Assembly (NCBI GenBank): GCA_043228905.1
Contig: JBHGNT010000006.1
Location: forward strand, 21,824,001 to 21,888,000
Origin: Azolla caroliniana
Lineage: Eukaryota; Plantae; Polypodiophyta
Length of the DNA stretch: 64,000 nucleotides
Direction of reading: 5' to 3'
Below, one piece after another: positions 1 through 64,000 of the stretch; the first letter of the stretch is position 1; the number at the start of each line of letters is the position of its first letter. The translations under genes were made by a program, and so were the position numbers. The notes under the pieces are model-generated. The model was not told the DNA's origin, searched no databases, and saw only the letters and a list, made by a program, of their open reading frames with translations.

Positions 1-1220
1 GGCACAATGGATTGTGGTATCCTCTACAAGACTGCGATGCCAATACGACTCGAGGGGTACATAGACGCCGATTGGGCCGGCTACAAAGCCGATAGAATAT
101 CAACCTCCGGATTTGTTTTTTCCCTCGACAGCGGAGCAATATCCTGGAGCAGCAAAAAGCAACCAACTGTCGCTCTTTCGAGCACAGAGGCGGAATACAG
201 GGGTGCGGCAGTGGCCACATGTGAAGCCGTATGGCTCAAAAGGATACTCAAGGATATGGGCGTACCCATCAAGGATTCGACTTCCCTTTACTGCGACAAC
301 ATGAGCACTATCTATCTAGCTCGGAACCCGGTGTTCCACGCGCGGACAAAGCACATCGAAGTGCACTATCACTTCATTCGAGAGCGCGTTCTAGCTGGCG
401 ATGTCGACCTACAACACATTAGCACCAATCTTCAAACGGCCGACATCTTCACTAAAGCCTTAGGAGCCGAGAAGCTATGGCAATTCATGGCCGATCTCGG
501 ATTGACAATCCCTGACTTGTCAAGCTTGAGGGGGAGTACTGAAGAGACTACGCAATAACGCGATTTCGCAACCACGCAACAAAGCCGCGAAGAGCCGATC
601 TACCGCACAAACCGCAAAGAAAGACGCAAGCCGAAGCACAGACTTCGTAACTACGCACAACGCAAGCTGGAGTACAGATCCTGTAACTCTGCATAAATGC
701 GAATCGACACGGACTCCGGAACGCAAGTCGAAGCGTATTTTTGGATAGCGTCTGAAACCGACCCGACTTGAGCTTGAGGGGGTGTATTGAGAATCAAGCT
801 CAACTTGGTCTAGTGTGTGAACTCACCTTGAGAGTGAATAGACACTCCAACAGTCAAGAGTCACCATTAAGTCACCACTTTGTATTCTAGCATTTAGTAT
901 GAGTTATAGAATCATATTCTATGACACATAACTTATGAGCTTTCGCATTCCCCATGCTCCATGAGTCTTGTAGTTAATGAAGAGAGAGGGTGACTATATA
1001 AAGCACCCTCCTCCCACCTTGTATTCAATTGTGTCTTTCCCCTTTGTTAATATACTTAACCTTGCGTATACTCTCTCTCTCTCTGTATCTCATACACACA
1101 CACACACAGAGTTCACACATATTCCGCTTCACAAGAATCCATCTCTTGATTGTTTACAATTCCTTACAGTCGATTCATCGCCAACAAGGTTTACTTCGTT
1201 TTGCTCACTGATGAGCAACA
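1..1220 (+). mobile_element. 3' end of a Ty1/copia LTR retrotransposon (RNase H, PPT, 3' LTR ~785-1220), inserted into a minus-strand copia gag
   Basis: ORF 7-558 carries copia RNase H motifs (DADWAG, WSSKKQPTVALSSTEAEY, YCDNMS, HARTKHIEVHYHFIRE, ADIFTK). A purine tract AGCTTGAGGGGG lies at 771-782. The LTR-like segment TATTGAGAATCAAGCTCAAC...GAGCAACA resembles the LTR start at 48708. Confidence 0.85.
7..558 (+). CDS. Ty1/copia pol C-terminus (RNase H), partial
   Basis: Canonical copia RNase H motifs in the translated ORF. Confidence 0.9.
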   Translation: MDCGILYKTAMPIRLEGYIDADWAGYKADRISTSGFVFSLDSGAISWSSKKQPTVALSSTEAEYRGAAVATCEAVWLKRILKDMGVPIKDSTSLYCDNMSTIYLARNPVFHARTKHIEVHYHFIRERVLAGDVDLQHISTNLQTADIFTKALGAEKLWQFMADLGLTIPDLSSLRGSTEETTQ

Positions 1221-2046
1221 ACTAGTCCTCACTTGTTGTGATTGCCGAGGAGTTCTTGTTGTCCGAAATCTTCTTCAGTTGCACACCATCGGCTCCCCCT
1301 TTTTCCTTTCGGAAATGTCGACAATTCTTTTGGAAGTGCCCAAGGTTCCCACAATAGAAGCACATGGGCGTTCCCCTCAACTTCGACCTTGTCCCCGACT
1401 TATCTCGACTTTGGGGACTTCTATTTCGGCCTCTTCCTTGATTTGTTTCACTTTCCATGACAAGGGCCTTCTGGTCAGTATTGGACTATCGGTCCTTCCG
1501 GCGAGCTTCTTCATTCAATAAGCTTGACTTAACCAAACAAAAGTGTTTCCCTTGTGGTCCCACATTGCCTAATGTGACAACCAGCGTCTCCCAGTTGTCT
1601 GGAAGGGATCCCAACAGCAACAATGCTAATACCTCGTTGGCAAGAGGTACTTCTACAGAGGTTGTTTGATTCATCAATCCTTTGAAAGAATTAATGTGCT
1701 CCGCCATGCTGGAGCCGTCTTGATACCAGAGTCTCATGATTTTTTTTGAAAATTGAGACTCTATTCACGACGTTCTTGTTTTCAAACATCATGCCAATCT
1801 TCTTCCAGAGGACATCGACACTCGTCTCTTCATCAAAGTTGTTGTATAGACTCATGTCTAAAACACCTTATATATGTTGCCACCTTCATATGCATGACTT
1901 CCCAAGTCGATGCATCGATCTTGTCTGGACAGTCTTTGCATCAATAGCCAGAGGTCTTTGCACACGATCATGTCTCTCATCTTCAACTTCCACACTGAGT
2001 AGTTGGAGCTGGTTAACTTGAACATGCCGCCGAATGAGTCTTCCAT
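1221..2046 (-). pseudogene. Degenerate Ty1/copia gag (UBN2-type gag plus CCHC zinc knuckle)
   Basis: Frameshifted fragments MEDSFGGMFKLTSSNYSVWK, LLLLGSLPDNWETLVVTL and CFYCGNLGHFQKNC. Confidence 0.85.
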
Positions 2047-2049
2047 AGT

Positions 2050-2059
2050 TCTGATACCA
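2050..2059 (-). other. Primer-binding site (tRNA-iMet type)
   Basis: TCTGATACCA is the reverse complement of TGGTATCAGA, next to the LTR end at 2063. Confidence 0.8.
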
Positions 2060-2292
2060 CTTTGTTGAGAATCAACCGGCCACAACCGTTTCATGATCAT
2101 ATGTGTGTGCAAAGAAATGAGCGAAATAGGTACACAGACAGAAAACAAGGAAAAAACTGAAAGAACCGAGACCCAGATATTTAATGTGGAAACCCCAAGA
2201 AACAGATCACTAAGAAGAAGGAGAAGTACAAATAAGAAACTCAGAGGCAACGACCTCGAGTTCTCCTTCGTCTGACAAACGGCTACAGAGTT

Positions 2293-2295
<3 letters not shown>

Positions 2296-2371
<76 letters not shown>
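2296..2371. repeat. (CT)n microsatellite
   Basis: Perfect dinucleotide run. Confidence 0.98.
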
Positions 2372-2374
<3 letters not shown>

Positions 2375-4048
2375 ATGGGCAGAAAAAAATGGTAAGAGAG
2401 CATATGGACAAGCTGGTTTTCGAAAACACCATAGCACCATTGATCATCTTGCCACTCTTCGAGTATTAATGGAGAAAGTATCCTTAGAGGTAAAGGTTTA
2501 TATTGTTTCTTTGTAGACTTCAAGAAAGCTTTTGATATGGTACCCCATGAGCATCTTTGGAGGCGGATGGAAGAACTTGAGGTGCCAAGTGAATATATGC
2601 TTGCAATTTCCCGAATATATGAGAAGGTTATATGTTGTGTGCATATGAGAGATAGACTTTCACCAACATTATTTGGTCTACACATTGATGAATCAGAAGA
2701 AATGGTTACCAAGTTTGTAAAGGAAGAATGTGTTGAAGAAGTTGCCATTGGGAATGTTGTGATTATGCTTTTGTTATATGCGGATGATGTAGTGCTTTTT
2801 GCAAATACTTCAGGAGATGCACAAAAGCTTATGAAGGCATTGGAAAAAATTTGCATGCATACTAGATTAAGTGTCAATAGCTCTAAAACAATGATTATGC
2901 TTGTGAGGAGTCAAAAAAGAGATAAACTATGCATTATGTACAATAATGAGCCACTTGAATGTGTGGAAAGCTTCAAATATCTTGGCCTTGAAGTTCCTTC
3001 AAATCATAAATGGAATGAATGTGCTACATGTTGCTTAGAGGCGGGTAAGCGAGCATATTATGCATTTGAGAACACATGCAATCTTGGAGATATTAAGTGT
3101 TGGGTCCTCAAGAAATATCTTTTTGACACTTTGGTGTCCTCAGTTCTTCTCTATGGGGTGGAAGTATGGGGCAGTAGCATCCCTAAATCTACATGGATAG
3201 AGTTTGAAAATGTCCAAAAACATTTTCTTACAAAGTTTCTACAAGTTAAGAAACAAACGCCCTACACCCTCCTCCTCCTTGAGACAGTATCGCTTCCCAT
3301 TGAGATCATGGCCATGGAAAGGGTTATTGAATACATGCTTAAGGTTCAAAAAAGCCCCTCACATCGACTTCCTAGAATTGCATGGGAAGCAAGCAAAAAT
3401 ATCCAAAAGACACATAAAAGCAAAATTTTGTGTTCCGATTGGATGCAAGATTTAGAAAAATAGTTTGGTAGATGGGATGCAAGACACTTGCTTCATGATG
3501 CGTCACTAGATTCCTCTGTAAATGAGGCCTTTTTGCAATGCCAATGTATCATGACATGAGACAAATGTGGTGGCTCACGCTTCACACATTATACTGCAAA
3601 TGTTGCACCTAACTGCAAAACCATATTCTTTACGGAACGGGGAAGCCGTACACATCGATACATGTCAGAGTCCATCCCGATATCTGACATTCGAACCATT
3701 GCTTCCATGCGACTTAGCTTGCACGCATTGAGATGTGAGACGGGGCATTGGGGCACAAGTGATGAGAGTGGCCGACTATGCACACTTTTCCCTAAACAAG
3801 TTCGAGAGTCTGAGTATCACACATTGATACAATGCTCTACCTTTGATCATATTTGACCATGCTTCCCACATCTCTTCGATCGAGCCCAATCCTTGCACGA
3901 ATTTCCCTCACAACCACAATGTGCACTCTCGATTGCAACATTCATTGGTAAAGTTCTTGAACATTGAGAGTCACTACTCACCTTCACATGTATCACGTGA
4001 AATGTAATATTTTTGGTCTCATAGGTAATATTTTCCGAAGACGATAAT

Positions 4049-4052
<4 letters not shown>
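2372..4052 (+). mobile_element. 5'-truncated RTE-clade LINE (RT remnant with stops and an internal deletion)
   Basis: FVDFKKAFDMVP, LSPTLFG, LLYADDVVL, FKYLG, VLLYGVEVW and a C-terminal LRCETGHW...ESEYHTLIQC. The GVKQGCP motif is deleted. Confidence 0.88.

Positions 4053-4117
<65 letters not shown>
4053..4117. repeat. (CT)n microsatellite at the RTE 3' end
   Basis: Perfect dinucleotide run directly after the LINE 3' UTR. Confidence 0.98.
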
Positions 4118-4120
<3 letters not shown>

Positions 4121-4571
4121 AGAGGCAACTAACACCAGTCTAATTATACAACAATAATGATCAACTACAACTACTTAAAGTTTGCCCTGGTTTTTTATAT
4201 ACTACAACAACTTTCTAGTGATTTACATACATAGCCCACATGGGGCACATTTCGACTATTTACAAATATAGTCTCCCAAGTTGACAATATCCTCTATTTC
4301 GGTTTCGTCCTCGGCCAAGTTACTCATCAACTTGGCTCTTCTCTTCTCATCCGAAGGGACCTGTTTCCCAACACAGAGGGTAGGGTTCAAGATTCGTTGA
4401 GCCATGGTGTGTACGCGTATATTTGCATTCTTGGGAGACGTGTCTACATGCAAGATCCTTATATAGTTCTAAATGCCCTTCTTCTTCTTCTTTTTTCATC
4501 CCATTCCTAATGGTCATGGATGTCACTATGGTACATTAATGGTACATAATTACAAGTGGGGTCACATTTAT

Positions 4572-4951
4572 TGTGGTATGCGTAAGCCAAGCGTAAATGT
4601 GGAGGACAGGACGACGGCTACAACCGACTCCCTATGATATTATATACTAAGCGTATATCTCGACACAGAAATAACTCAACATAGCTAATTACACATATAA
4701 CATAGGAAGTCAGGCAAAACAGAAACTATATTCTAGAGCTTGTATACCAGAATTTATAAGCTCTATTATAGGTTTTCCATGCCCTTTATATACAAGGTCA
4801 CAGTTGGTTACGCTTGGCCTGTGAACCGTTACATGCATACATAACGCTTCATCGTATTCTAAAGTTGCCCCTATTCGCTCATAATTACACTATGGCCCCA
4901 CTTCCCATGCCTTTTCGAGTTTCCCCACTTGGCCGTCCAAGGCGGCCAACA
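4572..4951 (-). mobile_element. Possible LTR fragment
   Basis: Ends ...GGCCAACA exactly where copia coding sequence begins and has a minus-strand TATA-like GTATATAAAAGGG. No TSD was found, and the left boundary is uncertain. Confidence 0.3.
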
Positions 4952-7744
4952 ATAGTAGCTTTCAAAATGGCAAGTGGAAGTTCTACAAAGGAAGTCTCAT
5001 AGTGGCCCGAGCAAAGAAACGTGCCACTCTATATGTGATGCATGCCTAGCTGTGACAACATGAAGCAAATGTGACAGTCAACTCGAGTGGAGAGATATGG
5101 CATAAGAGGCTTGGCCACATGAGGGAAAAGGGTATGCATATCCTAGCCGACCAGAAACTTCTTCCATAAGTAAAATGAGTGCACTTGGAGAGATGTGTCA
5201 ACTACCTGGTCAGAAAGCAGAACATAACAGCATTCCACTCAAGACCACCAAAGAGAAGAGAAGCTACACTAGAACTAGTACACACAGACGTGTGCTACCT
5301 AGATGCTCCATCACATCATGGCGATTAGTACTTCGTAATGTTCATTGACGACTTCAGTCGAAAGTTGTGGGCTTTCGTACTAAAGTCGAAGGATCAAGTG
5401 TTATCGGTATTCAAAGATTTCCAGGGTAGAGCTCAACGAGAGTCGGGTAAGAAGCTGAAGGTTGTCCAAACCGACAATGGTGGTGAGTACAGAGGACGGT
5501 TCGAAGAGTACTGCAAGTCCCAAGGTATTCAACTCAAAAATGTAGTACCCAAGAACTTGCAGAGAGGATGAAGCGAACAATCATGAAAAGAGTAAGGAGC
5601 ATGTTGTCGCATGCAAGTTGTCGAAGTCGTATTCGACTGAGGCAATGTACATGGCTATTTATTTGATCAACAAGTCTCCCTCAATGCCCCTCAAAGATGA
5701 TGGACCCATAGAGGGTGTGGACAGGCAAAGATGTTGCCTATCAACACTTAAAGGTGTTTGGATGTCTGGCATATATGCATGTAGCAAGTCGAAACCATGC
5801 ATATTCCTAGGGTACTCAGAGGTTGAGTTTGGCTACAGGCTATGGGATCTTCTTGATAAGAAGGTGGTGAGTTGGGATATTGTGTTGATGGAAGACAAGA
5901 CAATTGAGGACTAGAAACAACAGAAGTCAAAACCGGCTTCCCAATCGACTCCCACCAACTTGAACACAAGAACAATCGACCCGACACAGTTGGCTGTGAG
6001 GAGATAGCCAGTTGGAACAACCGAATCCGAATCAGTCGACTCGAAGCAACCAACAAACACATATGAGTCAGAGTCCGAGTTGGCTGACCTACTGAAATCA
6101 ATTGAGGAATACAAGTTGTCGGAGTCGGTTGACCTTCAGCAACCAATCGACACATATGAACCCGAGCTGAATGAAGAGTCGGTAGGAACATCCGAACCTG
6201 AGTTGACAATGGGAGGGAGGAGATATCCATTCAGACAAAGGAGAGAACCCACACTCTACGCCAATCAATATATCCTCTTGACTGATGAAGGTGAACCGGA
6301 ATGTTATGATGAAGCCATAGTTGATGAGCACGAAGAGGAATGGTCGAGTGTAATGCAAGACGAAATGGATTCCTTGCATGAAAATTACACCTCGAATCCT
6401 TCATGTTGGAACACGGGTTGCATAACACACAAGCTTATCATTGTGTGTTTGTAAAAAGGTATGATGAAGGTGACTTCTTGATTCTCCTATTATATGTAGA
6501 TGACATGTTAATAGTCGAACAAGACACAGAGAAAATCATGAGCTTGAAGAAAGCATAGGCAAATCATTTGCAATGAAAGATCTTGGACTTGCCAAACAGA
6601 TTTCGGGGATGCACATAGTTCGAGATGAAACTAACAAGGTGTTATGGTTGTCACAAGAGAAGTATGTGGCAAAAGTCCTAGAAACATTTAACATGTCAGA
6701 AGCAAAGCCATTCGGTTCTGCATTGCTGACAAACAACAAGTTGAATGCCAAGCAATGCCCAAAAGGGGAGACGGACAAGGCCGAGATGAGGAAAGTACCA
6801 TATGCCTCGGCCATCGGCAGTTTAATGTATGTTATGGTCAGTACAAGACCAAACATAGCATTTGTCGTCGGAACAATGAGTAAAATGGATACTTAGGTAC
6901 TTGAAAGGCCTCAAGTATGGTTTCGCAAAACCTATGCTCGAAGGTGTAACCGACTCAAACATGCTAGGGGATGCAGACTCTAGTGAATCCACATCAAGTT
7001 ATGTGATAACCTATGTAAGGGGAGTAGTGTCGTGGCAGTCAAGACTACAGAAGACTGTGGCCTTGTCAACCACAGAGGCCGAGTATATGGCTATTGTAGA
7101 GGCTGGCAAGGAGATGATATGGATGAGGAGTTTCCTCAGTGAACTCGGAATGAAGCAAGGACAATTCTTGCTCCATTGTGACAGTCAGAGTGCAATACAC
7201 CTAGCCAAGAACAATGCATATCACTCTCGAACCAAGCACATACAAAGAAGGTATCACTAGTTACAAGAGAAAGTGGATGAGGAAGAGTTCACCCTCGTGA
7301 AGATTCATACTCATGATAATGGATCCGACATGCTCACGAAGAACCTACCTATGGACAGACTCAGAGTCTGTCGATAGAAGATAGGACTAGCCGAGTTTGT
7401 CCACAGGAGTGAAGCTCTAGTTTGTTAGGAATTTGTCCCTCCTATGGGAGAAGTCGACAGTCGAGGCCTATGAAAGACGTCGGCAGTCGAACAAAGAGAA
7501 GCCAAACACTGGATGGTCGATCGGATCAACCAACTAGTCGACAGGGTGATCGATTGGTTTAGAGGAAATGGTAGTCGATTGTATTGGATAGATAACCCAA
7601 ATGGAAGACAGAGCCAATAAGTCAGGCAAACTGGATAGTCTACATGAGAGTCGACTAGTCGGGCTGACTAGACTCCAACTTGTGTGTGGGTCGGACAGTC
7701 GAGTTCGATTAGCCGATTGATTAACGACTATTATTATTATTATC

Positions 7745-7776
<32 letters not shown>

Positions 7777-8131
7777 TACCTATCTATAAATAGGAAGAAC
7801 TAGGGCAAACTAGTATAGATGAATATAACGAAGTGTTGTATAGGGTTTCTGTTACTGAATATAGCAGATAGTAGGAAGAGAGACGTGAGAGCATGAGAGG
7901 CGCCATAGTTGTGGGATACCAAACACCAAGAGCCATGTGTAGCTGATACACTCTATACGGAGAGTGTTGTAATATGTTCACCCTTTGTATATCTCTGTTA
8001 TAGTGATTCTCTGTTGTCTGTGGTTTTCCCCTGTTTAGGGTTTCCATGTAAAATATTGTGTACTCTGTGCATTTTCTGTTTTCTCATAGATCTACAATCC
8101 AAAACCTCCACATCTTGCTCATTTTATAACA
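4952..8131 (+). mobile_element. Degenerate 5'-truncated Ty1/copia element (pre-integrase, integrase, RT with deletion, RNase H, 3' LTR 7423-8131)
   Basis: WHKRLGHM, FIDDFSRK, TDNGGEY, CIFLGYS, LLYVDDML, MKDLGLAK, SWQSRLQKTVALSTTEAEY and HSRTKHI. A degenerate PPT near 7406-7420 is followed by TGTTAGG...TATAACA. Confidence 0.85.
7729..7776. repeat. (TAT)n/(AAT)n microsatellite within the LTR
   Basis: Direct sequence inspection. Confidence 0.85.
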
Positions 8132-9309
8132 CTTCGGAGCTCTTGAAGATGTATGCAACAATGGCATGAACCATTGCCAATTGTTTCGATTGTGGCATCT
8201 TATCCTTTCATGAGGACTAATTTGACAAAATGTATGTCACAATGTTTCCTTGTCCTTAATCGAGCATTGTAAATGATATAAATTCTTCTTTGTCACCTTT
8301 AATGAGTATTCAACCCTCAACCATGTTACTCCAATGCTTAGTTCTTATCTCATGTTATCTTTATCTTCATATTGTCACATATTCTCTCTCAATGTCACTT
8401 CAACCTGAATCTCAACCTATTGTGAAACTTGAAATATTGACTTCTTTCTCCCTTAATATAGGTCATAAGACATCTATATCTAATTAATTGAATGGATGGC
8501 TAGCAAGTTGAGCAATGAGTTCATGTATTGGAAGTCACAATATTTATCATTTCATGTATTCTTTAAAGTTGTACAATGTATTATAGAAACCCATGAAATT
8601 ATGTTTTTTTCATTGCTAATATGAACCAAGACGGTTTTACATTCCATTTTACAGCCTCTTTGATATTTGTTGTGAAGAAAGAGTTATAATATGGGGATCA
8701 CATGGACTATGTGAAACCATCTAGCAAACCCTAAGTGCTTGGGAGAAGGTTATAGTATTTATTTATTTTTTCGAAAAAAATATACTCCATTGGTATTGAA
8801 ATGAAAATGGCCAAAGGCAATATACAAGACAGTCCAACAATCCAATGTTTGTAGTAAATATAACTCCTTCAAACAAACATGAAGAATAGCCTTCAATACT
8901 TCCTTCGAACTCTTCCGCAGTAAATTATCCACGATCACTAAACTAGTCTTTGACATGCGAAACAAACATAAAGAAAATAATGACTATTATTTTGTGTACA
9001 TGCCAAATAAACATGAAGAATAGTCTTCAATACTTCCTTCGAGCTCTTCCGCAATAGACCATTGACGATCACTCAACCGGTTTTTGATATTATAATTGCT
9101 TTACATTATCTGCTTCTTCCTCAAAGATATGTAGGTTGTAAACCAGTTTTTCATTAACCTGCATTACAAGATCCATGATTGCATGCACTTCAACAATCCT
9201 CTTTATTAGAAGAAGAGAATAATCCATCAATAGTTCGGTTTATCACAACTTTCATACTATCACATTAGCCATGTCGACTTTCAATTTATCATAACCTCAA
9301 AAAAATATG

Positions 9310-12300
9310 CTTCAACCCCCACACCATCTTCACTCATCCTTATCCCACAAAAAATTCCATATGCTTCAATCCCTACCACCACACCAACATCACTCGTCCT
9401 AATGATCAACATAAATTTTCTTCATTCAACCGCTCAAGCTCGCCAACCATCTTGCCATCTCACCAATTTCCATCAACATCCTCTATAGACAACAAAAATT
9501 TAGTGTAAATAGTTTACTCGCCTACTCATTATAATCAGCTTCAACCCCCACACCATCTTCACTCATCCTTATCCCTCGAAAGAATTTGCTTCTTAAGTCC
9601 ACATCAACCATCTCGTCGATTACCACCAAATTCCCGTACAAATAACACCAAAATGAGTATAAAATGTTTTCTCATCCCCTCATATATTTGCTTCAACCCC
9701 CACACCATCATCACTCATCCTCTCGTCATGGCAATATGCTATAAAGATAACTAACTACATGACAAAAATGACCAGTAGATCTTGTTTGCTGCAATCCCTA
9801 AGAAACCTAAAATCTTCTTCATTCCGTCCACATAACATCTCATTGACCAGCTTGCCATGTCGCTGACTACCACCAACATCCACCACACCAACATCACTCG
9901 TCCTAATGATCAACATAAATCTTCTTCATTCAACAGCTCAAGCTCGCCAACCATCTTGCCATCTCACCTATTTCCATCAACATCATGTATAGACAACAAT
10001 AATTTAGTGTAAACAATTTCCTCACCTACTCATGATAATCTGCTTCAACCCCCACACCATCTTCACTCATCCTTATCCCTCAAAAAATTTGCTTCCTAAG
10101 TCCACATCAACCATCTTGCCGATTACCACCAAATTCCTGTACAAATAACACCAAAATGAGTATAAAATGTTTTCTCATCCCCTCGTATATTTGTGTCAGC
10201 CCCCACACCATCATCACTCATCCTCTTGTCATGGCATTAGAATTAGAATTAGAATTTTTATTGTCCATAAAGAGGCCAATTTTGACCTATGGGACCAGAG
10301 TATACTTGTGTTCTTGATATATGTCTCCTTCCTAAGAAGGGGTATTCATATGTTGAAGCACAAAGTCTCTATGTGTTAATAAAGCATACACATATGGGCT
10401 CAACCTTCTAGGTGGTGTCTTAAGTATGGATCTTAAGTTATCACTCCCTCTTAGTATGTCACCATATCTTGAACGAATTGCACTATATGTCGAGCATGTG
10501 AAGAGAAAGTGACATTCATCCTCTACCATACCTTCATTGCATACTTTACATGTCTTCAAATTTGTTACATTTTGATACCATGATGCAACTTCAATACCTA
10601 ACTTGTGAGATCAAGTGCAAAGTAGTGTAAGGGCTCTACGAGCATTGCTACTCATATTGGTAATGAGATAAGGTTGGATACGATCAATAGACATTCTTGC
10701 TTTATATTGAGACCAACATTCAAGGTTGACATTTGCAATGTAGTATTCTAGCTTTTTCCTCTTAGCATCCTTCCACTTCATCCTTAATGATTCCACCAAC
10801 CTTTCCTCAATCATTACATATTGCATAGCATTTCCCAAAAGCTCTAAAAGATCATCCACACCCCATCTTCTAAACCATTTCTTTATGTCAACAACCCAAC
10901 CAGATGAGAGAATCTTACTTTTATGATTCTTTTGTAGCTTACATCCAACATTCCAAGAAAGATGTGGTAATCGATGATTCGGCATATTCTTGACTTTTGT
11001 AATGTATTTATATACTCTTTGGAGTGCTAATAGTTCTATGGGTTGAACACCCATTTCCAAGAGCATAACCTGGTAAGAGGTAGTGCATTTAACTCCTAAT
11101 TGCCTCCTTAAAAACATCTTTTGAATTTTCTCAATCTCATTCCATGCATTAAGAGAGATGGTGCCACCCCATACTTCTACTCCATAAAGCAATACTTGAT
11201 TTACCATGGCATTGAACAACATTAATTTTACTTCCCATCCACAAGTATCACTTTGGTTGCATTGGTTCTCCAAAAGGTAATATGATTTCCAACCAGCTTG
11301 GAGTCTAGAATCAAATCATGCACTCCATTTATTTGTGGCGGGTACATCAATACCAAGATATTTAAAGCTTTTAACAAATTGTATATGTTCACCTTTATAT
11401 GTGAGCATAGGGTAATGATGAGGTTGGATGGTTTGCACTACCATCATTTTTGTTTTCTCCACATTCACTACTAGTCCACTACTATGGCAAAATTCTTCTA
11501 ATACCCCAAGTAAATGTTGCATACTATCAACATCATATGAGAAGAGTACCACATCATCTGCATATAGAAGCAATAAGATAACATGTTGCATCAAATTGGG
11601 GCCATTCCATCCTTCTTCTCTTGCAACCTTATTCACCACTTCTTCTAATTTATCAATACATAAGCCAAAGAGTGTGGGTGATAGTGGACATCCTTGCTTG
11701 ACCCCCATGTTACTTAAAAAGCTCTTTGAGAATCCACTATCCATTTTTAGTTGGCATTTAACTTGTTCATATAGGCGTGCAACCGCAACTCGGTACTCTA
11801 ATGTCATGCCAATGTCTACCATTCTATTCCAAAGCTCACTTCATGGTACGGTATCAAAAGCTTTCTTGAAATCAACAAAACAACAATAAAGTGTTTTTCC
11901 TTGTAGTCGACTCTCTTCCATGATTACTCTTAATGTGACCAAATGATCCATGGTGGAGTGTTTTGGTCTAAATCCGGCTTGCCCAAGTGCTCTTTTGCTT
12001 GTACTCTCAGTCCATTTGCTTATCTTTTGCTCCATAATAGTACTATATAATTTAGCAATAGTTGAGCTCACCATTATTGTACGATAATTTGCTACTTGAT
12101 TCTTATCTCCGCCTTTAAATATTGGTTTAATCCAATTCATAAGCCAATCATTTGGAAATCCTTGTTTTATAGCTTGCTCTAAAATTGTCATTATCCAATG
12201 ACGAGTGTGTGGCATTGTCCATTTTAAAAGCTCACTTGAGACGTAGGTTGAATCTACTGCTTTCCCACTTGCCATCTTCTTTATTCCCTTATTGACATCA

Positions 12301-13020
12301 TCAATATCGATGCATGTAGTGCATGGAGTTTCAATTTTCTCAACCATAGGAGCCACACCTTCATGCATATATAACCTTTGTACATAGTCTAGCATCTCTT
12401 CATTTGTAAAGTGACCTTTCACATCTTCTTTCTTACCCTTGAGTTGTCCCCATGCTAATTTTGGTTTGAGCTTAAACAAGTTTTTCTTTTTCATCTCTTG
12501 CATTTGGAAATATCTTCTTTTCTTTCTCCTCGCTACTTTCTTGTATATGTGCCATGCAACAATCTTTTCATTCCCCCCTTCTATGAACTTAAACCATTTG
12601 AGATACATCTTTACATTCATCGTCGAACCAAGAATTACATGGAAAACTACACACCTTATGCCCACCCACATGTCTCTTAAAGCATTGATATCCAACCTTA
12701 AGAATTATATCCTTCAAATGTTGCCAATTTTCTTTAACATCATTGCTTAGAGAAAAATTTAACAAATGGTTCTCCACTTCATTTGCATACATCTTAGCTT
12801 TTTCGTAGCAAGGTCGGCAATGTGCTATAAAGACAAATAAGTACATGACAAAAATGACAACTAGATCTCGTTTGATGTAATCCCTAAGAAGCCTAAAATC
12901 TTCTTAATTCATCAACATCTCACCGACCAACTTGCCATGTCGGTAACTACCACCAACATCCTGTACGGACAGCAAAAAATGAGTCTAAAAAATTCCTCTC
13001 CACAACAACATCACTTATCC
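9310..13020. repeat. ~503-bp tandem duplication with internal CTTCAACCCCCACACCATC sub-repeats; second unit split by an RTE LINE
   Basis: 9381 aligns to 9885 and 9718 aligns to 10221. Sequence from 12816 onward continues the alignment to ~9730-9885. Confidence 0.8.
10237..12815 (-). mobile_element. 5'-truncated RTE-clade LINE with (TTCTAA)n tail
   Basis: NYRTIMV, QAGFRP, FVDFKKAFDTVP, GVKQGCPLSPTLFG, LLYADD, FKYLG and CKVC...EDECHFLFTC. ATTAGAATTAGAATTAGAA at the left end is the reverse complement of the tail. Confidence 0.9.
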
Positions 13021-13044
13021 TGACAAAAACAGCATATGTTATGT

Positions 13045-15817
13045 CATGTTCTTTGTACTAAAGATGGTGCAGACGGTGTTGGTGGCAGAAACAACCAACA
13101 AGGTGGTACGTAATTCCACTTGACATCTATGGCTTCATTCAACATAATAGGAATAGATGACCAAACTCTAGGAATTCTCATTCTTTTCTTATTAGGTGTG
13201 TGTCTAGGACCCTAACAACTATCATAATCACTTTTAATTGTATGTACCAATAAGTCCCAAAAAAACTTAACCTAATCCACGATGTGAATGTTTTCATCAT
13301 TGTATATCTTGGAACACCTAGCTTGATTCCTTGCAAGGAGCTTGAAGAAGAGTATACCTGCAAACTTCTCACATGTAACGTCAAGGAAGAATAATGATGA
13401 TGATAAAAAGTCATTTGTTGATCCAACCTTCCCCAGAAGACTACACCCCACATGAAAATCGTCGACCTATACTTACTACCTAGTAGCCGAAGAATTCGAA
13501 ACCTTCTTTTTTTTTGTGACAGCACATTCCCAAAATACATGATGTAATGACTCATGTACAAAACCACACATAACACATGACTGATCAATCACATATTCCC
13601 TCAATAAATCACCTACTGGCAACGCATAATGAAATTTCATCAACCAATGAAAGTGTAATATCTTGTGCATACATTTAGTTGACCAAAACTATTTTCAAAA
13701 CATCAGCATATGAGAAGATGAGACATTACCTTCCTCCCAATACTTTTTTCTAGCAGGTACTGACTCAGTTTGACTCAACATAAAGTTTCTCCCAAACGCC
13801 ACCGAATATGTAGAGAATGGGAGGACCTTAGTGGAATTATTAGGCATGGACAATTTCCAACCATAATCTGTTGGATCCCACTGCAGATCAGCAAGTGGCC
13901 TAGACTGTAAAACCCAAATATGATATGAATAGTTAGCAATTAAGGGATTAGGGTCAATAAATAATTTTTTATCCAATCTAGCAATTACTCGCACTGGTAA
14001 CTGCTTTGCAACGGACATAATTGGAGACTCATCATCTACTAATACCAACCTACCATTATCCAAAACTTCATAAAAATAGAGGTTGCCATTTTGATGATAT
14101 AAACAAGCTCCTATAAGTATATTAAGTGTCAAAAATATATCGTACCAACTCTGAAAATGATTGAACTGCAACGATGGCACTATGACCTGATACACCATGG
14201 ACAATTGAGATACCATTATGTTTGCCCCTCTTAAGTTAGACAACCTATTCTTTTGGTCCTACGCTGAAGTTTGCAAAAACTTTATCCAATCCGCAATCAT
14301 ACGGGCTGGACCATTGTCCATTGCAGCCCAAGATAACTTAGGGCGTAGACCCAAAACACATGCAGCTTCATCCGTAAATAAAGGGTTCCATATCAAAGGG
14401 TGACGCATGAATTGAGGATAAGTTTTCGGTGGCAAGAAAACAAGTGCTTGACGAAGACTTTCCCATGCCCGAATTATTCCATAAAAGAAACGTAATGATC
14501 CAACATTGGACTTAGGTAATGTAAAATCTGCATTGAAGAACCATCTAAGACGATCATTCCATTGACCACCTACTGATGGCTTGACCTTATGTAAATGCTG
14601 AATCCATAGCTTTTTCCATAACTCGTCTCTTGGCAATAAACTCCTAACAACATGTTTAGAAAGTAAGGCTTTACTTTGCATAAAAGGATCAATCAAACCT
14701 AGACCTCCTTTCTGCTTAGATTGTATAAGAACCAACCAAGCTACCTTTGCTACTGAATTGTCTGAAGCGGTGTTCCCCCAAATAAAATTTCATACTAGAC
14801 GTTGAACTTTAAGCATTATTGTCCTTGAAAACAGCCATGTAGATGCTATATACCAAATCGAGGAGAAAAGCACCGAATTAGCTACAACTATATGTCCTGC
14901 CAAGGATAGCTTTTCCTTATTCCAGTATTTTAGCTTATTCCTTAATCTTAACAACAAGGATGCAACCATATCCTCTGCCTTTAATCCCAAACCCACCCTA
15001 CAGCCTAATTACCTAATGGACTGACCTTGAGGTATCCAGGTGAATCCTAAAGAATGTACATTAACTGGCGGATCTCCCGAAGCAACCCAAAAACCTGATG
15101 ATGTATCCCAATTTATCAATGCACCCGATGAATCTGAGAAATCATCCACAGCCTTTTGCACCTGTGCCAAAGTTAATTGTGAGGCCTGAACATATAAAGT
15201 TGTATCATCAGCAAACTCATTATCCACGCTAGCATACGACACTGGTAGTGCAAACCCTTTAATATTTACATATTGAGAATTTAGATGTACAGAAAATGCT
15301 TCATATACTAGTAAAAATAGGAAAGGAGCAAGTGGACATCCTTGTCATACTGATCTTGAGAGTTATACGCATTACGATATAATATTGATACTCCTCGTAT
15401 CCATATGTTTGGGAAATCCATCCTAACCAATGTTCCCTCCGTAAAATCCCAATCCACTCTGTCATAAGCCTTTTCAAAATCAAGAAATAACACCGTTAGG
15501 TCTTGCTTATGCAATTCAGCAAAGCCATCCATTTCCCAAAAGAGAATAATATTATCAAAAATTCTTCGCTCTTGCATAAAACCAATCTAAGAATCATGAA
15601 TCAACTCCGAAGGATAAGGTTGTAACCGTCTAGCTATCGTTTTTGCTAATATTTTATAAATAACATTCAGCAAGATAATTGGTCTCCAATGTTGAAGCTC
15701 TTCTAATTGTCCACTTGTTTTAGGAATCATATAAATTAAACCCTCCTTCCATTCTTGTGGCATATTTCCTGAGTCTAATATCTGTTGATAGGCTTTGGTC
15801 AAACTGTCACCTATCAA
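13045..15817 (-). pseudogene. L1-type ORF2 (RT plus zinc-finger region), frameshifted
   Basis: Chain of minus-strand ORF fragments with L1 RT motifs. Confidence 0.85.
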
Positions 15818-17601
15818 AAGAGAAGGTTATAGTATTTTCTAGGCATATGATGGCTCACATATTTTTGTGGTTGGAAGACTAGTGTTAACTCTTACAACTA
15901 TAGATATATATTCTCCTATATTTAATTAAGAACAAGGGTTTCCTATATTCCGTTGGGAGGATAACAATTAAGGCATCGACTGGAAAATTACTTAATGAAA
16001 GTATACCAACTAAAATTCCTTGTTCTTAATGGCTCAATCTTTAGTCGTCTCATGGCATAAAATGCTCTCTTTATTTTTATGGGCACAGTCATCTAGTAGG
16101 GAACATTATATTTCCTCATTGCAAAAGGATTTAATCTTGTCTTCTCGAATTTTATGTTGTCATGCCAAGGATAAATTGCGCTCTTACTTGAATCTCTTGT
16201 TTCGTTGGAAGGTCAAAGAAGTGAAGAAGTGGGACATTTAGTTTATGCTTGATCTTAGAGATTTTTGGATCTTGTTTAAGTGTCATAATTATTATACATC
16301 CCACCCAATTATGAGTTTATTTGGTAGTAACTACAAAGTATAACATTAATGCAAGGTCGTTTACCATAACATTGCTCTTGTATAAACATAAGAGCAACCA
16401 TGGATTAATTTGTGTTTACAAGGTCATACTCATGGCATTTTATATGATATATGATTGCTTGTCATATTTGTGGTTACATTTCTCAAATTTGCCAAATTTT
16501 GTTGAAATTCTTGACTCCAAAATTATGGGTGTTTTTACCATTCACACAACTCGAGCGAAGATTACAAATCAAGACCATTTTCCTCTTTCTAAGATATTGA
16601 GGATTGTGTCATAATTGGGATATACACAATGTTTATGTATTTGATGGTAGGCATGGAGTTGTTATATATCTACGAAAGTTGAGGGGAGTATTGATGTGGT
16701 TGTTTTGTTTGTTAGAGAGGAAGTTTGAATTCTTTTCGCAATGGAGTGTTCCTCTTGCCTCTTGGTGACTTAACACATCCTACCACCCATGTAGCAGTGA
16801 CATCACTTAGTTGTGTTGTAGTGGGATTGTGTTTTTCACATACATTTATTAATAGGATTTGTGTGTTTCCAACAAAGAGAGGGAAAGAGAGAGAAGAGAC
16901 ATGATATACCAAATATTAGTAGCTTGCATTAAAAAATGGGGAACGATTACAATACAACATATTCAAATGTTAATCAACACTTTAGACTTCCAAGAGAGCT
17001 TGGTTTATATACAACCTATATGTGAGTACACATGGAAGTTAAAAACAATCTAGTAAATTAGTAATGGATGAGTGAGTGGGGTATCTAAGGTATCTACTTT
17101 ATTCAATGAAGAGTCGTTTCCCATTCAAAAAGGCAAAGGTAAGTTCTAACATATGGCAAGCCCCAAGGATTGTATAATTGAGTTTGTTATATCTACCCAT
17201 GTGTATGTGTACACACAACAAAAATAATCATTAGATGTTACATCTTCTCATTACCTAACAAAACTCTTGGGTGCATGTTATGATGAAATTTCTCATCCTT
17301 TCTAGCTTGAAAGGTTAGATGCATTTGTATTGTTCATTGATCGTGCATCACACTTTTAACAGTCATAACTTGAACCTTCGGACATGGAAACAATATATTG
17401 CCTCCTAAATTTGGACCTCATAATTTTCGCATGTCATTTTGTCATCCCTTTTTATTAGGCATTTTACCTTTTGTGAGTTTTACTATGCCTCCATAAAGTA
17501 CAAAGTAGCATTTTCTCATCCATTTTCATATGTTTATTTTTCCATCAAGAGTTTGAATGCACATCATTACACTTGATTACGTGCTTTACATCTCTGGGTA
17601 T

Positions 17602-17955
17602 CATAATTGTTAAAAAACGTGTATTCTATGTTTAGAGTACGTTTTAGAATACTCTAAAGTATTGTATACGTATTCTACATTTTAGGGCTACCATTTTTTA
17701 AAATTTGACGTATTCTACGAATTTAACAAGTATTTATCATTTCAAAAAAAAAAAAAAAACTTTTTTTGAAAAAAAACTTTAAAATTTAAGAAGTATTTAA
17801 CGTATTTTACAAGTATTCTACATGTATTCTAATTATTCTACACGTATGCTGTATTTAACATATTTTATCTATAAAATACATATTCTAAGCCTTTTTTAAA
17901 AAAAGTTAGAGTACGTATTCCACGCGTATTTTATGCTAACTATGTTACAACAATG
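17602..17955. mobile_element. hAT-like non-autonomous element (MITE) with repeated CGTATT motifs
   Basis: Imperfect TIRs CATAATTGTTAA / TTACAACAATG. Flanks CTGGGTAT / CTAAGTAT match at 6/8, consistent with a decayed 8-bp TSD. Many internal CGTATT(C) motifs. Confidence 0.5.
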
Positions 17956-18947
17956 CTAAGTATCTTGGGAAAACTTTAACTCTTATCCGCTTGAACAAGA
18001 TCAAATGTTTCATACCACTGCATGTCTTGTACTATAAGACCTTCACATACTCCATAAGCATTTCCATTCCTATGGTAGAACCCTTTTATTCCCTTGTTCT
18101 TTTTAATTTCCTTTTCACTATGGTATTTTATCATCACTTTCTATCAATTTGATTCCCCTTAAAAGTTTTCTTGTACATTTGTTTTACATTGATTTAATGA
18201 GATGGTCACTTGTCCCCTCCTATCTACATATATGCTTAAGTACCTTGGATTGATTTTCTCCTTCGGTCATGGTAACTATAAGTACTCTTACCTTGTTGAG
18301 CTATAGCTACTTACCTTATCCCCTTCTACTCAATCTTCCAACTTAGCATCTAATGTTGTATATAGGTTCGTATGGTTTGACTAAACATCTAGGGTTATCT
18401 CTAAGATTTTTATTTTCTAAAAAACTTCCTCAAACTTGGTTACTCTTGCCTCTCGTTTTATATCTTAGTTTTTTACAATTGCAAGAGCCTAATTCGGAAA
18501 TAAAAGAGTATGCGAAATCATGCAAATTGACGGATGACACAATAAAGTCCAAAACTCAACATTCCTAGCAAATATGGTAGGTTTGTAAATCTAATTGAGA
18601 AGAGCACGTGTAGAAAAATAGTCAATGAATATTTGCACCTTAGGGAAAATGTTCTGTCATAATTCTCAAAGCTAATGAGGAAGATACTAAGATTGATAAT
18701 ATATGTAAATGCTACTAACTTTCAATCAAAGCTAGAGTTTAGATATTCCCAAAACTAGTGCAATCAATGAAATTTAAGCATTGTACACAAAAACTTTTTT
18801 AGTGGTGGGTCATAGACTCCACTTTTCATACGCAAAGGGAATATAGATATTCTCCAACATTGTGATTAATATTTGGAGTGTAGTCATACATCAAAGTAAT
18901 TTTTACGAATAATATTGCCCCCAACTACGTATACTCATACCTGAGTC

Positions 18948-19242
18948 TAGGAATTGACAATGGTTTGGTTTCAGGTTAACCGGTTTGACCTTGTCTAAAC
19001 CAAGATGGTTAAGCCTTAACTAGTTTGGGAGTTTCCAAACTTGAACCAAACCTGTTCCTAAACTAGTTAAAGCTATAACAGGTTTGGCCCAAATTGGTTT
19101 GATTCAGCTTGAGCCATCCCAAATCAAGCTCAAACCGGTTAAGGAACCTAGCGCCTAAATCGAATTGAATTGAACTGCCAAGCTATTCAAAAACAATCTA
19201 ACGGTTCAGTTCAAGCTTGAGTCGAGTCGTCGTCAATTTCTA
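18948..19242. mobile_element. hAT-like MITE
   Basis: TIRs TAGGAATTGACAATG / CGTCGTCAATTTCTA. Flanks CCTGAGTC / CCCTAGTC match at 6/8. Internal AACCG/GGTT-type subterminal motifs. Confidence 0.6.
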
Positions 19243-21350
19243 CCCTAGTCCTATCAACATCAAGGAAAATGTTTCTAATATATGCAATGGGAAATCCAAT
19301 TCATTTATGCAACCGCAAAGAAGAAATTAAGATCCTTCGTAATTTGCAATTTCAAGGAATAAAGTTGTGACCTATGTAGATGAATTTTAAAAAAGTGCTT
19401 CCAAGCTAAATGCGAGTGCCATTAACTTCACCCTACGGTTGTTGAAAAATCAAATTATATGCACACAATATTTTTATTATTGTTGACGAATTTATATGTT
19501 TGAATCATTTAGATTGTGACGTTTTGGATCCTAACAAACAATTTGGATCAATAAAATATAGGGCTAATCTATTAAGAGTATTACTCTTGTAGAGCTAGCA
19601 AGTCCCTTGAGGCTAGGCCCATTGGCAATGTAGTTCCTTAACTATGTATTGTTGACCTAGGATAGAGTGTAAACCAACAAGATAGCTAGTTCTTTAACAA
19701 TGACATATCCATTCCTAGGTCATTGTGCTCATTGACTACTTTATGTACATAGTTATCTATGTACATCACAACAACATCTCAATATTTCTATAGAGAATGG
19801 AACACCTTCTCAATTAAATATATCTTGACCAACCGAGTAGATGATGAATTCTTGCAAAAAGTGACAATTTAGTTTTCTAAAAACTAATGGGCTGATATTC
19901 TTTCATGTATATCATAGATTTCCAGTATTAAACATTATTATCATTATATTTGTTAAAGATGTTCTCACTTTTGTGCCACCATATGCCTTTTCTATACTTT
20001 AGCCAAAATATCTACGTAGAATGCCATTAAAGACTTGAGGATATCGCATCAATCATAATGCACATTTCTAAATTTCGTGAAGTTGTGAGACATAATGATG
20101 ATGAAAAGCTTCAGTGTATATATGAAGACAGTGAGTTTCACAATTGTTATACAACTACTTCAAATACATATGTTGATCAAGTTGTATGGTTTATGGAGTA
20201 TTGATATGATGAACTTTATGGTTCTTTAAATCGTATTTTATTTAATCTCGTGATTCTTGTTCAAATCAATAGAATATCTAAATGTGAAAGGCAAGTGCAC
20301 AGTGCACATCTTGTGATTATCATCAAAACATATTAGATGATATTTATTATCCTTGACATGTAGATGTCAAAGTTTTGAGTGGGACAATAGATAAATAAGT
20401 TTCCTATATTGTATCATTTGGTAGAACTTCTACATAAACGCGTGTTTTGAAATATCTATTCCTCTTGGACCAAAAAGCTACCTCTTTAGCAAAGTACCAA
20501 AATGCCAGATCTACCCAGCACAACATATGCGATTATTACCATGTTTACAAAAAGAAAACATATATAGACCCCATGGTACTAAGGAATAAAAGGCTAATCC
20601 CATAAGTTTTATTGAAACATACAAATGCATAATGGAATGAATATCTTATGTCTTTAAAGGCAGTTACAAACTCATGTGATGGGTTCAATCAAATTGTGGT
20701 AGTTCACTCTTTTTGAATCTCTACAAAAGTAATCTCAAGATGAATAAGCCCAATGATTTCATCATTGACAAACTCTCAACATGAAAAAAGAAAAGCTAAT
20801 TAGTGAAGTAATAGTTGTCAAAATTGTAACTATGGGCTTAATTACTTTAATAAATTGCTTCAAAACGGCTACACACAATGTATACCGATAAGAATCTCTT
20901 ATATTCATGATCAAAATAGGATTATAATCAACATGGCTACACTTTCACATAGCTTTCAATAATAAACATTTAAATAGACACCACTAGTAGATACATCCTT
21001 CGATATGCATCCTTCAAAACAGTCGAAAATAACTACCTCTAATCAAGTTTATGTATGTTTTACATCTTTAAATATATAAGATATTGAGATTACTTTTCAA
21101 TAACTTACACTTCCTCATTTTTTGGGCAAACAAGTAGTCCATTGCAAAACAAGATGTGATTGATGTTGTATCATTACAACATCCCAAGCCATGAGGCATG
21201 GGTTTAATAGTTAATCAAAAACATTGAATATACAATATACAACACACGCATGAGCAAAACTTATGTGTATCCAAGGTTGATGAGAATGCATGTCATGTTC
21301 AAAGCACTTCCACCCATATATACAAAATTGTGGTGAATGCTTTGTATACC

Positions 21351-22562
21351 TTATGACATGTTGCCAAGAAAGGGGCTTAAAACTACCAACCTACTATAGA
21401 TATCCAAAAGAACATTTCTACTAGTGACAAGAACTTTGAACATATCTTCCACATGAACCTCTAAAGATGATAAGCTAGAATCTAGTGCTACTACTAATTT
21501 GCGAAGCAGTTTGGCCGATTTTTGGATGTCAGAGAGATCATGGAATTTCTTGGCACTCAAAGATTTCTCTATTTTGTCTTTCAATGACCTTACGGCCATA
21601 TCGATGTCAATGAGTTCATCGAGACCCATGCCATTTGGTTTCTTTTTATCTATCTCTTCTTTTACTCTATGTTGCAAGGAGTTGAATGAAGATGCCCAAG
21701 CAAAGTGTCCATCTACGGAGATGGACGAGCTCGAAGGGCGTCCCCCCGGACATTGCTTTGGCAACAATGTGGACGTCAACACCCCAGATGTGAACATGGC
21801 GATTACTTGTGCGGCATAGCTAACACTAAAGAAACTCCCCTTATGAGATGAAAAATCTTCCGAATCTTGCAAATGAAGTCTATCTCCCATTCTCCTAAGC
21901 ATCGATTTCGTGCTATCGAGTCGCCCCAGTCGCCGACTCATATATCTTCGACAAGGGTCCTCAACCAACCTCATCTTCATCATAGTGTCTTTGCACTTCT
22001 CAAGTTCAAGGTTAGCGCGTCTAAGTTGTGCTTCTCCTATGTAAGGTTTGTCCAAGGCAAGGAGGGCGAGCTCGACATGATGTTTTTGATAAGCCCGGAT
22101 TCCATGGGTCGCATCTCTCAACGAGGCGCATACGTCGAGGAGCTTGACATTGTCATCTAAGTATTGGTGGAGCCATTTGGTGTCTCCATGTGAAAGGGCA
22201 TGTTGAAGGTCAGGTAAGAAGGCCTCCGCAGAGGCATGTGTGGAAATGACAATTTGGATGGCATGGCATAGCCAAGGGACATTGGTGATGCTGAAATCGT
22301 GGTTGTGTGTAGTACTAGGTAATGTACCATCAAAGGAAGGGCAACATTGGAGGTCATGGAGTTGGAAGGAAAGGTTAGATTCAAAGGCAATTAGGTCAGG
22401 GTCACATGGTTTGCTAACAATGTCCTTGGTGCCATGAGTGTGACCATGAGTACTAGGGTTAAGTATATGAGTATTAGGGTTAAGTAAAGAATTATGAAAT
22501 GTCCTTAAACTTATGGAATGAAGGGCTGCACCCAGGGTTGCAAAGAGGGATGAACTACTCAT
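21351..22562 (-). CDS. BYPASS1-like / DUF793 family protein (403 aa, intronless)
   Basis: Long clean ORF with WLHQYLDDNVKLLDVC, QLRRA, a WA-S motif and a C-terminal LE-HVEDMFKVLVTSRNVLLD, which match the BPS1/DUF793 pattern as recalled. No database search was run. Confidence 0.8.
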   Translation of the reverse strand: MSSSSLFATLGAALHSISLRTFHNSLLNPNTHILNPSTHGHTHGTKDIVSKPCDPDLIAFESNLSFQLHDLQCCPSFDGTLPSTTHNHDFSITNVPWLCHAIQIVISTHASAEAFLPDLQHALSHGDTKWLHQYLDDNVKLLDVCASLRDATHGIRAYQKHHVELALLALDKPYIGEAQLRRANLELEKCKDTMMKMRLVEDPCRRYMSRRLGRLDSTKSMLRRMGDRLHLQDSEDFSSHKGSFFSVSYAAQVIAMFTSGVLTSTLLPKQCPGGRPSSSSISVDGHFAWASSFNSLQHRVKEEIDKKKPNGMGLDELIDIDMAVRSLKDKIEKSLSAKKFHDLSDIQKSAKLLRKLVVALDSSLSSLEVHVEDMFKVLVTSRNVLLDIYSRLVVLSPFLGNMS

Positions 22563-22812
22563 CTCTCTGTCTTTTTTTCTCTTTTTTAATTTTGTAAAAA
22601 ATTGTTTTGGTCACTGTAATTAGCAGACAAAGAACCCACTATGGCGCATTAATCAGAGGAGATGAACCCACTATGAAGAGATTTCTACTTCTGCTATATT
22701 TGATCTAGAGGAGATGAACCCACTATAATAGTTGAGCAAAAAAAACTGAGAAGAACCCAAAGCTCTTAATTGGAATTGAGTTCCCATGGAGAAGAAACCT
22801 AAACAAACACTC

Positions 22813-22820
22813 TTATATAA
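22813..22820 (-). promoter_or_regulatory. Putative TATA box of the 403-aa BPS1-like gene
   Basis: TTATATAA about 250 bp upstream of the ATG. Confidence 0.35.
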
Positions 22821-25800
22821 GCCTACAAAAAAAAGGTCACCATAAATAGATAGATAGATAGATGAAGAGCCCACATCATAATGGTCTCAATGTGATAAAA
22901 AATGGTGGGCATTCAGAGATAGAGAAGCATATGCATATAGCCATACCTTTTTAAACACACATGAGGCATATGGAGAACAAAAAGGCTAGAGAAACTATTT
23001 AATACAATGTGAGTTTTGAACCCTTTCCACTATTTGGATAGGGCCAAGTGGCAAAGAGGTTAGATATAGGTCATGGAGTGTGTTTGAATAGATACAACAC
23101 CTTTTTTTCTCTTCTACTTTTTTCTATTAAAACTAGCAACTTGGTCTATCCCTCGCCCCTTGGCTACCTAAAGATGTGAAACCACTAGCCCTCTAAATGT
23201 TGCCTGGCATTTTTCCATCACCTTCTCGTATAGCTTTGTACGCACTTCGTGTCTTCAAAACCTCCAGAAATGTGGTTTTCCTGTTGCGCATTCGCGCACC
23301 CTTACCACCCTCGAGCCAAGCTCATTGGTTATCTTCATCGAGTCTCCGTGCATGCATGAATGCATTCATTTCTTTGTCAGTTTTTGAACAAATTGTACTT
23401 GGCAAGAAATCATTCCCTACCTTTTTTCAACAACTTGCCTCGTCTGTAGGGATGGGCACAATCAATCTTTGCCCCCGAGATCCATATGCAATGGGTGTCG
23501 CACTCTAGATGTTGAAACGTCAAACATCAAATTACGTTCGTGAAGTTTGAATATATCATTTGAGACGTCATCCATCCAATGCTCTTTATCAAACATTAGA
23601 TATTTTCGTATCAATTACCAAAAGTGTAATCCTTTTTTCAAACAGTAGAACCCTTTCTCTCGCTCCATATCTACACATGACCGCCCACCGTCCATATGCC
23701 CACCTTCGTGACACTTTTCTATCCTATAAAATATTACCTTGTAATTAATTTAAGAAAAAACTTTTAGCAAACATGTGTCTAGATGTTGATGTTTCTTCAA
23801 GATGGTCTTGAGTGTTTTAGCCTTTAGGTCATGTCAAGCGCTAGGTATGAATTGATTCACATGAGATTGAAAGGATTTTAGAAAACATGTGCCACCATGC
23901 ATGGTCCTTGGTAAGGACCTTTTTGAAGTTTACGTGCCATCTCTCCTTTCTTGTATTACCTCTACCAATTCACCATAATTGAACCAACTTGCTTAGTTCC
24001 TAGGGGAATGACAAAAAGGAGACGCTAGAAAGTGGCCAAGGTTCTACAATATGATTCCTAAATTCAGAAAGCAATATTTAAGTCATAGTAGTTGGAAATG
24101 TCCTACGTAGATTGAGCTATCGAACCACAAATATCCATATTGTGTTCCAACTCATAGTTTGTTTTTAAAGAAAGTATTTGAAATCTTCACAATTTCCCTT
24201 CTTCAGTTTTCAAAGGGTTTCTTCTCATATAAGGAGCCCTTAATACTTTAAATGCATCAATTGTGCTTCAATCAATTAATATGTTTGTATGAGCATATGA
24301 CTCGAAGCCTTTGTTCACATTCGAATGCACAACCTTAATAGTTGATTACATCCTATAAGTTTACTTGAATTGTTGCCTTCATACATCAAGTGAGACACTT
24401 AAGGAATTCCCACAATTTAATGCAAGAAATTCAATTATGAATTTACAAATTAAAAATTAAACTTGTATTGTGCTTGGTAGCCCAAAGCTTGTGACATCAA
24501 ATCTCAAGGAATGAGTTCCATACTAGGTCTTCATTTTTCAGCTTGAAGATCATGCACGCTAAAATGTTGCCCAAAATGAATGGCTTTAAAAGTCAATTCC
24601 CTCAATCCAAGGCAGCAAATTTAACCATTACCTTGAGCTATTCCTCATAACTTTGAAAAAACCACCACAAACCCTACTTCTATGGGATCCTTCACAACTT
24701 GTGTTCATTGTTGACTGGCTTCTGCTAAAAGTAACCCTCCCCTATCTCTTTTAATCTAGTCAAGTAGTTGTATTTACGATCTGCATTCAACTTCAGTTGG
24801 TCGCATAGTTATTAGCATTGTCAATTTTTGTAAAGAATTGTTGTCGTCTTCCATTGTTGCGGAGTTATGGAAAGTGAATTTGAAAAGCCATAATTCAAGG
24901 AGTAAAGTGCTAATTTGCATGATCCCATAACAAAGGAGAGTAAAACGATGAAGGTGTGTCACAATAAATGTAACATGAATCCATAACCTTAAAGATAAAG
25001 GCCTTAAATATGACCTAACCATCTATCTATATATGCATCCAAAGAAACTTTGAAATGCCCTTGAGTTTTTTGCCAAATACCCTATTTCATTTTCTCCTAA
25101 CACACCTTTGTCAACAACCCCTAAAAGAGAGGAAAAGGGGATGAACATACCACAAAAATCTTTAAAAATGGGAATGAATTCTTTGTAGCTTAATGTAGAT
25201 AAATTGACCTTATAGTTGCTCAAAATAGCCCTTATAATTGCTCTTTTGAGAGTTGATCAATGGTTTTCGAGGGAATAATGAAAGCTTACTAGTATATAGG
25301 GAGCTAAATAAGAGCTAAAGGGTTTTTTATAGCTTTACCCACACACAAACGTACATAGAGAGAGATAGAGGCAATGATATTTTAACTTTTTTTGGAAGAC
25401 AAAGAGATGGAGAGATTTTCTTATGTGGGATAGTGAAGGCAATACTTTACTATTAAATGACTTATTTGAATTTTCATGCATTTGTGAGAATTATAAGATT
25501 CAAGGATACACCACCGTGGTCAGAATTACGAATCCTAAAAGCACATCTTTTTACAGTGAGAATTTACAAGTTCTAAAAGTTCATCTTTTGTCATAATATT
25601 TACGCAATCGACTATAGTTTAAAATTTGGGCCTATCTACGACTCTTACTACTTTAAAAGGTTCCATTCATTCAAAGCCTCATAAAGTCTTATACTATAAT
25701 AAATTTGTAATGAAAAGTGTGATTGATTATTGGAGATGTGAAAATAATTCTTTGTACTATTTGATATCTTTATCCCTTGAGGGGATATAATGTCACTACG

Positions 25801-26928
25801 AGTCGGGTCTTGTCACACACGTTCTATCTGCATAAATGTTAACCAATGGAATTTGGATGTGCATTCAATAGCTTATACCCTTATACGACAAAAATTACTT
25901 AAGGAATTCATGCTTGTTTGAATTCTAAAAAACAGTGGGATGCGGTCACTAACCTCTCTTATCATTATTACCAAAGAAAGATCTAGATTTTTAAGCCCAA
26001 AAACTAATGCTTAATCACAATAAGAAAATACACATTGATATGTCAAACTCATATATAGCAAAATCAGATATATAGGGATATTGGTCTCTCACTCAAAAAA
26101 GCTTAATCTACTTGGCGTTTCCAAATATTGCTTTTATTTATCAATTTAATTTAAATTTATTGTAATAATATTGTTACTAACCACTTTATTTTGATTATTC
26201 TTTATTATTTGTTTATCGACCTATTTTATTTTAGTTATTACTAATACTTTGTATTTTAATTACTTTTATTATTTGTATTTTAATTACTTTTATTATTTGT
26301 ATTTTATATTTTATATTTATTTTTAATCTTTAGTTATCTTAGTTTAGGTGGTCAGTCAATGAGAGCAAGTGATGATAGTGACATACAGAGGCAGATGGCA
26401 AACAACAACGACAATCGGACCACGAGAGGCGTAGCAAACAACGGTTTGAACGAACTCCCAAGCATTTGACTTGAACCTTGGAGTCAAACTTAGAACGTTC
26501 AACTTGAGCGTTCACGAGTCGAACATTTGGGTCATAAAGGGGTCTTTGAGCAAAGTCAAAGGCTCCCCTTTCTCCTAAATTATATATTGTGTCCTTGTGT
26601 TGGGTGCAACACGCAAGGTAATTAAAAAAAAGTTAAGTTTTAATCATAATGTTCACCATCCCATTCATTCATCTACGAAACCTCCTATGGTCCAAGTTGG
26701 ACTTAAACCCTTAACCCTTAACCTCTTGTTTGTAGTACAAGCTCTTACCAATGGATAGAAGCTCTTTTATTGTTTTTAATTTCCTCCTATAGACTTCCCA
26801 CATCACAACAATGTGTTCGATAGTCATATATACATGGATAGAGCTTGTTAGAAACTATTTATTCATTAATGGTGGCCATATAAACATGTTCTAATCAATT
26901 CGTTTACTACCATTAAGCCATGAACCAT

Positions 26929-26993
26929 TCTCTCTCTCTCTCTCTCTGGTAATCTATCCTCCGTTACACATGCAACCCAAAAGAGGGTCAAGT

Positions 26994-27027
<34 letters not shown>
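26929..27027. repeat. Two (CT)n tracts preceding a decayed RTE copy
   Basis: Direct sequence inspection. Confidence 0.85.
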
Positions 27028-27031
<4 letters not shown>

Positions 27032-28010
27032 AGCTTGTCTTTCCAATCACAAGTACAATAAATGTGTTATATGCCGCTTAGACGGCGAAAAGAGACCATA
27101 TTGTGCATTTGAGGACACATGAAATCCTGGAAAAATTAAGTCTTGTATCCTTAAGAAATAAATTCTCAACACTTTGGTGACATTGGTTATTCTCTATGGG
27201 GTGGACGTATGGAGCGGGTAAGTCTATTTGGAAAGAGACTAAAAATGTCAAGAAACATTTTCTTATAATGTTCCTATTGATGACACCATCCTACTCGATA
27301 GGGGATCACTTCAAATTGAGATCATGGCCATGGAAAAGGTTGTTAAAAACATGCTTAAGGTTTTTAAAATAAAAATCCACATTGACTTCCTAGAATCTCA
27401 TGGGAAGCAAGCAAAAAAATCTAAAAGACACATGTAAAAGCAAAAACGTTTGTTCTAATTTGATGCAAGATATAAAAAATTGGTTTGGAAGATGGGATGC
27501 AACACACATTCAATAGATTCTTCTATAAATGAGACCTTGCAACAACAATGTATCAAACCAACATGGGGAAAAATGTGGAGTCTCATGCTTCACACATTAT
27601 ATTACATATGCTAAACCTAAATACAAAACCATATTCTTTGCCAAATGGGGAAAACACACAAACCAATGCATGTTAGAGTTCATCTCGTTGTCTATCATCA
27701 AAACAATTGCTTCCATGTGACTTTGATATGAGTCGAGTAGTTGGGCACAATTGATTAGAGTAGTAAACTTTGCACACATTTCCATAAACAAGTTCAGGAG
27801 TTTAATAATCACGCTTTGATACAATGCTCTCTTTGCCTTTGATCATATTCAACTATGCTTTCCACGCATTTTCTACGAAACCCAATCCTTGCATGAATTT
27901 CTCTCACAATCACGGTGTGCATCAATTGCAACATTCACAGTAAAGTTCATGAACATTAACAATCACTACTCACTTTCATATTTGACCTCCAAAGATGATA
28001 ATATGATCTC
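27028..28010 (+). mobile_element. Old degenerate 3' portion of the same RTE family as 2372-4052
   Basis: Shares ATTGAGATCATGGCCATGGAAA, GACTTCCTAGAAT, GATGGGATGCAA and CCCAATCCTTGCA with 2990-4052. Confidence 0.8.
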
Positions 28011-28289
28011 GTTGTTTTAGGATGTAGTCTCCTTCTCCTTGATCCTAAAGATACACCTCCTAAAGACACATATTCTCTTTCTTTACTACATTGGTAGCAC
28101 AATTGCCTAGTGTAATTGTTGCAATGGGACATGTTGAATCGCTAATATGCAAGAGGAACACTCCTCTTAGATGATAAAATACTATTTGATCTCTCAGCTA
28201 CACATACTACGATATATATATATATATATATATATATGTTTGACTATCTTGTAATGTACATTCTCAATTATAATATTCATTTTAAAAAA

Positions 28290-28400
28290 TCTTGAACATC
28301 AAGAGTCATTACTCAGTTGCACATACTACGTGAAAATATTTCACATTTCCTCCCATACGATATCTATGACCTCCAACTATGATCATAAAACCTATCTATT
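28290..28400 (+). mobile_element. Short decayed RTE 3'-end fragment
   Basis: CTTGAACATCAAGAGTCATTACTCA...CGTGAAA resembles 3956-4002. Confidence 0.45.
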
Positions 28401-31400
28401 CACTCCTTTCTTTTAATACAAGTAGTGTATTATAAAGGCAACATGGCAATGTAAAAAACCCTTCTTGTCCCTACAAGAGTGAGGATCTTCTACAAAGGTA
28501 AACACTCTCTTTTCTTTCTCTCAAAGGTTTATTTGAATATATTCATTTTCAATGATTGAGTAGCAACTGTCAATTTAACCATCCAAGTGAAAGAGGTAAT
28601 ATTGGATGGAGACATGCATGTGAGTTTAAATCACCCAAGAGATGGCTACAAGCATGGGCTAAGATGGGAATATTCTTCAATAGCCCCATGAAAGATAGTA
28701 TCATGGTGATCCTTAAGGGAATTGTGAGAGAAGTTCAAATGATGTAATATGGCATGGTTCATTGTATGGGTTCTAATCGTGGAGGCCTAAGAGGGATACT
28801 TAGGTTTAGCAAATTTGATTATGATTGTCACTAGCATGTGACTTTGAGTGCCTAATTAGGTCTAGATGTTTAATATGGTATATATCATTACACATTATAT
28901 ATTTGTAGGACTATATGTATGAAGGGTTATCTATCATTGAACCTTATATTTGTGTTAATATCCTAAAGAGAGCCATGTAAAGAAACCTGCTATAACACCC
29001 TAAAGAAACCAGTCAATCATTAGTTTCTTTCACATATCTCTTTATCCTCTATTTGTTGGGAGTCTTCATAAACCCCAATTCCGATCATGAAAGTCATTGC
29101 TTACTCAAGAAAAAACACTACTAAGGAGTTGAGCTCATTAGAGAAGGAGATCATTTGGGTTCTAGGTAGGGAGATAAATAAAATCAAAAGAGATATTACG
29201 GTTACAATGGGTAGAAGCTCCCATTTTGTAAGTTCGTCGCAATGATAGCCAACACAAATCCTAGGAAGAATCTAAAGACAAACTTCCTCTACCACTTGAC
29301 ATTAGTCTAGAGGATCAAACAAAACCTTTTAAGTTTTCCAAGAAACTCTTTAAGAGCTCTATTCCAAGAAGAAGGTTGTCCAAGTTTTTTATGTTGAGTT
29401 CATCAATGACACAACATGAGAACAAATCCCTTTTCCTAGTCACTCATGTGTTTAAGAAATGGTGCCTCCATCTCTCTTTATGGCAAGGATATAGAGGTAA
29501 TATGCCATACATACCAAGTTTTTTTCTACCAAGTATTGAAGGAAGAGATGGGTTCGAGAACTACCCACACATATCAATTATTGGGGCCACTTGAAAACCA
29601 ACTTGCATAGATAATCACTTGATCCCAATCTCAAACATGCACTCTAGATTCCTAGTATCCAATATTTGGGGTTGTCCCTTCTTTGGAAAACCTTGATTGT
29701 TGTCCAAGAGTAAAAAGGGTATTAAAACTTGGTAACAAGAGGATTATCCCAAAAGATGAGATGAGATGAGTAATAATCCAAATATTAGTTCTAGAACTTT
29801 TGAAATGGGGCAAATTTGTTAAGGCATGTCATACATGTAATAAACTTGGTCATTATATTTCGGGGCCCGTTGCTATCTATTCAATCTTAAAAAGGCATTA
29901 TCAAGTAAATGGTTGTAATTTATAAATTTATAGTTGAGGTACTCGAATAGCACATACTTATGTAAGTGCATCCATCCTAATCAATATGGTTTTATAATGA
30001 ATGATATTACAAATAAACGTATTGGTGCCTAAGTATGCCAATACACAAAGTAAGATATTAAGAGAGTATATGATACCATACAATGAACTTTGGTGTGAGC
30101 TATGATGCATAAGATGGGGTTTGGCCATAAAATGTCAAAAGCTATTTATTGTTGCATGAGAATACCTTTGCTTCTTGTATATTGGATGGAGAAATCAATT
30201 ATTCATGGACAATGTTTAATTTGGTTGCGTTGGGTCGACCATTAGTACCATACTCTATGTAATCACCACTCATCCTTTCTTTAATAATACATGGAATGTC
30301 TTGTGACATCTAGTTGATAAATGGGTTGCAACAACCCAACGTGACGATTTTGTGGCTCAAGCATTTGTTGATGGCTCATACTTTATGTTGCACAATGATC
30401 CTAAAACATATGGAAAAACTATGTATGCAGAATGTGGTGCACTAATGAATGTTTGTGGCAGCCTAAGCACAGTTGAAAAAGATAAAATATCCATGATGAA
30501 GTTGTTAAGAAGATTTGGAAGTGTCAATGTATGATTTAAATCACTTTAGACATAACATAAACCATTGTTGGAAAAAAAAAACATATGCAAAAAGTAATGG
30601 ATGTTGTAGTCAACTTTGCTAAATCAGTACTCTTATCATTACGCTTATATGATTGGCATGCACATATTTGCCCTAAACCCTAAACCCCTTGGTTAGAATG
30701 TAATTGGGAAAAAAGAAGTTGAATTTGCTTTGAAAAGAGTATGAAAAGGTTGACTTATTAGAAAATGGTCACTTGGCCATTACATGTTCACTTAACAATA
30801 TTGATAGTTTAGCTACAATACTATTTACCTCTTATGATTGGGATGAGGACATGTTAAAATAATTTCTGAAATGATCAATGAATTTTGGTGTTCTAAAGAT
30901 GCTAATAGAGGCCTAAAACTTTTAACACAGACAAAGATATGCACATCTAAACTTTTTAGGATATTGAACTGAAACATGCACATGCTCATGAGGAATGCCA
31001 AGTTGCTACCACCATTAGACCAACAAATTGTTTCTTGCACAAAGACGTTAGCTCATATGTCAATGCATATTTGATTACCTTTTTTGATGGGAAATTTCAA
31101 TGGGTTTGGCATATTCTATTGTCCAATCAAATGGTGTCCCTTTATCACCAAATTGGTTAGAGATTGGTTGTTAGTTCTCCAACACCGTTATTGATAACTC
31201 CATGAGATGTGAGAGTTTCCGGCCAAGGCCCTTTTCATTATAGCCCATGTGGCACCACATAATGCATTCTTCTTAGCCAAATGAGGTATTAATTATACTT
31301 CTAATGTGTTTAATGAGAATGGGCATGTGATAAGCTTCCGAGATGCACTGATGCATCATAATTTGCATCCACACAGATGAGTCAACTACTTCCACTTACA

Positions 31401-32170
31401 CCCAAGGCATCACATAGGTTATTTTATTGGCGATTAAAGACCAATCATATTATAAGTGTTTGCATGAATATACTATCAGTTCATAACAATTAAGTGCTAC
31501 TAATTCCACCTCCTTGGGTTCAAGGGCATGGAAATGCTCTCAAGAAAATCATGCCAAAGTGATGGTAGAGGCCTAGAGTTGTTACATGCTAGAAATTTGT
31601 TTGTCACTCGAACAAAGGTTGCTCTTGTGTCAATCTTGTTTGGGTATACCTCTAATTGGATTCCATTTAGAAATCATCTTTTTCACTAAATTAAAGGGTG
31701 TTCTTGTGGCATTCTCTTTGTTTGAGATTTATAGAGTATTGAAAAGATTGCTTCATTTTTTATGGACTTTTCCAATGACAAAAATTTGTAAACTTAAAGA
31801 TGATCTCTAAGTTGGGTTTCCAAGCACATAACTTGGAAATTTGTTTTGGTTGTTTGGCCTCCCTCGTTAATTGAAAGAGGATGCTCGTATATTCCATTGC
31901 CTTAGACAATAAGCATGACTTTGGGCACTATGAACCATTTGGGTAACTTAGGGTTTTGTGGTACTTGGGCAAATGCCTCTCTTAATCTCCATATGATTGC
32001 TTTCAATTCTTGAAACTCTATACCATCATTTGAACCTTATTGTGAATGTTTTTGAGCAATAAAAGTTTGTAGGTTTCTGTGTGATTTTACCTCAAATTAG
32101 GGTTTCCCTTTAATAATATTAGTATTGCTAAATATATTACTTAATCATCGGAATAACAATATGTGGCATG

Positions 32171-32959
32171 AGTAATTGCAAGGCCTATGGAGCGAGTTTG
32201 GAGGACATCGCACATTGTTTGTGGAGCTGCCTACGAGCTTAAGAAGTTTGGATGAGGAGCTTAGGAATTTTGGCTTGATGCGGGGTTGAAGTTCAGTTAT
32301 CAAGTGCAATAGTTGTTTGGTTAGCTACTGAATCAGCTGCATGGTTTCGTGGCTGGAATGGAAATAGTCCTTCTTTACAACCTGCTGTTCAAGGAGGTTC
32401 ATACTACATACAACAACGTTACGTAGATATTTGGTTTTTAGTGGCTATCCTTACTCTTTGGCAACTGTGGGTACCTAGGTGCAAGGAGTCATTTACTGGG
32501 ACGTGAACCCCATCGGTTGAGAGTTTAATGATGATTAGGTTATATCTAATTTCTACGCTACAAGGAAATTTTGATAGCCTTCAGGGGTCCTCTGATGTGA
32601 GTGAAGAAGCTAGATACCGCTTCCTTCTTAAATGGAGAGGTTCTCCGATGCTACAGATGGTGGATGGCAATGCAAAGTGAATTTATTAGCCACCCTGATG
32701 GTTGTTTCCTCCAAGGGTACCAAACATAGAGGTGGGTGTTGAATTGTGAAGATATTGGGAGGTGTCTTTGTTGAATGTGGGTTGTGTGAGGCTAATGTTG
32801 TGGGGATTCTGTCGAGTAATTCTGTGTTGAGGCTTTGTTGCTTCAGTTATACATGTTTTCTTGTAGCCATGCAAAGTGTCTTGTAATATATGAGTTGTAT
32901 ATTATCCTATGTACTTTTTCTTAACTAATGGAAGTAGAATTGTTTTTGGGAAAAAAAAA
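32171..32959 (+). mobile_element. 5'-truncated L1-type LINE 3' fragment
   Basis: ATGTGGCATG is duplicated at 32161-32170 and 32965-32974. Ends ACTAATGGAAG...TTTTTGGG-A9. Contains an ORF2 C-terminus-like sequence. Confidence 0.65.
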
Positions 32960-34750
32960 TATAGATGTGGCATGTTTCTCAATAGTATAGAATCTCTCTC
33001 AATTTCTCATCACATTGTTATGTATATCTAGTCGCATATACCATGAACTTTTTGATTAACTATGAAGTTTAATCATATTAGTGAGATGTTTAGTAGCTTG
33101 TGTTTTGAAGAATGTAGACATATTTTAAAGTATAGGGATGCTACATTTATTGTAGATTTCTTTTGTGAGTTGCCTTTTGAGTAAGACGTACAAGTAGCTT
33201 TTCATTTTCATTTTTGAACACATATATTAGAGTATATTTCACTTAGTATAGATTTACTATGGATGAGAATGATTCTTTTCATTACTTTTTAATTCATGGA
33301 TTTTCCTCTCTAGTTTTAGGTACTTTTGTGTAGACATACAAATAAACATGCTATAAAGTGTCTACATTTGGCATTGGGACAATGATGAAAATACAATCAT
33401 CTATGCATGTGCTCTAAAGTTAGTCATACTAACTATCCAACTAGGTTTCAAATGGCTTTGCTATTCTCTCATTGATATAGAAGGAATTGATCAATTCATC
33501 ATCAAATAATAGGACTAATCTCATACATCCATAAATTCCTCGGACAATTTTGATGGGGCTTATGGTTCCAACTTCTAACTATGCACCACATCGAGAACGA
33601 AGAATAAATGTGTTAGGCAAGACCAATTGAGGCTCATTTTGTTTATAGGTGGGGAGTAATCAATGTAGACCTATTTCCTACTTCAGAAGAGGTCATTTGG
33701 ACATTTCTGGAAACTGAGGTCATGCTTACATAAACACGCTATGTGAACCTTACCCATAATAGTATCTAGAACAACTTGAACAAGAAAACATAATATTTAG
33801 CATTACATTATTAATTTATGAATGTCTATGGTCTATTACATTGGACGCTCTTTAACATTCAAAGATGATAGTAATTGTTTCCTTTGAGATATAACAAGAT
33901 TGATATTAACATGATCTCTGTAGGGATTCATTAGCTTCGAAATTAAATTAAAGCATATGAACTACCAAGACAATCTAACTATAGTTATAAGGATTGTCAA
34001 CCCAACAATATAATCAACCCAATTTTACAAATCATTATAAATTAGAGGAAATGATGATATTCAATTCTAATGAGGGATAGATCATAGAAGTATGAAATGC
34101 AAATTTAATCCTTATGGGGACGAAAAAATTTAAAAGGGGTGAAATAATTTGAAAATATGTGGAGGATCTTGAAACTTACATCAAGGATTAATGAAACCCC
34201 AATTCAAAAAAACAAAAAGGAATGATATTTAAACCATGATTAATATACAAAGCAATTGACAAAGATATTAGCAACACTTAAACGATTGAGTATTATCCTT
34301 TTATATAATGTGCTTTTCAAATATAGGAAATGGTACGAATACAATCAATTAAATGATCCATAACAAGTTAAAACATACTCTTGACCTCTCATCTTTACCA
34401 AGAGTGACCTTCCCATGGACTCTATCATGCTCAAATGGACACTTCACACTCAAAGAGTCAAGTTTATGCTAAAAAGTGCATAAATGAGGTACCTAACATC
34501 AATGCATTAACTTTTCTAGTTGGAAAGGCAATATTTAGATATGAGAAGGTGCCGAGATTTTAGCCTTTTGGGTACGGAAAATATGATACCTAATGATGAT
34601 TGTTTTGCTACCTATACACATGAGAGAACAGTAGTCCAGACTCCCAATGAAATATTATCTACATGACTCATCTCTTATCTCTAATGTTGGCCTTTCAGCT
34701 TTCTTTTATTATATAGCCATCCTAACATACTTTCCCAAAATGAGGTTTGC

Positions 34751-34758
34751 TATATAAG
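34751..34758 (+). promoter_or_regulatory. Putative TATA box of the 310-aa BPS1-like paralog
   Basis: TATATAAG 35 bp upstream of the ATG; an alternative TTATATAG lies near 34709. Confidence 0.3.
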
Positions 34759-34785
34759 GGCTAAGGCCCCTCAATTTCCTTTAAC

Positions 34786-35718
34786 ATGAGTAGTAGCTCA
34801 ACCATTAATTTTGCTTCTCTAATTGGTGGTTCCTTCCATAGCTCCTCTTACTTCTTCCCTCAACTCTACAAGGAGCCATTCATGAATATCCCAAAGCACA
34901 TCAATCAATGTTCGAATGGGCAATTAGCTCATAACCAACATTACTATATGATGGATGAGTTCACTATATTCAAGCTCCTTGACATATGCTACAATTTGCG
35001 AGATTCGATTGATGAAATCCAACAATATCATAAGCATGTAGAACTAGCCCTCTTTGTCCTAGATAATGCTAATTACACTGGGGAGACACAACTTAGAAGG
35101 GCTCAAAATGAGCTCCACAAGTGCAAATTTGATCAACTAGAGTCTAAGTTAAACAAAAAAAGTTTGACTCGAAGAAAGCTTGAGCATTTCACATCGATAA
35201 TGAAGAAAGGCCCAATATTGCAAGGACACAAGAAATTTGGAGAGAAAAAGAATCTCTTGATTAAAGATCAAGATTTAGACTCCAAGAGAAACTTTGTTAT
35301 GATCAAATATATCGGGCAATGGATGTCCATGTTCACACTCTCATCAATATGGTCATCTGGAAGACGATTTCAACAACACAAGATGAAGACAAAAGGTAGA
35401 CCAAATGCACTCCTCATAGAATGGAAGCATACAAAGGTGATTGTAAGGTCTTTGCAAGCAAAGATAGATGAAATTCTGACCATTAACGCTAAGAAGACAA
35501 GAGCATCTTCTACTATTACACTTCATCATGCATTAAAGCCAGGCCTCCGAGATTTGTCTGAATCACTACGAGTTTGTTGTTGGGGTTTGACCTCTAGCCT
35601 TGCCACACTAAAATCTCATGTTGAAAGTATAATCAAGGCTCTTATAACAAATAGAATGGTCCTTCTAGATGTGCATAGCCACACTACAAACAAGAGCAAT
35701 ATACATTTTGTAATATAA
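34786..35718 (+). CDS. Divergent, shortened BPS1/DUF793-like paralog (310 aa)
   Basis: Aligns by eye to the 403-aa protein: KLLDICYNLRD...HVELALFVLD...GETQLRRAQNELHKCK versus KLLDVCASLRD...HVELALLALD...GEAQLRRANLELEKCK. The N- and C-termini are also similar. Confidence 0.75.
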   Translation: MSSSSTINFASLIGGSFHSSSYFFPQLYKEPFMNIPKHINQCSNGQLAHNQHYYMMDEFTIFKLLDICYNLRDSIDEIQQYHKHVELALFVLDNANYTGETQLRRAQNELHKCKFDQLESKLNKKSLTRRKLEHFTSIMKKGPILQGHKKFGEKKNLLIKDQDLDSKRNFVMIKYIGQWMSMFTLSSIWSSGRRFQQHKMKTKGRPNALLIEWKHTKVIVRSLQAKIDEILTINAKKTRASSTITLHHALKPGLRDLSESLRVCCWGLTSSLATLKSHVESIIKALITNRMVLLDVHSHTTNKSNIHFVI

Positions 35719-36839
35719 CTCCTTGACCATTTTTTCTAGCATTTTTATAAAACAAATCTTCTTTTGGTGTGATGCAACGTGTAATCATAATACGATGTAC
35801 AAAGTAATCAAACTTGATTCAAAATATTGAAAACAAATTCTCCTTCAGTACATAAAAGCATAATAATCATTATTACTAAGGTTGGTCATTGTCAACAAAG
35901 AGGACCCTCTTTTTTACCTTTGTTTTTTACCACCCTTTCTTTGTATTTTTTGTATATTATACTATCAACTTATCGCACTACTTTTGTTTGTGCCTTTTAT
36001 TTGGTAGTATTCATAAAGCCACAACTTTTTTCATGTCCCTTTATATCCTCATGCCCCTCTCCCGGGGCTCATTGTAAGGTTAAAAACACCAACCCCAAGG
36101 TTGCGCAAATTAAATGTCATAGTATGTAGGCCACTTTCCAGAGCAAATTTCACCTATATGCATGTGCATGTGCATGGGTATTTTATGTATAAGGCATGTT
36201 TGAAGACTTTTGCCAGGCTTTATTTTCCTCTTTTATCTGTCCACCCTATCAAGTAATCCATATAACAGTGAAAATGCATGGACAACTAATAGAAAGACAA
36301 AAATGTCAACCAAACTTTAGAAAGAATTAGCCAATTAGGTATGATTGAAACAATTTCCATCACATCCAATATTGAGACATAATGAGTTCTTGCATAACTA
36401 AAGGCTAAGGCCTTTTCATCAATAATGTCAACATCCAAACATGTACTTGAGGAGCCCAATTTCTTAAAATAAACTTTGAGATATTATTTTAAAGGGAGAA
36501 AAGCCTTTTGGGGATGTGCCAAATTGTGTTGTGCATGTGTATGAGGGAGGGAGGCAATTTATGGATAAATGATCGATTGTCATACTATAATATTGGTAGT
36601 CGTAGTCTGTAGATCTCTCATGGAATTTTCACCAAACAACTTTATGTCATTGTGATGTTTTAGGAAGTTAAAGAACGCCTATACCTACATGCTACTCTCT
36701 TATGAGTCAACATATATCCCCTTTATTGATAGTGATCTTTGGAAATGTATGAGGGAGACATAACAATTTTTATAGAAGTATAGGAAAAAAATATCTTCCA
36801 CAATGATGTTAGCAAGTTCCGACAAAGGTATCAGACCAT

Positions 36840-36841
<2 letters not shown>

Positions 36842-36880
<39 letters not shown>

Positions 36881-37201
36881 CCAAAAAAAGATACTACATT
36901 AGTATTAGAAAACCGCCATAAGGCTAAACATACAAGCTATACCGATCCCCTATATTTATCTAAAGTCTAACCATTGGCTTGAATAAACACTTTGGTGTTG
37001 AGTAGAACCACTCCACCTTACCAAAATACCGTCTATAAAATATACCTATGTCCCAAATGGCATGAAACTCCACCCGCCTAAGCTCCGCTTGATGCGTATT
37101 ACCTTTTATACCATCCAAAATCCCTCTAAGATTATGTACAATCTCTATCCAAATTCCGGAGATTATTTGAGCAGGTCTTTCAATCATATTTTGAAATACC
37201 T
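36842..37201 (-). mobile_element. Young 5'-truncated L1-type insertion with 39-nt poly(A)
   Basis: TSD TCAGACCATAA at 36831-36841 and 37202-37212. T39 on the + strand. Open ORF2 C-terminus (IWIEIVHNLRG...VEWFYSTPKCLF). Confidence 0.85.
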
Positions 37202-38161
37202 TCAGACCATAAAATTTTCATCATAAACATTATAAGTTGTTATCATAAGAATAACGCACAAAATATATGAAAATTGACAATGTCTTAATTAGTGTTTTAA
37301 CAACAAATTTCGTTTGTTTTGTGTTCACATGAGTGTTGGCCCAAGGTATATTGAAGTTATCACATTTTAGTACTTTATCACATTCAAACAAACTATTACA
37401 AAGAATCAATAATATGGAGTATTGATCCTTCAAATGAGCTCATTTTATGAACATTATCATCAACATAATCTATGATTAACATCAAAACTATTGTCTATAC
37501 TATATATAGGATCGAGATTTATTCAATTCAAAAGTTTCAATTATGGCTATAAATATCATAAGAGAATAGATTTCAATAGTATGTGCAAAAGCGTGTGCGT
37601 AATAACTATATTCTTCAACAACCATAACGTAATAGGAGACACTTTAATTCCATTTATGAGCAACACTAAAAATGTATCACATTATGTATCAATTTTTAAG
37701 CCATCACTATGCAAGCGACTATGTGAGCCCTGGATCTGCAAGCAAGCCTTCAATGATAAGAGTGAGTTCTAGATTTTATATGTCCATAATTTGAACGAAG
37801 ACATTTATTATCAATGCTTCACTCTAGATCCGATTATATCATAACAACTTTCATGTATGTAATTGTCTACATTAACATATGTATACATATATAACATTCC
37901 CATAAATCTTGCATCTACAATCATAGCATACACCCTTTATTTTCCACATTTACAACTTCCATTCATTAATATGAAATCTACGTCTTCGTTGTGCTATAAA
38001 TGGTGATATAAATAATATGATGGTCGGCACAAGACGTTGCTCCGATTATGAATGATCAAATCAAGATATTATTTTACATCAATCTCATGGAAAGTTTTCT
38101 TCGCCCATGTTTAGTTGTATTTAAGAACAACTATAGTACAATTTCGAATGTGTTATATATG

Positions 38162-38638
38162 CACATTAAAGCTTCAATGATATCCAAATTTCCCAATCTA
38201 ACAATTGACAATAATCATATCGCGTGTTAGTTAGGAATTTGAGCTAAAGTTATTATGACTTTAAGAAATCTCAATCAACAATTTATTAATGCCAGTGATC
38301 ATTTTCCTTGATACATTCACATTAAACCTTCAATTATCTCCAAATTTCCCAATCTAACAATTGACAATACTCATATCGCATATTAGTTAGGACATTGAGC
38401 TAAAGTCATTATGACTTTAAGATATCTACCATCTTAAACAATTTATTAATGCCAGTGATCATTTTCCTTGATACATTCGCATTAAAGCTTCAATTATCTC
38501 CAAATTTCCCAATCTAACAATTGACAATAATCATATTGTGTGTTAGTTAGGACTTTGAGGTAAAGTCATTATGACTTTAGGAAATCTACAATCTCAAACT
38601 ATTTATTTATGTTATAACCATTTTCCTTGAGTCATTCA
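38162..38638. repeat. ~158-bp tandem repeat, 3 copies
   Basis: Units start at 38162, 38318 and 38478 and share CCAAATTTCCCAATCTAACAATTGACAATA. Confidence 0.9.
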
Positions 38639-40572
38639 TATATAGATCTTTTTGGAAAAAGGTACAGAAAAGGCATGGCATTCTATTCATAGAACTATGT
38701 ATATGTAAGCCGAAACATCTTCAAGAAATTGAATGGAGTTTTTATCATGTAATCTTTTTTCTATGCTAGCATTACAAGAAAATGACGTCTTTTAATACAT
38801 GCAGGGCACTTATACATTGCAAGAGTGGGATAAAACCAAGTGTTAACACAAGTCATGTTGCAATCATACCTCCTATTTGGCCTTGTAAGGCTTTGAAAAT
38901 CACTGATCATCACTCCGAAATGCTTGGCAAGGATACTATTATGTTGATTTAGTTCATATGCACATTTTAAGTAGAACTATTTTATTTACATTTCATATTT
39001 TTGGGACAATGATTAGAATCTACCCAAAGAACCATCCAAAATTTGAAATTAGTTGATTAGATTTTCTTACTTTGTAAGGCTAATTAATTTCAAGGTACTC
39101 TTCAAGCACAAACAATTGAAGGTTTCAATTTTCTAAGGTATCTAGGGATTAGAGGACATACGTAACAATATAATATTCTCAAGATATAAAAGGACAAAGA
39201 CTACAACTTTCGAGGAAAAAAGAACAATGATTAAAGGCCAAGCCTCAACAATGATGATGAAATTTCATAGTACTTGTGCATCCTACCATTGTAATCAATC
39301 AATTGTACCAACACTTCCTCTCTTCCAACATTAAGGGTAAACGTACATGGCTACAAAGATTAGAGGGGAAATTTCTCAATAGAATGAAAGTATGTACAAT
39401 AAAACTTAAATGGGTGAATATAAGTAATGAATATGAGTTATAAATTTGAAGATAATTATATGGGGCTACATAGTATAACTTTGGTTGAAAGATGGAAACT
39501 CTCATGTGAGAGGAGCATTATAGGAGGAGAACGCTCCAAATACTTTCCACTAAAATGTAAGAAAGCTCCAATACTTTGTGCTCGAACCCTAGTCAACTTG
39601 ATGCTGGAATAGGTTGTCTAAAATTGGTATTTGTTCAATTTATACATTAGGCACTAAAATCATAAGAAAGCAACAATAATATGAACTCTAAGAGTCAGGT
39701 CGACAACATAATAAAGTGCGAACATTGATTGGTAGCAAACACGGATGCATTAGCACTTTTAGTTGGAAAGGGGATATGAGGACGACCTGAGATTTATGCA
39801 AAAGAGACACAAATAATGATGTTTGTTTTGTTTCATATAAGTCATCAACATGATTATATTTGGTTATCATTATCGGCTTGACCTATTATTGTGGCCCCAA
39901 TTCCGGAATTGGTGACATATAACCTAATTTGAAAAACATTGATACTCATGATGCACACTAACGACATCAATTGAAAGTTAATTAAAGATAACACTTGGTT
40001 ATTGGCAAAAGTTTCACTTACATGAAACATTACCCAATATATACAATGGTGGCATCGAGTATTGGATGAGTGGTGACAATTTCATCGTCTATTCCATGTG
40101 AAAGTTTTTCCTTGGCATACAATTGTGAGTGGGTTTCATTTGGTGGTGGCTTTAAACTCTGACACATTTAATATGGGACATATTTTTCATATGAAATGAT
40201 TAAGGAGTATCTCAAACATAGATTTCTTATATGCATAGTTGCTACTGTCATTTGGGTTGTAACTTGTTATGTTGTGCAACTATGACCTTTATTAACTAGG
40301 AAAGTATTGTCACTCTTTTATTGAGTTTTGGCATCAAGATCTAGAGCTTTACCCTTTTCACCATGCAAGGTGGTATTTGACTACCTTAGATTTAATGTCT
40401 ATGGTACAATTGGAGTGTGAGAATTAGTTCTTGGTTGATTGTCTCCATGGTCTATCATAAGAGTAATGGGCTAAAAGGAAAAGGAAAATTTCAAAATAGA
40501 GTTTTGAGGTAAACTTGTCTTCAAATGAATTTCCTTTTCATCAACTATCTAACAACAAATTAGAGGGTTTGC

Positions 40573-41444
40573 TTTTTTTTTTTCAGAAAGATTCTTTTCA
40601 ATAGTATTAAGAAAAATGCCCAAAGGCTACAACTTGAATTTATCTACCTAGAAGCTTACAATGTTTTATGTACAATGATGTATGGTAATCCTAAGAACAA
40701 ATATAGGAACTTGTAAAGGGTGTTGAAATTTGTTGATGTACACTACCATGGTGTACTAATATTCAAGGAAGGGTCCATGGAAATCAATAGTTACATTGAG
40801 GCCTTTGATCTAACACTGCAAAGAGGGGCAACTTTGTCCATAAGTGAAGAAGCTTCTTCCTTCACTTATTAACATTTTCTGGAGAACCATGCATATTGTC
40901 ATACTGACCCCAGACTATTGCCAGCAAGTTCTCCCATATCTCGAGCAGTACATCTGAGAAACGAAGATCTGTTGTATCATAAAGTCGGTTACATCTACCT
41001 TTCCATAATTCCCATAACATTATCATAGTCACTCTTTTCTAGAATTGGACAAATCGCACCTGCTTTCAAGGTTGCTGAAAGGGACTAACTAATATTAATC
41101 TTTTATTATGTATCATCGTGGCCTCGTGAACATCGTCTGCCTCATACAACATCAATTTGGAATGTAAAACTCCTCACATTGTTGATCCCCAATAAAATAG
41201 GCAACCGACATTTACCATTAGGAATAAAGAAAGGGCTTTATTCCATACTTGGTGAGCCAAGGGACAAGACCAAAAGACATGCTTGGTAGTTTGGATCTGA
41301 GCTGCATAGCAAAAGCAACATTGCCTAAGATTGGGTGCTACATTCCCTTTCGATGAATGACCAACTAGTAATGCCACATGCACTAATAGCCATATGAAGA
41401 GAATAAATTTAGTGGCCCCCTTGAATGACCAGATCCATTCAAAT
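40573..41444 (-). mobile_element. 5'-truncated L1-type LINE fragment
   Basis: Near-TSD ATTAGAGG(G/A)TTTGC at 40559-40572 and 41445-41458. T-run at the left end. zf-RVT-like CCFC...TTKHVFWSCPLAHQVW. Confidence 0.75.
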
Positions 41445-41733
41445 ATTAGAGGATTTGCCTTGCCATCAGGTCCTCACTATAATAGTAGGGACAACAAGGG
41501 TTTTTTGCTTCAATCTACAATACTTTAAGAAACAATCAAAGAGACCCATGGCATATCAACAATGAGCATCAAAGAAGAGTCAAAGAAGCTCCACAATGAG
41601 CATTATTTGTACTCCAAGAGAAGTTGTTGTATCGTCAATTTCACATTCTTATCGAAAATGTCATCTAGGGAACATTATCACAAAGAGTATTGCAACATCT
41701 TTAGACAAATAATGTTTTAAAACAATTGTATAG

Positions 41734-42375
41734 TGTGGGAACCTTAGCTCTCCTAATTGTGCAGCGTGCCCAAATGCAATAGAATCAATCCGACATGCTC
41801 TATGGGACTGCCCAGAGTTCCATCAAATATGACAAGGGGTTTGGCCGCTTATTGCAAGTATGCCAGGTGCAAGGCTTAATCAAGTGGGGAAATATATGTT
41901 GGCTATCATGGCAGGCCCCAATTGACAGATACGAGCATCAAGAGGAGGGGATGACTTTGGTGATAAAAGCACAAGAGGTTTTTTTCTCCACCATCGACAA
42001 TGTCCACTCAACTACTATCAATGGCAAATCTCAAGTTGCGTTGGAATTGGTTAGCCCAATAACTCTTTGTATTCTATGGAAACAACAGTGTAGATGAGTC
42101 TTCTCCAACCAAACCGCGCAACCAATAGTGTTAATGCAAGAGATATGGAGTGAAGTTGTAGCCACTCTAAAGAGCCAATATGATGGCCTCAAGGGCGACT
42201 CCGTTGGAGTTGAAGACAATGACTAGCCTTCATCCAACAATAGTCATCCTCCCCCTTTATTGAGTCAGTTGGCATCCACATAAGATGAACCTATCACGTC
42301 CCTACAGGGATTTGTATATATTAATCTCATATGTAAAATTTTATAACTAATGGAAGGAATTTTTTTTGGAAAAAA
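41734..42375 (+). mobile_element. 5'-truncated L1-type LINE fragment
   Basis: Perfect 15-bp TSD AAAACAATTGTATAG at 41719-41733 and 42376-42390. CAACPNAIESIRHALWDCP zinc finger. A-tail. Confidence 0.85.
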
Positions 42376-45300
42376 AAAACAATTGTATAGATAAATCATG
42401 TTTTAGAGAGTTTGTCTAGCATTGTTTGGGTGAAAGAGGCACCTAGTAAAATATTGAAAGGAAACAATAAAAGCTTTGACCATTTTGACATTAATGTGTC
42501 TTACTATGTTATTGAAGTAGTTAATTTTCTAAGGTGATGAACCCCAAGGTACGTGTGACATTCACCGATCTCCTTGTTCTTACACCCTTAGATTTGTATC
42601 CTTTTTCAATGGCATTATTTGATTGTCCCATTGCTTTTTCTCATTCCTTTTATTTGGTAGTATTAAAAAAGATACACGTTTTTCATGTCCATTTCTCTTT
42701 CTTCGCCCATTCCTCTAGCCCCAAGGTTTTGCAAACTCATTGTTGATGAAGAGAGATAGAAAAAAGATAGAGAAAAGAAGAGGAAGAGAAGGTTATTTTA
42801 TAATATTAGAAAAACAATACAAGCTTCATAGACTCTTACTAATAACTCCACTACATAGAACTTTCTTTTTTTCTATGACACTAAACCCAAATAGACTTCC
42901 CTTCTTTCGTTCGGCTCCTACGAAAGCACTTCTCACTTCATATAGATTTTCTTCTTCTTCCTTCTTTCGTCTACTAAGCCTCTTCCCATTTCTTCTAATC
43001 TTCTTATTCTTCCTCCTCCTAACAAGCCCCTTCACACTTCTTGTAGACCTTCTATTCTTCCTCTATCTTACTTTGAGTAAGAACACAGTCTTATTTATAG
43101 GTTTTTTGTTGCTTTATTTTTTCTTTTTCTTAAACAAATATCGTCTATATGAGGCATGTTTTATTTATATTACTCGTTTTGGAAAGCTCTTCGTGTTAGA
43201 TTTCTTATGCATCTTTTCTTTTCTAATTTGGATACCGGATGAGGAAATTATAAACTTTTTTCTCTACCTAGCTCTTTATATCCACGCTTGGATTTTTGCT
43301 TTTTTTGCCTTTTTTCCCCACTTCCCTTTTTTCCTTGCTTTTTCTACTTTTGAAAAATGCCTCTAATGGTATATCCCTTCAAGTTCCTTCGTCTTTAAAC
43401 TCTTGAACCTTTCATATCGTGCTTTATTCTTATACACCTTAGTATCCAATGTATTTGCCACGGTCTTTTCTTACAAACAAAAATTGACTTCACAATTGTC
43501 ACATCATGTAGAGCATTTTAAAAGGGGGAATTGTGTATGTGTATGTGTATCCGCAATTTATAAATCAAATATTATGAATTTGACAATCTTTTAGCTTCTT
43601 AAGTTTATCCTCAAGTCTAAAAACTAAGTTTGTCCAATCCACAATGATAGAATGTGCATGTGATACCACAAAAATAAAAGTGTCATGTTCGGATAACGTC
43701 ATGAATTTATGTAATGCTTTGAGAAAAGTTGATGAGACAATGAATCTTGTCTTGATTGAGTTAACATATGATATTGTCCTCACTAGAGGCTAAGAGAGTT
43801 CAACTTTCCACAAGGATATATGAACTCCTAAACAAGTTGATGAGAGCTTTGAGCTTTTTGTCACCTAAATTATAGAACATTATTTTGAAATGGGAGAAAG
43901 GCATCTTGGGGATGGGCACATCTATGATCAACATATGTATGTCTAGCACAACAACATGAGCCTCAAAGATTAAAATTTGGGAAGTTTCTAAAATTGGAAA
44001 TGTATGCAATGTTTCAAACAAATGAGGTACTCTATGGATACATAATATACTATACGAGGGAAACTTTAACATTCTACTTTAATCCTTTTTTTCTATTGAA
44101 GTTTGAAACTTTTTTGGCTACTTGTTGCTCTCCTATGAATTTTTCACTAAAGATTTGTTGTCATTGTTTTTGTTTTGGAAATTTTTAAGAACCATATACC
44201 TACTTGAACCCTCTTTATTACTCTCTTATGTTTGCTTATCTTTTGGCAAAAGTAGGAACTAGATCAAAAGTATGTGAGCAAAATATCTTCAACTTAACAA
44301 TAGAGGTTTGATTTTTGTTGAGTGCATCACGAAATACATGAACAAATATCATTATCCTAATGTCCATGAAAAGAAAATCAATGATTCATTTGCATGCACT
44401 TAGCCAAGATAACATGTTATCATGTTAACAAACAAATGCTATGAAATTTTGCAACCGAACATTATTACAAGGTAACAATCTCGCACAAAGAACTTTACAA
44501 TAATATATAGGATGAGTTTTTCTTATGAATTAACCAAAACAAAACTCTATGAATCAATGTAAATTGCAACAAAATTTGATGGTGACTATAAAATTTGCAA
44601 CAACCATTATGACATTTGTTAACCACAATCTAACTCTAGGAATCAATGTATATTGCATCGAACATCATAATTTTAGCCTTACACAACTTTTATTCTAGAT
44701 ATGTGTTAATGGTTGCCAGAACTATACGTTCCTCCTAACTCTAGGATTGGGTCTTTGTCTCGTGCATGTATTAATCTCAATATACCTCCCTATGAAGGTC
44801 ATGATGTAGGACTAGACCCATATACCCTATTTTTAACAAGGGTAACAATAGTCATCAAGCGCTTCTAATTTTACCACAATAGCCTCTTTACTTGAATATA
44901 AGCGGATTGTCGGTTGAATACTATTCTCGAAAAGATTAAGCGTAACTGAGTTACTTATAAAAGGAGTAACATTTTCAATAAATTAAATTTTTTGAGAATC
45001 CTTATAAGAAATCATTTATAACCCTTTTAGTCAAATCATAGATTGGGAAACTCTTCGGATAATTTAATGGATGAGTTTGGTAGTCATTGTCTTTGCATGT
45101 ATATAGGATCAAGTAGACATGGGCAAAAGGCTTGTTCAATTCCTAAATGAAGGCAAGCTTTCTTCTTCGCTTTCTCCAATACATATACTTCTCTTCGAGA
45201 GTTTTAGACACATAATCAATCATCTTGACATGAGGAACCTCCACCCTAATTGGATTGCCTAGATGTTTATAAATCACCCGATGATGCACTACCTGCCTTG

Positions 45301-45377
45301 ACCACGCTCATCGTATCTCATTTAGTACACAAAATGAGAACTCATTTATGCATGGTAATCGTTAAACCCGAAGCAGT

Positions 45378-45935
45378 CTAGAGACTCATTGAATATGGAG
45401 GGGGGTTGGCCGACTATTGCAATTATGCAAGGTGCAAAGCACATTAAAGTGGGGGAATATATGCTGGTGATCATGGCAGGCCCCAATCAACAAGAGGGGA
45501 TGACTTTGGTGATAAAGGCACAAGAGATCTCATTTTCCACCATCGACAATATTCACTCAACTCCCATCAATGTCAAAGATCAAGTTGTGTTGGAATTGGT
45601 TATCCCAATAACACTATGGACTCTCTAGAAATAACGTTATAGGTGGGTCTTCTCCAATCAAACTGTCCACTAGGTGACATTATTGTAGGAATATGGAATG
45701 AAGTTGTTGCCACTCTAAAGAGCCAATATGATAGCATCATGGGTGGATACGATGGAGCTGAAAGACAATGATTAGCCATCATCCAACAATGGTCATCCTC
45801 TCCCTTTTTTGAGTCAATGGGTCTCCACATAATATGGAACTATCGAGTTCCTTTTGGGGTTTGTACATAACATTCACAGTTGTAAAACTTTTATAACTAA
45901 TGGAAGGAGATTTGTTTTTGGAAAAAATTAAAAAA
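45378..45935 (+). mobile_element. 5'-truncated L1-type LINE fragment, same family as 41734-42375
   Basis: Clear alignment to 41830-42375. Decayed TSD TAAACCCGAAGCAGT / TAAACTTGAAGCAAT (12/15). Confidence 0.8.
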
Positions 45936-46247
45936 TAAACTTGAAGCAATAACAAAAAATTCCCGTATCTCCTTAGTCATGCCAATGTTATCATGTAAAA
46001 CTCCCAACAACATGATATGACCATTTGGTAAACCTTTTGCAATGCAAGGTTTTTGTTATGGTAACCTCGATCCTAGTAAATCTTGATCCCTCATCACATT
46101 AAGAAAGTCCTAAATGAAGGCTAACATTCTCCTTTGTTATGTAAGCCAAGAAATGTTGATACACAAGTGAATATAAGAAGAAAGCTTTTCGTTTTAGATG
46201 TCTTAGAAAATTATCTTAATAATAATGATGATAAGTTCAAGCATGTT

Positions 46248-46318
46248 GCCTCTATGGCGCAATGGTAGAGCATTACTCTTGTAAAGTAAAATCTGGAATT
46301 CAATCCTCAATGAGGCCA
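46248..46318 (+). pseudogene. tRNA-Thr(UGU) pseudogene, copy 1
   Basis: Similar to copy 3 with CTTGTAA anticodon loop, but the T-arm and acceptor stem are disrupted. Confidence 0.75.
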
Positions 46319-46537
46319 TATATTAACGAGGGTATCCTAGAGTCTCTCAAAGCAACAAGTTGAAGGTTTTAAACATTGTACGATAACGTTCATATAGTTC
46401 AAATGTTAACAAGGATTTTCAGTACCTAAAACTGTTGATAACAAGTGCATATGATAAGAAATCCCTTGGTTGGTGATGGGCTTGATAATTCTACTAACAT
46501 TCATAATAATATTTAATGTTTAAAATTCAAACATATT

Positions 46538-46609
46538 GCCTCTATAGCTTAGTGGTAGAGCATTAGTCTTGTAAATTGAAGGTCTTGAGTTCAATCATTA
46601 GTGGTGTCA
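46538..46609 (+). pseudogene. tRNA-Thr(UGU) probable pseudogene, copy 2
   Basis: A and B boxes are retained; mismatches in the acceptor and T stems. Confidence 0.75.
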
Positions 46610-46804
46610 TTTGTCAACAAGATTATTTGTCAGAGTGTTTCTCAAAACAAGAAGTCGAAGGTTTTAAACATCTTACCATAACATTCATATAGTTCTGATG
46701 TTAAAGGCATGTTCAAAGCCTAAAAAATGTGCATATGGTAAGGAAGCTCTTGGTTGAAAATGAACTAGTAACATTGATAATAATATTTAAAGTCTATACA
46801 TGTT

Positions 46805-46876
46805 GCCTCTATAGCTCAGTGGTAGAGCGTCAGTCTTGTAAACTGAAGGTCTTGAGTTCAATCCTCAATGGGGGCA
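46805..46876 (+). tRNA. trnT-UGU: tRNA-Thr(UGU), potentially functional
   Basis: 72-nt cloverleaf: acceptor GCCTCTA/TGGGGGC (2 G-U pairs), D stem GCTC/GAGC, anticodon stem TCAGT/ACTGA with loop CTTGTAA, T stem TTGAG/CTCAA with loop TTCAATC. Confidence 0.85.
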
Positions 46877-46952
46877 TTTGTTAACATGTTAGAGATGGAC
46901 TCGATAATTATTCTATTAAGATTGATAATAATATTCAACTTTTAAACATATT

Positions 46953-47025
46953 GCCTTTATAGCTCAATTGTAGAGCATTAGTCTTGTAAACAAAAAGGCC
47001 TTGAGGTCAATCCTCAATGAGGGCA
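46953..47025 (+). pseudogene. tRNA-Thr(UGU) pseudogene, copy 4
   Basis: Anticodon stem and T-loop are mutated (GGTCAATC), with a 1-nt insertion. Confidence 0.75.
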
Positions 47026-47361
47026 TCACTTGTTGCGTGTTTCTCAAAACAACAAGTCGAAGGTTTTAAACATATGAAAGGAACTAACACGGAAATATTG
47101 CTCAGCCACAACAGAGTCTTCAATCACTTTAATGAGAATCAAACACAAAAATGGGAAGTAGGGAGTGAGCGCACAATGAGAGGAAACACAGAGGCATTAT
47201 TTGTTGCATGTTTCTCAAAACAACAAGTCGAAGGTTTTAAACATCTGAAAGGAACTAACACGGAAATATTGCTCAGCCACAACAGAGTCTTCAATCACTT
47301 TAATGAGAATCAAACACAGAAATGGGAAGTAGGGAGCGAGCGCACAATGAGAGGAAATACA
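47020..47361. repeat. 171-bp tandem duplication spanning the tRNA-array/LTR junction
   Basis: 47031 aligns to 47202 and 47075 aligns to 47246. Confidence 0.9.
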
Positions 47362-48707
47362 AAGTGGAAACATAGAGGCAATGGCCTCGTGCTCGCAATC
47401 TTCGCCAGACGGCGGTTACAACAGAAAGTCTCTCTCGTAGCTACTCTCTCTCTCTCTCTCTATACAACAGTTATACACATACAACAATATGTCAACAACA
47501 CTTTTCTGTGATTGCCCTAGTTCATATTTATACTCATATGAACTTAGGGCTATTTACAAATATAGCCTTAGTAGGCTTACTCAAAACATATTTAGAAATA
47601 TGTCTCTCTTCCAGTTCTCATCGGGTCCATCCGATCCGGTTTTCGGATATCTTCCGGTGCTCACTGGGTCCTCTTTAGTCATAACCGGATCCCATCCGAA
47701 GGGACCGACTTCCCAACAATCTCTCCCTTCACTCCAGCATGGGATGTCTCGTCAACCCGATCCGCTTTCGGCACATGTCCAGCTTGTCGGTTGTCAACAC
47801 CTTGGTCAGCATATTCGACCGTTCTCCTCCATGTGGATCTTCGTCAGCACAAACTCTTGATCTTCTACTCTCTCCCGGATCCAATGGTACCTCCGCTGGA
47901 TGTGCTTCGTCCGGGAATGGTATGCCGCGTTCTTTGTAAGGTGGATGACACTGTGACTATCACAGTAGAACCGGTATTCCTCCTGTCAGATCCCTAGCTC
48001 TCCGATGAAGTCCCTTATCCAGATTATCTCCTTGCCGGCTTCCACAACTGCCATGTACTCCACCTCCGTGGTTGACAACGCAACCGTCTTCTGCAGCCTC
48101 GACTGCCACGAAACAACTCATGACATATCCGGATGTAGACCGACTTGTATCCGCATTAGCCGACATATTTGAATCCTTGAATCCGTCAAGTTGAGGTTTA
48201 TCGGAGCCGAACCGGAAGCACATACTCGGGGTGCCTTTCAAATACCGGAGTACCCACTTTACCGTATTCCAGTGCTCTCTTCCAGGATTGCTCATGAACT
48301 AGCTCACCACTCCGACTGCATATCCGATATCCGGCCAAGTACATACCATTGCGTACATCAAGCTTCCGACGGTAGAGGCATATGGTATCTTCATCAATCC
48401 CATCTTCTCCAACTTTGTCCTCAGGCTTTGTTTTCCGGATAGCTTGTAGTTTGCCGAAAGTGTCGATCCGACCAATTTTGCCTCCGACATGTTGCACCGT
48501 TGAAGCACCTTTGTCACGTACTTCTCCTATGACAACCACAAAAACTTCTTCGACCAGTCCTGGATGATGTGACAGTATCTGTCTTGCCACACCCAAATCT
48601 TTCATTGAGAAGGTCCGGTTCAGAGCCTTCTTCAGCATTCCAATTTTAGTTCGGTCCGGTCCGACGATCAACATGTCATCCACATACAGAAGGAGTATCA
48701 AGAAATC
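47246..48707 (-). mobile_element. 3' part of a Ty1/copia element (3' LTR 47246-47718, PPT, RNase H and RT remnants)
   Basis: PPT reverse complement ATCTCTCCCTTCACTCC at 47719-47735. Motifs LLLYVDDMLIVG, FSMKDLG, YASTVGSLMYAMVCT and HWNTVKWVLRYL. Confidence 0.88.
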
Positions 48708-49115
48708 TGTTGAGAGACAAGCTCAACATTTGTGCGTAATACGATGCGTAACTAGTGCGTAGACTGGGTGCGTAAACTCGGTATGCATAACATGGTCGTA
48801 GCGGTGCGTAGACTGCGAGGCCGTTTGACAGATATTCCTCATGAGGAATAGTTTTGGGAGTAAGTGTCGAGGCTCATTTATGAGCAGTCAAGTACTGTCA
48901 GTACTTGTGTCAGCCCGATTGTCAGGGCTTGTATAAAAGTGCTCACTGAGCACATCCTATGTACAGATTGAGTATTATTTTTTGAATTAAGTTCTTGTGC
49001 TTACTCTCTGTCTTTCTGTCTTTCTCGTGCGTACTATGCAAACCCAAGCTTTCCATTAAACCTGCGTCTTATGTTGTTTTGTCTCCTATATTGCTTCCGC
49101 ACGACATTCTTTTCA

Positions 49116-49127
49116 TGGTATCAGAGC
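49116..49127 (+). other. PBS (tRNA-iMet)
   Basis: TGGTATCAGAGC immediately after the LTR-terminal CA. Confidence 0.9.
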
Positions 49128-49484
49128 GCGAGAGTTGAGAACCTCTGCAACCGACTTTACTTGAAGGGAAAACCAACGAAGAAGAACAACAAAACCGATG
49201 GACAGAGGCATGGCTAGCTCGCTTCCGACGGAGAAGCTCATCAGAAACAACTACGCGTCTTGTTCTTACAAGATGCACCAATACCTGCTCGGACACGATT
49301 ACTGGAGCTATCTCGATGGAGCAAATGACACAGCACCCGATTCGACACACAAAGACTTCCCAGCGTGGGAACAATCGGCGAGCAGAGTGATGTACTGTTT
49401 CGCGTCTTGTGTGGGCGAACAACTATTAAGCTACGTTCGGGATGCAAAAACGCCGAAGGGTACATGGGAAAATCTAAAGAAGAT

Positions 49485-49939
49485 TGTTACGGGCATGACC
49501 ATATAATATCCCGTGGTAAGAATTTACCGTAGTATTCTATACACGTGGATAAGTGTGAGGGTTAAATGAGAGTGTAAAGAAGGGGAGGATTACTTTTAAT
49601 CCTCGGGATTGAGACAACCCATTAGGTCAAGTGTGAACTTGCCTGGGGGCCTTGGGTTTCGCTATAAATAAGAGGCCTAGCTACCCTCATTTGATCATCT
49701 TTTGACTATATCGAGACTCTGCTCGTGTGGTGGGTCAACTCTTGTAGCGAGCGCGCCAGCACCAGGTACGACTCGACGCCACGGCGGTGGTATGGGACGC
49801 CGATCGAGGCTCGAGTCCGTCTCGATCCCTTCGCTCGGGGGTGGTCGGGTGGATCGACACCCTTCTTTCTCTTTCTCCTTTCTATCTTTCATTTCTTTAT
49901 CCTTATCTTAAGCTTACTTTAGTACCTAGATCTATAATA
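49485..49939 (+). repeat. Gypsy 5' LTR (TATA at 49663-49670)
   Basis: Direct repeat of 56024-56478. Confidence 0.95.
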
Positions 49940-50196
49940 TTTGGTATCAGATTTGTGTACTAATGTTTCTTTGTTTTTCATTTGTCTTTTGATTGATGCT
50001 GATCGATCGTTGTGCGGTTGGCCTTGATCCAGACAACGATCAACAAAGAACTTCGGTAACTCTTTCCATAATTTTTCTTTCTATTCTCTCTTCTCCCATC
50101 TAATCATGTGTTTAGTTTATATGTAATTTTTTTCATTAAGTCAATGATGTTGTAGTGGTCTTTAATTGATTATCTAAAACGTTTACATATGTGCAC

Positions 50197-50420
50197 GAGG
50201 TCAATACCTCGTTTGACATATTAATAATATGTGATGAGTGTCGTATGCGTACGAGGTTAATACCTCAATTATGTATTACGTTTGCGTATGAGTTTAATAC
50301 CTTGATTTGTTGTAAACGATATGCGTTTGGTCTCGTATGCGTAAGAGGTCAATACCTCCATTGCGTATTACGATGATCTCTTATTTGTGGATGTTTCGTG
50401 TGCGTAGAGGTATATACCTC
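50197..50420 (+). repeat. Five GAGGT-N4-ACCTC hairpin repeats in the gypsy leader
   Basis: Copies at 50197, 50253, 50290 (degenerate), 50345 and 50407. Confidence 0.8.
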
Positions 50421-51603
50421 GATTACGTATCTCGATCACATCATTTGTGGCTATTTACTATAACGATATGTTTAATATAGGCATATGTGGTCACATATAT
50501 AAGTATTTGATCGTATATATGTGATAAGTAAACATATGTGTATATTCGTTATTACGTGATTATATCGAAAGTTGTCATGGTCGGGAAAAGGATGTTGGTG
50601 GCCGTCCTCACATTTTTGTGAGAATGGCGTTGTCACCATCCCTTTTTCAACATTTTTTTATTGTTGATAACCCCGTTGACGACCTCGATTTCGTTACGTA
50701 AAGAAACGCCAATAGCCAAAATGATGTTGAGTACGTAGGGCTTGACCCACTTCAAGTGAGGTCGCTCCAATGACGCACGTATCCAACATCCCTCCCTCGT
50801 TACATGGATACGATGCCACCATGAGCTCGTTCTTACGAGAGGCATTCGTAATGACGTGACCATGTGATGGCCCACGTGAGCCTACAACGAAACAAGGGCT
50901 CATTTGGCTTGACCATTAGGTTGCACTTTGGCGTATGCCATCGTAATTACGAGACTTGAGGTTAGGTAACGTACCAACATAGTTTTGGTAAATGAGGGCG
51001 CAATAAGGACCCTTGACATATATGTTCTTTTAAAAAACCATATATGATCAATTGCCTCGCATATCTCTTATACGCATCAAACATTAAGCATTCGAGAAGC
51101 TTACTTGGTTGGCTTAAGTGTTTAATGTATTTGTTCTCGAGGTCTCGAGTTCAAATATGACCAAGACCATACAACATCCTTGATACATATGACTATAACA
51201 CATGTTTAGACTTAAGGTCTAAGTGCACCTCGGGGTCCTCGTAATAGGACTTAAAGAGCCGAAACCACATATGTGGGCACCGAAACATAGTTTATTATTA
51301 ACATTTTTTTCGTGTATAAACTATTCATGACGCGAACATACATGGTTGAGCCTCGGGGAGCCACCATGAAAAAATCGATATAGAGATCAGGGAAAGACAT
51401 TTATTTGTCACCCCCATGGTTTTTAAAACACCTTTGTGTTACCATAGTAACCTGATCTTGAACCTCATCTCATACGTCTAGAGGGGTATTGACGTGAGAT
51501 AATGATATCGATTAATGCTCGCCCATGATATGTTTACATCCCGACATGATGTTATGACTATATCTCTGACCTTATCCTATTTCTTTTCCAGAAATAATCT
51601 TTA

Positions 51604-54600
51604 ATGGCTCAAATTAACGACCCGATGTCATCCGCTCAAGCGGAAGGAACTCAAGGGAATCCTCCTGGACAAATGTCCACTGAGATGTATTTGGCACAAA
51701 TAACCCAATACCTTAGTTTCACCGCTCAACAGATGACCGAACTTCGGCAATCTCAGAGTGCTCTTGAGGCACGTGTCATTAGTCTACAACGTGAGACTAA
51801 TAGACCTGATGAGCGACAAGGTGAACCATCATTTGTCGTTAAGCCATTTACGGGAGACAAAAAGGAAAGAACCGAAGAAGCAATCTGCACATGGCTAGGA
51901 CGATGGGAGTCTCATTTTGAGCTCTATCCCACGCCAGATAGTACGAAGATTGCATATGTCGGCCGAGAACTCGGGGGTAAGGCTGCCGCCTGGTGGCGTG
52001 GCCTCCGTACTATGGGGAAATTGCCCGATACCTGGACAGATTTTGTCACGATTTTTAAGGGCCAATTTCTGCAACCTCCCTCTCGAACCGAGGCAACACA
52101 AGCTTTAATGAACCTCTCTAGCAGGAAATTTTCCTCGCTAGAAGACTATGTTCACCATGCTAGAACCCAAATCCAAAAATCGGGTCTAGAAGGGGACAAT
52201 TGGTTGATAGCTTGTTTTGTCAATGGCATCCCCAATTCGGACTATCACTGGATGGTGCACGATAAGGATCCAAAATCCTTCGAAGAGGCCGTTGAAATAG
52301 TTCTTCGCTATCAACGCACTTCGAAGAAGGACCATAACAAACCCAACGAAGCGCCCGGGACTAAGCAGTCGCAATTTGTTGGGAAACGCAAGACACCCAA
52401 CGAATTCCTGGATCGCGATTGTAAGCGACAACATCCTTTTTGTGTATTCTGCAAAAAGAAGGGTCATACAAAAGATCAATGTCGAAAGCTCCAACGGAAA
52501 GAGCACGACAACAAAGCTAAAGCTGCAGACCATAAAGGTCAGATTCCTAATGTCCTTCAGGTCTATACACATCATTTAAGTAATTGTCAATGTTCTTTCC
52601 CTCACTATGTATTGGGTCCCAATGATTTACTACGTGCAAACGGGTATATCAATGGATCTCCCGTACAATTTTTATTTGATTCGGGAAGCTCACACAATTT
52701 TGTGAATGATCGTTTGGTTCAGATATGGGGAATCCAACCCACCGTAAGTGATCACACCTACACGGTGCACTTGGCTGATGGAAGAGTACAATACATCAAC
52801 GGGGCGATTCATTCATTAGGAATTTCTATTGATACTTATATAGAGGAAGTAGACTTCCATGTAATGAATCTTTGTACCACCGATGTAATACTGGGTTATC
52901 CCTGGTTTTATAATAAAAACTCTTCTTTATTGATTGATTGGGTTCGTCATTTCATTTCTTTTGTACTGAACGATTGTACGCAGTTTATTCAATGTGTAAA
53001 AAAACAATCCCTCTCGATTGTTTCCTCGTGTCCATCAATATCCGAGTTGTCTTGTTCTACGTTATTTTATTGTGTACTTGATCCGGACATTCACGTTTAC
53101 AATATCGATAATGTCCCGATTCAATTAACATATTTTGAACAACAACAACTTGATGAAATCTTAAATGATTTTCATGATGTTTTTCCAAGTGAACTACCTG
53201 ATGGGTTACCTCCTAAACGTAATATAGACCATCGTATAGATATTGTACCTGGTGTTGCACCAATAAGTATACCTCCGTATCGCTTAAGTCGATCCGAAGA
53301 AGATGAGGTATCTAAGCAACTCAAGGACTATTTACGAATGGGTTATATACGTTATAGTAAATCTCCATGGGGTGCACCAGTTCTCTTGGTTAAAAAGAAA
53401 GAGGGCACATGGCGTATGTGTATTAATTACCGACGCTTGAATAAAGTGACGATCAAGAATTCGTATCCATTGCCCCGGGCTGACGATCTAATTGACCGTC
53501 TCCAGGGAGCTCGGTATTTTACGAAACTTGATCTCCGTACTGGCTACCATCAAATACGAATAAGTGAGGACGATGTTCCTAAAACGGCATTTCGTACGCG
53601 CTATGGCCATTACAAGTTTTTGGTTATGCCTTTTGGTTTGACCAATGCTCCGGCTACTTTTCAACAAGAAATGAATGACATTTTCCGAGAACAACTTGGA
53701 AAATTTGTCGTTATTTTCTTGGATGATATTTTAGTTTATAGCCGTACATTACAAGAACATGCTAGACATGTCCGCTTTGTTTTACAAACATTGCGTGACA
53801 AACAGTTTTATGCGAAGATCTCAAAATGTGAGTTCTTCAAGAAATCAATTACTTATCTAGGACATCTCATAACCGAACGAGGAGTTGAAATTGATCCTTC
53901 TCGCATTGAGAAAATCAAGCTTTGGCCCACTCTTCGGAATATTCGAGAAGTTCGATCATTCCTTGGTTTTGTGGGGTTTTTGCGAAAGTCTCTTCGTAAT
54001 TACTCCCAATTGACGACGCCGTTTACTGATCTTTTAAAAGGTCAAACGCGTAAGTCTACAAAACCTATTGTGTGGAATGCTACACTAGACCTTGCCTTTA
54101 AGGAACTCAAGGACCTGGTTTGCAAGGCTCCTTCACTTCTTTTACCCGATCCTTCAAAACCTTTTGAGGTTGAAACCGATGCAAGCGATTATGCTATAGG
54201 TGTTGTCTTGTATCAAGATGGTAAACCAATAGCATTCGAGAGTAAGAAACTTGATTCTGCTCAATGTCGGTATACCGTTCAAGAAAAGGAATTATTTGCA
54301 GTTATACATGCGCTCAAAACATGGCGCCATTATCTTTATGGAAATCACTTTGTGGTAACTACGGACCACGAGCCCTTGAAATATTTTTGTGACCAACAAG
54401 ACCTGAAAGGTCGTAAGGCACGATGCGCTGATCTCATCCAGGACTTTGATTTTTCCATACGATATCGTAAAGGTTCCATGAATACTGTCGCTGATGCACT
54501 AAGTCGCATCCGTGAAGTTAACATGCTTAGCTTCACTGCAATATCATCAGATCTTTATGATCACCTTCGAGGAAAGTATCCTGATGACAGTTATTTCGCA

Positions 54601-56037
54601 AAATACTGGGCAAGAGTTGAGTCTGGAACAGACACCACCACATCCTCGAAGGAATACTTCCACATTGCTAACGGTTTGCTCTACCGTAATGGGAAGGTTT
54701 GTGTTCTAGATTTACCCGAGGTCAAAAAGAGGATTCTTTTTTAATGCCATGATGCACCCTCAGCAGGGCACCCTGGAATACATCGTACACTCGTTCTCAT
54801 CTCCACTCAATTTTATTGGCCTAAGATGCGTCCTGACATACATAGCTATGTGACTAAATGTCACCAGTGTCAGGTTAACAAAGCCGAGCGACTTAAAGCC
54901 GCAGGACTTTTACATCCCCTGGACATTCCCAATAATAAGTGGGAAAGTATATCCATGGATTTTATTGTTAGCCTTCCTCGCACCCAAAAAGGTCATGATG
55001 CCATCTGGGTTGTCGTTGATCGACTAACTAAAATGGCCAGATTTATTGCTACTAAAACCACGGTAATAGCTCCTGAATTGGCTTACCAATTCGTTGACGA
55101 ATTGTTTCGTTTTTATGGGTTACCGATGGATATCGTGAGTGATCGAGATCCAAAGTTTACTAGTGACTTCTGGACACAAGTCTTTAAGAAGTTAGAAACT
55201 ACGTTGAGCATGAGCTCCACGGATCATCCTCAATCCGATGGACAAACAGAACGAGTAAATCAAATTATTGAGGACATGCTTCGAGCATACGTTGGTGCAA
55301 AACCAACAAAATGGGAACGTTATCTCCCAATTTTGGAGTTTGCTTATAACAGCTCCAAGCATACGTCGACGGGATATAGTCCTTTTATGTTGATGTATGG
55401 TTTTCAGCCACGAGCCCCGATTGATGTTACTATACATCATGATGAGTTGCGAAGTACGCAAAACTTTCTTCGGGATATGCAAGATATGTTGCATATTGCA
55501 CGAGATAATATAAAAACAGCTCAAGATAGAGCGCGTTTTTATGCCGATCATCATAGGCAACCTCGTGTATTCAACCCTGGACAGAAGGTATTTTTACGTG
55601 TACCTCACAATTCTAAGACATTGTCTACAGGTAAGTGCGCTAAGTTAGCCCCACGGTTTTGTGGACCTTTTACAGTCCTCAAACGAATTGGGTCATCAGC
55701 CTATCGTCTCGCTCTTCCCGATGGTGTCGGAATTCATCCAGTCTTTCATGTGAGTCGTCTAAAAGAACTTCTAGGTTCTGGCGACAATACAGTTACGACT
55801 GAAACTCTGGTTACTTCTGAAGAATTATCTTCTAAACCACATGTACCAGAAAGAATTCTCGATGTTAAAACAAAAAAATTACGTACTAAAGAAATCCGAG
55901 AATTCAAAATAAAATGGATGGATAAATCAATAAAAGATGCCACATGGGAACGCGAAAATACTCTTAGAACTAACTTCCCTAACTTTCCATTGCAAGAGTG
56001 CAATGTTTTAAAGAGGGGGAGTATGTTACGGGCATGA
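51604..56037 (+). pseudogene. Gypsy gag-pol (gag, CCHC, protease, RT, RNase H, integrase, chromodomain) with one in-frame stop at 54742-54744
   Basis: [51 protein letters not shown]...CHQC, SDRDPKF, GPF and PERIL...KW...ATWE. ORFs 51604 and 54826 are in the same frame. Confidence 0.95.
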
Positions 56038-56478
56038 CCATATAATATCCCATGGTAAGAATTTACCGTAGTATTCTATACACGTGGATAAGTGTGAGGG
56101 TTAAATGAGAGTGTAAAGAAGGGGAGGATTACTTTTAATCCTCGGGATTGAGACAACCCATTAGGTCAAGTGTGAACTTGCCTGGGGGCCTTGGGTTTCG
56201 CTATAAATAAGAGGCCTAGCTACCCTCATTTGATCATCTTTTGACTACATCGAGACTCTGCTCGTGTGGTGGGTCAACTCTTGTAGCGAGCGCGCCAGCA
56301 CCAGGTACGACTCGACGCTACGGCGGTGGTATGGGACGCCGATCGAGGCTCGAGTCCGTCTCGATCCCTTCGCTCGGGGGTGGTCGGGTGGATCGGCACC
56401 CTTCTTTCTCTTTCTCCTTTCTATCTTTCATTTCTTTATCCTTATCTTAAGCTTACTTTAGTACCTAGATCTATAATA
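56024..56478 (+). repeat. Gypsy 3' LTR
   Basis: Direct repeat of 49485-49939. Confidence 0.95.
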
Positions 56479-57588
56479 AAGATCTTCGCCGCGAGCACCA
56501 CAGCTAGGAAGCTTCAACTCCGACAAGAGTTGAGCAACCTACGACAACGCGATTTGTCAGTGGCTGACTATACCTCGAAGATCAAGGACATATGCGACTC
56601 CTTAGCCTCCATCGATGTGAACATTGAGGAAAGCGAGATGGTCCAAGTCTGTCTTGGGGGTTTGGCGTCAAAGTTCGGAGCGTTCCGAACTACTGTGTGT
56701 ACCCGGGAGAATACGCCGTCGTTTTTCGACTTACAGTCGATGCTCCTTATAGAGGAGAACCACGCGGGTGCGTCGACAAGCACGCATGCCGACAACAAGA
56801 TGATGTACACGGAGGGAGAGAGGCCCCGTGGTCATGGCGAACGAGGCGAGTTGGTACGCAATGGAGGCGGCTGACGGGATCAAGGAAGAAGGCACCGAAG
56901 TGATGACGACAGCAACTCCGGACCCTCCGGAAACAGGGGGAGTCGAGGCGACGAGAACCGGCAAGGGAAATCCGTCTTGGAATGCTGGTACTGTGGCAAG
57001 AAAGGCCAGAGGGAGAGCGAGTGCTGGAAAAAGCGCGGCGAGTCGGAAAGGACTGGTTCCAAATCTAGTTCCGGACATACCGACAAAGGAAACCGGCAGC
57101 GTCGCACTACGCCGAAGGATCCGGAAAAGCCGGAAAAGGGTCAGTCTTCATGACGAGACACGAAGCAAACTCAATGAAGAAGATCACCCCGAAGTCGGAG
57201 GAGGTATGGTACGTCGACTTCGGCGCGTCAAACCACATGACATGCCACGAGGAGTGGTTCTCATACCTTGAGAAACCGACGCAACCAGGAGTAGTCACAA
57301 CTGGAGACGACACTCCGCATCCGATCGCGAATGTCGGTGAAGTTCCCTTGAGCCATGTCGGGCAGAAAGGGAAACTTATGAACGTGTTACACGTCCCGAC
57401 CATCATGAAGAATCTGGTGTCGGTCTGGCAGATCGTCGACCAAGGGATGCATGTTCGGTTTACACACCTCGGGTGCTTCATTGAGGAAGAAGGTCGTATT
57501 ATTGCGCAAGGGCGCAGAGATGGGAGGATGTTCATCCTCGACTCTACTGACAGTGGCACCACAATGTTTGTGAAGGGACAAAAAGTCG

Positions 57589-58139
57589 TGTTGTAGGTTT
57601 TAGGGTTAGGGTTAATGGTAATGATGATCATCGATGACGAAGATAGAAATGGTGGAATAGTGAAGATGGTGGAGAGAATGATGGTGAGAGAGATTGAGAT
57701 GAAGATATTGAGAATCATTGAGAAGCATTGTGGGGTAAGGATGACATTGATGAGCATTGTGGGTGGGGGGTGGTGCCTAGAATGACTCCACCCCCCTCCC
57801 AAGGGGGTTCAACGTTAAGGGGAGAGAGAAGAAGAGAGATGACAAGAGAGAGAGAGATTGAGAGAGAAAAATGTTCATTCATCTTTCATTCATTCCCCAT
57901 AAGGGGTTAAATAGTACAAGAGGGGGTAGATACATAGGGGTGTAAGCCCCCTCGAGCATTCATACTGGACACTCACTCACACCTCCTCGTATCCATCCAC
58001 ATGCACACACGTGTGCATGTGTTCACATACGTATAGACTCACAACTATATTTATACCCCCTACACATACACAACATCATGATAACATTCGACCCTCGCTC
58101 ATCACACTTGACTCTCCGTACATCTCGTACGGGGTAACA
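57589..58139 (-). mobile_element. Solo LTR (551 bp) with 5-bp TSD
   Basis: TG...AACA flanked by AGTCG at 57584-57588 and 58140-58144. Homologous to 62967-63455. Confidence 0.9.
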
Positions 58140-58230
58140 AGTCGAATCAGACATCGACTTATGGTACAAGCGGATAGGCCACGTCAACTACCAGCGGCTT
58201 CAAGACCTGCAATCGAAACAAGTTGTGTTC

Positions 58231-61200
58231 AACACCGGGACATTTGAAACAGGTAATATGTCGCATTTTGAGAACTGTCCATCAAAAAATGACACAAATT
58301 AGGGTGATTCACAAAAAGGGGTGCCGCATGCGTAAAGGAATTTTAACAATGACCCAAAAATATATTGATTTTTAACATGTACGGAAATTTAGGTGTTCAA
58401 AAAAATGCCTAAATAATGGACATGCCAAACTTACAAATGAATGTCCAAAATGACTAACCCCAATATTTATAGAAATTCTGAATCCAAATCTTGATGTGCA
58501 ATACAATATTTATAGTTAACGTATCAGGACAATCATTTTTCAAGTTTATGTCATCATCTTCATACCCATTAGATGAACTAGTACGAGTTTATGAGGTCTC
58601 ATCCTCATCATCAATGGCAACTAATGCATTGTGTTGATCCAATTGCAATCCAACCTCATCGAGTTTATGAGTCATGCTTCTTGTTTGTCTTTGTGTTGTG
58701 TCTAAAGCCACATTCCAGATCCTCTTTTAGTATCTTCATTGTGGTCTGTCACAGATAACTTGTTTTGGTCAAAGATAAGTCATACACTAATATATAAACA
58801 TTATCCAATGTAAGAGTAGATGTGCTTGATGCATCTTTCCTCCTCACTTTTTGGTTATGATATTTTATTATAGACTTTCCATTTACAAGATTAGATTATG
58901 TGAGAGAAGCTTTCTACCAAAATCATTAGAATCTAAAAAATGTCTTAAAGATGTTTTCCATTTTTCTTAGATTCTCATAGTAAGCCTTTGATGTCGTATA
59001 GAAATCCGATTCATTCCATCTAGATTTGATGCAACATTTCGAATTTTACTCTATACATCTAGAATTGGATATAATGCATCAGATTCCTATAAGTCTTGGA
59101 ATTTTTTTTAACATTTCCATTAAAAAAATACTCTTGCATTTTAATGCATTGCATTGAATTCTAGCTACATAGACTAAAATATGATACATTGCATGGATTT
59201 CCCGAAAATACATAAATAAATACAAATTGAAAAAATAAAACATTTTCCCATAAATAAATAAATAAACATTTTTTATTTTACTCGTAAATAAATAAATAAA
59301 AATTGAAAAATTAGATTTCAATGGAAATCCAATTCCGTGCATCGGATTCAATTGAAAATCCAATTTCTCTTATTTTTTTGAAAATTTTCTTATTTTTTGA
59401 ATTGTTTTTGAATTTGTTTTTATTTTTCCCATAAAAAAATAAATAAAAATGGAAAAAACGGATTTTCAACGGAAATCCGATGCACTGCATCGGATTTTGG
59501 TTGAAAGTCCACTTTTACATATTTTTTTCAAAATTTGCTTTTTTTTTGAAGTTTTTTGAATGTTTTCTATAAAAAATAAATAAATATTGAAAAAATAGAT
59601 TTTCAATGGAACTCCGATGCACTGCATCGGATTTCCATAGAAAATCCACGTTTTCTTATTTTTTTCCAAATTTTCATAGTTTTTAGAATTTTTTGGGTAT
59701 TTTGTTTGTCTATTTTCTCATAAATAACTATATAGAAATTGAAAAAATGAATTTTCAAAGGAAATCCGATGCATTGCATCAGATTTCTATTGAAAGTCCA
59801 CTTTTTGCTATTTGTTACCAAATTTTCATATTTTAAAATATTTTTTGTATTTTTTAAATTTGTTTTCATTTTTTCCCATAAATAAATAAATAAAAATTGC
59901 AAAAAATGGGTTTTCAACAGAAATCCGATGCACTACATCGGATTTCTATTGAAAATCCATTTTGTCTTATTTGTTTCCAATTTTTCAGATATTTTGAATT
60001 TGTTTTGAATTGTTTTTGTTTTTATCATAAATAAATATATAGGAATTGAAAAAAATGGATTTTCAACGGAAATCCGATGCACTGCATCAGATTTCCATTG
60101 AAAGTCCACTTTTTCTTGTTTGTTTACAAATTTTCTTATTTGTTTATATTTTTCTCTAAAAAAGTGTTAAAAATAAACAAATTGTGATTTTCTCCATTTA
60201 AAATGATGTGTTTTCAACGGGAATCCGATGCAATGCATCGGATTCCCGTTGAAAACACATCATTTTCAACAGGATTTTCAATGGAAATCCGATACAGTGC
60301 ATTGGATTTCCGTTCAAAATCACTGAGTTTCAACAGAAATCCGATGCAGTGCATCGGATTTCCGTTGAAAGTCCAATATTTTTCATATGTTTTTTCATAA
60401 AACATTAATTTGCAATTGAAATCCGACTTAATGGTTCAGATTTTGTTGAAAATGTAATATTTTTTTATTATCTCATTGTTTTATGAAAAACCTAAAAGAA
60501 ATTTGGATTTTTAATTGAAATTCAATGTAGTGCATTAGATTTCAGTTGGAAATCCACTTTTTTAATATATTTTTATTTATTTTTTGAAAAATTGAAAAAC
60601 AATTGAAAAGAAAGAGGATTGCCAGCTAAAATCTGATGCAATGCATCAATGTCTAGCTGTATAGACTACGATCTGATGTAGTGTATCGGATTTCAGTTGA
60701 GAAGCCGTTTATTATTATTTTATATGAAAAATAAATAAATAAATAATATTGGAAAAAGAAAAAAGAAAAATGGATTTTCGACTCTAATCCAACGCATTGC
60801 ATTAGATTCTAGCTATATATACTAAAATATAATGTAGTGCATAGTATTTTAGCTGAAAATCCATTTTTTATTTTTTAATGGAAAAAATTTTAAAAATTAC
60901 AAAAAAAAAAACTTGGATTTTCAACTGAAATCTAGTGCATCGCATTGGATTCCAATTAAAAATCCAAGATTTTTTATTTTTTCAAATTTTATTGTTTCAA
61001 ATTTTCAATGGGTTTTAGATTAGTTTTCTGACACAGGTATATAATATAAAACTTACATCAATTTAGATTAACGTTATATTCTATTCTTCAGTTTGATGTT
61101 ACCTGTGCAATTTCATTCTACTGTCATGTACTACTAAAACATACGCCTTAAAGATTATCAGGAACTCTGTTGCATTAGAGAAGGACCTTGAGCAAGTTAA

Positions 61201-62147
61201 TGTCATCAAAATGAGTATCCAAGGCATCTGGGGTTGTCCTGATCAAGACCAAGAAGTTGGGGCAAAGCATATCAATAAAACTTAGATGTTCCAGATGACT
61301 TTTAGAAAACTTGTGGAACTATAGATGAAGACGCAGGGCAACTTGTTGAATTAGAAGACGTTTCAGAGTCTGAACATACTAACAATTTAACTTAGCGTAC
61401 TGATGAAGCCAATGAGGACAATCCTGATGAAAGAGCTAATCCTGAGTAGACGGCTTTACCAGACTTATTATTCGATTGAATGATTATGGCTTATTGTAAA
61501 TTTTGAACAATATGAATTGTTAAATTTTGACGTAATATATAAGTTGAGCTTACTTATAATTTTCGTGTAACAATCATTGAACTTAGAAATTAAGTATACT
61601 TGTATGTGTACATGTTATCTAAACTCTCCTTTATCATTTGGGGTATATCGGAGATAAGTTTATACTCTATCATTTACTCGTATGATTGGAATGTTATTGT
61701 AGACTAGTTTATTTATACATTGACAGTGTCATGTATCACGTGTCAATGGAAATTTTCTCTTGACATAGTAGTATCTCTTAATTGCAAGGTTCACAATTTG
61801 CTTTAAGATGTATTATATTTAAATATACACACATAATTAGAAGAAGTCACTTATTCAATGGGGCATGCTTTTTAGAATATGCACAAGGACCCGTGTTACT
61901 ATTATACTTGTGTTGACAAATACACCCCTGTCTAAGATTTGGACAAAAACATGGTAGATAGAATATACGTCGGAAGATTTTGTTGACGTGATATTAGTTA
62001 GTTCTTTTTTTCGCTATGTTTTCATAAACCACATACACATGCGCCATGCCTTGTTGAAATTCTGCTTAAATAAGGCATTTTTTAACATCTCACTAAGATA
62101 TGAAAAAGAGAATGCGACATATTACCTGTTTCAAATGACCCGGTGTT
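58231..62147. mobile_element. Non-autonomous TIR DNA transposon (37-bp TIRs), superfamily unassigned
   Basis: AACACCGGGACATTTGAAACAGGTAATATGTCGCATT (58231-58267) matches the reverse complement of 62111-62147 with 1 mismatch. GTTC is duplicated at both flanks. The copia frame is restored when the element is removed. Confidence 0.92.
58995..60970. repeat. Array of ~50-bp palindromes (GGATTTTCAACGGAAATCCGATGCA-N-TGCATCGGATTTCCGTTGAAAATCC) with AT-rich spacers
   Basis: Centres near 59336, 59485, 59622, 59774, 59933, 60082, 60233, 60297, 60349, 60530, 60641, 60681, 60797 and 60940, plus weaker copies. Confidence 0.92.
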
Positions 62148-62951
62148 GTTCGGATTGCCCAAATTTAGTGGCCGGAAGGCACAAATTTGTGAAGCCTGCC
62201 AGCTTGGGAAGCAACACCGACTTCCCTTCCCCAACGAGCGTAACCAGAGCCAGAACAAGCTCGACGTGATACACTCCGATGTGTGGGGGCCGGCGCAAAA
62301 CGTTAGTCTTGGCGGGAGCCGATATTTCGTCTCCTTCATCGACGACTACACGCGGCACACATGGATCTACCTCATCGAGAGGAAGAGCGAAGTCTTTGAC
62401 TGTTTCTGGGACCTCAAAGGGTTCGTGGAAACGGAAACAGGAAGAAAGATCAAGTGCCTACGGTCGGTTGGCGGAAAAGAATACTTTTCCAGTCAATTCA
62501 ACGGTTATCTACAACATATGGGAATTCGGCGGGAATTCAGTTGTAGATACACGCCGGAGCAAAACGTTGTGGAAGCGGCACGGGCAATGCTAGAGGAGAA
62601 GAGCTTGCCCAAATTCTACTGGGCTGAGGCGGTAAGGACCGCGGTATACATCCTGAACCGGATCGGAGACAAAGTGTCGGCGCACGAGCTATATTTCGGA
62701 ATAAAGCCGAACTTGCGACACTCGAAACACACACATTGTTGCTAACCGCTTTCAGAACCACGCACATTGACACCTTGACTAGCACAAAACGTTGTTTCCA
62801 TTTCTCGTCCACTCGCACATACTTTCGCCGAACATTGTCGTCGTCATTTGCACGTTTCCGCCATTTCTTGCACTTAGTTGCTATGGCTTGCCCATCCGCA
62901 TATCATTCTTCGACTTCATCTCCAAAGGGGGGTCACCTTAGTGGTCACGTT

Positions 62952-62961
62952 GTGGTCGCCA
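62952..62961 (-). other. PBS-like TGGCGACCAC (tRNA-Arg type)
   Basis: GTGGTCGCCA lies 5 bp from the LTR end at 62967. Confidence 0.6.
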
Positions 62962-62966
62962 AAAGG

Positions 62967-63455
62967 TGTTATTTGGTTTTAGGGTTAGGGTTAAGGACGA
63001 TGATAATCATGATAAAGATAGACATGGTGGTTATGATGATGATGGAGAGTATGGGATTGATGGCGAGAGAGATCATGTGCATTGAGAAACATTGCGGGGT
63101 GGGGGGTGGTGCCTAGAATGGCTCCACCCCCCTCCCAAGGGGATTCAACGTTGAGGGGGAGAGAGAGAGAGATTAAGAGAGAAATGTTCATTCATGTTTC
63201 ATTCATTCCCCATAAGGGGTTAAATAGTACAAGAGGGGGTAGATACATAGGGGTGTAAGCCCCCTCGAGCATTCATACTAGACACTCACTCACACCTCCT
63301 CGTATCCATCCACATGCACACACGTGTGCATGTGTTCACATACGTATAGCCTCACAATTACATTTATGTCCCCTACACATACACAACAACATCATGATAA
63401 CATTCGACCCTCGCTCATCACACTTGACTCTCCGTACATCTCGTACGGGGTAACA
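62967..63455 (-). mobile_element. LTR of the same family as the solo LTR, probably the 5' LTR of a truncated gypsy (Tat/Ogre-like PBS) element extending left to ~62720
   Basis: Near-identical to the right two-thirds of 57589-58139. TG...ACA ends, no TSD, adjacent PBS-like motif. Confidence 0.75.
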
Positions 63456-64000
63456 CAATATGGCACGCCCGTGGGAAAATGCCTTGCACGTCGATCCCAC
63501 ATGCCTTGATGATGATATTTCTTCGACCAAAACTTCCATCGGTCCTTTCATTGATCGACTCCCTCGATCGGAGTGCTTGACTCGAACATCTTTGTCAGTC
63601 AGCGATTCTTCTGCGACACGAACATTCTCATTCTGTCGACTTACGAACTTTGGTAACATTATTTGGGTCATCAAAAAACATTGTATGTATGTGTGTTCTT
63701 TTTTGTATCTTGTGAGTCACGTGTGGATCACATCCATTTCTTTTAGGTTGATGAGTTTTTGAAATTCTGTTGGTGCCTTTCAGTTTTGAAAATTCTAGTA
63801 TGTACCCTCATGTTTTTTAAAATTTTGCACATGCCCTTAGGTTTTTTTCGAAATTCCTTGGATGCTTTTTATCCTACTCTTTTTCTCCCACTCTTTTTTC
63901 TGTTTTCTCTTCTTTCTCTTCCTGTATGCGGATCTCGTCTTGTCTCTGTCAGAGACAGTTCTTGTTTCTCTCTTCTTCTTCTGCGACCACCACTATTTCT

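What the first reader, a model, noticed from the sequence alone, without database searches (positions are those of the whole stretch)
58995..60970. Mirror-symmetric array of long palindromes at the centre of a TIR element
Seen: roughly 15-20 copies of a ~50-bp near-perfect palindrome. Left of centre they recur every 137-159 bp (centres 59336, 59485, 59622, 59774, 59933, 60082) with AT-rich spacers. At 60200-60266 there is a perfect palindrome with 33-bp arms and a 1-nt spacer, about 45 bp from the element midpoint (60189). Across it the orientation appears to flip: the central base is mostly C on the left (TGCA-C-TGCA) and G on the right, and the spacer at ~60551-60620 reads as the reverse complement of left-hand spacers. 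Inference: this is an organised structure rather than random satellite. It could be an array of dimeric protein (transposase) binding sites, a cruciform or origin-like module, a nucleosome-phased array, or a template for multi-hairpin RNA. I do not recognise it from a named plant TE family.
Basis: partly seen in the sequence, partly recalled or inferred. Interest (0 to 1): 0.8.

Follow-up and report, generated by a model that had tools for sequence, protein, structure and literature searches.

The report
Gene-less transposon keeps helper docking sites
This is a multi-copy plant jumping gene that has lost nearly all of both its genes yet carries about 20 copies of the same 23-base palindrome found in its gene-carrying relative, and these likely act as docking sites for that relative's bacterial-type DNA-binding methylase, which would help the gene-less copies keep moving.

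Summary
The array is real: 20 palindrome cores at 59014-60940, eight near-perfect. The mirror symmetry is mostly not: only one unit is clearly inverted. The element (58231-62147; 37-bp inverted ends; 4-bp target duplication) is a non-autonomous deletion derivative. Its arms are the 3' ends of a Sola-like transposase gene and of a ParB-fold/amino-methyltransferase gene; both genes were found in two related contigs (L003, L002). Those contigs carry an array with the same 23-bp core but unrelated, GC-richer 41/51-bp spacing. The gene-less form is multi-copy, occurs in four runs under four organism labels, and has a second, diverged subfamily with the same left junction. It lost about 3 kb on each side of an array yet carries one, so the sites probably work in cis, most likely as parS-like sites for the helper protein supplied in trans. 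Binding is untested. The design (ParB protein plus inverted-repeat array in a transposon) is published as a hypothesis for algae. This scan had already noted the gene-carrying family many times on other DNA of this genome; my look-ups found no note on this gene-less variant.

The parts
58227..58230 (.). left target-site duplication (GTTC)
   Evidence: same 4 bases at 62148-62151; empty-site contigs run from 58230 straight into the sequence at 62152 in 4 of 4 runs (63, 70, 19, 26 contigs)
58231..58267 (+). left terminal inverted repeat, 37 bp, starts AACAC
   Evidence: one mismatch to the right repeat; 32-60 contigs per run with unrelated flanks end here
58231..58850 (-). left arm: TIR, 3' region and broken last ~110 codons of the Sola-like transposase (residues 810-917 of the L003 ORF at 58853-58532)
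   Evidence: 83% nucleotide identity to L003; tblastn 58-70%; closest to P0042/P0043
58851..59000 (.). junction/filler with no homology to L002 or L003
   Evidence: alignment scores within shuffle range; same junction in L001 and L005 and in high-depth contigs of X5 and X12
59003..60951 (.). array of 20 palindromic cores, 23-bp site AATCCGATGCA-N-TGCATCGGATT, best preserved at 59485-60349, degenerate at both edges; spacers 16% GC
   Evidence: same 20 cores in L001
59270..60153 (+). tandem block of about six ~149-bp units in direct orientation
   Evidence: Tandem Repeats Finder period 149, 5.8 copies
60200..60266 (.). perfect palindrome, 33-bp arms, 1-nt spacer; one core with extended arms and a two-sided (compensated) change
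60488..60609 (-). one unit inverted relative to the left block
   Evidence: inverted score 49.3 against direct 29.5, shuffle maximum 22.9
61009..62147 (+). right arm: remnant of methyltransferase motif I, intron, broken last exon (61103-61476), 3' region and TIR of the ParB-fold/amino-methyltransferase gene
   Evidence: 76% and 80% nucleotide identity to L002 in two blocks, continuous alignment, tblastn 56-63%
62111..62147 (-). right terminal inverted repeat
   Evidence: 36 of 37 identical to the L002 end
62148..62151 (.). right target-site duplication (GTTC)

Best explanation
58231-62147 is a non-autonomous, multi-copy deletion derivative of a Sola-like DNA transposon; it keeps only the 3' ends of the transposase and ParB-fold/methyltransferase genes, and its palindrome array likely is a set of parS-like binding sites for the ParB-methyltransferase protein supplied in trans by gene-carrying copies. 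Shown: the ends, the duplication, the gene remnants, the shared 23-bp core, many copies. Inferred: a dimer of the helper protein binds each palindrome, writes N6-methyladenine or N4-methylcytosine and/or spreads from the array, and keeps the element's ends open to the transposase against host cytosine methylation. Copies with the array would then transpose more, which would explain why a form with no gene to express still carries it. The array grew by tandem duplication plus at least one local inversion; the 33-bp palindrome and the partial flip are likely by-products of fold-back copying.
For: A search with the palindrome alone returned 5 loci; 4 belong to this family. L001 is 97.2% identical over 58231-61714 with another flank; L005 is 82% over 58722-59897; L003 holds a 923-aa DUF7869 ORF (E 1e-49) and L002 a spliced gene with an N6_N4_Mtase exon (E 2.4e-9). 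The large L002 exon folds as ParB/Noc (Foldseek best E 3e-5, 12 matches at E<=0.001; VIA-align Z 9.8, rmsd 2.8, 100 aligned, to PadC) and has a helical part like the KorB DNA-binding domain (Z 5.2, rmsd 4.2, 111 aligned). Between the window array and the L002/L003 array, half-site positions 1-11 match at 0.82-1.00 (mean 0.93) and positions 12-30 at a mean of 0.31: the sequence is kept, not only a hairpin. Among five left units the inner core is 93.6% identical (206 of 220) against 82.4% for spacers (777 of 943), although cores hold most CG/CHG sites (6.3 and 6.9 per 100 bases against 1.0 and 0.5). All 5 inner-core differences between the window and L001 are window departures from the palindrome, 4 of them C>T/G>A, so the inserted copy is decaying. 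About 2.9 kb and 3.2 kb of the relative are missing on the two sides of the array. In X5, contigs with 0-3 differences cover arm, junction and array at similar depth (1175-1894, against 18-26 for divergent contigs). Tandem inverted repeats beside ParB-like genes are reported for red-algal Plavaka elements (10.1101/2025.02.11.637652, section 8 read).
Against: No binding, methylation or transposition data. L001-L005 were found with the core itself, so the core match is ascertained and other subfamilies may differ. The middle 58851-61008 shares nothing with L002/L003 except the cores, so the true parent, possibly one with an AT-rich array, was not found. I could not count derivatives that lack the array, which is the needed control. 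The helical spacing of the relative (41, 51, 71 bp) is absent here. L005 has one unit fewer and one core deleted; 12 of 20 cores are degenerate. The core-versus-spacer contrast within the array is modest, and outer arms (82.7%) are no better than spacers. The ParB-like domain reads GGSHS where CTP-binding ParBs have an arginine (motif recalled), so clamp sliding is doubtful. The DAM-retrotransposon preprint says streptophytes lack abundant 6mA (passage). L001 and L002/L003 are short-read contigs that may be collapsed or chimeric: window-L001 differences are 3.9% in the left arm and 0.7% in the right. L004 has two cores followed by unrelated sequence.
Confidence: 0.55

Rival explanations
1. The array is a neutral passenger. 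It survived a complex gap-repair deletion because hairpins cause template switches near them, grew by slippage, and stays palindromic through fold-back correction.
For: Unit number varies and a core is deleted in L005; edges are degenerate; outer arms stay palindromic with different sequences in the two arrays; the 33-bp palindrome carries a two-sided change; helical phasing is absent.
Against: Fold-back correction keeps symmetry, not sequence, yet the inner 11 bases are the same in both arrays while the flanks match at chance level. The CG/CHG-rich core is the best-conserved part among units. The junction plus array is shared by two subfamilies.
Confidence: 0.2
2. The palindromes are an internal enhancer bound by the transposase itself, which helps bring the two ends together.
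For: Non-autonomous elements are expected to keep what the transposase needs (general knowledge); the array lies near the middle of the element.
Against: The core matches the TIR at only 7 of 11 positions; no half-sites lie near the ends of L002, L003 or the window element; in red algae such arrays lie beside ParB-like genes in another superfamily.
Confidence: 0.15
3. The array works through structure or host factors: cruciforms in AT-rich DNA, nucleosome positioning at ~150 bp, or multi-hairpin RNA.
For: Arms of up to 33 bp fold stably (-38 kcal/mol as DNA); spacers are 16% GC; the left period is near 149 bp.
Against: The period holds for about six of 20 cores, and the relative uses 41-71 bp with GC-richer spacers. 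The inner core shows no family-level compensatory change.
Confidence: 0.1

Closest known systems
Sola1-1_Ec32 of Ectocarpus (PMC12477816; abstract, passages, one part of the reference list and supplement rows seen)
   Same: Sola element with a 4-bp duplication, termini starting AAC, and a ParB-like plus N4/N6-methyltransferase gene on the strand opposite to the transposase; self-modification proposed.
   Different: Brown alga, 21.5 kb, autonomous, 282-bp TIR. The word palindrome does not occur in the main text; no gene-less derivative with retained sites in the passages seen.
Plavaka (EnSpm) elements of Bostrychia with PAG2/PAG3 (10.1101/2025.02.11.637652; passages and section 8 read; supplements not seen)
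   Same: Tandem arrays of inverted repeats beside a ParB-like accessory gene, proposed as its binding sites.
   Different: Other superfamily; ParB-like domain fused to a 2OG oxygenase, methylase in a separate gene; 'non-autonomous' does not occur in the main text.
VANDAL/VANC anti-silencing system of Arabidopsis (PMC5735166; passages)
   Same: Element-encoded protein binds a short motif multiplied by tandem-repeat formation in non-coding parts and acts in trans, also on AT9TSD1 elements that carry the motif. Best working analogue.
   Different: MULE-type, non-palindromic 8-9-bp motifs, unrelated protein, effect shown by experiment.
Bacterial ParB/Noc with parS/NBS sites (fold matches; site biology recalled)
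   Same: Several copies of a palindromic site and a partner with the ParB fold plus a helical domain.
   Different: 23-bp odd-centred site, methyltransferase fusion, no ParA seen, CTP-binding arginine apparently absent.
DAM-carrying retrotransposons (10.64898/2026.05.21.726589; abstract and passages)
   Same: Eukaryotic mobile elements with a prokaryote-type amino-methyltransferase.
   Different: Retrotransposons; reported absent from streptophytes; ParB and Sola are not mentioned.

Membership tests
Sola (Sola1) DNA transposon | 4-bp target-site duplication | tested here: met
   GTTC on both sides; empty sites in 4 of 4 runs; 4 bp listed for Sola1-1_Ec32
Sola (Sola1) DNA transposon | terminal inverted repeats | tested here: met
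   37 bp, one mismatch
Sola (Sola1) DNA transposon | Sola1-type termini | tested here: inconclusive
   AACAC against AACCG in Sola1-1_Ec32, one reference only
Sola (Sola1) DNA transposon | transposase homologous to Sola1 with three acidic catalytic residues | tested here: inconclusive
   L003 ORF matches DUF7869 and has acidic motifs near residues 372, 453 and 492-495. No Sola reference protein was compared; the label comes from earlier notes and recall. The window copy lacks this domain.
non-autonomous deletion derivative | ends homologous to a gene-carrying element, genes lost | tested here: met
non-autonomous deletion derivative | amplified after the deletion | tested here: met
   L001 has another flank; L005 shares the left junction; junction contigs at high depth in X5 and X12. 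The right junction is seen only in the window and L001.
ParB-parS system | several palindromic sites | tested here: met
ParB-parS system | partner with ParB/Srx fold | tested here: met
   L002 exon model, mean pLDDT 79.7; top Foldseek rows are ParB and Noc
ParB-parS system | helix-turn-helix domain that reads the site | tested here: inconclusive
   Z 5.2 to the KorB DNA-binding domain, below the level the tool calls distinctive
ParB-parS system | CTP-binding GxxR arginine motif (recalled) | tested here: not met
   the matching loop reads GGSHS in L002 and has no arginine in the four homologues viewed
ParB-parS system | site-specific binding | not testable with these tools
   needs EMSA or DAP-seq
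VANDAL/VANC anti-silencing | [quoted passage not shown] | tested here: met
VANDAL/VANC anti-silencing | MULE element with a VANC protein | tested here: not met
   4-bp duplication, DUF7869 transposase, ParB-methyltransferase helper
VANDAL/VANC anti-silencing | sequence-specific loss of host methylation | not testable with these tools
   no methylome available
foldback element (two long mirror arms) | left half is the reverse complement of the right half | tested here: not met

The most novel reading that the evidence does not exclude
A eukaryotic parS-like loading station is required in cis for transposition itself. A gene-less parasite rebuilt its own array of the helper's 23-bp site in cytosine-poor DNA to recruit a transposon-encoded ParB-methyltransferase, which writes a bacterial-type methyl mark or bridges DNA and so licenses the ends for the transposase in a land plant.
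Probability: 0.3. Interest if true: 0.8.

Novelty: new variant of a known kind. Interest (0 to 1): 0.52.

Why it matters
ParB-methyltransferase cargo genes and neighbouring inverted-repeat arrays are described in algal transposons, but that the protein binds the array is only a proposal. A gene-less family has no transcript to protect. That it carries the same 23-bp site in otherwise unrelated DNA points to a role in mobilisation, narrows the target to 23 bases, and gives a natural 3.9-kb reporter for testing whether a land-plant transposon writes its own non-standard DNA mark. If true, it is also a compact protein-plus-site pair for targeted epigenome work.

Tried and rejected
A 2-bp TT or 3-bp duplication (EnSpm-like), my first reading, was dropped: the 4-bp one keeps symmetric ends and fits the empty sites. 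Global mirror symmetry: rejected. Helical phasing of the window array: not found. A separately inserted foldback module: no duplication seen by eye at the junctions; not tested further. No whole genome is held, so no census of copies. Reads were laid only on 57900-60540, so the copy number of the right junction is open; contig depth is only a rough hint of copy number. No RNA holder listed; this says nothing on expression. Ten of the 20 holding rows had under half of the words; I laid 4 of 23 runs. Viral contigs: 0 matches to the core and no relatives of either protein. Prokaryotic genomes: 11 single, unclustered matches, not followed. Rfam: 0 matches. Pfam did not name the ParB domain (only DUF6551, E 0.039). 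The class-wise window-L005 comparison is distorted by a unit shift and was not used. No stored protein matched L004. Look-ups of earlier notes by sequence, words, relatives and neighbourhood were empty. Paper searches (listings only) showed no report of a gene-less derivative with such an array or of this family in ferns; most subscription papers are not held. Two papers on Sola features were not held.

Full report
Observation. The array is real and far above chance. A core profile finds 18 cores in the whole window at a strict threshold, all between 59014 and 60940, and 20 at a looser one within the element. Eight are near-perfect. Eleven centres reach 19 of 25 complementary pairs, none outside the array exceeds 18, and shuffles give about one centre at 17. 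The left block is a tandem array of period 149. The 33-bp-arm palindrome at 60200-60266 is the longest perfect one in the window.

The mirror claim holds only locally. The central base is a pyrimidine in 8 of 10 left cores and a purine in 8 of 10 right cores (change-point p 0.05). One unit (60488-60609) is inverted, and its best partner places the axis at 60231, by a small margin. But only 3 of 10 left cores have a mirror partner about 60233, and three of six right-hand segments match the left better in direct orientation. A closely spaced core pair recurs in direct orientation on both sides (family D13). The nearness to the midpoint follows from two unequal arms.

The element. It runs 58231-62147, with 37-bp inverted ends and a 4-bp duplication, GTTC, inside a Copia integrase region. 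Contigs from 4 of 4 runs laid show the empty site and 32-60 different flanks at 58231; these counts include all relatives that share the end. My first reading was a 2-bp duplication; earlier notes naming Sola elements made me recheck.

The family. One scan of metagenome contigs with the palindrome gave five loci. L001 is a 97.2% copy of 58231-61714 at another site, with the same 20 cores. L005 is an 82% relative with the same left junction, one unit fewer and one core deleted. L003 holds the left TIR, a 923-aa DUF7869 ORF and 12 cores. L002 holds the right TIR, a spliced gene with an N6/N4-methyltransferase exon, and 4 cores. Both end in the same array and are probably two halves of one element of about 9 kb with divergent genes (inferred). 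L004 has two cores and then unrelated DNA. The large L002 exon folds as ParB/Noc with a following helical domain. It has 41 homologues, the named ones in Ceratopteris (70%), Adiantum (32-43%) and a Gb-labelled protein, Ginkgo by my recall (46%). The host is therefore likely a fern-like plant.

What the window copy kept. The left arm is the last ~110 codons, 3' region and TIR of the transposase gene. The right arm starts in methyltransferase motif I and runs through the last exon to the TIR. Both remnants are broken by stops and frameshifts. About 2.9 kb and 3.2 kb of the relative are missing on the two sides of the array. The 2.1 kb between the arms shares nothing with L002/L003 except the cores. 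In run X5, contigs with 0-3 differences cover arm, junction and array at depth 1175-1894, against 18-26 for divergent contigs; X12 has a junction contig at 928. This hints at tens of recent copies, but depth is not a copy number.

What is conserved. Between the two arrays, half-site positions 1-11 match at a mean of 0.93 and positions 12-30 at 0.31. The unit is a 23-bp site. The loci were found with that core, so this shows sharing with one relative, not with all subfamilies; that they carry the same ends and genes is independent. Within the array the core is better conserved than spacers (93.6% against 82.4%) although it holds most methylatable CG/CHG sites, and the window copy is losing core bases mainly by C>T/G>A. 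The relative spaces its sites mostly 41, 51 or 71 bp apart; the window array shows no helical phase.

Mechanism. Most likely (0.55) the sites recruit the ParB-methyltransferase in trans. A dimer would bind each palindrome, write N6-methyladenine or N4-methylcytosine or spread outward, and keep the ends accessible to the transposase. Every step after sequence conservation is inferred. The argument is that an element with no gene to express still carries the sites. Against: no control set of array-less derivatives, no true parent, degenerate edges, a lost core in L005, and no CTP-binding arginine. Rivals are a neutral, fold-back-maintained minisatellite (0.2), a transposase enhancer (0.15) and a structural or RNA role (0.1).

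Comparison. Sola1-1_Ec32 has the same gene pair and a 4-bp duplication (PMC12477816). Red-algal Plavaka elements have inverted-repeat arrays beside ParB-like genes, with binding proposed (10.1101/2025.02.11.637652; supplements not seen and may bear on non-autonomous forms). VANDAL/VANC is the tested analogue for a motif-guided helper acting in trans (PMC5735166). PMC4455052, PMC5751038 and PMC5199201 were seen as passages only and gave no usable Sola criteria. Sola membership rests on the duplication and ends; the transposase was not compared with a Sola reference. It works like parS/ParB in anatomy but fails the CTP-motif test. Six paper searches showed no report of this gene-less form. Earlier notes of this scan describe the gene-carrying family many times in this genome; they are unchecked and served as leads only.

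Verdict. A real, ordered array; not a mirror element. It is a new variant of a known kind: a gene-less member of a ParB-methyltransferase transposon family that carries the predicted target sites in new spacer DNA. Interest 0.52.

Noticed in passing
window 49485-56478: Gypsy element with a chromodomain integrase and 455-bp LTRs 99.1% identical, nested in the gag region of the Copia element that also holds this transposon.
   Followed up: partly
window 57596-58139 and 62975-63455: Two LTR-like repeats, 81% identical, on either side of the transposon; the Copia element is a nest of several insertions.
   Followed up: no
window 21351-22610 (-) and 34765-35718 (+): Two ROH1/BPS1-like plant genes facing away from each other.
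   Followed up: partly
window 2444-3989, 10611-12704, 13695-15344, 27038-27981: Several broken non-LTR retrotransposon reverse-transcriptase regions.
   Followed up: no
window 38155-38638 and 47022-47361: Tandem repeats of period 160 (3.1 copies) and 171 (2 copies), unrelated to the palindrome.
   Followed up: no
L002 4240-4525: Short degenerate A/C-rich tandem repeat between the array and the large ParB exon, possibly intron sequence.
   Followed up: no
L002 1-130: A second partial copy of the last methyltransferase exon lies just outside the TIR, suggesting insertion next to or into a relative.
   Followed up: no
L004 1-253: Two AT-rich-type cores followed by unrelated plant-like DNA; a truncated copy or an array outside the element.
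   Followed up: partly
L005 1-339: Flank encodes what looks like the C-terminus of a plant ABC-G transporter (label recalled, not searched).
   Followed up: no
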